Positions 1-64,000 of a stretch of DNA of 64,000 bases are shown here, in pieces. Origin of the DNA: a bacterium (GTDB lineage: Bacteria; Hinthialibacterota; Hinthialibacteria; Hinthialibacterales; Hinthialibacteraceae); contig CAXXSM010000141.1 in NCBI GenBank assembly GCA_963663405.2, forward strand, positions 1-64,000, written 5' to 3'. The notes beneath the pieces are model-generated. The model did no database searches. It saw only the letters and a program-made list of their open reading frames with translations, and was not told the origin of the DNA. How positions within the stretch are numbered: position 1 is the first letter of the stretch; every line of letters starts with the position of its first letter. The translations under genes and the position numbers were made by a program.

Positions 1-444
1 CACAACAAATTTTTGATTTAAGGGGAAAATTGCTTGAATTGAGAATACACAAGATGAGAGGATTTTTCAAATAATATGGTAATATATCTACCTTATTATA
101 ATATGTTTAACTCATTAATTATTAAATTTTATCTTATATAATATTCTTATATGTTAGCCGATTTTGCATCCGTGTACCTTTAGTTTCAAAGAAATGAACA
201 CTCAACTCACACAAAAACAAAGGTTTATGACGATTTTTTAGAAAAAATTCAGTCATTCAAACTAAAAAGGTCAATGAATGCATGACTTGAGAAAATCATC
301 ATACCACGAATTCCACCGGATAGACACAATCCTGTTTACCATCCTGACCGGCATCGATTACTCAATCAATCGAGTTATGAATACACACCTTGTAAAATCC
401 AAAGTTTTATAAATCATACATTCTTACTTTGGTCTCATGAGAAA

Positions 445-924
445 ATGCCTTCCACAAAAGACCATCAACACGCCGCATTTACACAGAATTTCATTGAGGC
501 GATGAAGTTAAAACATTACTCCCTGGTCGGTTGTGAGATCATGTACAACCATTATGGGGATCGGGGCGTGATTGATGTTGTGCTTCGGAAAGATTCTCCG
601 GACCAGAAACGATCAATTTGGTTGATCTGTGAAATGAAACCTCGGCTCTATGATATTGGTGAAACCATCCGGCAAGTTCACCGTGCGGAAGAGTATTTCT
701 GCCGCGCCCGGCCGGATATGAAGATACAAGGTTGGGAGAATGAATATCGTTTTGTCCTAGTCCTGGAAGCGGATAAACAGAATCTGTATCAAGTGGAAAG
801 TCTTCACCGGGATCTCTTTGCTGGGATTGATGTGATGTATCATCACAGGGATTCTCATCAGGTCGATACAATTGAACGCATGCGTGAGATCATGAATGCG
901 ATTTTGACCGTGCAAAACCGCTGA
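445..924 (+). CDS. PD-(D/E)xK nuclease-fold protein
   Basis: GVIDVV...ICEMKP...IGETIRQ matches the D...ExK plus downstream Q-helix pattern. Confidence 0.6.
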   Translation: MPSTKDHQHAAFTQNFIEAMKLKHYSLVGCEIMYNHYGDRGVIDVVLRKDSPDQKRSIWLICEMKPRLYDIGETIRQVHRAEEYFCRARPDMKIQGWENEYRFVLVLEADKQNLYQVESLHRDLFAGIDVMYHHRDSHQVDTIERMREIMNAILTVQNR

Positions 925-936
925 TTTTTCAATCCG

Positions 937-2184
937 TCAAATTTTCGTTCGATCGATATCCAAAAGGCTTATCCTCAAAATTTTCTTCTCTAAATCTTGT
1001 ATCCGTTGGGCGATCAGATAGCCTTCTTTCTTCCAAACTCTCGCTATTCGAATTTTCTTGAGCGCTTCCTCTATTCTTCCAGTCAGAAGATTTCTCATGG
1101 AATCACGCAACGATTGATTAATCGCGATTTCCCGATTCTCAATCCTCGTTTCTAACTCCTCGATCTCCGATTCCAATCCAATCTTTTGCTGTTCATCCAG
1201 TATCTCTTTCTTCAATTTCCTCCGTTCTTTTAGACTCATTTTGTCCATCAGTTGGCGCTGTTTTGCAGAAAACAGACTGGAATCCAGAGCCAGGAGTCGT
1301 TCATTGAGTGTTTTAAGAGAATCCAGTGATTTCTTCAAATAGCGATTCGATTGAAACGTCATTTGTATTTTCTGAGCGAGCAAGGATCGGGCTCGGGGAT
1401 TCCCTCCGTAATGTTGAATGGAAGAATCCAGTTCATCAAACGATGTCTTCATCTGTTTCATGCTGGACTGCATTTTTTTGATTCCAGGAATACCGACTTT
1501 CTTCAAAGAGTTCGCTTCATCGGATAATTTCTTGTTGGTGATTCGATCGGGATCGTTGTAGGAGAGTTTATGTAATTTGACTTTCAGAGCTTCACCCGGA
1601 CTCCTGGCACTCATCTTTGCTAGTGCTTTCACCAGAGAGACAAGAAATGCGATTGCGAGTAATCGATATAGAAAAGGATTGATTGTACTTGCCAGATCAT
1701 TCAAATTTGGATCGATGGTTGTGACCACCAACATCATTACAATCAACGTTAAAAGAAAAGAGAGAATCGGATTCATTTTCAAATACGAAAAAATGTGATA
1801 GAGCATAATCCCAAACAAAAGCGTCAAAATGACGATCGCCACCGTCCCAAATGAAGATAGAGTAAACTGATATCTCTTTTCCGCAGAAATCATAGAAAAG
1901 GCCAAAACTAACCCAATCCCCAAACTGACCGCTCTTCCTGCTCTACCAGGAAATCTCTTTCGAAGACTGAAATGAGCGGTTCCGATAAAGATAAGAGCAA
2001 AAATGAAAAAATCGATGATGCTAGAATGACGAAGATAAACATGGGTTGGATCGAGGATAGTATCCCACTGAGTCAAAGCAGAGAATCCATTGGGAACTGA
2101 CGATCTTGTGAATGTCCACGCGTGATGATCTATCCCATTTGCTATTCGATTTATTATCATGGATTCATATTTGTTCCTACTCAA
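937..2184 (-). CDS. Membrane protein with about 5 TM helices and a long basic coiled-coil C-terminus
   Basis: Hydrophobic runs in the N-terminal half; K/E/L-rich heptad-like C-terminal half. True start may be downstream of the listed one. Confidence 0.7.
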   Translation of the reverse strand: MSRNKYESMIINRIANGIDHHAWTFTRSSVPNGFSALTQWDTILDPTHVYLRHSSIIDFFIFALIFIGTAHFSLRKRFPGRAGRAVSLGIGLVLAFSMISAEKRYQFTLSSFGTVAIVILTLLFGIMLYHIFSYLKMNPILSFLLTLIVMMLVVTTIDPNLNDLASTINPFLYRLLAIAFLVSLVKALAKMSARSPGEALKVKLHKLSYNDPDRITNKKLSDEANSLKKVGIPGIKKMQSSMKQMKTSFDELDSSIQHYGGNPRARSLLAQKIQMTFQSNRYLKKSLDSLKTLNERLLALDSSLFSAKQRQLMDKMSLKERRKLKKEILDEQQKIGLESEIEELETRIENREIAINQSLRDSMRNLLTGRIEEALKKIRIARVWKKEGYLIAQRIQDLEKKILRISLLDIDRTKI

Positions 2185-2238
2185 ATATAAATGTTACGAT
2201 TGGAAATTCATTGAAAATTAGTCGAACCGTCAGAGTAA

Positions 2239-2376
2239 ATTTCCTGTGGAAACTCATTTTCAATTGTGATATGTGTGAAAAAATTTGTATTTTGGATGTA
2301 TGTTTTTTATTTTCTATATTGTAAGTAATAAAATAGTAACAATTAACTTATTTTATAATTATGTTCCACAGGAAAT
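2239..2376. promoter_or_regulatory. Putative archaeal-type replication origin: inverted ORB-like boxes flanking an AT-rich unwinding tract
   Basis: ATTTCCTGTGGAA (2239-2251) and TTCCACAGGAAAT (2364-2376) are exact reverse complements. The sequence between them is very AT-rich and lies directly upstream of cdc6. Confidence 0.65.
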
Positions 2377-2454
2377 CTTCCCTTCCAGTTCTCTGTCTTC
2401 ACTCTTTCAGGACAAAAAAAGATTTAAATAGTAAAAGGCTCCTTCTTATGCGGC

Positions 2455-3726
2455 ATGAGTCAGAAGATTTCCTATGGAACCGATCCGTCCACCTCGACAA
2501 CGAGCACAGAATCCCTGATTCAAGAAGCGTTTCTCCATATTGAAGACAAGAAAATCACGCTGAATCCTTCCTATCTCGATGATGAAAAACTGACTGAATC
2601 TGAACGAGTGATGGTATTACAGGAGATCTTTCAACGCAATATCCGCCAACAACAACTGCATCGATTGGCCAAATACTTGTCCCCGGTGCTCGCCGGAGAT
2701 TCGCCGGCCAATCTCCTGATCTACGGCCCGTCCGGGGCGGGCAAATCGGTCACCTGCCTACATTTTCTCAACGCTTTGGCCTCCATGTGCGGCGTCAAAA
2801 AGATCCAGTTTCAATATTATTATGTGGATCTCACCACACCGAAAACCTGTTTTGGCGCCTTGAACGAGTTGGCGTTATCCCTAGATGGGACTACCAAACG
2901 GTACCGTAAGGGCATCGCGCTGGACCAGATGCAGGAGACTGTCATCCGGGCGCTGACGACCCGCCATGACTTGGTCTGCATTGTGGTGGACGAGGTCGAT
3001 AATGTCACCTCCAACAGCGATCTCTTTTACACGTTCTTAGCCAAAACCCTGCCCAAACGGGTTCCCGTCCGCCTGTTTTACCTCTTGTTGACCAACCGGA
3101 TCGAATGGGACAAAACCCTGGATCCTCGAATTCTCTCCGTGCTCAAAAAGACGGATATCATTTTTGAGCCCTACGACGCCATGGATCTGATCGAAATCTT
3201 GAATCTCCGGGTGGAGAAAGCCCTCGACACCCGAAAAGTCGATCCCGCGGCGATCCGGAAAATCGCCGCGTACGCGTCACGGGAGAATGGGGACGCGCGC
3301 AAAGCCATCGAGTTGTTGGTCAAAGGAGTCAAAATCGCCGAAGATTCAACTGGTTATTTAGGCGTGCGTGAAGTGGATGAGGCGGATTCCTTACTGGAGA
3401 TCGACAAAACCGAACAGTTAATCCACGCTCTCGCGCCCCAACAGAAATGCGCCCTCTTGGCCTGCTATACCGGATTGCAAAACTCACATGAAAAGCTCTG
3501 GACCGGGCCCGCTTATGATATTTATCGATCCATCTGTGACCAGCGGAATGTGCGGACACTCACGCAGCGACGATTCTCTGATATCGTCAGTTTTTTGGAT
3601 ATTTATGGATTAATCAACGCCCGGGTAATCTCAAAGGGGCGGTATGGAAAAACTCGTGAGTTGTCTTCCTCTCTCCCAGAAAAAGTCGTCCATAAAGTCT
3701 TCAAGACCTGTGGGCAAAATCTTTAG
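2455..3726 (+). CDS. cdc6: Orc1/Cdc6 family replication initiator (AAA+ plus C-terminal winged helix)
   Basis: Walker A GPSGAGKS, Walker B VVDEVD, sensor-2 GDARKAIELL and C-terminal LTQRRFSDIVSFLDIYGLINARVISKGRYGKTR, all typical of archaeal Orc1/Cdc6. Confidence 0.92.
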   Translation: MSQKISYGTDPSTSTTSTESLIQEAFLHIEDKKITLNPSYLDDEKLTESERVMVLQEIFQRNIRQQQLHRLAKYLSPVLAGDSPANLLIYGPSGAGKSVTCLHFLNALASMCGVKKIQFQYYYVDLTTPKTCFGALNELALSLDGTTKRYRKGIALDQMQETVIRALTTRHDLVCIVVDEVDNVTSNSDLFYTFLAKTLPKRVPVRLFYLLLTNRIEWDKTLDPRILSVLKKTDIIFEPYDAMDLIEILNLRVEKALDTRKVDPAAIRKIAAYASRENGDARKAIELLVKGVKIAEDSTGYLGVREVDEADSLLEIDKTEQLIHALAPQQKCALLACYTGLQNSHEKLWTGPAYDIYRSICDQRNVRTLTQRRFSDIVSFLDIYGLINARVISKGRYGKTRELSSSLPEKVVHKVFKTCGQNL

Positions 3727-3742
3727 TTGTTCCCTTCCAGAA

Positions 3743-3982
3743 TTAATCGTTCCTATCCAGAAACAATGAATATTCCATTTTCTCAATGGTTCGTAAGGTC
3801 GAACGAAGAACGGTTTCTTCAAACCGGATCTCCGAAGAATTTTTGTGGAGATCTCGGCTTAATTCTTGCATACGATGACGGCAGGCATCAGCCATATTTC
3901 GCAGATCTCGGATTCTTTGAATCGTAATCCAACTTGGTGACTCATTCGCCAAAAAAGTCCGGTCTTCAAAGCAGGGATTCAT
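3743..3982 (-). CDS. Small hypothetical protein
   Basis: Start overlaps the stop of the upstream 3979-4287 ORF (ATGA coupling). Confidence 0.45.
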   Translation of the reverse strand: MNPCFEDRTFLANESPSWITIQRIRDLRNMADACRHRMQELSRDLHKNSSEIRFEETVLRSTLRTIEKMEYSLFLDRND

Positions 3983-4287
3983 GGTAGACGGTTAGGGATC
4001 GCCGGTTTGAAATGGGATTGGATCGGCGGATGGTCAAACTCCGGTTTTTTGAGAGTAAGCACCTCATACGCCTTCTTAAGAAGCAGGATTGCCTTGGGGA
4101 TATCATTGATATCAAGCCGGTGTGTGCTTTTAAAATGGCCACTTTCATTCTTGTAAATCCGTTCCACGACGACTTTCGCGCTGGTAAATAATTTTCCATC
4201 GGCGGATTGATGTGGATTCATCCAGATAGCGGCGCGAACCGCACCGGCTTTGAATTCCATCTCCGGCTTTGCGGCTATTCCAGTCAT
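3979..4287 (-). CDS. Small putative ssDNA-binding (PC4/whirly-like) protein
   Basis: KPEMEFKAGAVRAAIWMN...ERIYK...FKSTH...DIPKAIL pattern of a small family seen in mobile elements; function inferred. Confidence 0.55.
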   Translation of the reverse strand: MTGIAAKPEMEFKAGAVRAAIWMNPHQSADGKLFTSAKVVVERIYKNESGHFKSTHRLDINDIPKAILLLKKAYEVLTLKKPEFDHPPIQSHFKPAIPNRLP

Positions 4288-4539
4288 GGTTGATCACCGT
4301 ATTCCGGTTGTTTTTTGGGCGTAAATCGCCGTTTGCAGGATTTGCATTGGCGAATTCGAACGCGCCCTTCTTTCAATTTACGATAGCCCCGCCAAATTGT
4401 GTTTGACGATGAACAATAAGGACATTCAAACAGTTCTTCCATACTTGATCACCTGTAAATCAGTAAGTCTCGACATCTATATAAACCTTTCGTTTTTCGA
4501 ACCGAAACATCTATATGCTTTGCGCATATCTCCAATGGC

Positions 4540-5313
4540 ATGCTCATCCCACGAAGAAATCCAAATCCTCTGATTGCGGCGATCGACCGTGTTCACGATC
4601 GAGTGACAACAATCCAGGCCATCGCGCGGGATTTTTACGTGGCGGTGCTGCGAATGCGATACAAATGCCCACACTGCGGCCAAAAAATGAAGGTTCTCTC
4701 TCTTATGGTTTGGCGATGTTCCTGTGGTGTTCAGCTCGATCCGACAATCGAGTTTCAATCTAGCCCCTGTTGCAAAGCCAGGTTAACGAAGAAAGTGTAT
4801 CATTACGCCTGCGCGCAATGCGGCGCTGCGGTTCCATCTAAATTTCTCTTTGATGAAAGGCTGTTCGACGCGGACTATTTCAGAGAGCGGATGAAAGAAT
4901 CACGGGAACGGAAACAACAACTCCGGGAGAGGATGAGAAAACAACTTGCTGATTCCCGCTCGAAAGAACTGGAATTGGAGGATTATCCCCAATTGGAGAA
5001 CATAGCAGGATTGGAACAAGATTTAGATCGGTTGATCGGCGCCGAATCGGGGAATGATGAGTTTGCGTATGATCGTTCGGAAACGTTCTGCATGATCGAT
5101 TATCGTCACGCCATCTCCGCTCTTGTCAACGAGCGCGGCGTGCTGTTTTCAGAGATCCCAGTATTGCATCCATCCACATCGAAGGATCGAGTATGGCGGT
5201 TTATTACCTTGATTTTCATGGAACATGACCGGGAAGTCCATTTGCGGCAAGAGGGGGACGATATCTGGGTGTTCAAACGGGATTGCTATGAGGAGATCGA
5301 AAACCTTAAATAG
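4540..5313 (+). CDS. Zn-ribbon protein with ScpA/kleisin-like C-terminal winged helix
   Basis: CPHC, CSC, CC and CAQC clusters; C-terminal RVWRFITLIFMEHDREVHLRQEGDDIWV resembles the ScpA C-terminus. Confidence 0.55.
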   Translation: MLIPRRNPNPLIAAIDRVHDRVTTIQAIARDFYVAVLRMRYKCPHCGQKMKVLSLMVWRCSCGVQLDPTIEFQSSPCCKARLTKKVYHYACAQCGAAVPSKFLFDERLFDADYFRERMKESRERKQQLRERMRKQLADSRSKELELEDYPQLENIAGLEQDLDRLIGAESGNDEFAYDRSETFCMIDYRHAISALVNERGVLFSEIPVLHPSTSKDRVWRFITLIFMEHDREVHLRQEGDDIWVFKRDCYEEIENLK

Positions 5314-5680
5314 AACATCTATCTTGAAATGGTATGTGAAACTGACACAAAAGGATTTAGAGTTTATTCAACGGTTGAAAGGTTTGTTTGAGGAGAACGA
5401 TCTGTCGATCGAACTGAAGCAGACCGATCCGAAAACATTGGTGTTGCGAAAAAATTATGGGACGAAAATAGAGCGCGCGTTTGGCATGACGCGTCAGGGA
5501 ATCCGCTGGAGGTTCCAACGGTTACTGAACGATATTTACGTTAGCGCGTATGAAACGATCTATTGGATAGAATCCACCTTTGGTCCAAGCCTTCGTTCCC
5601 AGGCGCTTGAAATTGCGAAGCAACGAGTGACATTACGCAAACGAGTCAATCAAGCTAATCGATCCTACCGCCCTAAATAA
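5288..5680 (+). CDS. HTH-type DNA-binding protein
   Basis: IERAFGMTRQGIRWRF helix-turn-helix pattern; ATG at 5288 overlaps the previous gene. Confidence 0.55.
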   Translation: MRRSKTLNRTSILKWYVKLTQKDLEFIQRLKGLFEENDLSIELKQTDPKTLVLRKNYGTKIERAFGMTRQGIRWRFQRLLNDIYVSAYETIYWIESTFGPSLRSQALEIAKQRVTLRKRVNQANRSYRPK

Positions 5681-5681
5681 A

Positions 5682-6095
5682 ATGTCTTCCACAAAAATCG
5701 AGATCAATCACAACACAATAGCCCGACTGGAATCCACGGATGAGTTGGCGCGGATTCTCTTTCCGGATAACTCTAATCATCAAAAGATTTTTCTGTCGAT
5801 CTTTGTGGAACTGAAATGGGCCAAGGATCAGTTCTTACCGGTTCTGGATCCCATCGTGGATCAACTGGGTTTGAGCCGCCGGAGTTTGGAGACGGTTCGC
5901 GCCAAAATGCGGCGAATGGGGCTGATTGATCATGTCTCCCGGTTCAACAAAACCTACGGCTATCGGGAAGGTTGGGTGTTTTCTAACAAGTTCCCCCGGG
6001 CCCTAGTGAAAGTGGCCAATCTGGTTCTAAATTTCCGACAGAAGAAGGATTCCGTCCAGGAACAAAAAGAACGGGATTTGATATTTTATCTTTGA
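5682..6095 (+). CDS. Winged-helix DNA-binding protein
   Basis: IVDQLGLSRRSLETVRAKMRRMGLI wHTH pattern; starts 1 nt after the previous stop. Confidence 0.65.
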   Translation: MSSTKIEINHNTIARLESTDELARILFPDNSNHQKIFLSIFVELKWAKDQFLPVLDPIVDQLGLSRRSLETVRAKMRRMGLIDHVSRFNKTYGYREGWVFSNKFPRALVKVANLVLNFRQKKDSVQEQKERDLIFYL

Positions 6096-7134
6096 GAATT
6101 CTCTTTCGATTGCTGTAAAATACCCAAAAAATGAGTTCAATTCATGTTTCTCGTCGAGAAAACGATATGTATTAGTTCAATGGACCGCCTACACGATTGA
6201 CAACGTAAATACCCTCCTAAATTATCATCTTATTCTGCAAGAAAACCGCCTATTTTTTCATCTTTTAGCTGGAGTTCGCTTGTCCCCCCACCCCATTGAG
6301 CTCAAATCCCACGCTTTCGCACGGTTTTCGGTAGGCGATCATTTTTGGATGGTCCTCAAAAGTTGAGTCACGAAATTTTAACAAGGAAGAAAAAATGAAT
6401 TCGTTCAGAAACCGTCTATTTTGATCGAAAAGGCAGGGGTAAAAAAACAATCCCAGCCAGGGATTAATATTTCTTTAGGTTCTTACCTTTCCGCTCGTTC
6501 TCAGCCAGCCAAATACGCGGATCTTCATACCGCAGCCGGTAAATAATGTGTTCGACTTTTAGGTTGACTTCTTTGAGTTGTTCTTCGATCCAATCGGCGA
6601 TTTCATTCTCGGGTGTGTGGGGTGTGATTCGTTTCATGGGGCAAGGAGAATTGTCACTACTATTTAAAGGTTACGGTTTGCAGTCACTGAAGGGATACAA
6701 CAATCCTTTCAAAATAGAGTTGTCCAAACGCTCAAAACCGGAAGATTTATAAACCGGAGTGAATTCACTTCTGCGCAAGAACAACAAAACACAATCCGAA
6801 AGTAGAATCTTTTCCGCCAGGAAAATGAGATGACTTTCAGGTTGGAAGATCAAAAAAAGATCGCATGAAACCTTTGTCCGTATCCGGTTTGTCCCAACAA
6901 TCCGTTGAACAGCGAACGAACGGTCTGTGGTCAAGACATGAAATCCATACGGGACATTCCCGTCGAGAAACGTAAAATGGCGAAATTCGCCTAGTGAATA
7001 CTATCTGCATCTCTTCTCGATCAATCCGATCACATTTTTACCCAAGTCCGAATCCAAATTGCAAAACAACCTGGCAGGGCAGATACTGGCCTGCCAGGCC
7101 GTTTTGCCTCAACCATAACAATGGAGGTTCCAAA

Positions 7135-7398
7135 ATGAAAGAAACCAATCGAACAAGCAGCAACGTAGAAGCCCAGCATCAAACCGTTGTGTCACGAGCC
7201 GTATACGAAACGTTGACGCCGGAAGAAATCCATCATGCGTTCACGATTCTCTTTGAGAAGATGAAAGTTCCCGATCCAGCCAATCCCAACCTGTGGACCG
7301 TCCAGATCAACGGGCGGAGGTTATGGGGCATCCTGGATGAAGGAGCCGGAACCGATGGACAAAATCTGGTGTCGTTGATTTTTCCAGAGGATTACTAA
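7135..7398 (+). CDS. Small hypothetical protein with a C-terminal xxxFPEDY motif of mobile-element proteins
   Basis: GGAGG RBS before ATG 7135; ends in LIFPEDY. Confidence 0.6.
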   Translation: MKETNRTSSNVEAQHQTVVSRAVYETLTPEEIHHAFTILFEKMKVPDPANPNLWTVQINGRRLWGILDEGAGTDGQNLVSLIFPEDY

Positions 7399-7430
7399 TT
7401 CAATAAAAAAAATGAGGAGGTATCAAAACA

Positions 7431-7870
7431 ATGAAAAACACCAAAAGAAAAGGAAATCGAACGATGAAGGTCCATTACACTATCGTGGATGGAGAACATG
7501 AGTACTGTGAGACGATCTTCATAAAATCGGATGGTGAAAACAAAGAAGATCAAGCTTACAAGGAACTCGCTGCGATGTACGCGTATGATGCGGAGGACGA
7601 ACGCGAAATCATGGCTGCCTTTAACAACGAAGGAATGGCGATGATCGGTTGCCGGGCCATCAAGGATGTTACAGTCATGGATTTGGATGAAGTGACCGTC
7701 TTTGTGCGCGGCGGCGTCATTCAGGATATTCAAAAAGCATTCCCGCTGGCGTAAGAATCCGTGTCCAGGATTACGACGTGGACAATCTCACCGAGCAAGA
7801 GCTACGCGATGAAACGGAACCGGATGAAGAAGGCGATCCATGCATGGTTTTCACTTGGGAAAGTGAGTAA
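7431..7870 (+). CDS. Acidic hypothetical protein, frameshifted near 7740
   Basis: ORF 7431-7754 continues in another frame (VRIRVQDYDVDNLTEQ...) to a TAA at 7870. Confidence 0.5.
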
Positions 7871-8083
7871 TTCACTTTCCTTTTGCTCATTCCTTTCGCC
7901 ATAATCCCGCGTGAGGCGTCAATACTCCCTCTTATAAGCGATTTACCAAATCAACATCCATGACTCTGATGTTAAACTAAATCGTTTTCAATCAACATAG
8001 GCAAAAGGCCGGATGGAACCAAGTTCTGTCCGGTCTTTTCAATTTCACCGTAAACCACACCAATCAAAGAAAGGAAAAAGAAA

Positions 8084-8320
8084 ATGTGTATCAAAGAAAT
8101 CCAATGCCCGCATTGTGGAAATGAAGATGTGAAACGCATCCAACTCTGCGTCGTGCTTCCTTCCAGCATCTACCGCAATCTCTACCAGGACGATCGCGGT
8201 TTGATCTGGGCGGAAGAGGAAATCGACTGTGTCGAAGACGGAATCAATCCAGTAATGGAATATCTCTACTGCCAAAACTGTGAGAGAGATTTCACCGATC
8301 CTGGAATCAAGATCCAATGA
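8084..8320 (+). CDS. Small Zn-ribbon protein
   Basis: CPHC...CQNC; AAGGA RBS. Confidence 0.6.
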   Translation: MCIKEIQCPHCGNEDVKRIQLCVVLPSSIYRNLYQDDRGLIWAEEEIDCVEDGINPVMEYLYCQNCERDFTDPGIKIQ

Positions 8321-8377
8321 GCTGATCTTAATCCGTCAACAAGTAATTCAGGGCCTATAGCCCGCAAACGAAACAGC

Positions 8378-8401
8378 CCCGGCGTCTGCCGGGATTTTTT
8401 T
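8378..8401 (+). terminator. Rho-independent terminator-like hairpin
   Basis: CCCGGC-GTCT-GCCGGG followed by a T run. Confidence 0.55.
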
Positions 8402-8419
8402 ATTAGAAAGGAAAATGAG

Positions 8420-9514
8420 ATGAACACTATTACCTGTCAACTTTGTGGAGAGTCAATCCATGGCTCCTTGTATGGTCACTTGGGTGAATGTCACCGTACA
8501 ACAGCGCAAGAGTATCTGAAGCAATATCCAGGCGCGCCTTTGGTGGCTCCAGAATTGCTCAACCAGATCCAATCCGGCAAAACCGTCAAACGAACGCCCG
8601 TCCAAGCCACAGCGGAATTCAGGATTCATGATGCGGCGCTGAAAAAGAGAAATGGAACAAGCCCTATAGTGCCTAAACCTGACTCACATTATCAATTCCC
8701 GCCCGAAGCCGCCTACCTGATCCACGCCATTAACCACCAGGAAAATGTCATGATTGTCGGTCCGACCGGCACCGGGAAGAGTTCGCTGGTCATGCAGCTC
8801 GCCGCTCAGACCAATACTCCTCTAAGGCGCTGCAACCTGAATGGTGAGACCACAGTCTCTGATTTCTTGGGCCGCTGGACCGTCCGCGGGAAAGAGATGG
8901 TTTATAGCGAAGGCATCTTGCCCACCGCGATGAAAAACGGAGATTGGCTGCTACTCGATGAAATCGATGCGGCTCTGCCGAATATTCTGTTTGTGCTCCA
9001 GAGCGTGCTCGAAGAATGCGGCAAGCTCACGCTACTTGATAAAGACGGTGAGATTATCGCACCCCATCCAGATTTTCGCATCATCGCCACAGCCAATACG
9101 CTTGGTAATGGGGATGAAACTGGGCTATACGCTGGTACGCAGATTCTCAATGAAGCCTTTAAAGACCGCTTCGATACAGTCATCTACCTGGATTACCCGG
9201 ATGAGAAGACTGAGACCGAAATCCTCTCTCAAAAAGTCTCCAGCCTAAAAAAGACCGATATCAGACGTCTGGTGAAATGCGCACGCCAGGTCCGAGAAGC
9301 GGCGGAACGCGAAGAATGCTATTGCAGTTTCTCCACACGGCGGTTGCTCGCGTTCGCCAGGAAATACGATCAACTAGGCAATCTAACCAAAGCGTTGGAA
9401 CTAACTGTTCTCAACAAGCTCTCCCGTGATGACCGGCGCGTCGTTGAAGAGATCGCACAGCGTCGCTTGGGAGATCTCATGAATCCTCAACCGAAAGGAG
9501 CGAATGAAAAATGA
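8420..9514 (+). CDS. MoxR/CbbQ/CobS-like AAA+ ATPase with N-terminal C2H2-like finger
   Basis: GPTGTGKS, LLLDEIDAA, FRIIATANT, DRF, FSTRRL; N-terminal CQLC...H..CH. Confidence 0.88.
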   Translation: MNTITCQLCGESIHGSLYGHLGECHRTTAQEYLKQYPGAPLVAPELLNQIQSGKTVKRTPVQATAEFRIHDAALKKRNGTSPIVPKPDSHYQFPPEAAYLIHAINHQENVMIVGPTGTGKSSLVMQLAAQTNTPLRRCNLNGETTVSDFLGRWTVRGKEMVYSEGILPTAMKNGDWLLLDEIDAALPNILFVLQSVLEECGKLTLLDKDGEIIAPHPDFRIIATANTLGNGDETGLYAGTQILNEAFKDRFDTVIYLDYPDEKTETEILSQKVSSLKKTDIRRLVKCARQVREAAEREECYCSFSTRRLLAFARKYDQLGNLTKALELTVLNKLSRDDRRVVEEIAQRRLGDLMNPQPKGANEK

Positions 9515-11390
9515 AAAACCTAAATGGATTAGAAACCACCTTAGAGCGTGTCGGACGGATTTTATCCCGCAAGTACAACATCTCGGTCCAATGCAAAGGA
9601 AACGAATGCAAGACCGATGGTCGAACCATCTGGCTGCCGGCTCTTCCGGACAACATCTCAGAATCGTTGTGGAGTTTGGTCCGTGGCGAGCTCGATCATG
9701 AGACCGCCCATATCCTCTTCAGCGACTTTGACGGCCGTATGAAAGATTTCAAACGGAAATGGGGCGCTTTTGGATTCGACACGCTCAATGTCATCGAAGA
9801 TGTGCGCGTCAATTACGCTATGCAGAAGGAGTATCCAGGTTCCCGGCACAACATCCTTCACAGTATCGCGGAGATCACTCACACTCATCCCATCGATCAA
9901 ATGCCTCTGCCGGTTCGGTTTCTCTGCGGCTTGTTCCTCGCTGGAATGGATCTGCCCTATGACCAGTATGGCGAAGACGCGATCAAAATGGTGGAACAAT
10001 TCAAGAACGACACAAAGCGGTTCAAATCCCTCCGGAACACCAACGAAGCCTGTGCGATGGCGGAAAGCATCCTGGAACGCCTCAAGCATAAAGCTGAGCG
10101 AGAAAGACAACCTTCAAATGCAAATCAGCCTAACAGCGCGGAAAAGAACCAAGATTCACAGTCACAATCCTCATCTGGAGAATCCAATCAAGAATCAACT
10201 GAGAAGGATCAGCGATCATCAAAATCCGCTTCTTCTAACGGTCAAGAAGACTCTGGCAATCGTCAAAACGGTTCTGAGGAACAAAAAGATGATTCTGTGT
10301 ATCAACAAAATGCTTCGAACTCGGATGAACACTCGAACTCAAAAAGTAGTCTATCCGAAGAGTCTAAGACTGGATATCAAGGCGTCATGAATCAGGCCCT
10401 AGCTGGACAATATTCGTCCTCCGGCCATCCATTCGAGCTTCAGGGAACTATCAGAGAGCAAGTCCAAGAAGAATTCAGCGATGGAACAAACCAAGCCTAC
10501 CGGGTCTACGATCCATCGCTGGATAAAGCTGTTAAGCCTTTATCATTGGATAATGGTGAAACCTATCAAAACTTGAGCAATGCCGTTCGTCCCCATGTCG
10601 GCGCTCTTCGGCAGCAGTTGATTCGAACTCTCCGATCGCGCGATACCCGATTCTGGGTCAGCGATCGGGAAGAAGGCCAAGTCAACAGCAAAAAGCTTTA
10701 CGCGCTGCTCAATCAGGGCTCGAACAAAGTCTTTCGGCAAATCCAGGAATGCGAATCGGATTCGGTGGCGGTGTCGCTTCTTATCGATCTATCCGGTTCA
10801 ATGAACGGCCCGCGCATCTACTTGGCCCGCCAAGTCGTCATTCTGTTCGCTGAAACGCTCAATCAGCTGCGTATCCCATCGGAGGTGATCGGTTTCACAA
10901 CTGAGCCTTCCAAACGAGCCTTTGCCCGATTGACACGGGAAACGGGAATGGATTTGCAGGCACTCTCGCAACTCTATACCCGCTTCTTTCCCTGTGTCTA
11001 TTCCATCTTTAAGGCGTTCGACGAACCATTCCGGGCGCTGAAGCCTCGCGTTCCCTCCATGAACGCCCTGGAATACACGCCGATTGACGACGCCATTATT
11101 TTCTCTGCAAAACGGATCGTCGTTCGGAAGGAAACACGAAAAATCATCCTGGTCCTCACGGATGGAGAACCGTACAGCGGAAATCCAACGATGCAGCTGG
11201 CTGTCATCAAGCATCTCGAATGAAAACCTGCGCAAATGCGATCAGGCCGGAATCGAGTGTGTGGCCGTTGGCATCCAAACGGATTACGTGAAGAACTTTC
11301 TTCAAAGAGAACGTGGTCGTTCAAAACCTGCCAGAACTTCCTAAAGCGTTCTACACAAAGTTTTCAGAATTACTCTGCAAAAACCGGTAG
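9511..11390 (+). CDS. CobT-like vWA protein (N-terminal HExxH domain, low-complexity linker, MIDAS vWA); frameshifts near the 3' end
   Basis: HETAH; DLSGSM, TP and TDG MIDAS residues. The frame breaks at about 11220 and continues (ENLRKCDQAGIECVAVGI...LPKAFYTKFSELL) to TAG 11390. Confidence 0.82.
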
Positions 11391-11444
11391 TAACCAATTC
11401 TTCTGCAACATTTAACCATTCAATATCGAAAGGAGATTTCATCA

Positions 11445-11660
11445 ATGGGTACCTGTGTCCAAAATCCATCCTGTTTCGCCCTGTTTGATCCCATCGCTCC
11501 GGAATGCGCGAGCTGTGGCATCCAAACCGATTGCATGCGTGAACAAGAAAGACGTCTCAGCGATTGTGATTCACAACCAACCGCAGCGGAGCGTCGAATC
11601 GGCTACCAACATCGAATCAAAGTTCTAAAACAGAAAAGAAAGGAGAAAATCACCTGCTAA
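11445..11660 (+). CDS. Small Cys-rich protein
   Basis: PSCF...ECASCGIQTDC; AAGGAG RBS. Confidence 0.55.
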   Translation: MGTCVQNPSCFALFDPIAPECASCGIQTDCMREQERRLSDCDSQPTAAERRIGYQHRIKVLKQKRKEKITC

Positions 11661-11684
11661 AAAAACAAATAACCAGTTCTGGAG

Positions 11685-11924
11685 ATGAGCAATACATCCC
11701 CGAACACACTCGCAAACCGTCTGGAAATCCCACCGGTTGGCTCCACGATTCAAACCACCTACCGTGGTCAAACCTACGAAGCGCTCATCGTGGATGATCC
11801 ATCCAACAAACGTTCCAATGGCCGATCCATCCTGTTCAACGGAACGGTCTATCGAACACTGACCGCCGCCGCGCACGCCATTGCGCCTGGAATCAATTCT
11901 GGATCGGTCTGGCAAGAAATCTAA
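11685..11924 (+). CDS. RAMA/DUF4357-like DNA-binding domain protein
   Basis: FNGTVYRTLTAAAHAI...NSGSVW resembles the RAMA signature (S/T)xxAA...NGW. Confidence 0.55.
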   Translation: MSNTSPNTLANRLEIPPVGSTIQTTYRGQTYEALIVDDPSNKRSNGRSILFNGTVYRTLTAAAHAIAPGINSGSVWQEI

Positions 11925-11926
11925 TA

Positions 11927-12361
11927 ATGAAAGGAACATCAATCATGAACGATAATGGAAACAAAACAACGAAAACAAATAACCGAACAAACAATTCTCG
12001 TAGAGCCTTGGGACGTGGATTGAAAGATATTCTGTCCGAGCAATCGATCTTCGACAGCCATTTCAACGATCTTCAAGAACACGTCAAAGCCGCTCGAATC
12101 GGCGCGGCGATTCTCGAACTAATCGATATCGTTGAAGCCAAGTATCAACCTGTGATCTTCCAAAGCGTCTCCGCCTATCGGGCTGTAGCTCAGGAAGAAT
12201 CTACCGAAGAAATCGGCCGGATAAGCTTTCAGAACTGGAACGTCAGCGTATCCATCGTGAAACGGAGTGTCAGAAACCGAAACGACGATGGTATTACTTG
12301 TATTTACGATAATTGGATGATGTCATCTGTTTTGAAGGGGAGAAATCCCCTTTTTTTTTGA
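11927..12361 (+). CDS. Hypothetical protein with ParB-like N-terminal peptide
   Basis: RRALGRGLKDIL matches the ParA-contacting peptide of ParB/Spo0J; no ParB CTPase box visible. Confidence 0.5.
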   Translation: MKGTSIMNDNGNKTTKTNNRTNNSRRALGRGLKDILSEQSIFDSHFNDLQEHVKAARIGAAILELIDIVEAKYQPVIFQSVSAYRAVAQEESTEEIGRISFQNWNVSVSIVKRSVRNRNDDGITCIYDNWMMSSVLKGRNPLFF

Positions 12362-12533
12362 GGAATTATCTTCCATATAGAAAATTATTCGCGAACATAA
12401 TCCAGATATTTTTCCTTGATGGACCTTTTGTTTATCGTACACTTACTCCTCACAAATGGATCTTGATGAATTCACTTCGACGAGATCCTCCAGCCAACTG
12501 GTCCAAGGGTGGCCAGTTAGCCGGAGGATAAAA

Positions 12534-13418
12534 ATGAAATCAAACCAAAATACCAAAGATCGGATCCAGCAAAGTCGAAAAATCATCCAGGAGACCATCG
12601 CCAAATTGGGAGAACAGCTGGAGAAAGGATACTCCATTGAAATGACTCGATACCTGAAAACCATGGCGCTTTTCCATACATATTCCACCTCCAATCAATT
12701 TCTCATTTTGGCCCAGCGCCCCGAAGCCACTCAAGTCGCCGGATTCCAAACCTGGAAACGTCTCCATCGATCCATTAAACGCGGCGAAAAAGCCATCCGC
12801 ATCCTCGCTCCGATTTGCACCAAAAAGAAAACAGTTTCAATACAGCCAAAAGAAACAAAGCAAGAAGACTCGAAAGATCCAGTTGAAGAAGACACAATAT
12901 ATTCGTTCCGCACGGTCTGTGTTTTCGATCTGGCGCAGACACACGGCTCAAAGTTACCCGAACCGTTTCGAGCACATGGTGAAGCGAGACAATGTCTTTC
13001 CATGCTGGAGCAAACTGTTAGAAACAATGGAATCCAGCTCGATTATGGATACACGGGCCGGGCGTATGGCTACTCTAAAAAAGGATCCATCACAATCAAA
13101 ATGGGAATGGAATCCGCCGAAACCTTCGCTGTGCTTGCGCATGAATTCGCCCATGAGATTCTCCACCAAAGACAAACAACCAACGATTCCCGTTCGTTGC
13201 GTGAATTGGAGGCCGAAGCCGTCGCCTGTGTTGTCTGTGAACGATTTGGTGTGCAGACTATTCAAGCGTCCTCCGATTACATCCGTCTCTGGGAAGGAGA
13301 CAAAACCAAACTGCTCAATCGTCTGGAGAAGATCCGCCGGTGCGCATCCACAATCATTACCCAGATAGAATCTCTTGCCAAAGAGGAGAAGAGATCACAT
13401 CCCATGGCTATTGATTGA
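12534..13418 (+). CDS. ardC: ArdC-like ssDNA-binding antirestriction protein with HExxH metallo-domain
   Basis: FHTYSTSNQFLI..Q, VAGFQTWK..R.IKRGEKAIRILAP, VFDLAQT, HEFAH, ELEAE; GGAGG RBS before ATG 12534. Confidence 0.85.
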   Translation: MKSNQNTKDRIQQSRKIIQETIAKLGEQLEKGYSIEMTRYLKTMALFHTYSTSNQFLILAQRPEATQVAGFQTWKRLHRSIKRGEKAIRILAPICTKKKTVSIQPKETKQEDSKDPVEEDTIYSFRTVCVFDLAQTHGSKLPEPFRAHGEARQCLSMLEQTVRNNGIQLDYGYTGRAYGYSKKGSITIKMGMESAETFAVLAHEFAHEILHQRQTTNDSRSLRELEAEAVACVVCERFGVQTIQASSDYIRLWEGDKTKLLNRLEKIRRCASTIITQIESLAKEEKRSHPMAID

Positions 13419-13449
13419 AGATCTATAGACTCATGCAGTGGTTAATCAT

Positions 13450-13501
13450 GAATCTTGGAATTATCCAACGGATTCTTCCGAATGGAGGTATTCCAAGATT
13501 C
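13450..13501. repeat. 12-bp perfect inverted repeat between convergent genes
   Basis: GAATCTTGGAAT (13450-13461) and ATTCCAAGATTC (13490-13501). Confidence 0.7.
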
Positions 13502-13626
13502 TATTTATCCAAGAATGGAATAGGCACAATAGAACCTCAATAGAATTCAAAGAGACAAATACTACTGGAATCACTGAAATCGGATTCCCTTGTCATGGTG
13601 TTTGATTACAGGGGTTCTATTTCTCC

Positions 13627-15609
13627 TTATTTCACGAAATCTTGGACTTGTTTCACTTTGATGGGGATCTTGGTTTCCATTTCATCGATCACTTTTAGAA
13701 TCTGATTCTGCGTTTCTGGTTTGGTAGTTAGGATGAAAATCCCTCGATAATCTCCCGCTAGATTCTTCCGGATATTTTCCCTCCAATTTGATTTTCCCGT
13801 TTCAATCTCCACCGCAATTTTTTGGCCGTTCTTTTCCGCCACAAGATCGGTATATCCATGGCCGGATTCTTCTTTCGTTACGGTCCAATCCAAATGAACG
13901 AATTGTTGGGCGGCTTTTTCTTTCCAGAACTCATGTTCCAAACTGCCCCAACGGGATTTATCCGGAACGTCATATCCCATATTACGTAAGATGATTCTTC
14001 CCTTTGACGTTATAGCCAACAAAACCGTTTTCCCGCTATATGTTCGAATCTCTTCCGGTTCAATCATTCCTTTTTCGATACACGCTTCCCGAATCGCGTT
14101 TCCTTTCCTGCGGCTTAGATGAAGATGCCGGTACCGCTCCACCGCGCCAAACAGTGGATTCTGAAACACATCGATCAAAAAGGTTTTTTCTTTCTCATTC
14201 AATTGGAAAGTGATAGCATCCTTTTCACCTTGTACGACCTCCTCATACTCCGCATAAGGATTAAGGATATTCCGTTCTACCATGTGCTGCGCCAAAGCAG
14301 TATCGTTCACAGAACCTTTGGGGATTTTTCGATGAGGAATCGAGATCTCAAATGGTTGCAGCCAGCGGCCCTGCAATTTGACAACCGCACGTCCAATTGG
14401 CAGCCGCCCCAATAATTCCCGCTCTTCGTTGTCAATCAGCATCGCTCCACCCGCCGCGTTGACATCGGATCGGTGTTTCAGATTCATACAGATCGTGGCG
14501 TAGGTGTTACCCATGGCGGGAATCGAGATCAAACTCGGATGCTGATCCACCAACACGATCCCTTCCCCCAACTCCCGGATTTCCCGGAGGATGGTGTCGG
14601 TGATCGCTTCGCCACCGCTCCCGGCGCCGGATCGTTTCAGTAAAATGTGATGCGCTTCCTCGATGATCATGGCGTGTTTGAAGGTCTCCCGGTCTGGCTG
14701 CGTCAATCGATAATGATGAATCCACAGAAGAAGCGACTCGATCGTGAATGTTTTATCCGCGTTCGTCAGGCTATCCAACTCCAGTATGACATTCTTGGTC
14801 AACAGATTGGCCACATTCGATTGCACGCTGGTGTTCATCACGTTACCCATATGCCCGAAACAGATCGATCGAACACCCCGCAAAGCGGAATCCATCCATT
14901 GCGCTTTGCGCCCTTTGACTGGATGTTTTTCGAGCCATTCCAGAACATCTTGAAAGGTGGGATATTTGGAAGGATTTCCTTTGTAGACACCGAAGGAGTG
15001 ATACACCGCATCAATCGCTTCCTGGAGAAGATACATGACGCCCTCTCCCAAGTAGTAGGAGTGAGCGATAATCTCGATCATTTTTTTGAGCCAGACCGCC
15101 GCGCTGGTTCCTTCCGGAGGAATCAATGGATTGAACGCGAAGGGAACAGTCTGCCCTCCAACTGTATATACTAAAATTTCATCCTTCCGAACGGATAAAA
15201 GATCCCGGTAATTCCGCTTCCAGTCAAACAAAAGGAACGGCTTTTTTTGATCCAGCAAACTATCCAAAAGGACAAAGACCGTATTGGTTTTTCCCGCTCC
15301 CGACCGGCCAAAGATCGCGGTATGTTGAATCAGTTCATCTTCCCGGAGCCCAAATGGATGAAGCGGCCGATCGCAATAGACCACCGAACCGAGCTTATAT
15401 GTACCATCAGCCTTATCCTGTGGTGGAGCGGATAAATGAACATCAGGAACCTGAACGTTCACGCCCAGATGTTGAGCGGCTAACAGTTGTAACGCGATCT
15501 CCAATTCCTGTTTCCCGCGATTGTCCTCGGCCAGATAGGCCAACCACAATCGATCCGCCCGATCGCCTAACACGGGTTTCAACTTCCGGCATAATTCATA
15601 GACCTCCAT
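13627..15609 (-). CDS. HerA/FtsK-superfamily (DUF87-like) ATPase with C-terminal wHTH and PD-(D/E)xK-like domain
   Basis: GRSGAGKT, IIEEAH, DQHPS, GRA; C-terminal TDLVAEKNGQKIAVEIETGKS. Confidence 0.85.
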   Translation of the reverse strand: MEVYELCRKLKPVLGDRADRLWLAYLAEDNRGKQELEIALQLLAAQHLGVNVQVPDVHLSAPPQDKADGTYKLGSVVYCDRPLHPFGLREDELIQHTAIFGRSGAGKTNTVFVLLDSLLDQKKPFLLFDWKRNYRDLLSVRKDEILVYTVGGQTVPFAFNPLIPPEGTSAAVWLKKMIEIIAHSYYLGEGVMYLLQEAIDAVYHSFGVYKGNPSKYPTFQDVLEWLEKHPVKGRKAQWMDSALRGVRSICFGHMGNVMNTSVQSNVANLLTKNVILELDSLTNADKTFTIESLLLWIHHYRLTQPDRETFKHAMIIEEAHHILLKRSGAGSGGEAITDTILREIRELGEGIVLVDQHPSLISIPAMGNTYATICMNLKHRSDVNAAGGAMLIDNEERELLGRLPIGRAVVKLQGRWLQPFEISIPHRKIPKGSVNDTALAQHMVERNILNPYAEYEEVVQGEKDAITFQLNEKEKTFLIDVFQNPLFGAVERYRHLHLSRRKGNAIREACIEKGMIEPEEIRTYSGKTVLLAITSKGRIILRNMGYDVPDKSRWGSLEHEFWKEKAAQQFVHLDWTVTKEESGHGYTDLVAEKNGQKIAVEIETGKSNWRENIRKNLAGDYRGIFILTTKPETQNQILKVIDEMETKIPIKVKQVQDFVK

Positions 15610-15611
15610 TT

Positions 15612-16019
15612 TTATCGATCACCTGACAGCAGATAACCTTTGCGATTCTCTTGGGAAAATTCCCGCATGACTTCCCGCAGATCACTTTTTAAACGAGTGA
15701 TATCCCGCCAGCACGCGACAGATTCCATTCGCTTCTCGCGTTCAAACGCAATCATCTCCCGCTCGAGATTGGAGCGCAGTTTATCGATGTTGGGATTCAG
15801 CCCAAGGGGAATGTAGTAGATTTCATACAGTTTCTGTGAGATGTAACAGGAATCGCGATCGATCCGGTAACAATTCGTATCCCGTAAATATTCCCGTTCA
15901 TAAATCATCCCCAAAATATCTTCCACGCTTTTCGATAAAAACGCTTTCTTGTCCGCCAGAAAATGGTTGATCGGATCCCTCGTTTTTTCGGATTGGATAC
16001 CCTCAGTCAGCGCATCCAA
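15612..16019 (-). CDS. Coiled-coil hypothetical protein co-oriented with the ATPase; N-terminus possibly frameshifted into 16007-16207
   Basis: Ends 2 nt before the ATPase start; helical E/R-rich C-terminus. Confidence 0.55.
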   Translation of the reverse strand: MDALTEGIQSEKTRDPINHFLADKKAFLSKSVEDILGMIYEREYLRDTNCYRIDRDSCYISQKLYEIYYIPLGLNPNIDKLRSNLEREMIAFEREKRMESVACWRDITRLKSDLREVMREFSQENRKGYLLSGDR

Positions 16020-16367
16020 ATGAGTAGGGAGGAAACCGCGTCCGAGTCAGTCTCTCCAGAGGAAGCGTCTGGTTGATTCAGGGATAAGGATTTAGATTGG
16101 GAATAAACCGATGAAGAAGGATTCAAATAATCCATTCTCGATTCCAAGCCCATGTAGGGCGTATGTTGATTGTAGTTTGCTTGTCCGAAATTCAACGCTA
16201 TCACCACGGGTGTTGTTTCTATAAAGTGGTGATGAACCTGTATTTAAATGTTTCGGTTTTTGAATGAATCAAATTTGATTCAAACAGGTCTTGATGATCT
16301 CGCTTATCATAGATTTTCAATGCGTCCCTTAGACATAGAAAATTCCTTCATGTAAATTTGCCCAATC

Positions 16368-16394
16368 TGAAATTTCAGGTCATTTCTTCCCGCT
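16368..16394 (+). promoter_or_regulatory. Recurrent motif TGAAA-N10-TTTCTTCCCGCT, copy 1
   Basis: Same spacing and 12-mer as at 44280 and 47524; lies ~30 nt upstream of ATG 16426. Confidence 0.65.
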
Positions 16395-16425
16395 TCTTTT
16401 TATAAATAAAGATGGAGGAAACATC

Positions 16426-16516
16426 ATGACTCAAAAAATCGATTCGAAAGACCTGAAATTAGCGTACTTGATTGCGGAATACCGGCTTTTGACGGTCAAG
16501 CAAATCGCCGTTCTGG
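16426..16516 (+). pseudogene. N-terminal 30 codons of a replication-relaxase-like gene truncated by IS21
   Basis: GGAGG RBS, then MTQKIDSKDLKLAYLIAEYRLLTVKQIAVL (D..L..L..YR.LT..QI pattern of Replic_Relax N-termini), cut by the IS21 end at 16517. Confidence 0.55.
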
Positions 16517-17024
16517 TGCTGACGGCGGTCGAAAAGTGAGCTTGCGGCGGTCGAAAAGTGCGGATTTTTTCCAAGAATAATCGACTCCATTGTGAGTTGT
16601 CAATAGATGCTGAGCATTATTTAATTGACGGTCATGGTATTTAGTTTTTTTAGTTACCGTCCGATGATTGTAGTACCAAGTCAAACGGAGATTGGCTCTG
16701 CTGGAGAGCACCCAATCAAGGGATAACTTGGCGCATGTGCGACGGATGGTATCTGGGGACGATCTATAGCGGATTGTCCCTCCATCCATCCTTCCTGAGA
16801 CCATCCAGAGCATTTGCCCATGCCTTAAAAACTCCGGGGGTTTGGGGGCAGAGCCCCCAATTGGAAAGGAACGGGATGCGGGTTCCCGATCCAGTGAAAT
16901 TCCAAGAACGATTCACTATTATTCACTCGTAAAAGATCCTCTTCTGAGGAACCGTATTCGACGAATTGATTTTTGTCGAAATCCAAGTCATCCAATTCTC
17001 GAAAGTCATTGGCCAAGACCCGCC

Positions 17025-17810
17025 TTAGGATTGAGGCGAATTTTTTTTGGATTGCCGCTTCAGCCGTTTTTTGGATTCCTTGAGCCGGTAACTTTCTCCG
17101 TTGGCTTCCAGGATGTGCACTCGATGAGTCAATCGATCCAGGAGGGCTCCAGTTAAGCGCTCACTGCCCATGACCTCCGTCCATTCCTCGAAAGGCAAAT
17201 TCGTCGTCACGATGAGGCTGGTCCGTTCATACGCCTGACTGACGACATCAAAGAGAAGTTCGGCTCCCGCCTTAGAGAACGGGACATATCCGAGTTCGTC
17301 CAAAATTAGGAGATGATGATTGAGCAATTGTTTCTGCAATCGTTCCAAAGACCGCTCTTCTCGTTTTTCCAGTAAGTGAGTGACAAGAGTTGTCACCGTG
17401 TAGAACCGAACCTTGTAGCCTTGCGCGCAAGCGGCGAATCCCAAGGCGCAAGATAAATGGCTTTTCCCAGTCCCCGGATTCCCGATCAGGAGCAAATTCT
17501 CCCGTTTTTCGATATATTCCCCTTGGAGCAATTCACGGACTAAGGATTCATTAATCGACGGCTGCGCGCTGAAATCAAAGGTATCGATCGTTTTGACCAC
17601 GGGAAATTTGGCCGCTTTCACCCGCCGATCCGCCGCTCTCTGCTCCCGTTCGATCGATTCCAATTCAGACAGCCGAAGGAGATACGTAGTAAAATCCGAA
17701 CGATCGGCGCGGCACTTGGCCGCCATGCTTTGATACTCGCGCAAGAACGTCGGCAGTTTTAATTTTTTCAGATAGTATTCCAGCAATACGTTCGATTGGG
17801 AGGAACTCAT
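17025..17810 (-). CDS. istB: IS21 helper ATPase IstB
   Basis: GNPGTGKSHL, LILDELGY, IVTTN, LLDRLTH, GESYR. Confidence 0.95.
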   Translation of the reverse strand: MSSSQSNVLLEYYLKKLKLPTFLREYQSMAAKCRADRSDFTTYLLRLSELESIEREQRAADRRVKAAKFPVVKTIDTFDFSAQPSINESLVRELLQGEYIEKRENLLLIGNPGTGKSHLSCALGFAACAQGYKVRFYTVTTLVTHLLEKREERSLERLQKQLLNHHLLILDELGYVPFSKAGAELLFDVVSQAYERTSLIVTTNLPFEEWTEVMGSERLTGALLDRLTHRVHILEANGESYRLKESKKRLKRQSKKNSPQS

Positions 17811-19338
17811 AGCGCCCCTCCTTTCAGCATCCCCTGATAAGCGGACAAGTCAGGGGAATCGACTCGGACATACCGTAAATGCTCCCGGCCGTCCAGGCGA
17901 AATTTCTCCAGTCCTTCTCCCCTCATCCCCGTAGAGATATTGCGCCACAACATCCCGCGTACAACCGCCCACACGCAGCGTTTTTTCCACGGCCCGGCTC
18001 AGTTCGGGTAATGATCGGGTTCGCAAGAGTTGGAGGACTTGAATGTATTCCTGAATCCCTCGGCTTCCTTCCCACACGGTTTCCATACGGCGCCGTAACA
18101 CCTGGAAACAGTCCGGGAGGCGCCACTCGGTAAAAGGTTTCCCGTGATCCAGAGCGCCGGGTCTGGACGTCAGGAGAGGCAAGTAGTGTTCCGGTTTCAA
18201 CGCGACTCGCTCTTTCTCCCAAATCCGCTTATGCTCCGCGATCACTTTCTCTTGATAACAAAATACGACTCGATCGATATAGCCTTTGGCCACCAGGAGA
18301 TGATGGGCGTACTCTATCGGGACCGAATAATCGTTACAGTCAAACCGCCCAGCGATAAGGAACTCGCATGGACCTTCTTTTTCCGGCAGGCGTCAAATGG
18401 AGATGGAGGAAGAGGCAAGAACGCCGATTGATCGTCTTTCAGCAACTCCTCTTTGGTTCCGGACGCGCCTCGTAACTTACGCTTTAAATTCTCCCGGCAA
18501 CTTGCCTCCAATTTCTCATTCAATTCCTCCAACGTTGGCACTTGAGGGACCGGGACCATGAAATTCAACCGCGCATATTTCACCGTGCCTTCCACCACTC
18601 CTTTTTCGTTGGGACGGCGGACGCAACAAAAATGCTCTTCAAACAGATAATGACTTTGTAATTGCAGGAATTCATCCCTCAATTTTCGCTGATGCGCACC
18701 GGTGATCAGGGATACCGCGATCTTACTATTATCATACGCAATTCGTCTTGGCACTCCGCCATAAAATTCAAACGCTCTCACATGCCCTTCCCAGAACGTT
18801 TCTGTGCATTCCCGCTCACAGGCCATCACAAAGATCGCATCGGAGTAAGGTAAGGCCATCACAAAAAAGGCCACTTTCTTTAATTCCCCCGCCAACTTCA
18901 CCAATGCAAATCCGAAATCGACCTGGGCTTCACCAACCGGATGAGTCAACGGAATGAACACACCTTTGTTATGATTTTTCCATTCCCGCACCGCCTTTTT
19001 CACCTGGGTATAACCACCTGGTAGCCTTCTTTTTTAATCCGCTCAAAAATCCTTTGGGCGGTATGTTTCTGCTTTCGGGGGATCGTGGGATCTCGATCCG
19101 ATTTCAGGATTTCGTGGATTCGGGATAGATAGGGGCCTAAGACGGGCTTCAGGCGGGCTTGCTTCATCCGGTAGCCGGGCGGCTCGGGATGGGTTAGTAT
19201 CTTTTCTAAGGTCTTCCAATGCATCCCTGTCTCTTCCAGAATTTTGCTTTTCTTCTCCTTTTGGATTCTTACTCGTTTGCGAATGGCGATCCATTGTTCC
19301 ATTTCGGTATACATCCTTTCTACCTCCGGAAGAAACAC
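17807..19338 (-). pseudogene. istA: IS21 transposase IstA, split by frameshifts
   Basis: Three ORFs (19000-19338, 18314-19003, 17850-18293) carry HTAQRIFER, GEAQVDFG, YDN, EKGVVE and PEHYLPLL..RPGA in order. Confidence 0.88.
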
Positions 19339-19473
19339 GTCCGAGGAATTCTGACTTGGACGATTTCTTCCAGGTATCGGCTTTTATATACCGCACTTTT
19401 GGACCGCCGTTTTTACGCCGACTTCTCACTCACTTTTCGACCGCCGTTTACACCGGCTTTATAACAACGCTAG

Positions 19474-21581
19474 CCTGGATTTCCACTTCAATAATTAATC
19501 TAAGAAATTAACTAATAAACGTATTACATGAATCCATATTGTGAAACTTAGCGAAGAGTAATTATAAAATTTTTGTTATTCACCCATGGCAGTTTAAAGG
19601 TAGTATTGATTAAGCCCGATTCAAGAAGTATAGGATTGTTGGCCCGTTTGTTCAATCGTATCTCTATCTCTTTTTTCCCGATGAAGATCTTGGCTGGAGT
19701 ATCGATGAATTTTCGGAAAATCACGTCGGCTCCACAATATTCGTATCCTCGTAGTTTTTTAGCCAATATGTGATAAGTGGCCTGACCGACAAGAGTCAAA
19801 AGAACATCAAAATCAATTCGAATGGCGACGGAAGATGATAGGGCTCGATTATGAAAGAAATCCACTCCATTGGCTATAGAATTTTCGATCAACATTCTCC
19901 GAGCATACCGTGAAATGAGTTCGGAGGAGGAGGTTTTTTTATCATTCGTAATAATGATAGTAGGAAGGTCATGTCCCAGTTCTTTTACGAATAGTTGTCT
20001 GACAACACCATTATAATCTCGGAGTTGTATTTCCTTATCGATCACTTTCGGAGTCTTATATTTCCTGGCCACATTACTCAGTTTAATTCGCCGCCATGCG
20101 GAAAGGGGCACATTCGCAATTTCTTGAAGAAGTTGAGGAGTTCTCCTCCTTAGAGTGACAAAAGTGATATTTTCATGGTTCAGTTTAGATAAGTTTTTGT
20201 AGGTTGTCAGCTGTGAATCAAAGACCAAGTGAGGAGGCTTCCTTCCCGTTTGTTTTTTCCAGAATTCGATAAATCGAAAGATTTCATCCGACTCCTCTCC
20301 TTTTCGCAAATCCGAATTGCTGTAACAAAATATTTTCGATTCCGCATCCTGGGCAAAGAACACTAAAATGGCTTTTTGACGGCGAGAACGCATGGAAACA
20401 TAATGCTTTTCAATCACATCTTCTTCCCCAAAATAGGGAATGGATTGAAAATCCAAATTGAAGGATTTTCCTTTTATGCAATTCGTTTTTCTAAGATTCT
20501 TGAGCCAATAATGCATAAAATTCAGATTGTCTTCATGAGTAATCCTTTCCGAGTATTCTGAAATATACGCGGTCTTGGGAACGACGTTCAGGCCATTCGC
20601 AAGAGCCACCCCTTCATCGAACACTAAATCCATGACGTGGCTTTTTCTTTCCTTGCCGATTAACTTGAGCAATAAAGAAGAGAGAAAGGCGTTTTCTGGA
20701 GGGATCATTTTGGATCCATACCATTGTAAAGATTTGGGGATCTTATGAATTTTCATCTCGGCCAGAATTCGATAAAGTAAAAATACACCTCCAAGGTGTG
20801 TTTCAATAACGCGTGGAGTAAACGAGAGTTCCCGAATATCGGCATAAGCGGCTTGTTCAGGCCTGGGTCTTTTCGGCCGCTCCTCATCAGCTCGTCTGGG
20901 GAGGCGTGAAAAACCTTCTTGTTTGAGGATTGTCCAAATGGATACAGTACTGAGGTTCAATCCTTCTTCTTTCAAAGTGAAGTGAATATCCTGCACCGAA
21001 TAATTTTTCTTACGAAGTTGAATAATCCGTTCTCTAGAAATATCTTTCTTGGGACTGTGTTTTGGCCCGGGTCGAGTTTGGACAAAAAATACTTTATCAG
21101 GATCATGGCGAAACTGGTGACAAAGGACATGAAACGCGCCTGGTGTGTATCCAAAACGGTAGGCAGCGTCCTTGGCAGGAATATTTTCAACAAAATAAGC
21201 TCGCAGAGCCTCGTACTGACGTTGTTTTGGATTCTCTGGTTCCAAGAAGAATTTGGCTTCGTGTCTTAGCGGATTCCTTAACGTAGACATAAGGTTTGTA
21301 TCTCCTTCTATCTCATAGTCTCATCCACCCTATCGCAAATAAGTCTATATATATTGGAGAAGAGTAATTTATATCTATATTATAGTTGGTATTATCTAAG
21401 TACACAAGCACTTTATAGATTTATTATTTAACTAAGCATAAAAAGACACATTATTTTTGTCGGAGTCTGAAAAATGTGATTTTTTCCGAACAATCTTTGA
21501 AGAAAATGATCCTGGGGATGGATTGATAACAATAATTTAGATAGGTTTTCTTAGGGGAATTAGTACTTGTGGAAATTCAGG
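19474..21581 (-). mobile_element. IS element with CC-starting terminal IRs and a CTAG target duplication (IS1380/IS4-like DDE)
   Basis: CTAG|CCTGGATTTCCAC ... GTGGAAATTCAGG|CTAG (13-bp IR, 1 mismatch). Confidence 0.8.
19548..21290 (-). CDS. DDE transposase
   Basis: N-terminal HTH-like region; NLDFQ, VFDSQ and YARRMLIEN catalytic-triad pattern; enclosed by IRs. Confidence 0.8.
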   Translation of the reverse strand: MSTLRNPLRHEAKFFLEPENPKQRQYEALRAYFVENIPAKDAAYRFGYTPGAFHVLCHQFRHDPDKVFFVQTRPGPKHSPKKDISRERIIQLRKKNYSVQDIHFTLKEEGLNLSTVSIWTILKQEGFSRLPRRADEERPKRPRPEQAAYADIRELSFTPRVIETHLGGVFLLYRILAEMKIHKIPKSLQWYGSKMIPPENAFLSSLLLKLIGKERKSHVMDLVFDEGVALANGLNVVPKTAYISEYSERITHEDNLNFMHYWLKNLRKTNCIKGKSFNLDFQSIPYFGEEDVIEKHYVSMRSRRQKAILVFFAQDAESKIFCYSNSDLRKGEESDEIFRFIEFWKKQTGRKPPHLVFDSQLTTYKNLSKLNHENITFVTLRRRTPQLLQEIANVPLSAWRRIKLSNVARKYKTPKVIDKEIQLRDYNGVVRQLFVKELGHDLPTIIITNDKKTSSSELISRYARRMLIENSIANGVDFFHNRALSSSVAIRIDFDVLLTLVGQATYHILAKKLRGYEYCGADVIFRKFIDTPAKIFIGKKEIEIRLNKRANNPILLESGLINTTFKLPWVNNKNFIITLR

Positions 21582-21961
21582 CTAGCGAGGTGATTCGCTC
21601 ATTTGTCTGGCTCACGACCGAACAATAGATTTTCAACGGAGGATAGAGCCACTATCTGGAGTCAGGATGGTGGTTCCATTGTCAGTCGGGCCTTGATCCT
21701 TAAATCCCATCACGCGGCAGTCGAAGATTCGAACATCCAATCCTGTGTGGAATTCTGAAATCGATGACCCTTACCAGTGGATCATCGTCCTAAATCTATA
21801 TCTTTTTTGTCCTCATTCATCCCAAACCCTAACCGGATCATCCGCAAACGCTTCAATCTTGTCCCCAACGAAAAGAAAGCGCGTCCTAAACCCACCCCTA
21901 ATTACGGACAGGGAAGCCCGTTGATTTTCCACGACTTAAGCCCCGTGTCCCTAAAACGACT

Positions 21962-22094
21962 ATTATCATTTTCTCATCACAGGAGGTCACGCTAATCCCA
22001 TACGTAAACCTTTTCCCCTTCGGGGCCGGCCCAAGGGCCTAAAGGTTTATCGAGGGATTCGCTTAAAGACCCCCCATGATGAGAAAATGATAAT
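21962..22094 (+). other. Long branched hairpin module, copy 1 (candidate ssDNA promoter or structured RNA)
   Basis: 18-bp perfect outer stem ATTATCATTTTCTCATCA/TGATGAGAAAATGATAAT, inner stem TAAACCTTT/AAAGGTTTA and two small apical hairpins. Confidence 0.65.
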
Positions 22095-22137
22095 TTTGGA
22101 AGAGCGGCCAAAGAGTAGTTCTCCAGAGGTAACAAAA

Positions 22138-22452
22138 ATGAAAAACCCAAAAACCGCAAATACAAGGAAAGACACCGAACAGACCCGAGACGTCTTGCGC
22201 TACTTGAGTGATTTGTATTGGACATCTCGAAGAACGCAGTCATTGGTGGGAAGCGCAGCCCGGCATCCGGCATTGGTTCGACATATCGATTCCTACTATC
22301 AAATGAAGATGGCGATGGAAATGACCTTTAATGGGATCAACACAGACACACACAAGCGGATCAAAGAAGAGTGGTTGCAACTTCGAGAATCTCTTGCGCT
22401 CCTTGATACGTTGTACAGAGATCAGGAATTCATGACGTTTTGCATGGATTGA
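22138..22452 (+). CDS. Small hypothetical protein downstream of hairpin copy 1
   Basis: GAGG RBS and CAAAAATGAAAAAC start context. Confidence 0.55.
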   Translation: MKNPKTANTRKDTEQTRDVLRYLSDLYWTSRRTQSLVGSAARHPALVRHIDSYYQMKMAMEMTFNGINTDTHKRIKEEWLQLRESLALLDTLYRDQEFMTFCMD

Positions 22453-23654
22453 ATTTCTTTCTTTTTTTTCTTTTGTTGTTGTTTCTTTGGCTTCCTATTT
22501 CTGGTTGTTGTTTCGTGTGAGTGTCAGGAGGATTTGGATCGAGAATAGTTGGGATTTGGATTGGACTGAGTGTTTGTTCGTTTGATTCATGTTTTCGAGA
22601 TGGATTGGTTGTTGGTAGGATCGAGAGTGTGGAAGAGATCAAGTTGACTTTTCGGTTAGAGACGGGCTGGTAGTTTGTCTGATGAGAATGGATCGATAGG
22701 TTTTGGGAATTGAGTGTTTGGGATTGCAGAGATGATGAGGAGCGTTCAACAAGCAAATGTTCTATTGGATTTTTGGAGAGGAAGGTGTCAGGCCTGTTAT
22801 GATCGGTAAAAAGAGAATTGGTGTTTTGTGGAGTAGCATGAAGAGAAAGTGATTGAGAATGGATTGGAGTTTTGTCGTTGGATTTCACAGATAGAGAATT
22901 TTGTGCTTTTCATTTTCTTCTCTTGTTTGTGTCTTACGTTTGTTGTTGGCGGGATCGAGAGTTCGGATGAGTTCAAGTCAGTGATAGGCAGAGATGGGCT
23001 GGTGGTTTTGTCTGTTGAAAATGGTTTTGGTAATGGAGCCGTTGGGATTGGAGGAATGAAGGTGCGATGTTCAGCAAACGGGAAAACAATTCGATTTAGT
23101 TGAGTGAAATCACGCGTGTTTGAATGGAGAGAAAGTGAGTTGATTTTGCGTTGGGGAAGATGAAGAGAATTTGAAACATGGATTTGTGAGATGCGCAAGA
23201 TTTTGAATGCAGGGATGGAAGAAAGAATGGGTCTGTTTTTGTCGTAGGTTTTGTGGAGCCGATGACAGGATTTTGAGGCGCGGTTGGTTGCGTTGGTTTG
23301 AATGAGAAAATGGTTTTCGCTCTGCGATGACGAGCTCAGGAGAATCCGGGGGACGCGTCCCCCGCGCCCCCTGCTATTTTCGCTTTGCGTGAGTTGGTAT
23401 ATGGCCGTGGTTTTGTCACAGCCGAGAATCAACGGAATCATGGATGGAATGAATCGTCCACTCATTCAACCTACAAGACTTCATCCGTCTCGCTGTCGAA
23501 AGCGCTACAAAATTCACATTTGCTTTTAATTCGTTCATCCAAACAGCAAGCGTATACCATTACAAGTCATAGATCTTCTCCCCATTTCTTTGACCAATTT
23601 ATCCAACAGCAATAAATCAGGCAGTCACTGTATCGCTGTCATGATTCGCCGTAC

Positions 23655-23755
23655 GCGGGTGACCACGCAAATACCTTACGTAAATCTTTTCCCGCCAAGG
23701 CGGGCCGGCCTTCCGGCCTAAAGATTTATCGAGGGATTCGCTCACGGCCACCCGC
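23655..23755 (+). other. Long branched hairpin module, copy 2
   Basis: GCGGGTGACC/GGCCACCCGC outer stem, TAAATCTTT/AAAGATTTA inner stem, CCCGCC-AA-GGCGGG and GGCC-TTCC-GGCC apical hairpins, shared TCGAGGGATTCGCT. Confidence 0.65.
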
Positions 23756-23826
23756 TATCCCGCTGTCATTACGGTGGTTCTCCGGCAATGGAGAGAACCA
23801 CCAACAAGTGGTCAGGAGGCGCAAAA

Positions 23827-24198
23827 ATGAAAAACGTAATGAAATCTGAGGAAGAACAATCAAGCCTAAGTGGCGTCCGGTTTACCAGACGATGTGTTTG
23901 TGGAAATGAACTCCAAGCCGCGTACAACGCTGAACTGGATATCGTATTCTGGAATTGCTTTCGATGTTTCCCGATCTATCCGAAAGCGAACCATCAACAG
24001 GAAGAACAGTTGCGAAAGGAATTCGGGATTGGAAGCGATCGAAACCGAGGGATGAACGAAACCAAAGAACAAGAGGATTCAAACCTTCTTGATACTGATG
24101 AGTGTCTCGACCAGGCGGAATTAAACCGCCTGGCGTATTTAGCCGAATGTCCGGAACGAATGGATCCGGTTTTCTTGTTTGTTCGGGAATCGTCGTAG
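23827..24198 (+). CDS. Small Zn-ribbon-like protein downstream of hairpin copy 2
   Basis: CVCG...CFRC; GGAGG RBS and CAAAAATGAAAAAC start context. Confidence 0.55.
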   Translation: MKNVMKSEEEQSSLSGVRFTRRCVCGNELQAAYNAELDIVFWNCFRCFPIYPKANHQQEEQLRKEFGIGSDRNRGMNETKEQEDSNLLDTDECLDQAELNRLAYLAECPERMDPVFLFVRESS

Positions 24199-24420
24199 GC
24201 TCCTTTTCATTTCATCTCCAGGCCTGTTGCGGGCGCTTTGAGAGCGTATGGTCTCGGGCAATTTTTCTTTCAAGCGTGTAACGAAGACGCATGGTTCTCG
24301 TGCCATCGAAAATCTGAAGAAACTGTTCATCGAGAACGCTTTGGTGAGAATGACGCAATAGGGATTTTGAAGAGATCGCCTTTTCTTCTTTTTCCCTTGG
24401 CTGGAATGAATAGATCCGCG

Positions 24421-25992
24421 TTATGGGGTTGAGGGAAGCGCGGGGATCTGTTTCGCAAGATAGTGGTCTACGCTTCGCGCCAAATTCAGCGCCCTATCGT
24501 GATCCCCATTGTCCAGACACAGATTGATTCGACGGCGTGTAGGTTCGATCGTTTGTTGGATGTTGTTGACGAATCGTTTGGCTTTCACGATCTCGATCGC
24601 GCCTGGATTGTATCGATCGGCTTTCTCAAACCACGAATACGCTTCGTCCCATTCATGCCGCAGCACAGCCGTAAGGCCTTCTTCCATTGCTTGCCTGTAG
24701 CGCTCTGTTTTTTCTTCGAGCAGGATCTGAACCGTCTGTCCCGCTGGATGTTCAGGGAATATTTCGACGGCGGCGTTCAGCAGCGCGTTCAATTCGTGAA
24801 GACTGAGCCGATCCAATCCCTGTTCCATCGCGGTATAGATTGATTGAGCCTGCTGAAACCGTTCTTGAATCTGGTCAAGGATTTCCCGCGCGTCCGTCCA
24901 GGAAGGATCGTCCTGAAGGATGAGTTGGCAGAGGCGCCTCGCGGGGGAAAGGCGCCCTCGTTCGATGTGAGTCAGGATGTCTTGCCACATTACGTTCCTT
25001 TGATCTTCCATTTCAGAATGACGATATCCACATTCGAGATCGCGCATCAGTTCTTCGACGCGTTGATACCGTTTGGCGGGATCTTTTTCCAGGCATCGCT
25101 GGATAATGGCGGCGAGATCGGGATGTTCGATGGGGTAGAGTAATGGAGAAACGCTTGTGTGTAATTCACGAAGACGCTCGTACGAGCCTGCGAAAGGCGG
25201 GCGGCATTGGGGATGTGCGAGTTCGTATAAAATCACCCCCAGACTATAGAGATCCGATCGGATATCCAAATCACCGGGATCGATGGCGATAAACTGTTCC
25301 GGGGCCATATACGCCGGCGTAAAACAGCGGGATGAAATCGCCTCATCGTTCACCAGCGCTTGGCTCATCGGTTGATTGAGAAACCCCGCCGAGGAACTAT
25401 AGTCCCCCACTTTATACACACCCTCCACACAGAGGCAATTCTCCGGTTTGAGATCCAAGTGGAGAACGCCGGCGTTGTGACTTGCCGCAACTCCCTGGCA
25501 GATCTGTTTGAAATATTCCAAGCCTTGAAAATAGCGGGTCTCTTCATCACCCCGGCGCTCGTTCAACCAATTCCGAAGCGTTCCACCCTCCGCGTATTCC
25601 ATGGACAGAATCAGGAACGCGGCGCCGCCCCAAGCCACGGAATGAAGATCAAACGCTTGCAGGACATGGCGGCGATCTTGAATGTGGTGATACGCCTGGT
25701 GTTCTCTCCGCAACTGGATGGCTGCGTTGGGGGAATTGTTGGGGCCGATGTCAACCACTTTGATCGCAACATCACTATCAAGGATTTGGTCGTTAGCGAG
25801 ATAAACGCTTGCGGAATTTCCATGAGCTAAGAGTTTCTTGATAAAAAAGCGATCGAGTTGGGTACCAGGCTCCATATCCAAGATCACTTTTCGCCGCTCC
25901 GGATAATCAGAAATATAGAGTTCATTTTCACCAGGAAATGGCGCCGGGCTTTCTCTTCTTATGATGGATTGAGTTGCGCAGTTTATTGTCAT
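24421..25992 (-). CDS. Hanks-type Ser/Thr protein kinase with C-terminal TPR-like helices
   Basis: VAIK, HLDLKPEN, GDYS (DFG variant), TPAYMAPE, DLYSLG; likely start ATG 25992. Confidence 0.9.
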   Translation of the reverse strand: MTINCATQSIIRRESPAPFPGENELYISDYPERRKVILDMEPGTQLDRFFIKKLLAHGNSASVYLANDQILDSDVAIKVVDIGPNNSPNAAIQLRREHQAYHHIQDRRHVLQAFDLHSVAWGGAAFLILSMEYAEGGTLRNWLNERRGDEETRYFQGLEYFKQICQGVAASHNAGVLHLDLKPENCLCVEGVYKVGDYSSSAGFLNQPMSQALVNDEAISSRCFTPAYMAPEQFIAIDPGDLDIRSDLYSLGVILYELAHPQCRPPFAGSYERLRELHTSVSPLLYPIEHPDLAAIIQRCLEKDPAKRYQRVEELMRDLECGYRHSEMEDQRNVMWQDILTHIERGRLSPARRLCQLILQDDPSWTDAREILDQIQERFQQAQSIYTAMEQGLDRLSLHELNALLNAAVEIFPEHPAGQTVQILLEEKTERYRQAMEEGLTAVLRHEWDEAYSWFEKADRYNPGAIEIVKAKRFVNNIQQTIEPTRRRINLCLDNGDHDRALNLARSVDHYLAKQIPALPSTP

Positions 25993-25993
25993 T

Positions 25994-27871
25994 CTATGCG
26001 ATCCTTTCTTGCCGCTGGGATGAGAGGGAAAGGTTTCGAAGCCGCCGTAAAGCCAATCCAATCGTCTGGCGGATTTTGGGGGACCAGAAATCCTCGGCCT
26101 GGCGCTGACTCACGCTTTCATACACGCGAAGGACATGAGCGTTATGCGCGCGCCAAGACCGGCCTGGCTCTATTCCCTCGGCGTGAAACAGAGCCACCGG
26201 CTGGATCCGAATTTGAAACTCATTTTGAATCAGCAAGAGCGCTCGTTGAATTTCCACTGATTCCGGTTGGATGGAATCATGGAAAATGACGGCTTCGAAC
26301 GGCTGGATTGTATTCCGCACGATCCATTGCATCCTGCAAGGCTCCGCGCCGGGGAGATTCTCTTGTTGATCATCCGCTTTGATTTGTTCGTATTTTTCGG
26401 CCAAAACGGCGGCGGAGAGAGTGGATTCGGGGAATGGGATCGGATTCGAACTGTTGAACAGCCACCGGCCTGTAAACGGCTCTTCCAGCGCGTTCGCGGC
26501 TTCAATCAACAGCGGGAATGGGATATCCGGTTCGATCGTCCACAGGTCCCCTTCCATGGCGCCGCAGGCGAGCTCAAGCCATGGAAGGGAATGACGGACA
26601 TCTCTTGATTCATGAATTGAATGATAGACCGATCGGGCTTCCTGCAATCGCCAGGTTCTTTCCAGCGTATCGGCGTAACACCGGAGAGAGTCAGACGCCT
26701 GTGGATCTTCGCTGGACAATTGGGATGTCAGACGGCGCCGTATTTTCAGCTCTTCGATCGGATCCTGCCGTTGCGCCGCCTGGCGCGCCCGGAACGCCAA
26801 TGAGACCGTCTCGAAGCCTAAATTCACTAGTTCTTGATGTAACGCGGTTAGTCCTTCAACCTGGTTGCGATCCATCTTGGACTGAATTTCGGTTTTCAGC
26901 TGCTGGAAACGGGATCCCCGCCATTGAGCGGCGAGCGTCTGGCGGACGGAATGGGAAGGCCCGGCCACGGTCCGATAGGCCTCCCCTTCTAACTTTTGAA
27001 CCGGCTGTAGGGCCTCGTCATGAAGGTCGTAAATCATAGCGTGGCCCTGATCATTGATGAGAAGCAGCCGGTTTGTCCCATCCACCATAAATTCACCAGC
27101 GACGATTCCGGTTGGACACCGGCGTTGGTGAATGAAAGTCCCTGTCGCGTCCCATGTTTTCATTTGACCGTCATTATGACCAATCGTATGGAGATAATCT
27201 CCATCGCAGAGACAGGCATAGAATCCCCCGTGATGGGCTTCCCAGACACGAACACTGGAATCTCCTGGCTTGTAGCGGACCAAGGAACCATCCGCAGCTG
27301 GATAGACAAGCGCTTGCGGCGAAGGCCAGGATACAAGGTTGACAAGCGCCAGCTGTTTGGGCGGCGTAGGGCCGGAGAGTATCCGCAAGAGTCGGCCGGT
27401 GGATGGTTCCCATATCAGAATCTTCCCTTGCGAAGAGAGACCCGCAGCGTGTGTCTCATCCAGGCGGTTGATCGATCCGATCAATTCACCCGCCGTATCC
27501 AGCGAGACCGGAGAAGCCGGATTATCGAAAGGACTCCACAGCAAGACGCGCCCGGTGGTATCCGCCGATAAGATCCGTTGATCGGGAAGGACACATACCG
27601 ACAACACCGGCGCGCCTTGCAGGAGAGAATGAAGCCGCTCGCAGGATTCGTTTTCACAGCGCGGATACGAAAACAGTTCAATACGGCCCGCCCGCGTTCC
27701 GATCGCGATGAGATCCCTCTCTACATCCACATCGATGGAATAGACGCTATGAACCACCGGTAGTTCAATCTCGATCCGGGATGAATCCGCGCCAGGCCAC
27801 AGCATCCGAAGCCCTGGTTTTGAGCCTCCCACACCGAGGCAGAGGGGATGAACCAGACTTTTTTCATTCAT
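25994..27871 (-). CDS. WD40/beta-propeller protein with helical C-terminal region
   Basis: Repeated S.D..G...LW / G.I.IW / DG.MKTW motifs. Confidence 0.8.
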   Translation of the reverse strand: MNEKSLVHPLCLGVGGSKPGLRMLWPGADSSRIEIELPVVHSVYSIDVDVERDLIAIGTRAGRIELFSYPRCENESCERLHSLLQGAPVLSVCVLPDQRILSADTTGRVLLWSPFDNPASPVSLDTAGELIGSINRLDETHAAGLSSQGKILIWEPSTGRLLRILSGPTPPKQLALVNLVSWPSPQALVYPAADGSLVRYKPGDSSVRVWEAHHGGFYACLCDGDYLHTIGHNDGQMKTWDATGTFIHQRRCPTGIVAGEFMVDGTNRLLLINDQGHAMIYDLHDEALQPVQKLEGEAYRTVAGPSHSVRQTLAAQWRGSRFQQLKTEIQSKMDRNQVEGLTALHQELVNLGFETVSLAFRARQAAQRQDPIEELKIRRRLTSQLSSEDPQASDSLRCYADTLERTWRLQEARSVYHSIHESRDVRHSLPWLELACGAMEGDLWTIEPDIPFPLLIEAANALEEPFTGRWLFNSSNPIPFPESTLSAAVLAEKYEQIKADDQQENLPGAEPCRMQWIVRNTIQPFEAVIFHDSIQPESVEIQRALLLIQNEFQIRIQPVALFHAEGIEPGRSWRAHNAHVLRVYESVSQRQAEDFWSPKIRQTIGLALRRLRNLSLSSQRQERIA

Positions 27872-28497
27872 GACTTTTCTTTCTTGTCCATGATGGATGG
27901 ATCAATCCCAAACGTAGCGGCGACATGATTCCGCATAGCGGCGTCCGAAAGGGTGTCGATTTCTTTTGAGGGCTCTCTTGGCGCCGTTATTGACGCCGGG
28001 GGAGGGGATTCGCTGGGGGGAGAGGGCGGTTCGAGAGAGGGCGTCGAATCAACGAATCCCCCCAATTCAATCAGCGTGCCCTGAATAGAGCGATCGATTT
28101 CTTTAATTTGCTCACATATATCTTTCCGCAGGGAAAGGTAGTGTTCGTATTGGGCGGCTAAATCCGATTCCGCGTGGAAATAATGCTCTCTCGCGTCGTC
28201 ACTGTTGATTTCCTCCTCGTGTTGGGCGACCGTTCGCAGGTTGTTCTTGCAATACTGAATCTCTTTCTCTACAAGACGCAGGCATTGCGAGAATTTGCCA
28301 GGTAAACTCTGGATGACGGAATGGATATCATACCCGCTGGCGTATTGGTTCTCGATCCCCGTGAAATCCGGGTTGACGCTTCCCGCCACCCGGGGTAAGG
28401 TTTGCCCCGCTTGGTGTGGATTCGCATTTGAAGGACCGATTGAAGAATCGGCGCCGGTGCCTAAAACTGTGACGGGTGAATTGCGATTGTTTCGCAT
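27868..28497 (-). CDS. Coiled-coil protein with Pro-rich tail
   Basis: Helical middle and PPSPPSESPPP linker; stop overlaps the next start. Confidence 0.55.
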   Translation of the reverse strand: MRNNRNSPVTVLGTGADSSIGPSNANPHQAGQTLPRVAGSVNPDFTGIENQYASGYDIHSVIQSLPGKFSQCLRLVEKEIQYCKNNLRTVAQHEEEINSDDAREHYFHAESDLAAQYEHYLSLRKDICEQIKEIDRSIQGTLIELGGFVDSTPSLEPPSPPSESPPPASITAPREPSKEIDTLSDAAMRNHVAATFGIDPSIMDKKEKS

Positions 28498-28501
28498 GGT
28501 C

Positions 28502-29014
28502 TTATCTCCTCGCCTGGCTCGCGCGATTTTCATGTTCTTGGTGGAGCTGCTCGCTCTCCTGCCGGGCCTGCTCTGAGCGTTGCTCGTGTTCGGTCAGGAA
28601 CTCGATATCCTGTTCCGCTGCCTCTCTGGCCCGTTCCAATTCGCCGCTGGCGTTGTCACTATGGATTGCCGATTGGGCGTCCGCTATTTTCGCTTGATCC
28701 ATCGTGGCGCTTTCTGAGCGTTCGTTCAGATCCGTCTCGTGTTCTTCCGTCTCTGAATGGACCTCTTCCAATTCGTGACTCTCCTCTTCGAATTCGCCGC
28801 CACTCACATCTTGCGCAGTGTCAATATTCTGCTCGATCTCGTCCGTTCCTTCCGCCGTGCCTCGCCGTTCCAACGCTTCCAGCGTTTCACGCTCCAATTC
28901 CAGGTCAGAAACCGTCAATTCAATCTCCTCTCCTTTGTCATTCATCTCATTCTGATGCAGGTCGACTGTGTCGGTCACTTCAATTCGGGTTGGCATATCG
29001 CTTCGGTTGTTCAT
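28502..29014 (-). CDS. Highly acidic coiled-coil protein
   Basis: E/D/Q-rich heptads; ATGA-coupled to the upstream ATPase. Confidence 0.7.
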   Translation of the reverse strand: MNNRSDMPTRIEVTDTVDLHQNEMNDKGEEIELTVSDLELERETLEALERRGTAEGTDEIEQNIDTAQDVSGGEFEEESHELEEVHSETEEHETDLNERSESATMDQAKIADAQSAIHSDNASGELERAREAAEQDIEFLTEHEQRSEQARQESEQLHQEHENRASQARR

Positions 29015-31803
29015 TGTATTGTTCTCCTCTCGTCAAACTCATTGGCTGTAGTTTTTTTCAGTAGGTTGCGCAGGATACCTAGACACGACTGGGTATCCGG
29101 TTCAATTACAGTTTCAAATCGATGAATGGCGTTGTTTCGGAGCGAGTGGAGATCGGCGTCGATACAATCCCCTGGCTCCTCCCCCAGCAAGGGGCGATAC
29201 GCGCCGCGTTGAAAATTCTCAAATTCTTTCGTAAGCTGGTTAAGAAGAGTCTGGGCTTTGCGGGCGCACTGACTTAACCTTTTTCCTTGATCCTGGGACG
29301 ATGGAGTCAGAATTCGCGTATAGTCTGTCAATAGTTTCTTGGTTTGTTGAACGATTTGTGTCCGGAACGCGTCAAATTCATCCATCGCTGTCTTGAGCCG
29401 CCTCAATTCCGCCGTCATCCTGGCCTCCGCCGCTTCGATGAACCAGGTCTCATCACAGAGATACGAATGGAGTGACTCGCTCGCAGGGGGGATTGGAAGA
29501 TCGAACTCCGCTTGGAGATTCGGCGTTACGATCCGGCGGGGGCCGAAGTAATTCTCGGTCATGAAGAACGCTTCGCCGGGCCGTAAACGGGCGATCTCTT
29601 CCAGTTCAAGTGGCCCAAACAACATAGCCCCGCCAAGGTCTTCCCGGTCGGCGGTGTCGACCTGGCGAAACGCTAGTTTAGATCCGGTGTTTTTGACGAC
29701 TTGCGGGGCGACCGTGGAGGGGAGTTGATCCACGATCACGATCGCCACGCCGTGGGCTCGTAATTCGGCCAGCATGTTACAAACAAATTCCGAAGCGAAC
29801 GCCGTGGGATCGGCGTTCGTTTCCGACGCGGCGGCCGGATTCGTCCGGCCCACGATATTATGCGCTTCTTCCAACACAATCACGATCCGGATCCCATCGT
29901 GGGTATAGGGGATGGAAGCGATGGTTTCCCGCAAGAGCATTAAGCTGAATAGGGTTACAAGGCACGCGTGATCCCGTGGCAGCGCCGCGAGTTCAATCAA
30001 CGAGAATCCATCCAACAGCTGTTTGATGGCCTCGTTGTCATTGGGACATTGAAAGATCCGGCCCATTGCGCGGCGGGTCAGCGCGCCCAGCCGGGTATCC
30101 AAGCCGCCTCTGATATTGGAATGGACTTCGGCGGAGTATCCCTTCGCAGTCAACACATTTTCAGCGGCGTAATGGAGATCCGCCATCCGGGGTGGATGAT
30201 CCGGATCCGGATACAATTCGTAAACCCGTTCCAGCGCTTCCTCTAACAGGGAAGGCAAAGGGGCGCTGAGAGGCATGGCCGCTTTGAAACAGGTGGAAAG
30301 GTTTTCGATGTGTTGATAGGTTGAGATCCCCGGGGGAATCTGGAGTGGATTCAGGCGCCAGGGAGAGATCCGTTCATTCCCCGGCGTATAAACGCGCAGT
30401 TCCTGCGCCAATTGACGCAGCTGGGCGTTGGGATGATTTTTAAGTCCCTTGAGCAGCCGGTATTCCGCTTTCCCCGGCTCGAACACAATGAAGGGGATCT
30501 TATGATTGCTGAGTTGAAGCAGCAAATTGATGATGGCGATGGTCTTCCCTGAACCGGGCATCCCCGCATAAAAGAGATGTTTGGCGAGGTTCTTGATGGA
30601 AATCCCCCGGTAAACAGGATTCTTCGGTTCGCTGGTTTGACTGTCGGCAGTCTGTTCGTCGATCCCCAGGATAATGTCAGGGCGTTCCGCCGGTGGATCG
30701 GTGTTCTTCCGGATCGTTTTGGGGGAGGCGTTCCCGGCGAGAGGCAGGCGGAAGACGCTGGTTAACTGATCCACTGGAGCGAGATGGCTGAGTTCCTCCA
30801 ATTCCCGGTACAGCTCCATCTGGGAATTATTCCCGCTTTCTCTGGTATCCAGGATAGGCGGAACAGGGGGATAATCCACACTATTAAATGTTTCTTCCCA
30901 ACACGATTCGCCTATGTCCGTAACCTGCAACCGGTAACTCCCCTCCTGGAAAGCGGATTCGGCGATCACCGAACCCAGTAGACGGGCCAACGCTTGGGAA
31001 CGCGCAAAAATCCGGATCTGGAACCGCAGGTGTGGCTGCGTCAGCGTTTCGTGAAACCGCTGCTGACGGCGGCGGCAGTCATCAGCGAGCGGTTCTTTCT
31101 TTTGGAGGGATTTTAAAGCTATCCGCCATTCGCCCGCGTGGCTGGAACCGATCGGATCGCCGAGTTCGTCCTCATCGTCCCACGTCCGGTTGACGCGCTG
31201 CAATAGAGAGAGATACCTGGTGTGAAGAGCCAGCTCGCGGGAACTATCCGCCGGTTCAAATCGCCGTTCAATCAGGACCGGTTCCTCTACCCGGTCGAGA
31301 AAATTGTCCAAGGGCATTTCGTCATTGGTTGGATTGGGTTGAAACGATTGGATCATAAGATAGGCGGGCAGGGCTTTGGGATTGAATTCCGGCGTGACGG
31401 TCGGTTCAAGGAGGGTTTGCCGGCGTGTGATTGTACAAACCGCCTGATACGCGTCCCATGGGATTTGCATGGGGTCTACCTTGCGCAGGGGATAAAACCG
31501 GCGCAAAGGCCCTTGATCGAGCAACAACGAGAGCGCGGCCGAATAGTCCTCGTCATACGCCTGACCGGTGAGGTAGATTTTCAGCCGTTGTTGAGGCGTC
31601 TGACCGTTATGGGAGGGATTGAAAAGATAGCGCGTCGACAGGGAGACCGAAGCCGGTGGAAATTCCGCCAGCGCCCGGAGGAGATGTTCGCAATCCGTCT
31701 GCATGGCGGACCGGACATCCCCACCCGCCTGTAAAGAAAAAGGCGGGTAGGAGCGGTCGGGAATCTCAGCCAGGCGATAGGTGAATTGGGCGGATTCCAT
31801 CAT
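29011..31803 (-). CDS. HerA/FtsK-superfamily ATPase with long N-terminal extension
   Basis: GMPGSGKT, VLEEAH, DQLPS, KNTGSK, PGEA; ATG at 31803 overlaps the ThiF stop. Confidence 0.88.
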   Translation of the reverse strand: MMESAQFTYRLAEIPDRSYPPFSLQAGGDVRSAMQTDCEHLLRALAEFPPASVSLSTRYLFNPSHNGQTPQQRLKIYLTGQAYDEDYSAALSLLLDQGPLRRFYPLRKVDPMQIPWDAYQAVCTITRRQTLLEPTVTPEFNPKALPAYLMIQSFQPNPTNDEMPLDNFLDRVEEPVLIERRFEPADSSRELALHTRYLSLLQRVNRTWDDEDELGDPIGSSHAGEWRIALKSLQKKEPLADDCRRRQQRFHETLTQPHLRFQIRIFARSQALARLLGSVIAESAFQEGSYRLQVTDIGESCWEETFNSVDYPPVPPILDTRESGNNSQMELYRELEELSHLAPVDQLTSVFRLPLAGNASPKTIRKNTDPPAERPDIILGIDEQTADSQTSEPKNPVYRGISIKNLAKHLFYAGMPGSGKTIAIINLLLQLSNHKIPFIVFEPGKAEYRLLKGLKNHPNAQLRQLAQELRVYTPGNERISPWRLNPLQIPPGISTYQHIENLSTCFKAAMPLSAPLPSLLEEALERVYELYPDPDHPPRMADLHYAAENVLTAKGYSAEVHSNIRGGLDTRLGALTRRAMGRIFQCPNDNEAIKQLLDGFSLIELAALPRDHACLVTLFSLMLLRETIASIPYTHDGIRIVIVLEEAHNIVGRTNPAAASETNADPTAFASEFVCNMLAELRAHGVAIVIVDQLPSTVAPQVVKNTGSKLAFRQVDTADREDLGGAMLFGPLELEEIARLRPGEAFFMTENYFGPRRIVTPNLQAEFDLPIPPASESLHSYLCDETWFIEAAEARMTAELRRLKTAMDEFDAFRTQIVQQTKKLLTDYTRILTPSSQDQGKRLSQCARKAQTLLNQLTKEFENFQRGAYRPLLGEEPGDCIDADLHSLRNNAIHRFETVIEPDTQSCLGILRNLLKKTTANEFDERRTIQ

Positions 31804-33292
31804 TCCGCTTCCCTTTCTCCAAACGCCGCGGTGTCTTCCGGGTGGAGGACGAGTTCTTCTTTGCCGGCGATGTATTGCTCGAAATCGCCGCAACAGGGAC
31901 AGGAGGGATTGCGGGGGAGATCCACGCCATACCAGCGCAGGATGCTCATGCCATTGACGCCGCATTGCAGCGGTTTTAGTTGTTCGTAACTCGTGTCTTC
32001 TTCCCGCCGGTTGAGCCAAAGAAACCAGGACGCGGTCAGATCCTCGTCCAAAGAGCGCAGGGAGGTGGGGCGCCCCTGCAAAAGATTTTGCACGGTCAGT
32101 TTCTCGACCATTTGACTGATGGGAGCGATATCGATCGAGAGACCGGGTTCAATAGCGGCCGGCCGGTCGGTGTACGCCAAACCTTCCGCGTCCCGGGAAC
32201 TGGAGATTTCCCGGTCGCAGACCGTGTCAGGCAAGGCCTGCGTGAAACATTGGTAACAGGGCGTTTCACCGGGCCGGACATAGAGAACTTGGCCTCCATA
32301 CGCCCGCCGGAAGACTCCCGCCAGGATCAACGGGGTTTTGAGTTCCACACACGCCCGGTTAATCCGCATTCGGGAATCATGGTCGTCCACGGCGCCAATC
32401 ACCAAATCGCTTTTCTCGACGATTTCCCACAGGAGATCCTGCGTTGAAGCGTCCATCATCACTTCCCAGGTTTCGAGAGAGGCGTACGGATTGATATCCA
32501 GGATTCTCTCTTTCATGATTTTGGTTTTATAGCGCCCCACATCGGACAGCCCGCCGATATGACGGACCACGTTGTGGATTTCCAGGCGGTCTCCATCCAC
32601 GAGAATTTGCCGCAATCCCAATTTGCCCAATTCCCAGGCGATTGGCGCGCCTCCCGATCCCAGGCCCAATACCGCCACACACCGATCCGCGAGAACACTG
32701 GTTTCAAGGATACCTCGCGTCCGGGAGTAGAGATCGTCCTTGATCGGCGCGAATTGCACCGCCGCCTCGATCCAGCCTTCACGCTGTAACACATACCCCC
32801 GTGGGCGCTCGTTCCCATTGGGATTGGATCGATCGGGAGCGGCCGGATCCGTAAAAGAACGCCGGTTCAGGATGACGCGCACTCGATCGTGGGGCCGTCC
32901 GCATTCGTCGACCGGCGTGTTCGTGTCTGACGCGGTCAGGCAGACGCTGCCTTGCACGGCCGTTCCCGCCTGCTCCGCGTGAATGTCGGAGTACGCGTCT
33001 CCCTCATCGAGACAACGGAACGCGTGTGGAAAGCAGCCGGCTCCGGTATGCCCGGCCACATTTCAGCGGACAGGATGATGATCGGCGCGGGATTCGATTC
33101 CGTAAAATGTATCATGTCGGACGGTTCAATGATCAGTTTTTGATCCAGTTGTTTCGGGTCTTTCGAAGCCGTTGGATCGATCGCTTCGATCATCTTGGTC
33201 TCCGGATTCCAGACCAGTTTGGCGCCGGTCTGATCTCCCCGGACATGGTTTTCCATAATCTGACGCACTCGTTCTTCTTCCGTCATTGACAT
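31800..33292 (-). CDS. ThiF/E1-like adenylating enzyme with N-terminal extension (frameshift near 33020)
   Basis: YSR, VLGLGSGG, VDGDRLEIHNVVRH, DVGRYK, PCYQC and CPCC. ORF 32936-33292 (AAGGAG RBS) appears to be its N-terminus. Confidence 0.85.
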
Positions 33293-33360
33293 GATGTTCT
33301 CCTTTGCATGGGTAAAGATCCATCGTAAACAATGGTCTTGGATTCACACTTGTTTCGTTG

Positions 33361-33810
33361 TCACGATTCCGGCTTGCCGAGATACCGCGCGACCGGTTCG
33401 CCTGTCTGAAGATGCTGTTCGTAGGCCACAAGCCATAACCGGGCCATGAGAATCGCTTTGACGCAGGTGATCGACGCATCCCAATGGGATAGATAACAAA
33501 TTTGGACGACGCCGTTGGGCCCGTTCTCCAACGTGTGGAAATCGTGGGATGTGGAGAGCGAATTGACAGTCGCTTGGCCGCCAAAAAGCCGAAGAATCTC
33601 GGGTCGGATGATATACACCTTCGGTTTGCTGAAGGGAAAATCCAGTGGGAGAGGGATCATGACGGTGTAGTCCTGCGTTACCTGGGGCCCGTTGACGATC
33701 CCGGCGATATACGTGTTTTGGGTCCGGTCGTAAAACTTGAAATCGGGCATGTATTTTTGCAGTAATTTTTCTTCGATCGCCAACCGCGTTCTCTGTTGTT
33801 GTGTCCACAT
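33361..33810 (-). CDS. Ubiquitin-conjugating E2-fold protein
   Basis: RLAIEEKLL, Y.VMIPLPLDFPFSKPKVY, H...GVVQICY...W (catalytic Cys context), LW in the C-terminal helix; AAGGAG RBS. Confidence 0.8.
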   Translation of the reverse strand: MWTQQQRTRLAIEEKLLQKYMPDFKFYDRTQNTYIAGIVNGPQVTQDYTVMIPLPLDFPFSKPKVYIIRPEILRLFGGQATVNSLSTSHDFHTLENGPNGVVQICYLSHWDASITCVKAILMARLWLVAYEQHLQTGEPVARYLGKPES

Positions 33811-33868
33811 CGTTTAGGTTCTCCTTTACAAAGTTCATTTGGTGTACCTTCCCAAATGGGAATTGGAT

Positions 33869-34706
33869 TTAGGATTGCACGGCGCTCCACGGCCGCCAGA
33901 ACCTCGTTATTAGCGGCCGCAGTTTCGACCAGGTATCCACGTTGTGTTGGCGCGCCGCTTGGGCGTGAAGCCGTTCATAGAGTGTCCCTAGCCGGATCGA
34001 ACGGCCGTTCGCGCCATACGCGGAGGTGAGATCCCGCGTTTCATCGGTCGTGTTATCTTTGATAAGGATCTTGAGAATGGAGGCGGGATCGTTTTCCTTC
34101 AAACCAATCACCGCGATGTAAGAGGCTGTAATGGGGATGGTCAGGATCAGAAGGCCAAGACGCGCGCCCAATCTCAATCGCCTGTTGCGCCGATTCGGGA
34201 AGATCGCGAATTTGATTTGCCAGGATGTCATTCTCCACGCTTCGGTGATGAAATCGCTCTGTTGTGTCCGCGATCGATTCGCAGCGAATCCGTTCCATGG
34301 GCGCTTGCGGAACGTTGAGGAGCCAGGATGGCATAGCTGGAGAGAGTTCCTGGAGGCCAGCGCCGACCGCAACGGGCTCATTCCAGGTAAGACCCGGAGA
34401 GGCGTCCGTAAAGCCCGTCCCTGTTGTGGCTCGGGATACAGGAACGCGTTTATGGATACGGCGCTGGGTAGCCGAGCGTACAGCTGGTGGGAAAGAACCG
34501 GTTGTGGGCGCGGTTCCGTTCAAAACTGACGATAATATCGAGCCAGCGATCGATGTTGGGATTCCGGCGGGTAAGCGTCATAACCTGATTCAAATCGCCC
34601 CGGCTGGGCTCATTGGCGCCGGGATGGGGATGCGAATGCCAATCGCCAATCCACTCGATTCCAAATTCCGCATGGAAGAACTGGTTGGCGCGCAGGAAGA
34701 ACGCAG
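33869..34706 (-). pseudogene. JAB/MPN+ (Mov34) metalloprotease gene, 5'-truncated and frameshifted; absent from the ORF track
   Basis: My translation of 34704 to 34450 gives AFFLRANQFFHAEFGIEWIGDWHSHPHPGANEPSRGDLNQ (HxH..PS..D motif, HSH at 34638-34630). It continues by frameshift into INAFLYP...VLPGMSPLR. Confidence 0.8.
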
Positions 34707-35423
34707 ATTGAATTGTATTTCAGCGATCTGTTAAGCCAACTCGAGTTCCGGCGCGGATCGGAAAAAGAAACCTGGATCCGCGTCGATTTGGGATCCGGCG
34801 AACGCGAATACAAGATCCCCTTAGGCCGGAACGTCCTGTTCGTAGGCACGATGAACGAGGATGAGACCACTCATACGTTATCGGACAAAGTCATCGACCG
34901 GACCAATCTGATCGCCTTTCCACGGCCTCGTGTCCTTCAAAGCCGGGATACATTGACTCTCGCGGATGAACAAGGATTTTTGCCGTATTCGACCTGGAAA
35001 GGTTGGCTGGAGACGCCGGCGGTGTTGGATTCGGCGATCCGTGTCGAATACCGGCGGGCCATGGAAGAGATCAATGGGCGCCTGGCGCACACGGGGCGCG
35101 CGCTGGGCCACCGTGTCTGGCAGGCGGTGGAGAGTTATATGGCGAACCATCCCTATACGCGTCAAGCCGCTCAAGAGAACGATCCGACTCAGCTGAAGAA
35201 CGCCTGCCGGCTGGCGTTTGAAGATCAGCTCGTTCAAAAGATCATGCCGAAATTACGCGGATTGGAACTGGACCGTACCAATCGAAACGCCTGCCTGGAT
35301 CCCATCGCCGAGATCATCCACGAACACGCGAACGGTTTAACCGAGGATTTTCGCCAGGCGCTCGAATCCGGCCATGGAACCTTTGAATGGCGCGGCGCCA
35401 CGTACCTGGAGCGGGACGTATGA
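34707..35423 (+). pseudogene. C-terminal part of an McrB-like AAA+ GTPase (5'-truncated)
   Basis: IELYFSDLLS, NVLFVGTMNEDETTHTLSDKVIDR, QKIMPKLRG; Walker A/B absent upstream. Confidence 0.8.
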
Positions 35424-36800
35424 ACCAATCCACCACGCAGTCCATTCCGGTATGGAAGCGAACGATGCCCGGCTGTGAGGAACTCATCGCAATCGGCCAC
35501 GGCGCCGGAGCCGGCTGAGGAATACGTCTATTGGGCGTCCCTGCGGGTGTGTTCCCACATCTTCGCGTCCATCGCCAACTATGACGCCAACACGGGCCAC
35601 GGCGTTCCACAATCACTCCAGCAAGCGCTGCTCGTCCCTGGCCAATGAGATTAAAGATGAAACTCCATTGGTGATGGAGGACAACCTTCTCCGGGCGATC
35701 GACCTGTGTCATGAGCCGCTGAGAGACGATTCTCGCCAAACCCCGGAGTCAATTACGCCGCATGCACGCGCTGCGGCCGGTCTCACGGGTGCGGGAGATG
35801 GATACCCGGTGTATGATCTGGCTGGCGCGGCGCCCGGGCCGGACAGCTCGAGAGAAAACCGTGATGAACCGCCGTATTCTGGGCGTCCAACGGGAGCGAT
35901 CCTCGAACACGCTCGAAAATCAAGTCGCCCGCCGGGTTCTGCACGAGTTGCGCCCCCTGATCAGTCAGCGGCTTGCTTTTACTGACGTCAGTGAGAATCC
36001 TGTACAGAACGATCCAAGACTGAGCCAATTGCGATCCGCGTTCACGTTGTGCGGCGAACGGCTCCGGCGTTCCCCGTGGAACGAGATTGACTCCAGCGCC
36101 ATCCCGAAATCCAATAACGTCTTATTAAAAGATCCCTGCTACAAACGAGTCTGGAAAGTTTGGGAATGGCTGCGTCAGTATAACGAAGAAAACCAGCAGG
36201 CGTGGAAGACCGGCCCGCAACGCCTGACGTTGGCTGTGTTCTGGGTTCTTACGGCGCGGTTATACGATCGCGTCCCAACCGTGTTGTATGATTCGTTCTA
36301 TCAAATCGGGACAGGATTTGCGGGAGACTTTTTTGGCGCGCGGCGTGTGACCGGCGAGTCCAACGGTCAACCAGGCGGGGAGTCCCCATCAGTCCGTGTG
36401 TTGTGCGATCTGACGGAGCGGGGCAATCGCGCGTTTGAGATCAACATGCGTGTTAAAGATGGCCGGATCCTTGCGCGGGTATGGGTGTTGTCCCGATCCT
36501 CCTTTTCGATCAATCAACCGTCTCATTTGTACGAAATCGATTTGTCATTCCATTGGGATGAATCGAGAAGAGAAACACATGCGGCCCCATTGGCCGCTAC
36601 GTTGTATAAAAAATTCGAAACCGTTATGGAGCCGGGCGTTTCCCATCGATCTTAACGGGCTGCGGGAATTGGCGGATTCGATCCTGGATTATCTGTTTGG
36701 GCGGAAACTCGATCCCATTCCAGCTCCAGGCCAATCCGAACGCCCGTCGATCGTTCGAGTGACCTGGGCCTCGATCTCAGCGGTTCGATCCCCCGGTTAA
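35420..36800 (+). pseudogene. DUF2357/McrC-partner-like protein, fragmented by frameshifts
   Basis: VREMDTRCMIWLARRPG, NTLENQV, NNVLLKDPCYKRVWKVW; follows McrB with an ATGA overlap. Confidence 0.6.
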
Positions 36801-39419
36801 CGACGGAGCATGGTAATCCTGCCGTCCCCCCGTCTTTTATACGCCGCCTATTTTCCCTTATCGGCGAACGGCGGCGATTGGCTGCTGGGAAAGACTACTC
36901 GAATTCTGGATCCTTGGGAGAACTCATTCAAGACCGTCTCGTTTCAGCAGGCGTTCGATGAGTCCAGTGGACATCCGACGGAGCTGCGATTTCCACCGCG
37001 ATCCAGAGGATGTACAGCGGCCTGCTCGCCGGACAGAATGTGGCCGCGAACGTTCAAACGGCGTTGGCTATTCCCGACACATTGGATGAAATGGCGCAGC
37101 GATTCCTGCGCGCCGCATTGACCGCCCGGCAGGGCAAATCGTGGTTTGTGTGGCGCAGCGTCGCGGGCGCGCTGGGATGGCAAAAATCCGGCGTCGTTTG
37201 AAACGAGCGGTGTCCGCGAAGGAGACGTCGTCGTTGCGCTGGACGTGGAAGCGCCCGCGCTGACGCCCACCCGGCTTGTGGCGCGATACAGTCAAGACTT
37301 GAAAGGCACGCCGGCTTGCGGAATTTATTGGGAACGCAAGCCCCCCTTTGCAGCCGTGGGTCAAGACCTCCATCTCACCTATGAAGGCTTTTTAGCCGAT
37401 TTCTGCCGCCTGTCTCTCCAATTCGCGTACACGAACGTGAACGCCAGTCATGAAATCGAGATCCCCTCCCGCAACCAGCGGAATAGAATTATCGGTCATC
37501 TGATCGCTAGCGGGCAAGCCGAAGGGCTTGTGGAACGGGATCAGCCCCTCTGGCTGCCGCTGCGGGATGAAACTCACCCCCAGCGCGCGTGGTTCTGTTG
37601 CACGCCGCATCCGAAGGCCAAAGCGCGGACCGAGCAATGGTGGGGGGAGCGATTTGAACGATGGCTGCGCCGGTGGCGCCGGTCCAAGGGATTCTCGCAA
37701 ACCGTCGAAACTCCCAAGGGTAAACGGCTCCATTTTCTGTTCCTCGGCCGGCCGTTTCACCGGAAGGGGATTCAGGCGCAAGCGCGGCGGTTACTTGAAA
37801 CGTTCTTTCCCCAAGCGGCGTGTCACGTTCCCGAACCGGCCGCGTCGATCGTCTCGATGGGAGCGTACGCCTTTTTGGAACGGAACAAACAAGGGCTGGA
37901 GACGTGGGTGGATTGGATCCCGGACTTGTATCTCCAAATTCTACGGAACTCGCATCTCGATTTTATCAACATCTTTAAAGACCGCGCCGCGCGGCCGGGG
38001 GAATCGATTCACCGCACTGTCCCAGAGAGGTTTCAATTATCAGCAGGTGAACCCCGCTATCGTTTTCCCCTCACCCGCGAACCCAACAGCGCCTCCTCCC
38101 TATCCTGTAACGCGACACTTGAATCCCCCGCGTTTCCTCTCGATAAACCAGTGTTCGTGAAACTGGAAGTGGCGTATCGATACGGGGAAGATTGTTACCA
38201 TCTTCTCGTCCGGCCCGATCAGCCGGAATCCGCTCCATTCAAGCAGATCGAATTTACCTGGGCAAGAAATCGCAACGATCGATCCATCCCGCTGAAAGAA
38301 TGTGAGAATCTCGCGCCGGAATTCCCACCGATCCTGCCGTGGAACGCCAAGGAATTAGAACGATACATTGAATGGTTTATCAATGCCGCCGCCAAACTCG
38401 AACAAGAATGCCGGACTCTCTTTACGCCGGATGTTCATCGAATTCTCACCTTTGATTTCCTTCAAAAACGATTGAAGCGATTAGAAGAATTAATAATTAA
38501 AGTTCAAACTCCCTGTAAATCGTTGTGGGCGCGAGGCCGGGAGAAGACGGACGCGCCGGACCGCGTGCGAGCGGCTTTGGAAAACCAGGTTTTGTATTGG
38601 CTGGGTTGTTTGGGGGGACTCTCCCTCGATCCACTCATGCCTTTCTATGAACGGTATTCCGATCCGATTATTAACTCCTCCATGACGCAAATCAGGGAGG
38701 CGGCGTTAACCGCGTTGAGTTTCCTTCGATGTGAAGCGCCTCAAGAACTCGTCGTTCCAATACAGGAGAAAGGGAAGAATCCAAAAGAGTTGAAAAACGC
38801 TTTCCCGTTGTTAGCCCGCACAATTGGATCGGGGGAAGGCGATCGAAAGGATTTTCTCGCGTTTCTCATGGACGATCTCCGGCGCCGTGTGGAACACAAC
38901 AAACACGCCGGCCAGAAGAACCAACCTCGTCAACCGATGGCTCATCCATTATGGGCGATGGCGACGGCGTTGTGGAGCCATCCTGAATTCTGTTTTACGC
39001 TCCAGAATCATTCACACGTTCCCTTTATCTTCCAGCGGACGGCCCAGGTTTTGAATTATCTATCAAACGTCTTTGAAAAATCGGAACACAAGAAAATGGA
39101 CGAGAAAAAAATCAACGGGATGTTGTACCAGTTCCGCAGCGCCAATGAAATCCTTCTGGGACTCTTACGGCTGCGCGGCCGGGAAGGCGGGGACTTTTTT
39201 CGCGCGGGCACGCCGCGGATGGTTCAGTTGGCCGATCAAATCACGATTCTAGACGCTTGTTTTTGGCGATACGGCAAACGCTGTACCTCAAAATTGCAAT
39301 TTGAACTGCCCGATTCGTTCAAACAAGAGGGGCAATCTGAACTCACTTCTGTTTTGGTTTCTCTTCTCCGAGGAAGTGAAGGCGCTTCATTCATCAAGAT
39401 TGTGGACATTGATGAGTGA
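36760..39419 (+). CDS. Degenerate Hsp70/actin-fold protein with helical C-terminus, frameshifted; possibly fused to the DUF2357-like part
   Basis: DLGLDLSG (~36761), ALAIPDTLDEMAQ..L..A, WRSVAGALGW, FLFLG and VSMGA correspond in order to Hsp70-like motifs. Confidence 0.5.
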
Positions 39420-39445
39420 GTGACGATATCAATTGAATCGCAGTA

Positions 39446-40612
39446 TTGAAAACAAGGAATCACCGCCATATGAAGATGGAATGGGAGACACTAACGTCAC
39501 TGGACAGGGTTCAACGGGTATACCGGCGCCATTCGATTGTGGATTTGATCCGTTCGATCGCCCTGGAATCCGACGAGCGCGCTCTCAGTGAGTTGCACAA
39601 TCACCGGCGCGTGTTTCATTATCAGGATAACAGGCCGCTGCGTCTCGTTGAATTCATCGGCGTTCTGCGCCAGCGCGCTCCCCTCGAATACTCGAACGCC
39701 GTGGATCAAGCGTACGATCTAACGGTGGATAAATTCAGCCATCTGCCCTCTCTGGATCCCGCAACCGGGCGCCGGTCTGACGGTCGAAGCGGTCCGGATT
39801 GCCGGTATTATTTTAACGCGTTCCTGGATTACGTTGCCAAAGTGAGACATAAGAACGGTCCGGTAAACCCCATCCAGGAAGAACGGTTATCGGAATCGGT
39901 CTTGCAGGGATTGGTATGCAGGCATTTTCAACTCTCCCTCTTGGAATCCAGCCGGAATGCGCAGCGGCATATTACGAAATACGAATGGCGAGTGAATGGG
40001 GACATCCTCCGGTTATGGTTTCCCGCGCGACTGCGAGGGAAAGACCGGCGGACCTGGCTGGAGAATCATGTTGATTCGCCCGATCCTTCCAAGCCCTCTG
40101 AACGCGCCCGCATACAAGCCATCATCAACCAGTGGTTCAATATCCTTCCTATGCCTTCTGAGCCTCTTTCTGAATTCCTCCTTCTTCCGGATGAACGGCC
40201 CGCGCTTTTAGCAGCGGCTCAGGAAATTCCGGTCAGGGGATTCGCGAAAGCGGTCGCGCGGGAGAAAGCGCTGCATATTGAGAAACAGCGCCCTTCCATC
40301 CAAGCCTTGGGCCCGGACGACCTGGAACAACTGGTGTTGCGCATCTTTAACGATCTGAACAGGAATGAGTTTAACGCGTCCAAAATCGCCCGGGAATTTA
40401 ATTTGAATGAATCCACCCTGAATCGATTCGCCAAAATGAAATGGGATGAATCCACGCCCGAAGCTGGGATTCCCGATCTCTGGCTCAATGCCGCTCAGAC
40501 TCTCTGCGCCCATCCACTGTTCATCGAAGCGGCGCAGGAGGCGGGCGTCTGGGATACCGTGAACCAAATCCAGCAGTGGATCCCTCCCCGGAGAGATTAT
40601 CATGGCCAATGA
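39446..40612 (+). CDS. Sigma-factor-like / HTH regulator
   Basis: N-terminal DLIRSIALESDERALSELH (ECF region 1.2-like) and C-terminal ASKIAREFNLNESTLNRF HTH. Confidence 0.55.
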   Translation: MKTRNHRHMKMEWETLTSLDRVQRVYRRHSIVDLIRSIALESDERALSELHNHRRVFHYQDNRPLRLVEFIGVLRQRAPLEYSNAVDQAYDLTVDKFSHLPSLDPATGRRSDGRSGPDCRYYFNAFLDYVAKVRHKNGPVNPIQEERLSESVLQGLVCRHFQLSLLESSRNAQRHITKYEWRVNGDILRLWFPARLRGKDRRTWLENHVDSPDPSKPSERARIQAIINQWFNILPMPSEPLSEFLLLPDERPALLAAAQEIPVRGFAKAVAREKALHIEKQRPSIQALGPDDLEQLVLRIFNDLNRNEFNASKIAREFNLNESTLNRFAKMKWDESTPEAGIPDLWLNAAQTLCAHPLFIEAAQEAGVWDTVNQIQQWIPPRRDYHGQ

Positions 40613-41248
40613 GATGTTTTTTCTGCCTTTACTCGCCAACGCGCTGGAACAGAAGGACGCAAAGAACGCCTTGTTGAAAGCGTTTGAAGAGATTCAAGCG
40701 CGTGGCCAACAAGAGGCGTACCGGGATGGGTATCGGCAATTTCAATCATTTCATGAAACACGTCCAGGAATACGCCGATCTTGAGACGACGGCTGAATTC
40801 AAGGATGAAACATACATCTTCAAGCATCTCTTGTATGGACCCGATGGGCCGGCCGGTCTGAAAAAATGGTTGGATGAGTTTGAATCAGCGGAGGGAAGAA
40901 TCCCCTATCCAACGCTCCTTCTAATGAAAGATGAGAAGTGAACTGAAACGAATTCCATTGGATCAGCAAGGCGGACGTTGGACGATCGATAACTTGCAAC
41001 CGGGGTTCTACGCGCTCTCGTTTGATACTGGGCGAGTGATTTGGGAAGGCGAATTGACTAAAAACGATCTGCTCTGGACTCTTGCGTTTCCCGGGCAGGA
41101 TTTACCCTTGGCGGCGGATACTGGAGAGGAAGCCATCCAACCAAGCCGCCAATTTCATCTTCTCCAAGGAGAGATCGTCCTGAACGTCTATCCCGGCCTT
41201 GAATCCGGCCGGATTAAACTCCTCATGAACAGACCGAGTGGGAATTAA
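40602..41248 (+). CDS. Hypothetical protein (possible anti-sigma partner), split in three ORFs by frameshifts
   Basis: ORFs 40602-40784, 40684-40941 and 40931-41248 overlap sequentially; beta-rich C-terminus with LAADT. Confidence 0.45.
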
Positions 41249-41251
41249 ACC

Positions 41252-42936
41252 ATGAAAAAGAATCCACAATCCATCGGCCGCGCCAAGACCGTCCTGGTGT
41301 TTCACCACGGTGGAGAGACCACGGCGGCGATCACCTCCGTAATCGCGCAAGTCACGGAGGAAGCCCAGGAGGAACGAATCCAGATCGTGGGACCGGCCGG
41401 TTTCGATCCCAAACTCGTCACGCATCTCCACCGGATTATTCTTCCTCTTGTGGATACCATTGCAGCCGCCCTTCAGCTACCTCAATCCCATTTCACTCTC
41501 TCCGCCGTGAATCTAGGCGCGGCGTCTTCCTCGGATATTGGGTTTTCTGTTTCGGGCTACTCCGCCGACGCGCCCATCTTCCTGGCTCTCTTGTCCGCCG
41601 CGCTCCAACTGCCAATCCGCCAGGACGCGGTCTCCACCGGCCACATTGCGTCCACGGCGGGAGACATCGCGTTCGTCAGTTCCATCCCAGCCAAGTTGGA
41701 CGCGGTTCTGCGCGATGATTCTCTCCATGCGTTTGTCTATCCAGAACCCACAGGGGATTCGTCCCTGGAACGCTTAGCGCCACAAAAGAGACAACGGGCG
41801 GAAGACGCGCTCACCGCCGCCAAGGGGAAGGTGAAACTGCGTCCCGTTTCCAACGTCACTGAATCTTCTGCAAGCCATGTGCAGTGATGAGGCGGTGATA
41901 CAAGCGAGCCTCGCCAGCGGTTTCTTTACTTCAGAGCATACACCCGAGCTGAAACACACGTCCAATCCCAGCCTAGTTGGAATTTCTTCTTCACGATCAC
42001 GAGACTCGTTTCTGGTCATCGTTGGAACGGAATTTCTTGGAACAGAACATCGACCAGGCCCGGGACCTTCTTCAAGCCCGGATGCGGTTTCATGTGGAAA
42101 CGAATACTTACCCGGAAGCGTTTGGGATCCGGCTGCTGCGGCTGATTCAATCCCTTCCACCGTATATCCGCCGTCTGAAGGCCTTTTATCCCTTAGCGCC
42201 GATTTCCAGCTGCATCCAGTTGGGGCAGTCTGCGGATGAAAAGGAAGCAAGGGATGTCCAATGGCTGATCAAAGCGGTCACGGGAGATGGAATCGGCGTT
42301 CATGACAAGAAAGAACGGGATGACGATCGCCCCCCCGAAGACACAACCGAACAAGGACAATCAATCCTGGATTCGATCCTCGATCGAATCAGTGAAAAAC
42401 AACTGACCGAATCCATCGCCATCCCCGCCGATTCCGCCCTCGTATCGTTTACGCTGGATCGCTCTGTCGTGGATTCCATCGAAGAATTCAACCGGATTCT
42501 CTACTCCTTCTACCTTCATCTCCAGCGGCATACACACTCGATTCCAGTGATTCTCGATGAAGATCAAGCGGGCGCGGACGCGCAAGACCTGCTCGAACAG
42601 ACCTTCGGCGCCCACGGTGGCGTCAAAGCCGCCCATGCGGAAGCGCTCGATGGATGCAAAGGGGGAATTCGATGGGTATTGGAGCATATCACAAACCGGT
42701 ATAAGCAAAAAGAAAAGGAGAAATGGGTGAATAAAATTTTCAAAGACGCGCTGGATCCAATGCAATGGGAAGAGAAAGTCCGGCTTATCGAGGTTCTCCT
42801 CAAACGGCTGGCGCCTTTTCTCCCACCCGATATTCGGGATCAGCCGCCGGAACGGTTCGCCCTTCACACCGAAATCCTGGTGCAAGCGTACGTGCAATCC
42901 CTTGACCAGTTCATGTATAAAATTCGTTCTTTATAG
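41252..42936 (+). CDS. Lon-type (S16) Ser-Lys protease-like domain fused to helical-domain paralog A (frameshift ~41860-41980)
   Basis: SVSGYSADAPIFLALLSA...STGHIASTAGDIAFVSSIPAKL matches the Lon-C G.SA...TG.I...G....V.....K pattern. The C-terminal ~190 aa are homologous to 43071, 43672 and 46901. Confidence 0.65.
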
Positions 42937-43070
42937 GACGCAACGTTAAAAACGGGAATCGATCGTCGATATCCTTGGATCTCGATGTTGAGAACTATTC
43001 CATCGAATAGATGGGCTTACGTTTCTATTGTTGTTTTTTTATAACCGCCATAACGGCTACGAAAGGAAAA

Positions 43071-43655
43071 ATGATGACCAACATTAACACTCTTCTCAAC
43101 ACCCTTGATGAGCGAACCATCGCGCAACGCGTCTCCATCCCCCACGATGAGGTTCGGATGCGGTATTCTCTCCAATCCAACACGGTCAGGGATTTTGATG
43201 AATTCAGCGATGTGATTGCGGAGTATTACAATACACATTTCACCGCTTGTGTCTCCAACGGGGGGAATTTATCCCGGGCGGAGGCGTTCGGGCGCGCCAA
43301 AGAGATCCTCATCCAGAACTACCGGCGGCGAAACGGCGATATCGTCACCGCGTACAACGACGCCCATGATGGCACGAATGGCGGTTTGAACGCGATCCTC
43401 AATACCATCGCGGAAGCCTTGAAAGCCAAATCCGTGGAAACCTATATCGAGAACGCCTTCGATCGGCATGTCTCACCCAATCAATGGGAACAGAAAGTGG
43501 AGATCATCCGCCAGTTCATCGAAAAATTTCATCATGTTTTGGGGTCGAATATCCAGGCCCATCAACCGGAGCGTTACGCCCAAAATTATACGGAATTGAT
43601 CCAGTCGTATGTGAATGCGCTGCAGCAGACCTCGTCTGTCTTCCGGCGCTTGTGA
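43071..43655 (+). CDS. Unknown all-alpha protein, paralog B
   Basis: AAGGA RBS; shares LL..L.E, IP.D, EF, G..GG, P..W..K and PER motifs with the paralogs. Confidence 0.8.
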   Translation: MMTNINTLLNTLDERTIAQRVSIPHDEVRMRYSLQSNTVRDFDEFSDVIAEYYNTHFTACVSNGGNLSRAEAFGRAKEILIQNYRRRNGDIVTAYNDAHDGTNGGLNAILNTIAEALKAKSVETYIENAFDRHVSPNQWEQKVEIIRQFIEKFHHVLGSNIQAHQPERYAQNYTELIQSYVNALQQTSSVFRRL

Positions 43656-43671
43656 ATCGGGAGAAATCAAC

Positions 43672-44250
43672 ATGAAAAGCAAACTCGATCGATTATTGGA
43701 CAGCCTCGATCCCTCGGTCACTTCCGATGAAACCGGGAACCGGATCAACCACGCCCTGAATACATTTCCTTTGGAAAAAGGACGGATCACAGACTGGGAC
43801 GAATTCAAGGATTGGATCGCCCGATTCATCTGCCATGCGGAGAATACGCTTTTCAAAGTGAAATCCCGCCGAGAGGCCCACCCTGACTATGATTGGAATC
43901 ATGCGTACCGGTTGCTCCAAGAGGTATATGGACGCAATGGAGAAAAAAAGGCGTTCGAGATGGCTCGAAAAGGCGTGGAGGGAGGCGTGTACGCGGTGTT
44001 GAAAGCGCTGGCGAAACAATTGGTAAACGAATACTCGCAGAATGAAATCGCCGCGAAAACGCACACCTTTTGGAATCAATTGACGGTCGAGGAACGATTG
44101 ACCGCCGGGGAGGAGTTTCTGGTGAAATTTGGTCATCTGCTGCCGTCCGAAATGACCGAAGGCAGCGGCGCGCGGATCCGGGCGAATCTCCCGCAAGCCC
44201 TCATCAAATACCCCGAACTCCTCCAAAAACTGCGGCGATCCGTTCGCTGA
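43672..44250 (+). CDS. Unknown all-alpha protein, paralog C
   Basis: GGAG RBS; LDRLLDSLD, DWDEF, KAFEMARKGVEGGVYAVL. Confidence 0.8.
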   Translation: MKSKLDRLLDSLDPSVTSDETGNRINHALNTFPLEKGRITDWDEFKDWIARFICHAENTLFKVKSRREAHPDYDWNHAYRLLQEVYGRNGEKKAFEMARKGVEGGVYAVLKALAKQLVNEYSQNEIAAKTHTFWNQLTVEERLTAGEEFLVKFGHLLPSEMTEGSGARIRANLPQALIKYPELLQKLRRSVR

Positions 44251-44279
44251 TTTTTTTTTTGATTTTTTCTTCCGTTTCG

Positions 44280-44306
44280 TGAAATGTTCTCCGGTTTCTT
44301 CCCGCT
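44280..44306 (+). promoter_or_regulatory. Recurrent motif TGAAA-N10-TTTCTTCCCGCT, copy 2
   Basis: Intergenic, upstream of the VirD4/HerA-like ATPase. Confidence 0.65.
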
Positions 44307-44454
44307 TTACTTCTAGAGTGGTTTGCAAAAAAACGTTCGTTTAAGCGGTCCGGAAAATCCAAAAAAACCTGGATTTTCCAGATCGGAACGCGCTCTCAAT
44401 CCGAATATAGTTTTGGAAACCGCTATAAAAACAGATTGCAAAGGGGAAGAACCG

Positions 44455-46920
44455 ATGTCATCGATCGAAGAAACGCTGATCGCGCAGGCGCGGCCGTATA
44501 TGCTGGCCGCCAAGGCCCAGCTGGCTGCGCGGGATGAAATCACCAAAGGGTGTTTGCCGGATGTCCACCTTCAACCGGTCGCGTTGGAACCGGCGTTTCG
44601 TCCGATTCAAGGCTCACAGAATTATCTTCAGGATGAACCATCCTCCTCCGGCGTGGTCTATGAGACCGCGCCCCAGATTCAAGACCTTACCCGGTTCGCG
44701 GTGTGGCTCTCCCCGGAACAGGCGTTCGATTGGCGCCGGCCGGAAACGTTCCTCAAACACCTGTATTCGGTTGGACGCCGCATCGGATTTGAAATCTGGA
44801 GCGCCAATGGGAAGATCAATTTTTCCATCCTCTGTCACCAAGAAGATCAACCTCTGTTATCCGCCGCGTTCCGGGGGCAGTATGAGCGCTGCCGGCTCAC
44901 CCCGCAAGAGCGGAATCCATTGACGGATTTGTCCTTGGACGCGTGGGAGAAGGCGGAGTTTTATGACTTCTATCCGCCGCCGCCGTACAGCCATCTGCTC
45001 ACCCGGCCGGAAGAATTCCAGGATTCGCCGTATGAATCTTTGCTTACGATCCTCTCTGAAGTTCCCTCCACCGTTCTTTGCCAGGTGCTCTTTCAACCGG
45101 TTCATCCCGCGAACAATTGGCATCGGAATGTGGAGATACTATTGGATCTGGAGTATACCGTCAAACTGATGGGGGATAGCCAATATCCACAGCGCTGCAA
45201 ACAACATGTCCCGTCCGGTGATTTGCGGCATATGGCCGTTGAAACGGAGATCAAGGCGCATAATGACAAGCCTTTTTTCACAACCGCCGTCCGTCTTCTG
45301 CATATCCCCCAATCCGAGGTGGAAGAGATCCCCTTAAACGCCATGGCCACGTTCATGAGTCTCTTTCAACATGGGGGACGGCCTCTTAATGTAGTCACCG
45401 AGATGGAGTATAAATCCCGCTTATCTTCCGATCAAATCAAGCAGATGTTTGTGACGGGAATGACCTACCGGCCGGGATTTCTTCTCAATTCCAGAGAACT
45501 GGTCGGGTTGGCCCATTTTCCCTCCGCGGACGTGTTGATCGCCCGGGAGATTCCCATCGAAACGCTGGAACCCCTGACGCCGAAAACCGATGATCTGTCC
45601 GAAGGGACCAAGATCGGGAAGCGCCGGTACACAGGCCAAGAGCTTCCGGTTCATATCCCGCCAACCATCCGGGCGTGCCACACGCATATCATTGGCAGCT
45701 CTGGTTATGGCAAATCGACGTTACTGGAAGGAATGAGTCTGGATGATATTGCGCATGGCAAAGGAATCGCCGTGCTGGATCCGCATGGGGATTTAGTGGA
45801 ACGGCTGCTGTGTTTGATTCCTGAGAGGTGTATAGAACGCGTGATCTATTTCAATCCAGGAGATCCCGATTGGGTTCCCCTTTGGAATCCACTGTCGACT
45901 TTGCCCGGGCAGGATTCGGCCCGGACCAGTGACGATCTGCTCAACGCGTTCAAAAAAGTCGTCTCTGGATGGGGAGACCGGCTGGAGCATCTTCTCCGCA
46001 ATTCGTTTTACGCGCTGCTTGAATTGACTGGGAAGACCTTGTTCGATGTGTCGAACCTTCTGCAAAGCAATTCCGTACAAAGCCAGAAACTGCGCCATCA
46101 AATTCTTCAGGTTGTGGAAAATGAAACCGCGAGACAATTCTGGTTGAATGATTTCGATCAATACCGGCGGGATGATTTCAGCCCTCCCAAGCACAAACTG
46201 GGGAAACTGCTGCTGGCGGGAACGGTTTCGCTCATGCTGTCCCAGCCCGAAAATCGGTTTCATCTCCGTTCCGTGATGGATGAAGGCATGATCTTTCTGG
46301 CGAATGTATCCACCATCGGTTCCGAAATCCGCGAAATCCTGGGGTGTTTTATCTTATCCCTCTTTCATATCTCCGCCCTCAGCCGGGGAGATCTTCCGCA
46401 GGAAGACCGGAGACCGTTCCACATCTACTGTGATGAAGCGCACCGGTTTATGACCGAGTCGATTGAGGATTTCATCGCGGAAACACGGAAATTCCGAGTC
46501 AGCCTTACCCTGGCGCATCAGTTTCTGAGCCAATTTGGAACGAAAAAGATGAACGCTCTCGCCAACGCCGGGTCGTCGATCTTTTTTAACATGGATAGCA
46601 AGGAGGCGCAGTTTTTCGCCCGCAGTCTTCAAGGCCGTGTATCCCCCGATCAGTTGCATTCACTGGACGTGGGCTGCGCGATCGCGCGGATTGGGAAAGA
46701 GATTGTCCGCGTGGAGACGCCTATAAATAAGCCGATTCCCGAACGGCATTTCAGAGAAGAGATTATTGCTCTCTCACGGCGCAAGTATTACAAGCCCGTC
46801 AATGAAATCCGGAATTTGATTCGTAACCGGTATCACAGCGCCGCGCCGATCAAAACGGTCGCCGTGAACACGGTCGAAAAAAGCGGCAGGAAGAAAACCT
46901 ATGATGAAATATTGCGCTGA
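44455..46920 (+). CDS. VirD4/TraD/HerA-like ATPase without obvious TM segments
   Basis: HTHIIGSSGYGKST, LDPHGDL, YCDEAH, ETRKF, LAHQFLSQ. Confidence 0.88.
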   Translation: MSSIEETLIAQARPYMLAAKAQLAARDEITKGCLPDVHLQPVALEPAFRPIQGSQNYLQDEPSSSGVVYETAPQIQDLTRFAVWLSPEQAFDWRRPETFLKHLYSVGRRIGFEIWSANGKINFSILCHQEDQPLLSAAFRGQYERCRLTPQERNPLTDLSLDAWEKAEFYDFYPPPPYSHLLTRPEEFQDSPYESLLTILSEVPSTVLCQVLFQPVHPANNWHRNVEILLDLEYTVKLMGDSQYPQRCKQHVPSGDLRHMAVETEIKAHNDKPFFTTAVRLLHIPQSEVEEIPLNAMATFMSLFQHGGRPLNVVTEMEYKSRLSSDQIKQMFVTGMTYRPGFLLNSRELVGLAHFPSADVLIAREIPIETLEPLTPKTDDLSEGTKIGKRRYTGQELPVHIPPTIRACHTHIIGSSGYGKSTLLEGMSLDDIAHGKGIAVLDPHGDLVERLLCLIPERCIERVIYFNPGDPDWVPLWNPLSTLPGQDSARTSDDLLNAFKKVVSGWGDRLEHLLRNSFYALLELTGKTLFDVSNLLQSNSVQSQKLRHQILQVVENETARQFWLNDFDQYRRDDFSPPKHKLGKLLLAGTVSLMLSQPENRFHLRSVMDEGMIFLANVSTIGSEIREILGCFILSLFHISALSRGDLPQEDRRPFHIYCDEAHRFMTESIEDFIAETRKFRVSLTLAHQFLSQFGTKKMNALANAGSSIFFNMDSKEAQFFARSLQGRVSPDQLHSLDVGCAIARIGKEIVRVETPINKPIPERHFREEIIALSRRKYYKPVNEIRNLIRNRYHSAAPIKTVAVNTVEKSGRKKTYDEILR

Positions 46921-47503
46921 CTCGATTTTAGATGACCTGCTGGAATCCCTCCGGGAAGACCGCGTCCGTGCGGCGATCGAAATTCCGATCGATCGCTCGG
47001 CGGAATGTTATAATTTCCCCGCGCAACCACCTCTCACGTATCATCAACAACTTCATCAGCTGGCCGATTTCGTACGGCATATTTACGCGAATGGTTTAAC
47101 GCTGCCACGGATCCTGAGTCCGGAGCAAGCCTGCGCCGAAACCATCGATCTGTTGGAGAGAGGGTATCAGGGATCAGTATCCAATGGATTCGCCGCCGCA
47201 ATGGAGGACGCCAGGAATGAAGGGCGCCGTGGATTTGAGTTCTTGGCCTCGCAAATAGCCGAATTGATCAAAGTCAATCGGAAAGATCGATACATCCGTT
47301 GGATTTTCGCTAAACACCTTGATCCGTGTGATTGGCGAACCAAACGTGAATTGGTAGAAATCCTTCTGCGCCGGTTGAAGCAAGTCATTCCCATGCGGCT
47401 CAAAGATCGTTCTCCCGCGCAATTCGTCGAATTCATCCCTTCATTGATCCAACTCCATTTACAGACCAGCCGTTTACTCGATCAGGTCTATTCAAAAAAA
47501 TAG
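46901..47503 (+). CDS. Unknown all-alpha protein, paralog D
   Basis: LDDLLESLRE, IEIPID, HLDPCDWRTKRELVEILL, SPAQF. Confidence 0.8.
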   Translation: MMKYCADSILDDLLESLREDRVRAAIEIPIDRSAECYNFPAQPPLTYHQQLHQLADFVRHIYANGLTLPRILSPEQACAETIDLLERGYQGSVSNGFAAAMEDARNEGRRGFEFLASQIAELIKVNRKDRYIRWIFAKHLDPCDWRTKRELVEILLRRLKQVIPMRLKDRSPAQFVEFIPSLIQLHLQTSRLLDQVYSKK

Positions 47504-47523
47504 AACTTTTTTTGTGAGTATCC

Positions 47524-47550
47524 TGAAAGATCTCCTCATTTCTTCCCGCT
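47524..47550 (+). promoter_or_regulatory. Recurrent motif TGAAA-N10-TTTCTTCCCGCT, copy 3
   Basis: Intergenic, upstream of the primase. Confidence 0.65.
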
Positions 47551-47609
47551 AAAAAAGTAAAAGCCGTTTTCAAAAAAGCACGAAACCAAGCAATGGAGAG
47601 GAAGAAACG

Positions 47610-48638
47610 ATGATCGCGCCAAACAATCAATTCAAGACAAATGAAAAAGTAAAGATTTTTAGAAACCGTTTTTCAGGATTGAAAAATGTGTATGGGACTT
47701 ACGATCCGAAAACCAAGCGGTGTTGTGTCATCAAACAACCGGTGACCGGCAAGGTGTTGACCCAGCATCTGAAAGGAACGCGGCCGTATGGAGTGTTTCT
47801 GCTGATGGGTGATCGCGTCCGTGCTATCGCAGCCGACTTTGACCATTTGGATCCTGACCCCATCGTTCAATTCGTTCACCGCGCTCAGCACTATCTAATC
47901 CCCGCGTATGTCGAGGTTAGTAAATCCAAAGGATTTCATGTATGGATTTTCTTCGATGAACGAGGCGTTCTCGCCGCAAAAGCGCGAATGGTGATCCAGC
48001 ACATTCTCCAAGAAATTGAATGCCCGGACGTCGAAGTATTCCCCAAACAGGACCGGCTCAATTCAGCGAATCAATACGGCAATTTCATCAACGCGCCGCT
48101 TTTCGGTCAGTTAGTACCACAAGGGAAAACCGTTTTTATTGATCTAAATGATTCGTTTCACCCCTATCCAGACCAATGGGATTTTCTTGCAACGATTGAT
48201 CCTGTTCCCGAATCTGTTCTCGATGAAACGATCGAGATGAACGATCTCAGACCACAAAACGATATATCGAAGCCTATTTCTATTGCTACACAAAAATCTT
48301 TTGCCTTGCCTCCTTGCGCCCGGGAGATTCTCGATCAAGGAGTATCTGAGAATCAACGCGTCGCCTGTTTCCGGTTGGCTGTTCACCTCAAACGAATCGG
48401 CTTTCCCTTTGATATAGCGATGGTGATCCTGAAAGTGTGGTCCCTGAAAAACCGGCCAGTCAATGGAAAACAGAGAATCACAGACCATGAAATCAAGTCG
48501 CAAACCCAATGGGCCTATGAGAAAGAGTATCGCGGTTACGGCTGCGGGGAGCCTGTCATCAAATCATTCTGTTCCAAAGATTGTCCTTTGTTTCAAAGGA
48601 CACAATCCAATAAAACCGGAAAGGAAAAAGCATCATGA
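47610..48638 (+). CDS. Archaeo-eukaryotic primase (AEP, TOTE-like catalytic domain) with Cys-rich PriL-CTD-like tail
   Basis: ADFD, SKSKGFHVW, EVFPKQ, GNFINAPL; tail LPPC...GYGC...FCSKDCPL. Confidence 0.82.
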   Translation: MIAPNNQFKTNEKVKIFRNRFSGLKNVYGTYDPKTKRCCVIKQPVTGKVLTQHLKGTRPYGVFLLMGDRVRAIAADFDHLDPDPIVQFVHRAQHYLIPAYVEVSKSKGFHVWIFFDERGVLAAKARMVIQHILQEIECPDVEVFPKQDRLNSANQYGNFINAPLFGQLVPQGKTVFIDLNDSFHPYPDQWDFLATIDPVPESVLDETIEMNDLRPQNDISKPISIATQKSFALPPCAREILDQGVSENQRVACFRLAVHLKRIGFPFDIAMVILKVWSLKNRPVNGKQRITDHEIKSQTQWAYEKEYRGYGCGEPVIKSFCSKDCPLFQRTQSNKTGKEKAS

Positions 48639-48919
48639 AACCGAAAGTCAATCTCGTCAGTGTCTTTGAGAAAAAGCAGGATGAAAATGGCGATGGATAT
48701 CATCGAGGCGCCTTGGATCCGGCTCTTTTCAAAAAAGCCAAAGGGGAAATTCATTTTCTCCTGATGAAGGGCTCCATGCTTCCAATTTCGCTGATCGGCG
48801 ATGACCCCGGAGCGCAGGAGAATCTCTTCATGTTTGTGGAAGAGAAAAAGAAAGATGAGAATTCAGCAATCACGTTGAATCAGAAGAGTTACGCGAGTAA
48901 CGAGACTAATTCTGGTTAA
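48635..48919 (+). CDS. Small hypothetical protein
   Basis: ATGA-coupled to the primase. Confidence 0.55.
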   Translation: MKPKVNLVSVFEKKQDENGDGYHRGALDPALFKKAKGEIHFLLMKGSMLPISLIGDDPGAQENLFMFVEEKKKDENSAITLNQKSYASNETNSG

Positions 48920-49100
48920 TAGAAAGAAATTGGGACAGAGAGCGCTGCCTTCAACAGTTAAATGAGTGAAGATAAGCGGCTTTGACTTTCTTTACTCATT
49001 AGGAAATGAACGGATGAATTAGTAAGAGAACAATTTGGGATTTTCCAGTCCTATGGCTGGAAAATCCCAAGTCCTCGTAAATAAAAAGGTGATTTCAAAA

Positions 49101-49364
49101 ATGGACGCGCATGAAAAAATCAATCTTGAGGAAATGTTGACAACAAACGAAGTTGCCGCCATCTTAAAGAAACATCCTGTTACGATTCGGCGTATGGTGA
49201 ATCGTAAAAAGAATCCTCTTCCATGCCGAAGAATCGGAGGTACTTTGCGCTTTTGGCCGCAGGAAATCAATGACTGGATTGAACGGCATGGAACATCAGG
49301 TAAAGAAGTGTCTCAATTCATAAGGAGTAAAAAGCATGTCTTGGGTGAGATCGCGAAAATCTAA
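49101..49364 (+). CDS. Excisionase-like HTH_17 protein
   Basis: MLTTNEVAAILKKHPVTIRRMV...RIGGTLRF...I.DWI; overlaps the integrase start. Confidence 0.8.
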   Translation: MDAHEKINLEEMLTTNEVAAILKKHPVTIRRMVNRKKNPLPCRRIGGTLRFWPQEINDWIERHGTSGKEVSQFIRSKKHVLGEIAKI

Positions 49365-50598
49365 AGCATCCCCTTCGGGGAAAAATTGGTACTATTGTTA
49401 TAGGGACCAAGGCAAAATTGAAACAAGAAGAATTCCAAATGCTTTTACAAGGGAGCAAGCGGAACTTATTCAAAAAGAATGGGATGAATTGTTATCAACA
49501 TCTCAAGTCGAATTGAGCGTAACATTTGAGGAACTTGCTGGCGCACTGATAGCGGCGGATCAAAATGCCGATTTAAGTCCTCGTTATATAGAAGAAAAGA
49601 AACGCTATTTTAGAAAATCACTATTCCCCTTTTTGGGGAGAAATACTCTGGTGAAAGAAATCAAAATTGGTCAAATCAAAGATTGGATCACTTCTCGTAA
49701 ACGTGATTTTGGAAAAAAGGGGGGGAAAATTAAGGATTCAACGATCAAGCATGAGTTTTACACACTGTCCGCCACTTTTGCGCTTGGATTCGAGCGAGGT
49801 ATTCTACAAGAAAACCTGTGTAAGAAAATCGTCTTGAAACGGTTATTGAATAATGGTGAAACAGCAAACAAAACCGCTCTTTCTATCGAAGAGATTCAAC
49901 ATCTAATTGAATCGGCGGAGAATCACACAAAACTTTTTATCCAAATCGCGGCTTGCACGGCTGCTCGAAAAGGCGAAATACTCCAACTTCAGTGGGAAGA
50001 TATCGATTTTAAAGAGAAAACGATCACTTTCCGACATGATCCTGAAAACGGCCAAAGGATCAAGTCAAAACGTACTGTAACACTCCCAATAGGATCTTAT
50101 TTGATCGATGCTTTGAAAAAAGCGAAATCTGACACCATAGGACCATGGATCTTTCACCATCCGGATGGTTCGAGAATGTTAGATGTAAAACGGAGTTTTT
50201 CAACGGCGGTAAAGCGAGCGGGTTTAGGCGCCAACGTCACTCCCCATATCCTTCGACACAGCGTAAATACGATCTTAATGGAGAAACATATTCCTCAAAG
50301 TGATGTCAGAGATTTCCTGAGACACGCTGATTTCAGAATGACATCACATTATGGTCATAGTCGAGAAGAAAGACTTCGGTCAGTCGCTGAATCGTTGAAT
50401 TTCGATCGTCGTGTGAGCGAAAGTCCGAAACTGGTACAGCAGGTTGCTACACCAAATGCTGTACCAGACGAAAATTTGAAGGAAATTTTGAGCAAAGTTG
50501 CAACGATTTTAGATACTGTAAGTACTGTAGAATCAATGAGTTGTTGGTTGGAGCGGGAGACCGGGATCGAACCGGCAACCCTCAGCTTGGAAGGCTGA
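49336..50598 (+). CDS. int: Tyrosine recombinase/integrase
   Basis: ARKGEILQLQWEDID, KSK, PHILRH, LRHADFRMTSHY catalytic residues. Confidence 0.95.
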   Translation: MSWVRSRKSKASPSGKNWYYCYRDQGKIETRRIPNAFTREQAELIQKEWDELLSTSQVELSVTFEELAGALIAADQNADLSPRYIEEKKRYFRKSLFPFLGRNTLVKEIKIGQIKDWITSRKRDFGKKGGKIKDSTIKHEFYTLSATFALGFERGILQENLCKKIVLKRLLNNGETANKTALSIEEIQHLIESAENHTKLFIQIAACTAARKGEILQLQWEDIDFKEKTITFRHDPENGQRIKSKRTVTLPIGSYLIDALKKAKSDTIGPWIFHHPDGSRMLDVKRSFSTAVKRAGLGANVTPHILRHSVNTILMEKHIPQSDVRDFLRHADFRMTSHYGHSREERLRSVAESLNFDRRVSESPKLVQQVATPNAVPDENLKEILSKVATILDTVSTVESMSCWLERETGIEPATLSLEG

Positions 50599-50625
50599 TG
50601 CTCTGGCCAGTTGAGCTACTCCCGC
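50549..50625 (-). tRNA. tRNA-Gly(TCC), probable integration site
   Basis: Reverse complement GCGGGAGTAGCTCAACTGGCCAGAGCATCAGCCTTCCAAGCTGAGGGTTGCCGGTTCGATCCCGGTCTCCCGCTCCA folds as a cloverleaf with TCC anticodon and encoded CCA. Confidence 0.97.
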
Positions 50626-50905
50626 ATTATCCTCCTGTTCGCGGGTGGATATAGATTCCGCAAACGAAGAGCTATTATTTTCCCTTAATCTGGTAATCTG
50701 TCAAGGAGCCGGTTCACCAAAAGGCGGTTTCCGATTTATTGTTTCCTCTTTCCCTTCTGAGGAATCAACGCCATCCAGTACATTGGGTGGATTCTCCAAA
50801 AGAAACGCTTTATCCTATATCTCAATCATTCGGCGCATGGGATTCACGCCATCTCATCCAGCGGCGCGATAACGTTATGATTTCTAGACATAAAGGAGCG
50901 ATCCG

Positions 50906-53179
50906 ATGAAACGCATTCCCCTTCGTAAACAGACATCGATACGATTTATTTATACATCATTCACGATTCTTTTTCTCCTGCTATCCACTAGACTGCATGT
51001 TCCTGCTGTTGAACCGGTTTATCCGGGGAAGGAATGGGCGCGACTTACTCCCAAAGCGGCAGGACTCGACACGCGGCAATTGGACGCTTTACGCGATTTC
51101 GCAGGGGGGATCGGTTGCGTAGTACGTCATGGTTATATGGTCTATACTTGGGGCGATCCTACCAAACAGATCGATGTGGCGTCGGCGGTGAAACCCTGGT
51201 ACACCCACTTTCTCCTTAAAGCCATTGAAGACGGAAAACTATCAAGTGTGGACGATCCAATCATACAATTCGAACCACGTCTTTCTCCGCTAAACGAACA
51301 ACTGCGATGGAAAGACCGCGCAATCACATGGCGCCATCTCTCAAATCAAATCTCCTGTTATGGTGTGAGTGAGAAACCGGGGGAAGCGTATGATTACAGT
51401 GATTACAATATGGCGCTCTTTTTCGACACACTTTTTTTGAATGTGTATGGATCGAGCTGGGAACGAGTGGACGAAGAAATTCTCCATCCGCTTCTTACAG
51501 ATCCACTCCAATGTCAGGATAATCCAACATTCATGGCCTTCGGTACAGAGAACCGCCCAGGACGGTTGCGAATCTCGGTCCGGGATTTCGCCCGGTTCGG
51601 TTTACTCTATCTGCGGGAAGGTCAATGGCGTGACACGCGTCTGCTGCGGTCTGAATCAGCGCGGATGGCTGTCACATCCCCCCTGCCCAATTCGATTCCC
51701 CGAACAAAAGGAGAGAAGGCGGATATGATTCAAGATCAACGTTCCATCGGCGGGGGAAACAACCAAACCGATCATTACGGCAGTTACAGTTTCGCTTGGT
51801 GGCTCAATGGGATCGACCGTGAATATAAACGCCATTGGCCAGACGCTCCAACCAATACATTCGGCTGCTTTGGGCATGGAGGGAAACGGGCGATGGTTGT
51901 CATGCCCGATCAAGATTTAATTGTCTGTTGGAACGACACACAAATCGATAGCCGGGAGAAAGAGAACGAAGCCCTGAAACGGCTGCGTAATTCGGTCCTC
52001 CCCACTGGCCCCATGACAGGACAGATCATTCCCGATCCCCAACGGCCGCAATGGTTGAAACGCCACAACACCGGTCCATTTTTTCTCTGTGGTCCAGGCG
52101 ATCCGGAAGGATTCCTCTATCGGGGAACGCTAAACGCCGATGGAACCCGCAATGGCGATCAAATGGACTTGATTAACAAGATGAAATGGACAGGAGCGAA
52201 TTGCCTTTACATTATGGCGGTCCGTTCTCACGGCGGTGACGGCGATAAAACGGAAAACCCATTCATCGGCCACAATCCAGCGAAAGGAATCAACGATCTC
52301 ATCTTCGATCAGTGGGAAACCTGGTTCCATGCGATGGATGAAAACGGAATCACGATTTTCCTCATTCTCTACGATGACAATTGTTCCATCTGGGATACGG
52401 GAGACACAATGGGCGGCATGGAAAGCCGTTTCATTGAGCGGCTCGTTAACCGCTTCGAACACCATAAAAATCTGATTTGGTGTATCGCGGAAGAATATCA
52501 GGAAGCCCTCAGCGTCCAGCGTGTCAAAGCGATCGCCGCGAAAATCCGCGAAACGGACGATTTCGATCACCCAATCGCCGTCCATAAATTAAATGGATTG
52601 GATTTTTCTGAATTGGCGGACGATCCCAACATCGATCAATTCGCCATTCAATACAATGTAAGTTCCGCTGAAGAACTCCACCAAGGAATGGTCAAAGCAT
52701 GGAACGGCGCGAAAGGAAGATATAACATTAACATGAGTGAAGCGGCGGATCATGGAACCGGCGCTGAATTGCGTTTAAAGAATTGGGCCTGCGCGATGGG
52801 GGGCGCGTATGTGATGGTTTTGAGAATGGACATCGCTTCCACACCTCGCGCCGATTTGATCGGCTGCGGAAGACTCGTCAAGTTTTTTGAATCCACTCCA
52901 TTTTCAAACATGGCGCCTCATGACGAACTCGTTGCAGTGGAAACACAATACCTCCTGGCCGATCCAGGGAACAGTTATATCGCTTACGCGCCCAATTTAT
53001 CCGGTAAAATCGGAATCAAAGAAATGAAAGGGGGGACATATGATTTTCTTTGGTTTAACTGCAAAACAGGAAAAGTAATCAAACAAACCAATGTGTCTAT
53101 AGAAGCGGGGGAAGGAAGGTGGAATCCTCCAGCTGAAATCGGAACGGAAATAGCGGTATACATTCAACGTTTTGAATGA
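50906..53179 (+). CDS. Secreted beta-lactamase-like serine hydrolase fused to a DUF4038/GH-like TIM barrel and a beta-sandwich
   Basis: Signal-like N-terminus; SAVK (SxxK), YDYSD, FGHGG; second half WCIAEEY and PIAVH. Confidence 0.72.
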   Translation: MKRIPLRKQTSIRFIYTSFTILFLLLSTRLHVPAVEPVYPGKEWARLTPKAAGLDTRQLDALRDFAGGIGCVVRHGYMVYTWGDPTKQIDVASAVKPWYTHFLLKAIEDGKLSSVDDPIIQFEPRLSPLNEQLRWKDRAITWRHLSNQISCYGVSEKPGEAYDYSDYNMALFFDTLFLNVYGSSWERVDEEILHPLLTDPLQCQDNPTFMAFGTENRPGRLRISVRDFARFGLLYLREGQWRDTRLLRSESARMAVTSPLPNSIPRTKGEKADMIQDQRSIGGGNNQTDHYGSYSFAWWLNGIDREYKRHWPDAPTNTFGCFGHGGKRAMVVMPDQDLIVCWNDTQIDSREKENEALKRLRNSVLPTGPMTGQIIPDPQRPQWLKRHNTGPFFLCGPGDPEGFLYRGTLNADGTRNGDQMDLINKMKWTGANCLYIMAVRSHGGDGDKTENPFIGHNPAKGINDLIFDQWETWFHAMDENGITIFLILYDDNCSIWDTGDTMGGMESRFIERLVNRFEHHKNLIWCIAEEYQEALSVQRVKAIAAKIRETDDFDHPIAVHKLNGLDFSELADDPNIDQFAIQYNVSSAEELHQGMVKAWNGAKGRYNINMSEAADHGTGAELRLKNWACAMGGAYVMVLRMDIASTPRADLIGCGRLVKFFESTPFSNMAPHDELVAVETQYLLADPGNSYIAYAPNLSGKIGIKEMKGGTYDFLWFNCKTGKVIKQTNVSIEAGEGRWNPPAEIGTEIAVYIQRFE

Positions 53180-53216
53180 TAAACCAAATTTTGTAATATT
53201 CAGAAAGGCAATATCC

Positions 53217-54454
53217 ATGATTCAAAAAGGCAGTTTATTTGTAAGTTTTTTAGTATGTTTTCTTTGTGGATTTAATTTCGCCGCTCAATCCAATGAGTTA
53301 ACCTCATGGGAATGCGAAATTCTTCCAAACGAAAGTGAATGGTTTTCCGATCCCAAAACCGGCGCGTCCGTTCTTTTTGTGACGACCAATGAAAGCCATG
53401 ACAGCAATCTCTACTTTCATAACCGTTCCTGGATCGCGGACGAATCCGTGCTGATTTTCGCCTCCAACCGGACAGGACAAACAGAGCCGTTTGGATATAT
53501 TGAGAAAACGGGAGAACTTGTCCGGCTGTGCCCAGGCGATGGCGCCGCGACATCTAGCTATTTAGCAGGAAAACAAGAGAATAGTCTCTTTCTACTCAAA
53601 TCGGGGGCGATCTATGAATGGAAAATCGACCTCTCCTTCCCCAACCGGAGAAAACCCGCATTTCCGTCCACGAACGGAAAATTGGCGATCTCCCGCCCGG
53701 CGCATTGCGGGGAGGGGATTTAAACGAAAACGCGGATGGAACCCGCTTGAGCCTTCTCTGTATTTATGAAAATTCACCACGCAATGACATTCTATTCTTC
53801 GATAAAGCGTCCGGTGAAATCACAACACTTGCCACCCTCAATTGGAGAGCCGGTCATCTCCAATGCAGTTGGACCAATCCAGACCTGGTCATGTTCTCCC
53901 GCTCCTACACCGATGGGGGAGACACGGTTCCGATGATGAGCGATGAAGAATACGCCGCAATAGAGCCACGGGCGCGGCTCTGGTTTGCGGACACATCAGA
54001 CCGGGAACCGTGGACATTGTTCTATCAACGCCCCGGCGAGCTGGCGACGCATGAATGCTGGTGGTTGAATGACACAATTACCTTCTGTGGTGGTTTTTTA
54101 CCGGAAGAATCGCATGTGAAGACGGTGGATTTTAACACAGGCGCAATTCGCATCATCGGCGCGGGCGCCTGGCTCCCAAATCAAACACCATCGGAACTGG
54201 CCAAACGGAACTGGTGGCACGCGTCCGGCTCTCCAACAGGAGAATGGGTGGCGGCGGACAATTGGCATGGTGATATCGTTCTATTCAACGCCCGCACAAC
54301 GCAAATGCGCCCATTGACATTGGGCCATCGCACGTACGGCGGCGGTCAGCATCCACACGTCGGCTGGGGCCCAAGCGGCGACCGCGTCATCTTTGCATCG
54401 AACAGACGTGGCAACGCGGATGTCTGCGTCGCCTACCTTCGATCGAAACGATAA
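53217..54454 (+). CDS. Oligogalacturonate lyase-like beta-propeller, frameshifted near 53640
   Basis: DPKTGA, LYFH, FASNRTG, HECW, HPHVGW..GDRVIFASN; two overlapping ORFs. Confidence 0.75.
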
Positions 54455-54469
54455 TACCAACATACGATT

Positions 54470-54545
54470 GTAGGATGGGCTAAAAGGTAGGATGGGCTAA
54501 AGACCGGCGCTCGTGCCGGAGCCTTAAGCGAAGCATACCCCATCA
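54470..54545. repeat. REP-like palindromic element
   Basis: Tandem GTAGGATGGGCTAAA copies and downstream CCCATC between convergent genes. Confidence 0.5.
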
Positions 54546-54553
54546 TTCATATA

Positions 54554-55543
54554 CTAAATCCGCTTCCCAAGCCCAAGTCTCGATTTAACGCCTTCGATTG
54601 TCTCTTGAGCGATAGGACGGCATTGTTTGGCGCCTTGCTGGGCGATGTCGTAGACTTCATCCGGATTGGCTTGCAATTCGTTGTAGCGGTTACGGAACGG
54701 GGCGATCGCTTCCTCCATATGGTTGTGCAGCATCTTTTTACAGTCCACACAACCAATACCCGCCACGCGGCATTCCCGGTTGACAGTCTCGATTTCATCC
54801 GCGGTAGAATAGATTTTATGCAGGGAAAAAATATTGCAGATATCGGGATCGCCGGGATCGGTCCGGCGTTTGCGGTTTTCATCCGTCACGGCGGTCATCA
54901 GTTTTTTCCGCAGTGGTTCCGGCTCTTCAAACAGTGAGATATGGTTGCCGAGAGACTTGCTCATCTTCGCTTTGCCGTCGAGTCCCATGATGCGGGGCGT
55001 ATGTGTTAATAACGCTTCCGGTTCGGGGAAAAACTCGCCGTACGCGTTGTTGAATTTACGCGCAAGGTCGCGGGTCAATTCAAGATGCTGCGTTTGATCT
55101 TCACCGACGGGAACCACCTCAGCGCGGTAGACCATGATATCCGCCGCCATTAACGCGGGATACGCCAACAATCCCAAATTAATCTCACTTGCGGATTGCT
55201 GTGTTTTTTCCTTGAACTGAGTCATACGCTCCATCTGGCCCAAAGGAGAGATGCAGGAAAGAATCCAGGCCAATTCCGTATGTTCCGGCACATCGGATTG
55301 GATCATCATAGCGCAGCGTTTAGGGTCCAATCCAACCGCCAACAACGACGCGAACATATTGAAAACCGCTCGAGGCATTTCTTTCGCTTCAAAGGGCGTT
55401 GTGATGGCGTGGTAATCCACGACGCAATAAATCGCGTCATACGTATCCATCATGTCAACCCAATTGCGCAGCGCGCCGAAATAGTTCCCTAAATGCACTT
55501 CCCCTGTCGGCCGGATTCCTGAAAACACACGCTTCTTGGACAT
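54554..55543 (-). CDS. trpS: Tryptophan--tRNA ligase
   Basis: FSGIRPTG.VHLGNY, YPALMAADI, VPVGEDQ.QHLE, KMSKS. Confidence 0.97.
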   Translation of the reverse strand: MSKKRVFSGIRPTGEVHLGNYFGALRNWVDMMDTYDAIYCVVDYHAITTPFEAKEMPRAVFNMFASLLAVGLDPKRCAMMIQSDVPEHTELAWILSCISPLGQMERMTQFKEKTQQSASEINLGLLAYPALMAADIMVYRAEVVPVGEDQTQHLELTRDLARKFNNAYGEFFPEPEALLTHTPRIMGLDGKAKMSKSLGNHISLFEEPEPLRKKLMTAVTDENRKRRTDPGDPDICNIFSLHKIYSTADEIETVNRECRVAGIGCVDCKKMLHNHMEEAIAPFRNRYNELQANPDEVYDIAQQGAKQCRPIAQETIEGVKSRLGLGKRI

Positions 55544-55621
55544 GGATCGTTTCTCACTGATAAAGGAATGATGTATTCATAAAAGTGTAAAGTATATCTC
55601 AGTAAACACAGCTGTCCAGCG

Positions 55622-57676
55622 TCAAGAAAAGCCGGTTCGCTTGAACGAACGCCGGAGAGCGTCATCCGAAACGAAGAGAATGCTAGGCCGTCCGTGGGGG
55701 CAGACGTTGCGGCGGGGGATTTTTTCCAATTCCCGAATGACGCCTTCCATCTCTTCCGGTTTCAACCGGTCGCCGAATTTAATCGCCGCGCGGCACGCCA
55801 GCGTTCGCAGCGCGCGTTCGCGTTTCTCCTGCGCAGTTCCTTCAAGCTTCCATTCTCCCATCAAGTCCCGGATAAATGAATCCACCTCATCCAAACCAAG
55901 ATTATTAGGAACCGCGCGGCAGACGTATGTCTGAGGCCCAAAAGGCTCCATATCAATCCCCAGCCGCTTAATCTCATCCGCCATCTCACCAAGAAGAACC
56001 ATCTCTTCCGGTGAAAAATCAAAAGTGAGAGGAAAGAGGAGAGACTGACTCGCCAGGGACGCCTGTTGAGAACGAGCGAGAAAACGATCGAACAAGATCC
56101 GCTCATGCGCGGCGTGTTGATCGATAATATAAAGCCCATCCGATCCCTGCGCCAAAATATAACTATCAAGCAGCTGCCCCAGAACGGTCAAAGCGCCCGC
56201 GTCTTCCAACGAACGAACCGCGAAAAGTTCATCTGGTTTTTTGACTTCCTGCAGCAGATCGGATAATCCGGAATGTTCCAAGTTTTCCCGCAAGGATTCT
56301 TTCGCTTCAAACGCAGCGTCCGCGTCAACCATAAGAGGCTTCCGGTTGAGCAGTTCAACCGCTTGAGCCGGTTCCGGTTCTAACGTATGAGCCGATTCAT
56401 CACCTCGCGATGGAATGGACTCCCGGTTGAATTCAACCGGCGCTGATGAATCAATTGTTGTAGATTCCTCCACCAACCGTTCCTGAGACGATTCAACACT
56501 GGAAACAGGCGCCGTTTTTTCTTCTCGCCGGGGTGTTTCTTCTTCAGCGAGTAAGGCGTCACGCTTCATGGCTTCCAAGTTCTGGGGAGGATCGCTGAAT
56601 CGATTTTCCGGCTCTGGTCCTGGTTTCACCCCGCCTCTGGTTTTGGATTCACCAATTGTATCAAAGATCCGTTTCGTCTCCTCTTTGGCTTCCTCGCGTG
56701 TGTCCCACACTTGGCGCACCGCCCCATACGTCGCGGAGAAAATCGCCCGTTCATGCGAGAATTTAATCTCCTGTTTGGTCGGATGCACGTTGATATCGAT
56801 CTCCGCCGTGTCCAATTCATAAAAAAGAAACGCTACAGGAAACCGGCTGGATGGAATCAAGTTCCGATATCCATCCATCAACGCGCGGTGCAGAAGGCGG
56901 TCTTTGATATAGCGGTTATTCACATAAAAGAAGATATGCTGTGTGCTGTTGCGCGTCAGCGTGGGCCGGGATATCAGACCGCTGATGGAAACAAGAGGTG
57001 AATCGACATGAACGGGGATCAATTCTTCGAGAATATCATTCCCAAAAATCTGCTTAACTCGCTCCGGACGAGCCGCCGTGGCGGGAAGATCAAGCGTGCG
57101 GCGCCCATTGTTGGTAAACGTAAAATGAACGTTTTCATGAGCCAGCGCGTTCCATGTGATCGTAGAGAGGACATGCCCCTGTTCCGTTGATGGTTTCTTC
57201 AAGAATTTCAAACGGGCGGGCGTATTGAAGAAGAGATCACGGATAGTGACCACCGTGCCGGCCGCCGCGCCGGTCTTCTCTGGAGCCGGTTCTCCAGCGC
57301 CTTCGATTTGAATCAAGGTTCCGAATTCATTCTCCGGCCTGCGTGTCCGCAGTTCAAAGCGGGAGACCGAGCTGATGGCCGCCAACGCCTCTCCCCGAAA
57401 GCCTTTGGTTTGAATCGAATCAAGATCCTTCGCCGAGAGAATCTTACTCGTCGCATGCCGCTTGACACATAAGACCGCGTCTTCGCTGGACATCCCCCCC
57501 CCATTGTCCGCCACTCGGATCGATCCAAGTCCACCGCGCTCAATTTCCACATCGATTCTTGTGGCGCCAGCGTCGATCGCGTTGTCAATCAATTCACGAA
57601 CAGCCGAAGCGGGCCGCTCCACCACTTCACCCGCCGCGATCCGGTTCGCCACTTCGGGCGGCAGAATATGGATCAT
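55622..57676 (-). CDS. mutL: DNA mismatch repair protein MutL
   Basis: IAAGEVVERP, GFRGEAL, DINVHPTK, DQHAAHER, ACRAAIK, CPHGRP. Confidence 0.98.
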   Translation of the reverse strand: MIHILPPEVANRIAAGEVVERPASAVRELIDNAIDAGATRIDVEIERGGLGSIRVADNGGGMSSEDAVLCVKRHATSKILSAKDLDSIQTKGFRGEALAAISSVSRFELRTRRPENEFGTLIQIEGAGEPAPEKTGAAAGTVVTIRDLFFNTPARLKFLKKPSTEQGHVLSTITWNALAHENVHFTFTNNGRRTLDLPATAARPERVKQIFGNDILEELIPVHVDSPLVSISGLISRPTLTRNSTQHIFFYVNNRYIKDRLLHRALMDGYRNLIPSSRFPVAFLFYELDTAEIDINVHPTKQEIKFSHERAIFSATYGAVRQVWDTREEAKEETKRIFDTIGESKTRGGVKPGPEPENRFSDPPQNLEAMKRDALLAEEETPRREEKTAPVSSVESSQERLVEESTTIDSSAPVEFNRESIPSRGDESAHTLEPEPAQAVELLNRKPLMVDADAAFEAKESLRENLEHSGLSDLLQEVKKPDELFAVRSLEDAGALTVLGQLLDSYILAQGSDGLYIIDQHAAHERILFDRFLARSQQASLASQSLLFPLTFDFSPEEMVLLGEMADEIKRLGIDMEPFGPQTYVCRAVPNNLGLDEVDSFIRDLMGEWKLEGTAQEKRERALRTLACRAAIKFGDRLKPEEMEGVIRELEKIPRRNVCPHGRPSILFVSDDALRRSFKRTGFS

Positions 57677-57909
57677 GGTTCCTCCGGAGAATTTCCGTCC
57701 TCATCCGGACGAATCAGAAGAACGCAGAACATCCCCACCAGCCCCCCCACCGAAAAAAGGGACGCAAGAAAACCAATCCAGCCGCTCCCATCCGGCCCAG
57801 CGAACCGCAGCAACGCTAAACCAGTCAGAAACAGCGCTAAAAAACAATAAAACACGTTGGCTTTTTTTCTTTCTGTAAACATCGGACCCACCGATGGCAT
57901 TATGACCAC
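57673..57909 (-). CDS. Small two-TM membrane protein
   Basis: Two hydrophobic segments; stop overlaps the mutL start. Confidence 0.5.
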   Translation of the reverse strand: MVIMPSVGPMFTERKKANVFYCFLALFLTGLALLRFAGPDGSGWIGFLASLFSVGGLVGMFCVLLIRPDEDGNSPEEP

Positions 57910-58093
57910 GCCACGAGGGACTGTCTAGAGAGAATAAGTGATCGAACAGCGTGAATGCCAAACAGATGATAGCGAAACAACCTCATACCATCAAATGGAT
58001 CAAATCCTTTTTTTCTAACCGATTCTTTTTATGAATCGTTGAATTGGATTTAAATCCACGCGATTATAGCAGTCGTTTCTAAATATAAAATTA

Positions 58094-58121
58094 TTGACAT
58101 ATAAGTAATTTGTTATATAAT
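58094..58121 (+). promoter_or_regulatory. Consensus sigma70 promoter
   Basis: TTGACA (58094-58099), 16-nt spacer, TATAAT (58116-58121). Confidence 0.65.
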
Positions 58122-58284
58122 AATTTTTAGATCATCATGATTCAGAAAAGAATATATGAAGAAGATCTAAAGGAAGAGACGATTCAGGAATAAGAAAAAC
58201 GCCCGATCACAAGAGGAACACAAAACCCATTAGCGCAGGTCATAGAATAAAAAACAACTCCATGGCGGCGCAAGGAGAATCGCG

Positions 58285-58752
58285 ATGAAACCCAAATCCC
58301 AAGACAGCGCATTCAATAAAATACTTCTGGTCACAAACAATCCACGTTCCGTTGAACCATACAAACAATGGTTTATGAATGCAGGTTTTCTTGTTGACAC
58401 CACGTTGGACGCGATACAAGCAATTACTCAAATCCAAGAAAAACATTATCGGTTGGTGTTAATCGATTGCCAGCTGGATGGCGAATTCGCTGGCCTGGAT
58501 GTGTTTTGGTTACTAAAACCATATATCAACAGCGATCATATCGTCATGTTAAGCCGCGAGATCGATAAATATAGAATACAACGAGTCACATCGAAAGGTT
58601 TACATCACCTATTTCCCATACCATTCGATCCGAAACGCTCACCCGCTGCGCTCGAACACGCGCTAGCGGAAGAAAATCATTATTCAACAGCATGGAATCC
58701 ACTCGTTTCACTGAAAGACACATTTCACCGCGTCTTCGCCACGAAAAGATAA
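58285..58752 (+). CDS. Response-regulator receiver domain protein (atypical)
   Basis: KILLV, LVLIDCQL..GL, IVMLS, PF; the acidic pair and conserved K are degenerate. Confidence 0.65.
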   Translation: MKPKSQDSAFNKILLVTNNPRSVEPYKQWFMNAGFLVDTTLDAIQAITQIQEKHYRLVLIDCQLDGEFAGLDVFWLLKPYINSDHIVMLSREIDKYRIQRVTSKGLHHLFPIPFDPKRSPAALEHALAEENHYSTAWNPLVSLKDTFHRVFATKR

Positions 58753-58762
58753 GGAGCAATAA

Positions 58763-59306
58763 CATGGTCCAAGAAATGAAACAAGAAATAACCCAATCAG
58801 CAGAATCGAAAAGCGTAACAACATTTTCAAAAAAATGGCTCACAATCACCATTCTTGGAGGAGCCGGCATAGGAATTCTCATCACGATTTTCCTGATGAT
58901 TTTAGTGATGCCGGGTATGATGATTGTTGTAAAAGAGAGCCGTTTTGGATTTGATGAAACCGTCGCAAGAATCGAAACCGGGATTCAAGAAATCGGTTGG
59001 AATTCCCCGGGAACGATGTTTATTAATCAAGCATTAAAACAACATGATGTGACATTCTCTCCGAGAGTAAAAATCATTCAACTATGTCAGGCGAAGTACG
59101 CAAAAAGCGTCTTGACGACCGATCGTTATCTTTCCTGCTTAATGCCTTGTTCCATCGCGGTATGGGAAGACGACAAAGGAAAAGTGTTTGTTTCAAAAAT
59201 GAACACCGGTTTGATGGGAACACTATTCGGTGGAAATGTCGCCAAAATTATGGGGCATCAAGTCTCGAAAGATGAACGGCGGCTCTTAAAAGATATTGTA
59301 AAATAA
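58763..59306 (+). CDS. DUF302 family protein with N-terminal TM
   Basis: FDETVARIE, IIQLC, MPCSIAVWE. Confidence 0.8.
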
Positions 59307-59394
59307 CAACCATTGATTCCCATACACAAATTCAACAATCGGTTCACGCAAAGGTGTAGGAACTTGAAATTGATGAATATTCGAACGGAAGAAA

Positions 59395-60393
59395 CTACAC
59401 TTTCTCCGCAATAATCACTCGCGATTGACGAGCCAAAGGTTTCGCTTCTCCACTCGTCAGTCCAGCGTTCTGAAACCACTCATTGATCTCAGCGAGGGTA
59501 TAGCAGTCCCCTTCCTCGGTATTAACCAGCATATTCACGGCGAAGAGAGCGTTCCAAGCAGGAGCGGCGCGGTTCGGCTCAAGGATAAAATCTTTAACGC
59601 ACAAACGCCCCCCCGGCGCGAGCGCCTTCGCGCATTTGGCGACAAGTTCCTTATTATTCTCATAGGAATAAATATGAATGACATTGGATACAAGAATAAA
59701 ATCGTACCCATCCCCAAACGAATCCCCAAAAAGATCCCCCGCGCGCGTTGATACACGATCGGACAAACCGGCTTCTTTCGCGTTCTCTTTAGCGACCTCC
59801 AACGTATCTTTCGTATCAAAAACAACCGCGTTCAATCGGGGATTCTGTTTGGCGAATTCGATCGCGTAAAGGCCGGGACCGCCTCCAAGATCGAGCAGTG
59901 TCTTTACTCGGGAAAGATCGAGAATCCCCGCGAGTTCCTTCGCGCTTTTCCGGCCCACATCCGCCATCGCTTTCGCGAACGCGCGTTCGTCGCCAATAAG
60001 ATTTGGATCAATGGCTTCTTTCGGCGCGGGAATCCCGGATTTAACTGTATCGTATAATTTTCCCCAACGTTCATAGAGTCTCGCTGAATGCAGAAGCAGC
60101 GCGTTTTTTGAACTGGGTGAATCGGGAAGCAAATACTCCATCGCCAACGGCGCGTTCCTATAACAGCCATCCGCTTTTTCCAGCATTTCAAGAGACACAA
60201 GAGCGTCGCATAAAATCCGTATACCGCGCCGATCCGCTTCCAGCGCAATTGTCAGTTCTTCCAAAGAGAGACTCTTCTCTCCAAGCGCCTCAAACACACC
60301 CAGCCGGTTCGCAGTAAGAAGAACCTGCGCCTCGCGGTAACTTGAAGAGATCCGATCTATAGGATCTTGATAACGGGAATTTTCATCATTCAT
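59395..60393 (-). CDS. O-methyltransferase (Methyltransf_2 with dimerisation domain)
   Basis: LLDLGGGPG, GDLF, SNVIH, LAPGG. Confidence 0.9.
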   Translation of the reverse strand: MNDENSRYQDPIDRISSSYREAQVLLTANRLGVFEALGEKSLSLEELTIALEADRRGIRILCDALVSLEMLEKADGCYRNAPLAMEYLLPDSPSSKNALLLHSARLYERWGKLYDTVKSGIPAPKEAIDPNLIGDERAFAKAMADVGRKSAKELAGILDLSRVKTLLDLGGGPGLYAIEFAKQNPRLNAVVFDTKDTLEVAKENAKEAGLSDRVSTRAGDLFGDSFGDGYDFILVSNVIHIYSYENNKELVAKCAKALAPGGRLCVKDFILEPNRAAPAWNALFAVNMLVNTEEGDCYTLAEINEWFQNAGLTSGEAKPLARQSRVIIAEKV

Positions 60394-60435
60394 TTAATCA
60401 CTCCATTTCAATTCAAGCAAATAGAAAAAACAAAG

Positions 60436-60839
60436 TAATTTTTTACCCTTCAGCCTTCAGTCTTCAACCTAATAACCTATATAATTTTTTCCCTTCAGCC
60501 TTCAGTCTTCAACCTAATAACCTATATAATTTTTTCCCTTCAGCCTTCAGCCTTCAACCTAATAACCTATATAATTTTTTCCCTTCAGTCTTCAGTCTTC
60601 AACCTAATAACCTATATAATTTTTTCCCTTCAGTCTTCAGTCTTCAACCTAATAACCTATATAATTTTTTCCCTTCAGTCTTCAGCCTTCAACCTAATAA
60701 CCTATATAATTTTTTCCCTTCAGTCTTCAGCCTTCAACCTAATAACCTATATAATTTTTTCCCTTCAGTCTTCAGCCTTCAACCTAATAACCTATATAAT
60801 TTTTTCCCTTCAGTCTTCAGCCTTCAACCTAATAACCTA
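60436..60839. repeat. Tandem array of 9 x 45-bp units
   Basis: CCCTTCAG starts at 60446, 60491, ..., 60806 (period 45); no unique spacers. Confidence 0.95.
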
Positions 60840-61933
60840 ATCACGGCAAGGAGATTCGTAATCGACGCGACGTAGTGGGGGAGTTGGACATGAGAGCCAT
60901 TCACCCACTCATGAATCCCCCGGTTTTGGTAATCTTCAATAATCTCATCGAGTATCCGCTGCGCTGTCGCTGGATGATTCTCCGCAAGTGTTTTCAACAC
61001 CCAACCCGTAGGCGTTCCCCAATACCCCCCATTTTGGTATACGCCAGGTTTGATGGGGATTAACATACGGTTCCAATGTTCGCCCTTTGGGAGATGCCGG
61101 ATCTGTCCCCGTTCAATTACATCATCATAGCGATCCACAAAAAACCGTTCGATCCGCTCCCGCCGCTCGTCATCCAACGGAAATCCGATCGCCGCCATAA
61201 AGGCGTTTCCCCACACATCGATCTGACGGCAGTCCTTCGAAGCGGCGAAATAGAGACCCGTAGAGGGATCGAGTAAGGTCTGAACACCCGCTTCAATTTC
61301 CTTCATACGCCGTTGATAGAGAATGCTTCGATGCGCGTTCCCGATTTGTTTGAACAGTGATACAAGAGCTTTCGAAGCCTTCCAATCCAACAAGGAACAG
61401 AACAATAAATCTCCGGTTTTCCCAACAGTATCCGTGAATCCATAGGGAGAATGGGGCATGGTGGGATGATTCCAGACCAATCCCTTTGCGCTGCGGGGAA
61501 TCGCCTGCATAGCCCAGTGCAAAGCGAACGCCGTCTCTTTAAAAAATGCGATATCGTTTGCCTGCGTCACATATTCATGCGCCAACAACACTAGAAACGC
61601 GGAATTGTCTAATGGCGGTAGAGCGACGGGATGCCCAACGCCACCCGCTTCATAAACACTAAGCCCATCGGTCTGACGCCGGTCAGGAACAATACCGTCC
61701 CCGCGTTGTCCTTCGACCAAATAATGTATAGATTGACGGACCTCTTTCGGATCGAACAAATCAAACAGCGGAACCATGTAAGCGAAATCACGCGTCCAAA
61801 GAGCGCCGTAATTCCCTACCCCATCAGGCGTAAAACAAACCGTTCCATCATTTGCGATCCGGCGGCATCCCTTCAATTCGGAACGCGCGGCGTCTTCGAG
61901 CCAAGTTAAATTCTTTGCACTGATTTTGATCAT
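60824..61933 (-). CDS. (alpha/alpha)6 glycoside hydrolase
   Basis: YGALWTRD, YGFTDT, YQNGGYW, HEW. Confidence 0.75.
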   Translation of the reverse strand: MIKISAKNLTWLEDAARSELKGCRRIANDGTVCFTPDGVGNYGALWTRDFAYMVPLFDLFDPKEVRQSIHYLVEGQRGDGIVPDRRQTDGLSVYEAGGVGHPVALPPLDNSAFLVLLAHEYVTQANDIAFFKETAFALHWAMQAIPRSAKGLVWNHPTMPHSPYGFTDTVGKTGDLLFCSLLDWKASKALVSLFKQIGNAHRSILYQRRMKEIEAGVQTLLDPSTGLYFAASKDCRQIDVWGNAFMAAIGFPLDDERRERIERFFVDRYDDVIERGQIRHLPKGEHWNRMLIPIKPGVYQNGGYWGTPTGWVLKTLAENHPATAQRILDEIIEDYQNRGIHEWVNGSHVQLPHYVASITNLLAVIRLLG

Positions 61934-62391
61934 GGATTGGACTCCTGATTGACATCCCCGGAAGAAGCCGCCTGTTTTCGCTCTTTGTATTTTTGGATTA
62001 TTTCTCTCATCCGGGCGGCCAGTTCATCATCCTCCAACTGGTCCAGTTTTTCGAGAATGGCTCGAACCGCTTCCGGATTTATCAAGGTAGGTTCACTTCC
62101 GGGAACAATCGTGGCAGCCGACGGCTGCTCTTCAACCAGCTGCTCATCCGTTGGTTGTTCTTCGTCTATTGAAACATCCGTCCTCATGAGCCGATTGAAT
62201 TCCACACTAGGAATCGATTGTTTCATATCTTCGAATAAACGTTCAATTTCACTTTTCAGCGCAGGCGCTTTTTCAGCGATTTCCTGCAGAAACGGCGGCA
62301 ATTCATCCCGTTCGGGATCCCAGGTAATATACGCCGCCGCTAATAAGACGATAATAGCAATCAGTACAATTTTACGTATTTTCGCAAGCAT
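61930..62391 (-). CDS. Membrane-anchored hypothetical protein
   Basis: N-terminal TM, acidic helical remainder; coupled to the downstream gene. Confidence 0.6.
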   Translation of the reverse strand: MLAKIRKIVLIAIIVLLAAAYITWDPERDELPPFLQEIAEKAPALKSEIERLFEDMKQSIPSVEFNRLMRTDVSIDEEQPTDEQLVEEQPSAATIVPGSEPTLINPEAVRAILEKLDQLEDDELAARMREIIQKYKERKQAASSGDVNQESNP

Positions 62392-62412
62392 TATTTAATT
62401 TCCTAAAAGCAA

Positions 62413-62491
62413 GCAGGATGGGTCGCGCTTTACCGACCCACCGAATCAATCAATTATTAACGGTGGGTCATAAATGCGCGACTCACCCTAC
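62413..62491. repeat. Pair of inverted REP-like palindromes
   Basis: GCAGGATGGGTCGCG...GACCCACC and the reverse copy GTAGGGTGAGTCGCG...GACCCACCG. Confidence 0.6.
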
Positions 62492-62666
62492 TAAAAATAT
62501 ATGAGAAAGGGTGGCCAGGGCAAGGTTTTTCATCTGCCCTGGCATAAATCCAGACTACATTCGAACAGCGCATTGAAGGATATTTATCATCATTCTTTAA
62601 CGATTGGCGTTTAAGATCGATAATAAGAGAGCACAATAAGTACTCACTTGCCGGTTGAAACATAAA

Positions 62667-63761
62667 TCATTGTAATGGCAGTTTTACCGGCCTTCCCGTT
62701 TGATAACATTCCAGCATCGCAAAAATAATTTCATGGGTATGCGCCGCGTCCGCAAGATTACAATGCGACTCCCGGTCCTGCAGAATGCAATCAACAAAAT
62801 GATCCATCTGGCCTTGGAATGGATGATGATCGACCGCGCCACTATCCGGGCAGATCGTTGGAACCGTCACCCAATCCTTCTGTCCACAAAATTTATGCGA
62901 CCATATTCGATTGTTTTTAATCGTACCCTTGTTCCCAAAAATCTCAATCGGAAATCCATAGGGGCGAATCCCATCAAAATTAACGGAGACCTTTCCCAAC
63001 GCGCCGTTCTCAAATCGAATCAGCGCGACCTCAAACCCGTCATATTCCATCGGGGGATCGAGATCGTGATAGGAATTCGTACTGATATCGAACTCTTTTG
63101 TCAATCCTTTTCGATAGCCGCCGGACATCGCGAACACTTCCACGGCGCGGGCGGCTTCATACTGACCGGGCGCCGTAAACCACCGCAGCGCGTCGACCGC
63201 GTGACACCCTGCGACAAGCATGGCGCTGACGCCGGTCTCCCGTTTCCGTCCCGGCGCCCAACTGCCCCAGCCGGAAGTCATATAATGTTGATAGTCCGCC
63301 TCCGCGTAAAAGACTGTGCCCAAAGCGTCATCGGCGATCAGCTGTTTGACAGTTTCAAAGAGAGGATTCCAACGCAGCACAAAACTGACCACCGTCTTGA
63401 CACCCGCGCGATCGACAGCCCGCCGCATGGCGTTCACTTCTTCGGGACTGTTCCCCACAGGTTTCTCAATCACGATATGCTTACCAGCTTCAGCGGCGGC
63501 GATGACCTGTTCCGCATGGACATGATGAGGAGAACAGACACAGACAATATCCACGCCCGGCCGTTGCAACGCCGCTTGATAATCAGTATCAATCGCCACA
63601 TCGGTCAGCCCCGCCTCTCCAGCGCGCCGTTCACAGCTGGAACGCGAACGGCTGCAAATCGCCGCAATCCGTGTATGCGGATTGTGTTGAAACGCGCTGA
63701 TGTGCTGTGTGGACACCTCCCCCGCGCCAATGATTAAAACGCCTAGTTGATCGTTCGGCAT
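62667..63761 (-). CDS. Gfo/Idh/MocA family oxidoreductase
   Basis: IIGAG, VCSPHHVH, HIVIEKP, GCHAVD. Confidence 0.93.
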   Translation of the reverse strand: MPNDQLGVLIIGAGEVSTQHISAFQHNPHTRIAAICSRSRSSCERRAGEAGLTDVAIDTDYQAALQRPGVDIVCVCSPHHVHAEQVIAAAEAGKHIVIEKPVGNSPEEVNAMRRAVDRAGVKTVVSFVLRWNPLFETVKQLIADDALGTVFYAEADYQHYMTSGWGSWAPGRKRETGVSAMLVAGCHAVDALRWFTAPGQYEAARAVEVFAMSGGYRKGLTKEFDISTNSYHDLDPPMEYDGFEVALIRFENGALGKVSVNFDGIRPYGFPIEIFGNKGTIKNNRIWSHKFCGQKDWVTVPTICPDSGAVDHHPFQGQMDHFVDCILQDRESHCNLADAAHTHEIIFAMLECYQTGRPVKLPLQ

Positions 63762-64000
63762 GATCCCGTTCCTTTTGTATCAATTATGAAACATACTCAC
63801 TTACTGGCTAAACCACATTAAATAGAATACCGTACAACCGGGGACGTCCTCTGTCAAATATCCTCGATTTCTTCCATTGTGCATGAGGTATCAAAGACGA
63901 TGCTAACAAACGAAGAGAATCAACCACCCATAATAACAGTTTTCGAACGGACCGCGCCGCCGAAACGGCCGATATCGCCTTGGCTGACCAATCCGTTGCT

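Follow-up and report, generated by a model that had tools for sequence, protein, structure and literature searches.

We found that a bacterial integrative, probably conjugative, element carries what is best read as an archaeal oriC1-type replicator-initiator cassette, a reading to which we assign a probability of about 60%. The cassette lies in the left part of the window (the whole 64,000-nt stretch of DNA that was analysed) and comprises a gene of the Orc1/Cdc6 family, with conserved DNA-contact and ATPase residues, and three ORB-like boxes, two of which flank an AT-rich tract (Table 1). The box sequence, the layout and the AT-rich tract recur in genomes of many bacterial phyla, and the setting is a mobile one. 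Such a cassette would bind its own initiator, regulate the initiator gene, unwind the tract and replicate the element.

Table 1. Features of the cassette and of the surrounding element, in positions of the window.
Feature	Position	Strand	Remarks
Divergent gene	937-2184	-	415 aa; 4-5 predicted membrane segments, coiled-coil-like tail; no known family
ORB-like box 1	2233-2251	-	core TTCCACAGGAAAT at 2239-2251, 3' extension TTTACTC at 2233-2239; perfect match
AT-rich tract, candidate duplex-unwinding element (DUE)	2252-2363		112 nt, 82% A+T, between boxes 1 and 2
ORB-like box 2	2364-2376	+	TTCCACAGGAAAT; perfect match; inverted relative to boxes 1 and 3
Box 2-box 3 spacer	2377-2466	+	90 nt, 60% A+T; presumed cdc6 promoter and leader; start codon at 2455
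orc1/cdc6 gene	2455-3726	+	423 aa; ORF and profile matches
orc1/cdc6 protein parts			clade-specific N-terminus 1-63; AAA+ Walker A GPSGAGKS 91-98; initiator-specific motif (ISM) G153/I154; Walker B D179/E180; lid; winged helix R372; wing G395-R396-Y-G398
ORB-like box 3	2467-2479	-	TTCCATAGGAAAT; 1 mismatch; + strand ATT TCC TAT GGA A = cdc6 codons 5-9
Small conserved neighbour	3979-4287	-	102 aa; model of four strands and a helix
Conserved three-gene set	4540-6095	+	4540-5313, 5225-5680, 5682-6095
HerA/VirB4-like ORFs	13627-15609; 29011-32019
Coupling-protein-like ORF	44323-46920
Right end of element	49336-50625		tyrosine integrase 49336-50598 (+) abutting tRNA-Gly(TCC) 50549-50625 (-)
Host genes past the element	54554-55543 (trpS); 55622-57676 (mutL)		bacterial-type

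Three ORB-like boxes at the start of an orc1/cdc6 gene

The earlier note on this DNA had described a perfect 13-nt inverted pair around about 110 nt of AT-rich sequence, with no G-string. Both observations hold: the pair corresponds to boxes 1 and 2 (2239-2251/2364-2376, 112 nt apart), and no G run, as a full ORB would have, follows any of the three boxes. The third box, which had been overlooked, lies inside the coding start of cdc6. The tract between boxes 1 and 2 stands out from the first 13 kb of the window (82% vs 54% A+T), and box 2 lies about 79-90 nt before the cdc6 start.

The box core is over-represented in the window, with nine matches at up to two mismatches vs 2.37 expected (sd 1.37), a count reached in none of 100 shuffles. 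At up to one mismatch, three of the four matches in the window fall in one 240-nt stretch at the cdc6 start. Boxes 2 and 3 also form the best inverted repeat of the region (17/18 nt, arms 82 nt apart), and box 2 paired with box 3 is the only stable helix in the single-strand fold of 2225-2490, a fold that is not unusual overall (z -1.39).

A consensus scan between the boxes gave no match to a sigma-70-type promoter, so the position given for the cdc6 promoter is a presumed one. Rfam returned no match within 1800-4600 at E ≤ 1. A tandem 20-mer past the cdc6 stop (3723-3762) was considered and discarded: it is absent after homologues and within chance in the window.

The protein and its conserved residues

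The product of ORF 2455-3726 scored 245.5 bits against NCBIfam TIGR02928 ('orc1/cdc6 family replication initiation protein'), above the cut-off of 181.3, and carries the Pfam domains Cdc6_C (E 2.8e-21), Cdc6 lid and AAA. Residues 64-412 align with the structures of Sulfolobus Orc1-1 (2qby_A, E 1.6e-45) and Aeropyrum ORC1 (2v1u_A, E 4e-45). The score above cut-off and the end-to-end structural matches agree with the first reading of this ORF as a full Orc1/Cdc6 gene. Against the equivalog NF001625 (canonical archaeal ORC1-type DNA replication protein), the protein reached 238.7 bits, under the cut-off of 501. The N-terminal ~60 residues are unlike those of archaeal proteins and are conserved among the bacterial sequences only.

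Mutations that weaken origin binding in Sulfolobus affect R341 in the HTH, R365 in the wing and G120/L121 in the ISM (PMC3089459, Table 1 and excerpts of the text); by alignment, these residues are R372, R396 and G153/I154 here. Both arginines are invariant in our two alignments, one of 27 and one of 13 sequences. In the larger alignment, G153 is invariant as well, and in the smaller one it is conserved in at least 90%; I154 is nearly invariant in the larger alignment only. GPSGAGKS, the Walker B residues D179/E180, N214 and the GDAR motif (G279-D-A-R282) are invariant in both alignments, and the Sulfolobus counterpart of E180 by alignment is E147 of Walker B (PMC12141716, excerpts).

Comparison of the box with published archaeal boxes

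The core GTTCCACAGGAAAT matches the published archaeal mini-ORB. It has 10 of 13 positions in common with the core of the archaeal consensus box, CTTCCAGTGGAAACGAAAGGGGT, and, with its flanking G, 13 of 14 with a Methanomassiliicoccales box; boxes of this latter group include GTTCCACTGGAAAT (all counts against PMC4153887, Table 2). A euryarchaeal box reads GTTCCAGTGGAAAC (PMC1868953), and the Planctomycetota-type loci carry exactly TTCCAGTGGAAAT or TTCCACTGGAAAT. In place of the G-string, the bacterial boxes have a conserved 3' extension of their own, tTaCtC. Mini-ORBs that lack the G-string are known at Sulfolobus oriC2 (PMC4010727, excerpts).

Conservation of the layout across bacterial loci

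The layout was surveyed in 37 sequences (the window and 36 loci of bacterial genomes), counting an oriented box at a score of at least 9/11; the box centre was set at 3 nt in the scans of the loci. Box 1 (- strand, 190-300 nt upstream of the start) is kept in 32/37, box 2 (+ strand, 50-110 nt upstream) in 31/37, and box 3 (- strand, at or just past the start codon) in 31/37. In many loci, the ATG itself forms part of box 3 (ATGTCCGATGGAA). The complete three-box layout was found in 25 of the 37 sequences vs one of 392 decoys, i.e., other ORF starts, among which boxes 1, 2, and 3 were counted in 40, 15, and 13 cases. In shuffled sequences, the means were 1.5, 0.8, and 0.6 of 37 for the single boxes and 0.0 for all three. 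In 26 sequences, boxes 2 and 3 are separated by a median of 86 nt (63-108).

The boxes are confined to the start of cdc6. Across 42 sequences, the core occurs at up to one mismatch 133 times within -400 to +60 of the starts (18,324 nt; 7.26 per kb) vs 55 times in the 409,050 nt elsewhere (0.134 per kb). The clustering is limited to the region upstream of the gene itself, which suits an autoregulated origin and not a broad regulon. The earlier note had named a lack of box conservation upstream of homologues as one result that would refute the origin reading; instead, homologues from many bacterial phyla have the boxes around their start in the same order and orientation, together with the AT-rich tract. 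Boxes and initiator are co-inherited, and selection preserves this archaeal-type arrangement across many phyla of bacteria.

In all 29 sequences that have both boxes, the A+T content of the tract between boxes 1 and 2 exceeds the mean of the locus (mean enrichment +0.173). The corresponding mean of 169 other intergenic regions is +0.034 (90th percentile +0.113), and that of the 43 divergent ones is +0.047. An enrichment so far above other intergenic regions would be hard to account for if the protein were a transcription regulator only, like archaeal Orc1-2, repressing its own and the divergent promoter through the boxes, with the AT-rich tract as promoter DNA. A regulator of this kind would suit box 3 on the start codon and box 2 upstream, which bracket the promoter and leader, and also the divergent gene that shares the region, whose relatives lie within 6 kb of cdc6 in eight other loci and mostly adjoin it directly; yet box 1 is retained where the upstream neighbour differs or has the same direction. 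The rarity of boxes at other promoters of the loci also argues against it, as do the conservation of the ATPase motifs (Walker and sensor motifs being invariant) and of the initiator-specific motif, and the fact that the nearest relatives belong to the initiator family NF001625. In favour of a regulator, one Orc1 paralogue, Orc1-2, is known to control transcription without being an initiator (PMC9738581, excerpts), some loci sit among host genes, and no helicase partner was found (see below). Weighing these points, we regard a purely regulatory role as possible but doubtful.

Phylogeny and bacterial carriers

In a phylogeny of the kind proposed in the earlier note, the bacterial proteins form one clade (SH-aLRT 99), apart from the archaeal-type sequences and beside the canonical archaeal ORC1-type initiators. 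The nearest canonical relatives are ORC1-type initiators of the NF001625 family (325-533 bits; 28-32% identity), not members of other paralogue families. Distant homologues were labelled by their NCBIfam scores, as the cluster look-up named only one of ten clusters (Micrarchaeota Cdc6). The separate bacterial clade, with its own N-terminus, rules out an archaeal gene recently moved into a bacterium.

The protein has more than 400 homologues. Among the 48 related loci, 47 are on records titled bacterial. The carriers include the closed isolate genome of Desulfosarcina variabilis (NZ_CP159846.1) and two further cultured strains, and four related loci are on three closed MAG chromosomes of 4.8-8.2 Mb; OY759590.1 is another complete genome of a carrier. 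These records, together with the single bacterial clade, argue against the reading of the left part of the window as archaeal DNA joined to a bacterial contig by a misassembly or binning error. The presence of the cassette in isolates and closed chromosomes excludes chimerism as a general explanation, and in the window itself the element ends in a standard integrase/tRNA junction. A chimera could be suspected from the best NCBIfam names of the integrase and of one ATPase, which are archaeal (XerA and CedD) but far under the cut-offs, and from the use of TIGR02928 to mark archaeal sequence in screens for contamination and misassembly (preprint 10.64898/2026.05.20.726742, excerpts). We give this explanation hardly any credence. 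Conversely, as bacterial genes pass the TIGR02928 cut-off, genuine bacterial contigs could be flagged as archaeal by such screens.

The cultured carriers are Desulfosarcina variabilis, Desulfocarbo indianensis and strain NaphS2.

Several loci are flanked, on one side or on both, by housekeeping genes of the host no more than a few kb away, so some copies may be remnants or domesticated regulators. In one MAG, two copies have in-frame stops ahead of the winged helix.

The mobile element and the conserved neighbours

An integrase adjoining a tRNA gene, together with transfer-type ATPases, is the pattern by which an integrative (conjugative) element is recognised, and it is present in the window (Table 1). 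The element also encodes ArdC and a primase of the PrimPol type. None of the 14-mers in the tRNA region has a second copy in the window that would mark both ends as a direct repeat, and the left end of the element is thus placed beyond position 1. The nearest named relatives of trpS and mutL, past the right end, are from Omnitrophota. In the 50 kb of the element that the window contains, we detected no further family of replication initiators.

Several neighbours of cdc6 are conserved with it. The families of 4540-5313, 5225-5680 and 5682-6095 occur near cdc6 in 18, 15, and 18 sequences, respectively, including the window. The first consists of zinc ribbons and of a winged helix at the C-terminus, and the other two are small proteins. 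The family of 3979-4287 counts seven sequences, including the window, and its model (pLDDT 78) had no structural match at E ≤ 0.001, the best being Pur-alpha at E 0.066. The conserved neighbour families had no match in Pfam, PHROGs or PADLOC, and in the Atlas they hit unnamed bacterial clusters and the automatic name 'FdhE' only. Also encoded in the related loci are integrases, ParA, a relaxase-like protein and a nuclease of the PD-(D/E)XK type.

This company could suggest that the boxes and the protein serve partition (as a centromere-like complex), excision control or transfer control, and not vegetative replication, as ParA, the relaxase-like protein and integrases recur near homologues and the C-terminal winged helix in the model of 4540-5313 resembles that of the kleisin ScpA (E 7e-3, TM 0.64-0.68; Atlas lead 0.78). 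The structural matches of this neighbour are, however, weak, and, to our knowledge, Orc1-type AAA+ proteins have no part in any known partition or excision system. The layout described for archaeal origins is, moreover, one in which an AT-rich tract flanked by inverted boxes lies beside an initiator gene (PMC4010727 and PMC12141716, excerpts). We therefore consider a role of this kind improbable.

Even less probable, in our judgement, is an anti-phage or conflict system with the Cdc6-like NTPase as its sensor or switch. The primase of the element belongs to the AEP-TOTE family, a conflict-system domain according to Pfam, and NACHT, caspase or KAP NTPases are among the neighbours in some other loci; no effector domain, however, is fused to the protein or constantly adjacent to it. 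The sole PADLOC match of the protein, mad8, is weak (E 2e-4, 18.9 bits) and limited to the P-loop region of the AAA+ core. Such a system would also leave unexplained the three conserved ORB boxes and the AT-rich tract at the gene start.

Searches for a helicase and for a free replicon

A Pfam scan of 63 ORFs of the window, each 90 aa or longer, found neither MCM nor DnaB. The Walker-A scan detected only Cdc6, a MoxR-like ATPase, the two HerA/VirB4-like ATPases, IstB and the coupling-protein-like ORF, plus a 103-aa ORF outside any known family (36810-37121) that matches by the pattern alone. The two scans bear out the first impression that the window holds no gene for either helicase, and they found no replicative helicase of another kind. 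Around homologues, no replicative helicase was found in the conserved neighbour families, nor in 72 large unclustered ORFs within 6 kb, one of which is an SF2 helicase. We know of no earlier case in which an Orc1-type initiator works together with a helicase of bacterial type.

No free replicon came to light. The protein matches 420 plasmid records of PLSDB, all at <60% identity. Phage records gave no match to it, and none of the 14 loci that span a whole contig has the terminal overlap of a circular molecule. These negative results for a helicase and a free replicon weigh against the replicator-initiator reading, as do the host genes close to some copies, the in-frame stops in two copies, the absence of a G-string, the NF001625 score under the cut-off, the lack of a sigma-70-like promoter match and the existence of Orc1/Cdc6 proteins other than initiators.

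Proposed mechanism and its significance

According to the replicator-initiator reading, which we prefer, the Orc1-1-like protein would bind the three ORB-like boxes as monomers. At the inverted boxes 1 and 2, the ATP-bound initiator would distort and open the AT-rich tract between them, and the opened tract would start the replication of the element, most likely after its excision. Box 3, on the start codon or first codons, is inverted relative to box 2, and with both occupied, the promoter and leader of the initiator gene would be silenced, an effect comparable to that of the DnaA boxes in the dnaA promoter. With the third box in this place, the anatomy would make autoregulation a part of the design and not an alternative to the origin function. 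As for the helicase, our guess is that the host DnaB may be recruited, possibly through the clade-specific N-terminal 60 residues.

A more far-reaching proposal, which we advance only tentatively and consider unlikely as it stands, is that a whole class of bacterial mobile elements, in at least 10 phyla, replicates with an archaeal-type Orc1 and an ORB origin. With no MCM of their own, such elements would have rewired the initiator to load a DnaB-type bacterial helicase, perhaps through its conserved, clade-specific N-terminal module (LDDE.L...E). If Orc1 did load such a helicase, this would be a third, cross-domain initiation route in bacteria, beside DnaA and plasmid Rep proteins.

In textbooks and recent reviews, DnaA is the initiator of bacteria, and Orc1/Cdc6 that of archaea and eukaryotes (e.g., PMC11880632, excerpts). 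An archaeal-type origin cassette in bacteria is unexpected, as bacteria are thought to initiate replication with DnaA-type or plasmid Rep proteins. In the searchable literature, subscription journals and supplements aside, we found no description of a bacterial Orc1/Cdc6 with ORB boxes; this covers, among others, excerpts of PMC5862659, 10.1101/2024.09.03.610885, PMC3914693 and PMC11880632. Genomes of many bacterial phyla nonetheless keep the whole archaeal replicator logic, with the initiator, the box that belongs to it and a DUE placed between boxes. Should the cassette prove active, it becomes testable which helicase Orc1 loads in a cell without MCM, as well as how portable origin-initiator pairs are between domains and how they are spread by mobile elements.

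Comparison with known systems

In iteron plasmids, the gene for the winged-helix Rep initiator follows an AT-rich region and repeated binding sites for its product, and inverted repeats over the rep promoter bring about autorepression. The cassette is similar in being part of a mobile replicon, with an initiator gene preceded by its own repeated boxes and an AT-rich region. Iteron Rep proteins, however, have no AAA+ ATPase module, whereas the protein of the window is a full Orc1/Cdc6. A distant winged-helix kinship between the two groups has been proposed (preprint 10.1101/2024.09.03.610885, excerpts).

With the DnaA-oriC system, the cassette shares an AAA+ initiator beside the origin and repeated boxes by an AT-rich unwinding element, an analogy already drawn in the literature (PMC4010727, excerpts). 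The two initiators belong to different AAA+ clades and read different box sequences, DnaA through its domain IV and the present protein through a winged helix. DnaA is autoregulated through boxes at its own promoter, as is proposed for the cassette. It also has a known route for loading DnaB, whereas no such route is known for a bacterial Orc1/Cdc6.

The archaeal Orc1-2, a DNA-damage-responsive regulator that acts on promoters, is of the same family and has the same three modules (PMC9738581, excerpts). It is described there as a global regulator, whereas the boxes reported here are confined to the gene's own upstream region and the relatives of the protein are in NF001625.

In haloarchaeal plasmids and minichromosomes with orc/cdc6-adjacent origins, and in the Orc1 of integrated archaeal elements, the initiator gene likewise travels with its own boxes (PMC4010727, excerpts). 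Haloarchaeal plasmids are the sole plasmid records among the matches listed (the best 40 of 420), at 26-32% identity, and the bacterial clade is a separate one. The archaeal hosts of these plasmids and elements have MCM.

A close counterpart is the archaeal oriC1, as in Sulfolobus, where ORB2, DUE and ORB3 lie beside orc1-1, or in Aeropyrum with its ORC1 and ORB. It differs from the cassette in several respects: here, the cassette sits in a mobile element of a bacterial host, the conserved 3' extension TTTACTC stands in place of the G-string, the start codon has a third box on it, the first ~60 residues are distinct, no MCM gene is nearby, and the score is under the NF001625 cut-off. The common features are the mini-ORB core, the domain order, the conserved HTH arginine, wing arginine and ISM glycine, and the inverted boxes flanking an AT-rich tract by the initiator gene, a comparison that concerns the inversion of the boxes and leaves aside their polarity toward the DUE (PMC12141716 and PMC4010727, excerpts).

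The cdc6 gene and its upstream boxes

The window carries a complete orc1/cdc6 gene, as the earlier note had claimed. Its product contains the Pfam Cdc6 C-terminal winged helix (E 2.8e-21), the Cdc6 lid and AAA domains, and scores 245.5 bits against the NCBIfam model TIGR02928, "orc1/cdc6 family replication initiation protein" (curated cut-off 181.3). At least one screen for misassemblies uses the same model to mark chromosomes by "archaeal Cdc6/Orc1" (preprint 10.64898/2026.05.20.726742); since the window's bacterial gene passes the cut-off, such screens can mislabel bacterial contigs.

In a search of solved structures, residues 64-412 aligned with Sulfolobus Orc1-1 (2qby_A, E 1.6e-45) and Aeropyrum ORC1 (2v1u_A, E 4e-45). 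Origin binding by Sulfolobus Orc1-1 is weakened by mutating R341 in the HTH (its sole base contact), R365 in the wing, or G120/L121 in the initiator-specific motif (PMC3089459). In the alignment to the solved structure, the window protein has R372, R396 and G153/I154 at these positions (the chain index is offset by 11, checked by Walker B, where E147 = E180). Conservation was read from two alignments, one of 27 bacterial relatives and one of 13 sequences adding archaeal-type representatives. R372 and R396 did not vary in either; G153 was invariant in the first and nearly invariant (≥90%) in the second, and I154 was nearly invariant in the bacterial alignment only. Walker A, D179/E180, N214 and the GDAR motif were invariant in both. 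A motif around LDDE.L...E...V...IF...IR in the first ~60 residues is common to both bacterial clades, and in the 13-sequence alignment the archaeal-type N-terminus is unlike the bacterial one.

Upstream of the gene, the perfect 13-nt inverted pair and the very AT-rich DNA between its arms (112 nt, 82% A+T), both described in the earlier note, were recovered. Our analysis added a third box, absent from that note, which forms with box 2 an inverted repeat (17/18 nt, arms 82 nt apart). The window holds nine box matches with ≤2 mismatches against 2.37 expected, and none of 100 shuffles reached nine. Boxes 1-3 are three of its four matches with ≤1 mismatch; the fourth lies within an ORF, 41 kb away from the cassette (boxes, AT-rich tract and gene), and is probably a chance occurrence. 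From the cdc6 stop codon onward run two tandem 20-nt repeats (TTAGTTGTTCCCTTCCAGAA / TTAATCGTTCCTATCCAGAA), whose 11-mer TTCCCTTCCAG recurs directly 3' of box 2 (2378-2388); the repeat was not found downstream of homologues and, within the window, is not above chance.

Features of the cassette and of the surrounding element in the window
Feature	Position	Strand	Remarks
Divergent membrane and coiled-coil protein	937-2184		recurs in 9 sequences
Box 1	2239-2251	-	perfect TTCCACAGGAAAT
Box 2	2364-2376	+	perfect TTCCACAGGAAAT
orc1/cdc6	2455-3726	+	423 aa
Box 3	2467-2479	-	TTCCATAGGAAAT, one mismatch, within codons 5-9 of cdc6
Tandem 20-nt repeats	3723-3762
Small protein, 102 aa	3979-4287		kept in 7 sequences
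Three-gene set, first gene	4540-5313		family in 18 sequences
Three-gene set, second gene	5225-5680		family in 15 sequences
Three-gene set, third gene	5682-6095		family in 18 sequences
MoxR-like AAA ATPase and CobT/VWA partner, then ArdC-like anti-restriction protein	8420-13418
Transfer/integration genes	13627-15609, 29011-32019, 44323-46920, 49336-50598		two HerA/VirB4-like ATPases, coupling-protein-like ORF and the integrase listed below, in this order
IS21-type insertion	17025-19429		IstB intact (E 1e-75)
Fourth one-mismatch box copy	43764-43776	-	TTCCAAAGGAAAT
AEP/PrimPol-type primase	47610-48638		Pfam AEP-TOTE / PrimPol E 4.8e-33; PADLOC PrimPol E 1.3e-29
Tyrosine integrase	49336-50598		adjoins tRNA-Gly
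tRNA-Gly(TCC)	50549-50625	-	sole tRNA in window

Conservation of the cassette among bacteria

More than 400 public proteins are related to the window Cdc6. The 119 matches listed after a 97%-identical near-copy have 55-71% identity, the named ones being from Hydrogenedentes and Thermodesulfobacteriota. A scan of one genome per species gave 48 loci, 47 of them on records with bacterial titles, and the phylum-level names comprised Hydrogenedentota, Sumerlaeota, Thermodesulfobacteriota, Spirochaetota, Zixiibacteriota, Bacteroidales, Planctomycetota, Kiritimatiellae, Victivallales, Balneolales and Nitrospiraceae. Carriers include the closed Desulfosarcina variabilis genome, the cultured Desulfocarbo indianensis (two copies) and strain NaphS2, and three closed MAG chromosomes of 4.8-8.2 Mb, one with two copies; misassembly is a minor alternative.

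Several genomes hold two to five copies: OY759590.1 (L006, L008), Desulfocarbo indianensis (L015, L016) and one MAG (L004, L005, L010, L017, L030), in which L010 and L017 look dead because the frame is interrupted by a stop codon ahead of the region encoding the winged helix. The Cdc6 proteins of L025 (Bacteroidales MAG) and L019 (Desulfobacterales MAG) are nearly the same (terminal branches of 0.016 and 0.005), as is the DNA 3' of the stop codon, reflecting either a very recent inter-phylum transfer or a binning error.

The box survey left out seven loci missing the 5' end of the gene (L011, L014, L032, L041, L044, L045, L047), so that core density was counted in 42 sequences: the window, 40 bacterial loci and one archaeal locus (L048). 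Allowing one mismatch, and scoring palindromic core sites on both strands in start regions and remainder alike, the core TTCCANNGGAAA occurred 133 times in the 18,324 nt of start regions (-400 to +60; 7.26/kb) and 55 times in the remaining 409,050 nt (0.134/kb); L012, L030 and the archaeal L048 gave no match to it. The oriented 13-nt pattern has a nearly uniform layout, with box 1 on the minus strand 190-300 nt upstream, box 2 on the plus strand 50-110 nt upstream, and box 3 on the minus strand at +2 to +29. The coding-strand sequence of box 3 is ATGTCCGATGGAA in many Thermodesulfobacteriota loci, and box 3 therefore includes the start codon there.

The best box per zone (score ≥9/11) was then scored in those 37 sequences that extend 330 nt or more upstream of the gene, after dropping L003, L019, L039 and L040 (short upstream) and the archaeal L048. 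Boxes 1, 2 and 3 were found at 32, 31 and 31 of the 37 real starts, against 40, 15 and 13 of 392 decoy ORF starts and a mean of 1.5, 0.8 and 0.6 of 37 shuffled regions. All three occurred together at 25, 1 and 0.0, respectively; the same boxes recur around the starts of bacterial homologues. The spacer between boxes 1 and 2 (median 146 nt, range 88-247) exceeded the A+T of its locus in 29/29 cases, with a mean excess of 0.173; 169 other intergenic regions of similar length gave +0.034 (90th percentile +0.113), and the divergent ones among them (n = 43) +0.047. Between boxes 2 and 3 (median 86 nt) the A+T excess was just +0.043. The boxes also share a 3' extension past the core, with consensus TTCCA..GGAAATtTaCtC.

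Relationships of the protein

A search of 1.84 billion protein representatives returned 2761 matches at E ≤ 0.001. Like the window protein, representatives P0121-P0136 (46-32% identity) match no NCBIfam model at E 1e-90. The next 34 tested (28-32% identity) all match NF001625, "ORC1-type DNA replication protein" (325-533 bits, cut-off 501), one of these clusters being named Micrarchaeota Cdc6.

The Cdc6 phylogeny that the earlier note had proposed was built with an IQ-TREE quick search (LG+C20+F+G4) and rooted on a distant Halobium paralogue. Its 77 full-length rows comprise the window, 35 bacterial loci, six unlabelled intermediates, 34 NF001625-type representatives and the outgroup; 12 of 49 family members, with lengths outside 395-460 aa, were left out. 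The bacterial rows, whose label rests on binning in the case of MAGs, and the six intermediates form one clade (SH-aLRT 99). A separate group (SH-aLRT 82) holds 33 of the 34 archaeal-type rows, the 34th standing alone at the unresolved base. The rows closest to the window are from Sumerlaeota and Hydrogenedentota. The topology fits a scenario in which the protein was acquired once, long ago, from Orc1-1-type initiators (or diverged from them) and mobile elements then carried it from one bacterium to another.

The element and the neighbourhood of cdc6

The tRNA-Gly abuts the tyrosine integrase, which is preceded by an excisionase-like HTH_17 protein and the primase. To the right of the tRNA lie bacterial-type trpS and mutL (TIGR00585, 531 bits), and the nearest named relatives of this MutL are from Candidatus Omnitrophota (61%) and Candidatus Hinthialibacter (59%). 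To the left lie a coupling-protein-like ORF, two HerA/VirB4-like ATPases, ArdC, the MoxR/VWA pair, the IS21 copy and many ORFs without a known family. The tRNA/integrase junction, the transfer-type genes and the bacterial flank together indicate that the cassette sits in an integrative element of a bacterium, probably a conjugative one. Since the tRNA end has no second copy within the window, the element exceeds 50 kb and its left end lies outside the window.

The primase is a second archaeal-style replication gene of the same element. The transfer and integration genes are of an uncommon kind: family matches of the two ATPases and the coupling-protein-like ORF are weak, and the best NCBIfam names for the transfer/integration genes are archaeal (CedD DNA-translocating ATPase, XerA-type recombinase), far under the cut-offs. 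The MoxR-to-ArdC genes are typical plasmid or ICE cargo. The IS21 copy looks broken, because the transposase region upstream of IstB is spread over three ORFs and the rve core is in one only. The stretch at 26-47 kb is almost without Pfam families, and G+C, which is 38-51% over 1-25 kb, increases to 51-60% over 26-47 kb, a shift at about 25000-26000 that suggests a mosaic of two modules.

Neighbour families were obtained by clustering the ORFs of the loci, with counts that include the window. The three-gene set, found for example at L006:7709-9494 (on OY759590.1), ends in two genes for small proteins; the structure model of its first product gave a weak lead to a ScpA-like winged helix (E 7e-3). 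The 102-aa protein was modelled as four strands and a helix (pLDDT 78), with a best structural match to Borrelia Pur-alpha that was not significant (E 0.066). Further recurrent neighbours were a Replic_Relax protein, ParA, a PD-(D/E)XK nuclease, a HerA-like ATPase and integrases; none of the recurrent families was a replicative helicase. Another 72 ORFs of ≥280 aa near cdc6 loci included one SF2 helicase and many ordinary host genes, and therefore in several genomes the cassette lies at an element edge or in a small island.

Origin or operator

Protein and boxes very likely bind as a cognate pair, judging from the sequences: initiator and box are inherited together even where protein identity falls to 37%, the box-contacting residues of the archaeal proteins are retained, and the boxes are confined to the gene's own upstream region. 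As the third box sits on the start codon, we infer that autoregulation would be part of the cassette's design.

We favour a working origin over a mere operator, with a probability of about 0.6. Indeed, the box-AT tract-box arrangement matches the archaeal origin layout, its AT enrichment far exceeds that of other intergenic DNA, and the ATPase motifs are invariant. Moreover, a mobile element needs an initiator, and no other was found in the 50 kb of it present in the window. The main rival, considerably less probable, is a protein that regulates and no longer initiates, like archaeal Orc1-2 (PMC9738581). It is favoured by the lack of a replicative helicase near the cdc6 loci, by the copies that sit among host genes, and by the failure to find a free replicon among plasmid records, phage records or whole-contig loci checked for circularity. 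Partition or excision control and a defence role are minor alternatives to the origin that we prefer.

Comparison with archaeal origins

That the gene occurs in bacteria is already visible from database names and AAA+ classifications: some records label relatives "Cdc6/Cdc18 family protein", and classifications of AAA+ proteins have listed sporadic ORC/Cdc6-like genes from bacteria. A full-text literature search, with most subscription journals and supplements outside its scope, did not turn up any account of ORB boxes at Orc1/Cdc6 genes in bacteria, and a 2025 opinion article still treats DnaA as bacterial and Orc1/Cdc6 as archaeal and eukaryotic (PMC11880632). A conserved origin-like cassette in bacteria appears not yet described.

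The published archaeal ORB consensus is CTTCCAGTGGAAACGAAAGGGGT, and that of Methanomassiliicoccales GTTCCAGTGGAAATGG-AGGGGTA, with variants such as GTTCCACTGGAAAT (PMC4153887, Table 2); the euryarchaeal one is GTTCCAGTGGAAAC-AAA----GGGGG (PMC1868953). Comparison with these published boxes identifies the bacterial core as the mini-ORB; in Planctomycetota-type loci it is, letter for letter, TTCCAGTGGAAAT or TTCCACTGGAAAT. Unlike classical archaeal ORBs, the bacterial boxes lack the G-string, as already reported for the window, and carry a different conserved extension in its place. Archaeal origins lie next to the initiator gene and have an AT-rich unwinding element between inverted ORBs; a single Orc1-1 monomer binds to each ORB in a defined polarity (PMC4010727; PMC12141716). 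The bacterial version differs from this replicator-initiator pair in its bacterial and mobile setting, its own box extension, its start-codon box, its changed N-terminus and the lack of an MCM gene in the window or near the homologues.

Follow-up and report, generated by a model that had tools for sequence, protein, structure and literature searches.

Four ancient paralogs of an all-helical protein family and a soluble VirB4-like ATPase in the conserved core of an integrative mobile element

The window, i.e., the whole stretch of 64,000 nucleotides analysed here, carries on its plus strand a gene block in which the original prediction had noticed four similar proteins around an ATPase. The block runs up to a tRNA gene and comprises the following features:
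39446..40612, plus strand: 388-aa protein, conserved, with a possible C-terminal HTH
40602..41248, plus strand: homolog of a 227-aa gene, preceding Lon-A; two ORFs in the window, matched by tblastn in two frames
41252..42936, plus strand: Lon-A, composed of a Lon-type Ser-Lys protease domain, a middle domain and paralog domain A; spread over three frames in the window
41252-41887, plus strand: protease domain of Lon-A, N-terminal
42349-42936, plus strand: paralog domain A, C-terminal part of Lon-A
43071..43655, plus strand: paralog B, 194 aa (BLASTP, ortholog alignment, AF2 model)
43672..44250, plus strand: paralog C, 192 aa (BLASTP to B and A)
44455..46920, plus strand: ATP1, soluble VirB4-like ATPase; the ORF is open from 44323, orthologs begin at 44455
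46901..47503, plus strand: paralog D, 200 aa (BLASTP to A and B)
47610..48638, plus strand: AEP primase-polymerase of the AEP-TOTE / CRISPR-associated PrimPol type (Pfam AEP-TOTE 4.8e-33, NCBIfam PrimPol_Msp 3e-24, PADLOC PrimPol 1.3e-29)
49035..49364, plus strand: excisionase-like HTH protein (Pfam HTH_17 5.1e-11), in a position shared with loci L037 and L002
49336..50598, plus strand: tyrosine recombinase (integrase; Pfam Phage_integrase 1.2e-27, phrog_1 integrase 1.2e-57)
50549..50625, minus strand: tRNA-Gly(tcc) (ARAGORN), right-hand end of the element

As predicted, the four proteins A-D are genuine paralogs, and the motifs quoted for them at the time are present in the translations. BLASTP relates five of the six pairs (A-B 4e-26, A-D 8e-24, B-D 1e-12, B-C 2e-12, A-C 1e-7), each aligned over the full ~190 aa; C-D is the sole pair without significance. 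In the phylogeny they form four separate orthologous clades with support values of 96 (A), 98 (B), 100 (C), and 96 (D). The starts of B, C, and D at 43071, 43672, and 46901 are consistent with the ortholog alignments, and at its start D shares 20 bases with the end of the ATPase gene. At E<=1e-3, the family counts 1904 representative clusters among 1.84 billion representatives. It has no significant match in Pfam, NCBIfam or PADLOC, and B yields one marginal match in PHROGs. Among the 1120 relatives of B, none of the 120 listed has a Pfam domain, and their names, if any, read "hypothetical protein". B is the most conserved protein of the module, with a mean column identity of 73% in the ortholog alignment versus 58% for the ATPase; its AF2 model is confident (pLDDT 95.5), all-helical with nine helices, and without a clear relative in PDB or BFVD. 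With median pI values of 5.25-6.9, all paralogs are acidic to neutral. A-D represent four ancient paralogs within an unnamed family of all-helical proteins of ~190 aa, and the earlier impression of an uncharacterised family holds for the databases searched.

The ATPase between C and D had been described as a VirD4/HerA ATPase free of TM segments. ATP1 is indeed a soluble motor of the FtsK-HerA superfamily, but it is VirB4-like rather than VirD4-like. The model of its N-domain matches TrwK/VirB4 (Foldseek E 2.5e-5; VIA Z 15.1, rmsd 3.8, 252 residues aligned), while the second-best fold match, a chain of the ESX-3 complex with Z 7.9, lies within the background described for the tool. All 51 orthologs compared carry K464 of Walker A and D704/E705 of Walker B. 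Pfam TrwB_AAD_bind is matched with 24.5 bits (cut-off 20.5; E 1.3e-5), NCBIfam VirB4_CagE with 20 bits versus a cut-off of 643. ATP1 also matches phrog_5156 (1.8e-30) and, weakly, a Bacillus phage G protein; no relatives were found in 2.9 million IMG/VR contigs. A Kyte-Doolittle scan over 19 residues with a threshold of 1.6 detected no stretch of at least 1.6 in ATP1, the four paralogs, and most other proteins of the element. Marginal values (1.63-1.74) occur in ATP2 and ORF 33869-34381 and, in the related locus G001, in the JAB protein and Lon-A; by this measure, a convincing membrane segment is lacking from every protein of the element. Compared with VirB4/TrwK of plasmid R388 (PDB 7o42), ATP1 shares the two-domain build with a matching N-domain fold and a TrwB/VirB4-type P-loop domain at the C-terminus, in which the Walker residues never vary. 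It differs from type IV secretion in that no VirB3/6/8/10-like or convincing membrane protein is encoded nearby, and its partners would be the four soluble helical paralogs.

In the window, the Lon-like ORF (41252-41887) closes on two stops, A (41977-42936) lies in a different frame, and the ~35 residues missing between them are found in the third frame. Orthologs of Lon-A, however, align as single proteins of ~560 aa. Logan contigs of four public runs (X1-X4) from three studies were compared with the window. At the first break (~41860-63), the contigs of all four runs are one base shorter than the window. At the second (~41976-79), one base fewer is seen in X1 and X2, whereas X3 is gapless and X4 lacks depth at this site. 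In the homolog of the 227-aa gene, the contigs are one base shorter at ~40746-48 in all four runs and at ~40936-39 in X1, X2, and X4, with no gap row for X3. One Logan contig is otherwise identical to the window across 1530 bases. The fusion of one paralog to a protease is thus real, as originally proposed, and indel errors in the assembly of the window most likely account for its split.

The protease itself was correctly recognised as Lon-type. Of 86 orthologs, 81 retain the Ser-Lys dyad, and comparison with PDB profiles returns Lon proteolytic domains, the best at 5.8e-9 (1xhk), with archaeal LonB and human LONP1 at ~2e-7; NCBIfam Lon matches at 1.4e-4. In proteolytic profile and dyad, Lon-A resembles the Lon family (MEROPS S16, including stand-alone Lon-like domains). 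In contrast to Lon, it has no AAA+ module, and its protease domain stands at the extreme N-terminus, followed by a middle domain of ~170 aa and paralog domain A. The 388-aa protein at the start of the block loses the label "sigma-like": its orthologs in L001-L003 are 35-40% identical, and the searches gave just a weak HTH_28 match (E 0.082) and no PDB sequence match.

The surrounding genes place this set on a mobile element, a context that the original prediction had missed along with the AEP primase-polymerase, excisionase (Xis), integrase, and tRNA gene. The order 375aa-227aa-LonA-B-C-ATPase-D-AEP primase-polymerase-(Xis)-recombinase is kept across phyla at 45-70% identity, recombinase and primase-polymerase included, and ends at tRNA or tmRNA genes. 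D follows ATP1 in 69/69 loci with at least 750 bases downstream, and at least three paralog domains (A-B-C) precede it in 35 of the 47 loci whose upstream sequence spans at least 2.3 kb; the gene order that had been put forward for a survey is strongly conserved. A tRNA on the minus strand adjoins the recombinase in six loci, namely the window, L002, L037, L041, L069, and L102; in the window, tRNA-Gly(tcc) points its 3' end at the integrase ORF, the end of which it overlaps. Of 40 loci scanned, 10 have a tRNA or tmRNA gene on the downstream side of the module. The spread is patchy, with 11/35 genomes of the window's phylum and further members in Planctomycetota and Desulfobacterota. The unit is an integrative mobile element inserting at the 3' ends of tRNA/tmRNA genes, and A-D with ATP1 form the conserved core of this element family, whose members carry an AEP primase-polymerase, an excisionase, and a recombinase. 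Searches of the window, G001, and 10 other loci yielded no att direct repeat, which leaves the left ends undefined, and no circular contig was seen. Short forms (ATP1-D-AEP-(Xis)-Int) lie between housekeeping genes in L037 and L046, and A-B-C are dispensable in about eight loci, some of which are copies of one element. In the tree, the D proteins of loci devoid of A-B-C nest within those of full elements; hence the short forms may be deletion remnants rather than working minimal elements.

In the window, a divergent module lies to the left of the block, separated from it by an insert:
24421..26061, minus strand: Ser/Thr protein kinase with C-terminal extension, last gene of the left-hand module (Pfam Pkinase 1.9e-31)
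25994..27871, minus strand: WD40 beta-propeller protein, 625 aa (tblastn to the 621-aa WD40 gene of G001, 1e-54; weak WD40-type Pfam matches)
27868..28533, minus strand: 221-aa low-complexity/coiled-coil protein with no family match, in place and size like the 221-aa gene of G001
28502..29014, minus strand: 170-aa acidic coiled-coil protein (tblastn to the 169-aa gene of G001, 1.7e-11)
29011..32019, minus strand: ATP2, second large P-loop ATPase of the FtsK-HerA superfamily (tblastn to ATP2 of G001, E 0.0, 41% identity)
31800..33059, minus strand: E1-like (ThiF-type) adenylating enzyme (PADLOC E1-E2 2.8e-25; tblastn to ThiF of G001, 1e-103)
33361..33810, minus strand: E2-like protein (tblastn to the 153-aa gene of G001, 1.1e-27 at 33400-33789)
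34352..34665, minus strand: JAB-domain gene fragments in two frames (tblastn to the 375-aa JAB protein of G001, frames -1 and -2)
34713..39419, plus strand: insert outside the core, separating the two divergent modules (236 aa; DUF2357, 297 aa; 103 aa; 757 aa)

The kinase is orthologous to a 537-aa gene of G001, whose C-terminal extension is TPR, and matches PADLOC mad6 (2e-46) and PD-T4-6. ATP2 matches PADLOC mad8 (1.4e-12) and HerA (1.6e-7), and hhalign aligns it with ATP1 in the ATPase domain only (probability 93%, E 3e-7). The E2-like ORF of the window has no Pfam match, its G001 counterpart weak ones to UQ_con (0.029) and PADLOC E2 (1.9e-4), and the JAB protein of G001 matches PADLOC JAB at 9.4e-10. 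The split of the JAB gene may be an assembly indel like those at Lon-A. The insert (Pfam DUF2357 3.4e-11, PADLOC PDC-M26A 3e-9) is absent from the same place in G001 and L103. The co-occurrence with a JAB/E2/E1 operon that had been put forward for checking is found: in the window and G001 the operon is part of one unit with the block, and in L076 and L092 it neighbours ATP2.

Our tentative preference, held with less than even confidence, is that the soluble motor has the paralogs as hetero-oligomeric partners, which serve the element's own DNA. D would be translationally coupled to ATP1 and joined by A, B, and C, where present, in a hetero-oligomeric cytoplasmic complex. This complex might dock on the VirB4-like N-domain of the ATPase ring and thereby replace the membrane partners (VirB3/VirB8) of type IV secretion. 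Fused to A, an active Lon-type Ser-Lys protease could cut itself or the paralogs and so mature or switch the complex. The motor would act on the DNA of the excised element, in replication with the primase-polymerase, in partition or in hand-over, and in large elements the JAB/E2/E1 set, ATP2, WD40 protein, and kinase may be regulators. The complex, its docking site, the protease targets, and DNA as the substrate are the parts of this mechanism that we infer. The hetero-oligomer of A-D, already part of the original prediction, is weakly supported by a model of the A-domain, B, C, and D with B as partner, whose ipSAE of 0.45 (median of 0.32, 0.53, and 0.45; best control 0.00) falls in a band that the tool rates as "weak support" and that is more often wrong than right when the prior is not strong; partner pLDDT is at least 81, and runs agree in at least 93% of contacts. 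Against this reading, VirB4 proteins are not known to act independently of a membrane channel or to serve replication. Neither att repeats nor circular contigs were found, A-B-C are dispensable in some loci, and the nesting of D in the tree likewise counts against it.

A further point against this preferred reading is that E1, JAB, kinase, HerA-like ATPase, and AEP-TOTE are families typical of defence systems. The set could be a conflict (anti-phage or anti-plasmid) system on a small integrative element, which we regard as rather unlikely. Here, VirB4/HerA-like ATPase rings would scaffold helical sensors or effectors, the Lon-type protease would free or activate them on infection, and the E1/E2/JAB set and the kinase/WD40 pair would regulate the response. 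The PADLOC matches of E1-E2, JAB (G001 ortholog), kinase, and both ATPases (mad8/HerA), the type of the primase-polymerase, and the patchy distribution among relatives fit such a role. Defence cargo of mobile elements usually differs between related elements, however, while this set stays together as one block across phyla, including its recombinase and primase-polymerase. Moreover, A-D, Lon-A, and the 388-aa and 227-aa proteins match no PADLOC model, and the short forms hold only ATP1-D beside replication and integration genes, which suggests that ATP1-D serve the element itself. TOTE conflict systems, named for TPR, OB, TBP, and Effector (PMC12458937, which cites Aravind, Iyer et al. 2022), share with the element a primase-polymerase of Pfam AEP-TOTE, whereas Pfam reveals neither a TPR-cold-shock fusion nor a TATA-binding protein in the element. 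The fusion of a protease to a partner, reportedly a common theme of defence modules (PMC12642450), likewise favours a defence role.

The original prediction had also offered a filament, shell or nucleocapsid. As virion or nucleoprotein parts of an unrecognised temperate virus, A-D would be a helical shell or coat, the Lon-type protease a maturation protease, and ATP1 the packager of DNA, a role that Iyer et al. in 2004 are said to have described for FtsK-HerA ATPases of some viruses. The phrog_5156 and phage G matches of ATP1, integration at tRNA genes, and the class II ribonucleotide reductase that four of the elements contain (L076, L098, L102, L106) would suit a virus. We nevertheless consider it improbable: Pfam and PHROGs searches of the window and L002 turned up no family of capsids, portals, terminases or tails, no ATP1 relative was found in the 2.9 million IMG/VR contigs, the B model has no match in BFVD, the paralogs are unlike DNA-coating proteins in their acidic to neutral pI, the N-domain of ATP1 is VirB4-like and not packaging-ATPase-like, and forms devoid of A-C exist.

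Export of helical paralog pairs by the ATPase after serine-protease processing, as for secretion substrates or chaperones of type VII (ESX) or type IV systems, is very improbable, since the element encodes no channel or convincing membrane protein through which the translocated substrates once envisaged could pass and the ESX-3 fold match of ATP1 is of background level. What recommends it, besides that fold match, is a thematic parallel: ESX loci (PMC1779556) and the element both combine an FtsK-like ATPase with a serine protease and an S/T kinase, and the paired alpha-helical proteins and the ubiquitin-like protein of ESX correspond to the helical paralogs and a ubiquitin-related component here. 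In contrast to ESX, the element has no membrane components, its protease is Lon-type and not subtilisin-type, and a full E1/E2/JAB set replaces YukD. Among their top fold matches, A-D reveal no sequence or fold relation to WXG100/PE/PPE.

For the element as a whole, actinomycete AICEs such as pSAM2 offer a comparison; they reportedly combine a recombinase, a primase-polymerase replicase, and an FtsK-type DNA translocase. We know of no counterparts of the helical paralogs, the Lon fusion or the E1/E2/JAB set. The present element differs further in its VirB4-like motor, which has no membrane anchor, and in its hosts, i.e., Planctomycetota, Desulfobacterota, and the small phylum of the window. 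The likeness is seen in the short form at a tRNA, which has the genes to integrate and replicate and a single motor of the FtsK-HerA superfamily.

The open reading frames across 41252-47503 agree with the original prediction, which had described four diverged helical domains of ~190 aa around an ATPase, one of them fused to a Lon-type protease. These paralogs, the Lon fusion and the ATPase are core genes of an integrative element that carries its own primase-polymerase. In the window, the element is arranged as follows:

24421-34665, in opposite orientation to the right module: left module
29011-32019, minus strand: ATP2, a second large P-loop ATPase
34713-39419: 4.7-kb insert with a DUF2357 gene, parting the left from the right module
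39446-40612: 388-aa gene, "sigma-like" in the original prediction
40602-41248: homolog of a 227-aa protein
41252-42936, plus strand: Lon-A, with a Lon-type protease domain, a middle domain and paralog domain A
43071-43655, plus strand: paralog B
43672-44250, plus strand: paralog C
44455-46920, plus strand: ATP1, a VirB4-like ATPase
46901-47503, plus strand: paralog D
3' of D: AEP primase-polymerase (AEP-TOTE, 4.8e-33)
49035-49364, 3' of the primase-polymerase gene: HTH_17 excisionase-like gene (5.1e-11)
49336-50598: tyrosine recombinase
50549-50625, minus strand: tRNA-Gly, overlapping the end of the recombinase gene

The kinship of A to D, proposed from alignment by eye, was confirmed by BLASTP for five of the six pairs, each over the full length: A (the C-terminus of Lon-A) matches B at 4e-26, D at 8e-24 and C at 1e-7, and B matches D at 1e-12 and C at 2e-12. 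Only C and D lack a significant match of their own. A quick maximum-likelihood tree was computed for 119 domains: every paralog contributed 28, and seven further D came from loci devoid of A to C. One branch each sets apart A, B, C and D (including the additional seven), with support values of 96, 98, 100 and 96, respectively. Thus, A to D are old paralogs with fixed positions rather than recent duplicates. A four-paralog profile retrieved 1904 proteins at E<=1e-3 (as clusters of 50% identity; B alone, 1120 clusters) among 1.84 billion cluster representatives, with 1387 at 1e-10 and 248 at 1e-30. The family falls into two main size classes of ~193 aa and ~560 aa, the latter with the paralog domain at the C-terminus; 52 of 150 members among the matches listed measure 530-600 aa.

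No significant match to a characterised family was found by sequence libraries, by profile against the PDB or by fold search with B. Pfam, NCBIfam and PADLOC gave no match for A to D, and PHROGs none for A, C and D; the lone match in these four libraries is a marginal one of B, residues 98-151, to phrog_28567 (function unknown, E 5.2e-4). The B model, built with 62 sequences, consists of nine helices (pLDDT 95.5). Against the PDB, Foldseek returned nothing at E<=0.001 (best 1.3), and VIA-align against 48,161 PDB chains reached a best Z of 6.0, which lies under the tool's background for helical proteins. The best E was 0.96 against BFVD and 0.21 for the family sequence profile against the PDB, and an ESM Atlas search with B gave a best score of 0.81, a level reached by shuffled proteins, too. 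A resemblance of B to what we take to be the motif of a Fic-like active site was dropped, as the motif is not common to A, C and D and no Fic fold is among the top matches. A to D constitute an unnamed four-paralog helical family. Mean column identity is highest in the module for B (73%), followed by C (59%), ATP1 (58%), A (54%) and D (47%). Median pI values of the paralogs range from 5.25 (D) to 6.9 (C), so they are not basic proteins of the DNA-coating kind.

The window's Lon-like ORF (41252-41887) ends in a stop, A (41977-42936) lies in a different frame, and alignment to single orthologs of ~560 aa places ~35 residues between them in the third frame. We compared window positions 40600-44300 with Logan contigs (depth only ~3) of four public runs, X1 to X4, from three studies, the best-matching of which may stem from the window's own sample. 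Contigs of all four runs have one base fewer than the window at ~41860-63 and at ~40746-48. One base fewer is also found at ~41976-79 in X1 and X2 (X3 covers the site without a gap, X4 has zero depth) and at ~40936-39 in X1, X2 and X4 (X3 is gapless). All four differences are frameshift sites, those at ~40746-48 and ~40936-39 being the split points of the upstream 227-aa homolog; one contig is otherwise identical to the window across 1530 bases. The simplest explanation is that single bases have been inserted in the window sequence and that the organism encodes Lon-A in a single gene. The public data sets listed for this sequence include none of RNA. We rejected the notion of a decaying, pseudogene-ridden relic, since the four checkable frameshifts are single bases missing from public contigs. 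The window assembly probably contains single-base insertion errors, such that other genes that look split may be artefactual as well.

In the PDB, a profile built from 33 Lon-A sequences matched 1xhk (5.8e-9) and 45 more Lon/RadA chains, with archaeal LonB and human LONP1 at ~2e-7. The window's Lon ORF matches NCBIfam Lon models at E values of 1.4e-4 to 5e-3, with scores far under the cut-offs of these models. The Ser-Lys dyad, represented in the window by the motifs GYSAD and PAKL, is conserved in 81 of the 86 Lon-A proteins aligned (34 from the surveyed loci, 52 representatives); four show Ser/Ser and one Tyr/Glu. The proposed fusion of a Lon-type protease to A is upheld, and the protease is probably active. 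Canonical Lon (LonA/LonB) carries its AAA+ module N-terminal to the protease, whereas the protease domain of Lon-A begins at ~residue 9; an AAA+ module is absent from Lon-A, with no P-loop family match.

Gene order was surveyed in 84 loci, four from genomes and the best 80 of 234 metagenome matches; one short partial match (L005) was excluded. ATP1 is followed by D in every locus with a downstream stretch of 750 bases or more (69 of 69). The region upstream of ATP1 spans 2.3 kb or more in 47 loci, of which 35 hold at least three paralog domains there, three hold two and nine hold none. The conserved order sought for the module is thereby established. Of the nine, L086 carries Lon-A, B and C on the downstream side in reverse orientation, and L046, L048 and L052 seem to be copies of one element. 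Short forms of ~6 kb exist: in L037 and L046, Pfam reveals housekeeping genes followed by ATP1, D, AEP, (HTH_17) and integrase, and in L063, ATP1, D, AEP and integrase are preceded by a MORN-repeat gene, a RecD2-type helicase, hypothetical ORFs and an MCM helicase. Both helicases (L063, 296-8692) may belong to the short element or to a neighbouring one. An ancestral status of the short loci was rejected, as their D nest within D of full elements in the quick tree. ATP2 is within reach in 17 of 26 loci with a full 10-kb upstream flank. Additional genes of some elements encode a class II ribonucleotide reductase, ParA or Replic_Relax, and in some the tyrosine recombinase is replaced by a serine recombinase.

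Within the window's phylum, the paralog family occurs in 11 of 35 species genomes. Five of these have four hits, one (G005) has five, the window's own genome ten, and the remainder one or two. The window's genome bears a second module copy on contig C1, in which A lies within an open frame of 564 aa, B is complete, and C and D are partial matches only; module fragments are located on contigs C83 and C28. On the complete chromosome of a Desulfarculia bacterium (G001, with loci L002 and L009), the homologous genes all point in one direction, and every element gene has a counterpart in the window:

First part: JAB, E2, E1 (ThiF), ATP2 (HerA/VirB4-type), 169 aa, 221 aa, WD40, Ser/Thr kinase-TPR
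Then: 375 aa, 227 aa, Lon-A (580 aa, one ORF), B, C, ATP1, D
End: AEP, HTH, integrase, tRNA-Thr, followed by housekeeping genes

The divergent module arrangement of the window recurs in L055, L057, L074 and L103. The insert between its modules encodes proteins of 236 aa (PADLOC PDC-M26A, 3e-9), DUF2357 (3.4e-11), 103 aa and a family-less one of 757 aa, and is possibly defence cargo. For the 388-aa protein, Pfam and PDB searches gave nothing past HTH_28 at E 0.082, and its designation as sigma-like found no backing.

A recombinase gene at the 3' end of a tRNA or tmRNA gene is also present in L002, L037, L041 (serine recombinase), L069 and L102, and 10 of 40 scanned loci, plus L002 and L004, have minus-strand tRNA/tmRNA genes downstream of the module. 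Direct att repeats of at least 13 bases were absent from 12 loci, whose flanks are limited and whose cores are possibly short, and from the window even when mismatches were allowed; none of the 80 metagenome loci is a circular contig. A 52-base direct repeat of 81% identity (22023-22074 and 23702-23753), the two copies ~1.7 kb apart, immediately precedes the increase in GC at ~24 kb, the point at which the left module of the element starts.

The original prediction named the ATPase VirD4/HerA; a soluble ATPase motor is retained, the VirD4 assignment is not. ATP1 matches Pfam TrwB_AAD_bind slightly over its cut-off and DUF87 under its own, and K464, D704 and E705 (Walker A Lys, Walker B Asp-Glu) are invariant in 51 of 51 orthologs. 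An AF2 model of the N-terminal 391 residues (51 orthologs, pLDDT 82.5) aligns with TrwK/VirB4 of R388 (7o42) at VIA Z 15.1 and rmsd 3.8 over 252 residues, the runner-up being at Z 7.9; Foldseek finds the same protein (E 2.5e-5, probability 1.00). By primary sequence, ATP1 scores 20.1 bits against NCBIfam VirB4 (TIGR00929, cut-off 643.1). The modelled N-domain fold, in combination with the P-loop domain, points to a protein that is VirB4-like in both domains and not VirD4-like. Among 25 window and 16 G001 proteins scanned for hydrophobicity, ATP1 shows no hydrophobic segment, as anticipated, and marginal windows (1.63-1.74) occur solely in ATP2, ORF 33869-34381, and the G001 JAB and Lon-A proteins. 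VirD4, the type IV coupling protein, differs in its N-terminal transmembrane anchor. VirB4 is known as the single ATPase common to all type IV secretion and conjugation systems; it sits there with membrane channel parts, whereas Pfam revealed no VirB3/6/8/10 families in the window, L002 or L009. Conjugative elements (ICE/AICE) carry a relaxase or anchored translocase and a mating pore, but relaxase, membrane-anchored DNA translocase and mating-pore genes were found neither by Pfam nor by NCBIfam in the window or L002. A single locus (L076) has a Replic_Relax gene ahead of ATP1. Export of the ESX type, which has a similar cast of components (PMC1779556), is highly improbable given that the element encodes no channel.

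The paralogs would form a complex on the ATP1 motor, as suggested by the coupling of the genes, the overlap of D with the ATPase stop and a four-chain model. The latter combines the A-domain, B, C and D, with B as partner and ortholog alignments of 28 rows each. It yields ipSAE values of 0.32, 0.53 and 0.45 against 0.00 in three controls, with partner pLDDT of at least 81 and contact agreement between runs of at least 93%; the tool rates it "weak support", for a job unlike its calibration. To this degree, the model favours the predicted hetero-oligomeric assembly. The motor would act on the element's own DNA, because the short forms otherwise hold only replication and integration genes.

Co-occurrence of a JAB/E2/E1 set with the module, a further expectation, is real but not universal, and the available flanks under-sample it. 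In G001, JAB (9.4e-10), E2 (1.9e-4, weak) and ThiF (7.2e-33) are encoded, and in the window E1 (2.8e-25), E2 (1.1e-27 by tblastn) and JAB as fragments only (34352-34665). None of the genes was recognised as encoding a ubiquitin-like substrate protein. The set was also observed in L076 and E1 alone in L092, while L103 lacks it in the interval from ATP2 to the 375-aa gene.

Taken jointly, these elements may represent a new class of integrative element with a new DNA-mobilising apparatus: an off-membrane VirB4-type motor with a helical four-paralog assembly of a fold absent from solved and viral structures, matured by the fused Lon-type protease and gated by ubiquitin-like conjugation and a kinase. 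Hosts would be Planctomycetota, Desulfobacterota and neighbouring phyla, and the elements would possibly be particle-forming or transmissible from cell to cell. We offer this combination tentatively and regard it as rather unlikely in its full extent. As a somewhat unlikely alternative, the element would carry a defence system as a passenger: many component families are typical of defence, yet the block varies too little for this, and A to D match no defence model. TOTE, for TPR, OB, TBP, Effector, is explained in PMC12458937 (citing Aravind, Iyer et al. 2022); with this conflict system the window element shares only the AEP-TOTE domain, and Pfam finds no CSD/S1 (cold-shock/OB) or TBP families in it. 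Our literature search returned no paper on TOTE conflict systems, with or without a primase; PMC11724360 describes a primase-polymerase that binds the helicase encoded beside it.

A virus with a capsid of unknown type appears quite improbable. Integration at tRNA genes fits it, as do the reductase genes; it is uncommon for non-viral elements to carry a class II ribonucleotide reductase. In L076, L098, L102 and L106 (~14.1-16.5 kb in each), this reductase, with a TSCPD domain, lies between primase-polymerase and integrase. The acidic paralogs, the forms without A to C and the missing viral matches do not fit: neither Pfam nor PHROGs revealed capsid, portal or terminase hallmarks in the window or L002, and scans of IMG/VR with ATP1 and with its alignment found no relatives.

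Returning to the motor-and-paralog apparatus, no named system with this layout is described in the titles and abstracts searched, as had been supposed. At the same level, we found no paper joining VirB4 with JAB/E1/E2, and none describing this layout among those on VirB4, primase-polymerase, integrase and Lon. A large VirB4-like motor family devoid of a membrane partner and tied to four unannotated paralogs and a Lon-type protease would be a new use of this motor by a mobile element. VirB4 serves as a marker for conjugative systems, and marker-based scans for conjugative elements may miscount such loci. As the elements are compact and their genetic layout is clear, excision, replication, transfer or packaging, and host defence are directly testable.

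Further features were observed elsewhere in the window. An Orc1/Cdc6-type AAA+ protein (2455-3726; Cdc6 C-terminal winged helix, 2.8e-21) is probably part of another mobile element; other genes of the genome (MutL, IS21, tRNA structure) look bacterial. The region 8420-15609 encodes a MoxR-type AAA_5 ATPase, a CobT/vWA protein, an ArdC-like antirestriction protein and a DUF87/TraG-like ATPase (13627-15609), the latter with 23% identity to ATP2 across 356 residues (9e-20). An IS21-family pair follows at 17025-19003 (IstB 1e-75, rve integrase in pieces). Just past the tRNA gene and outside the element, 50906-53179 encodes a 757-aa protein with a beta-lactamase-fold domain (PF00144, 2.6e-7). A tandem array of a 45-base unit in ~9-12 copies, up to 98% identical, occupies 60350-60889 and abuts the gene at 60824-61933.
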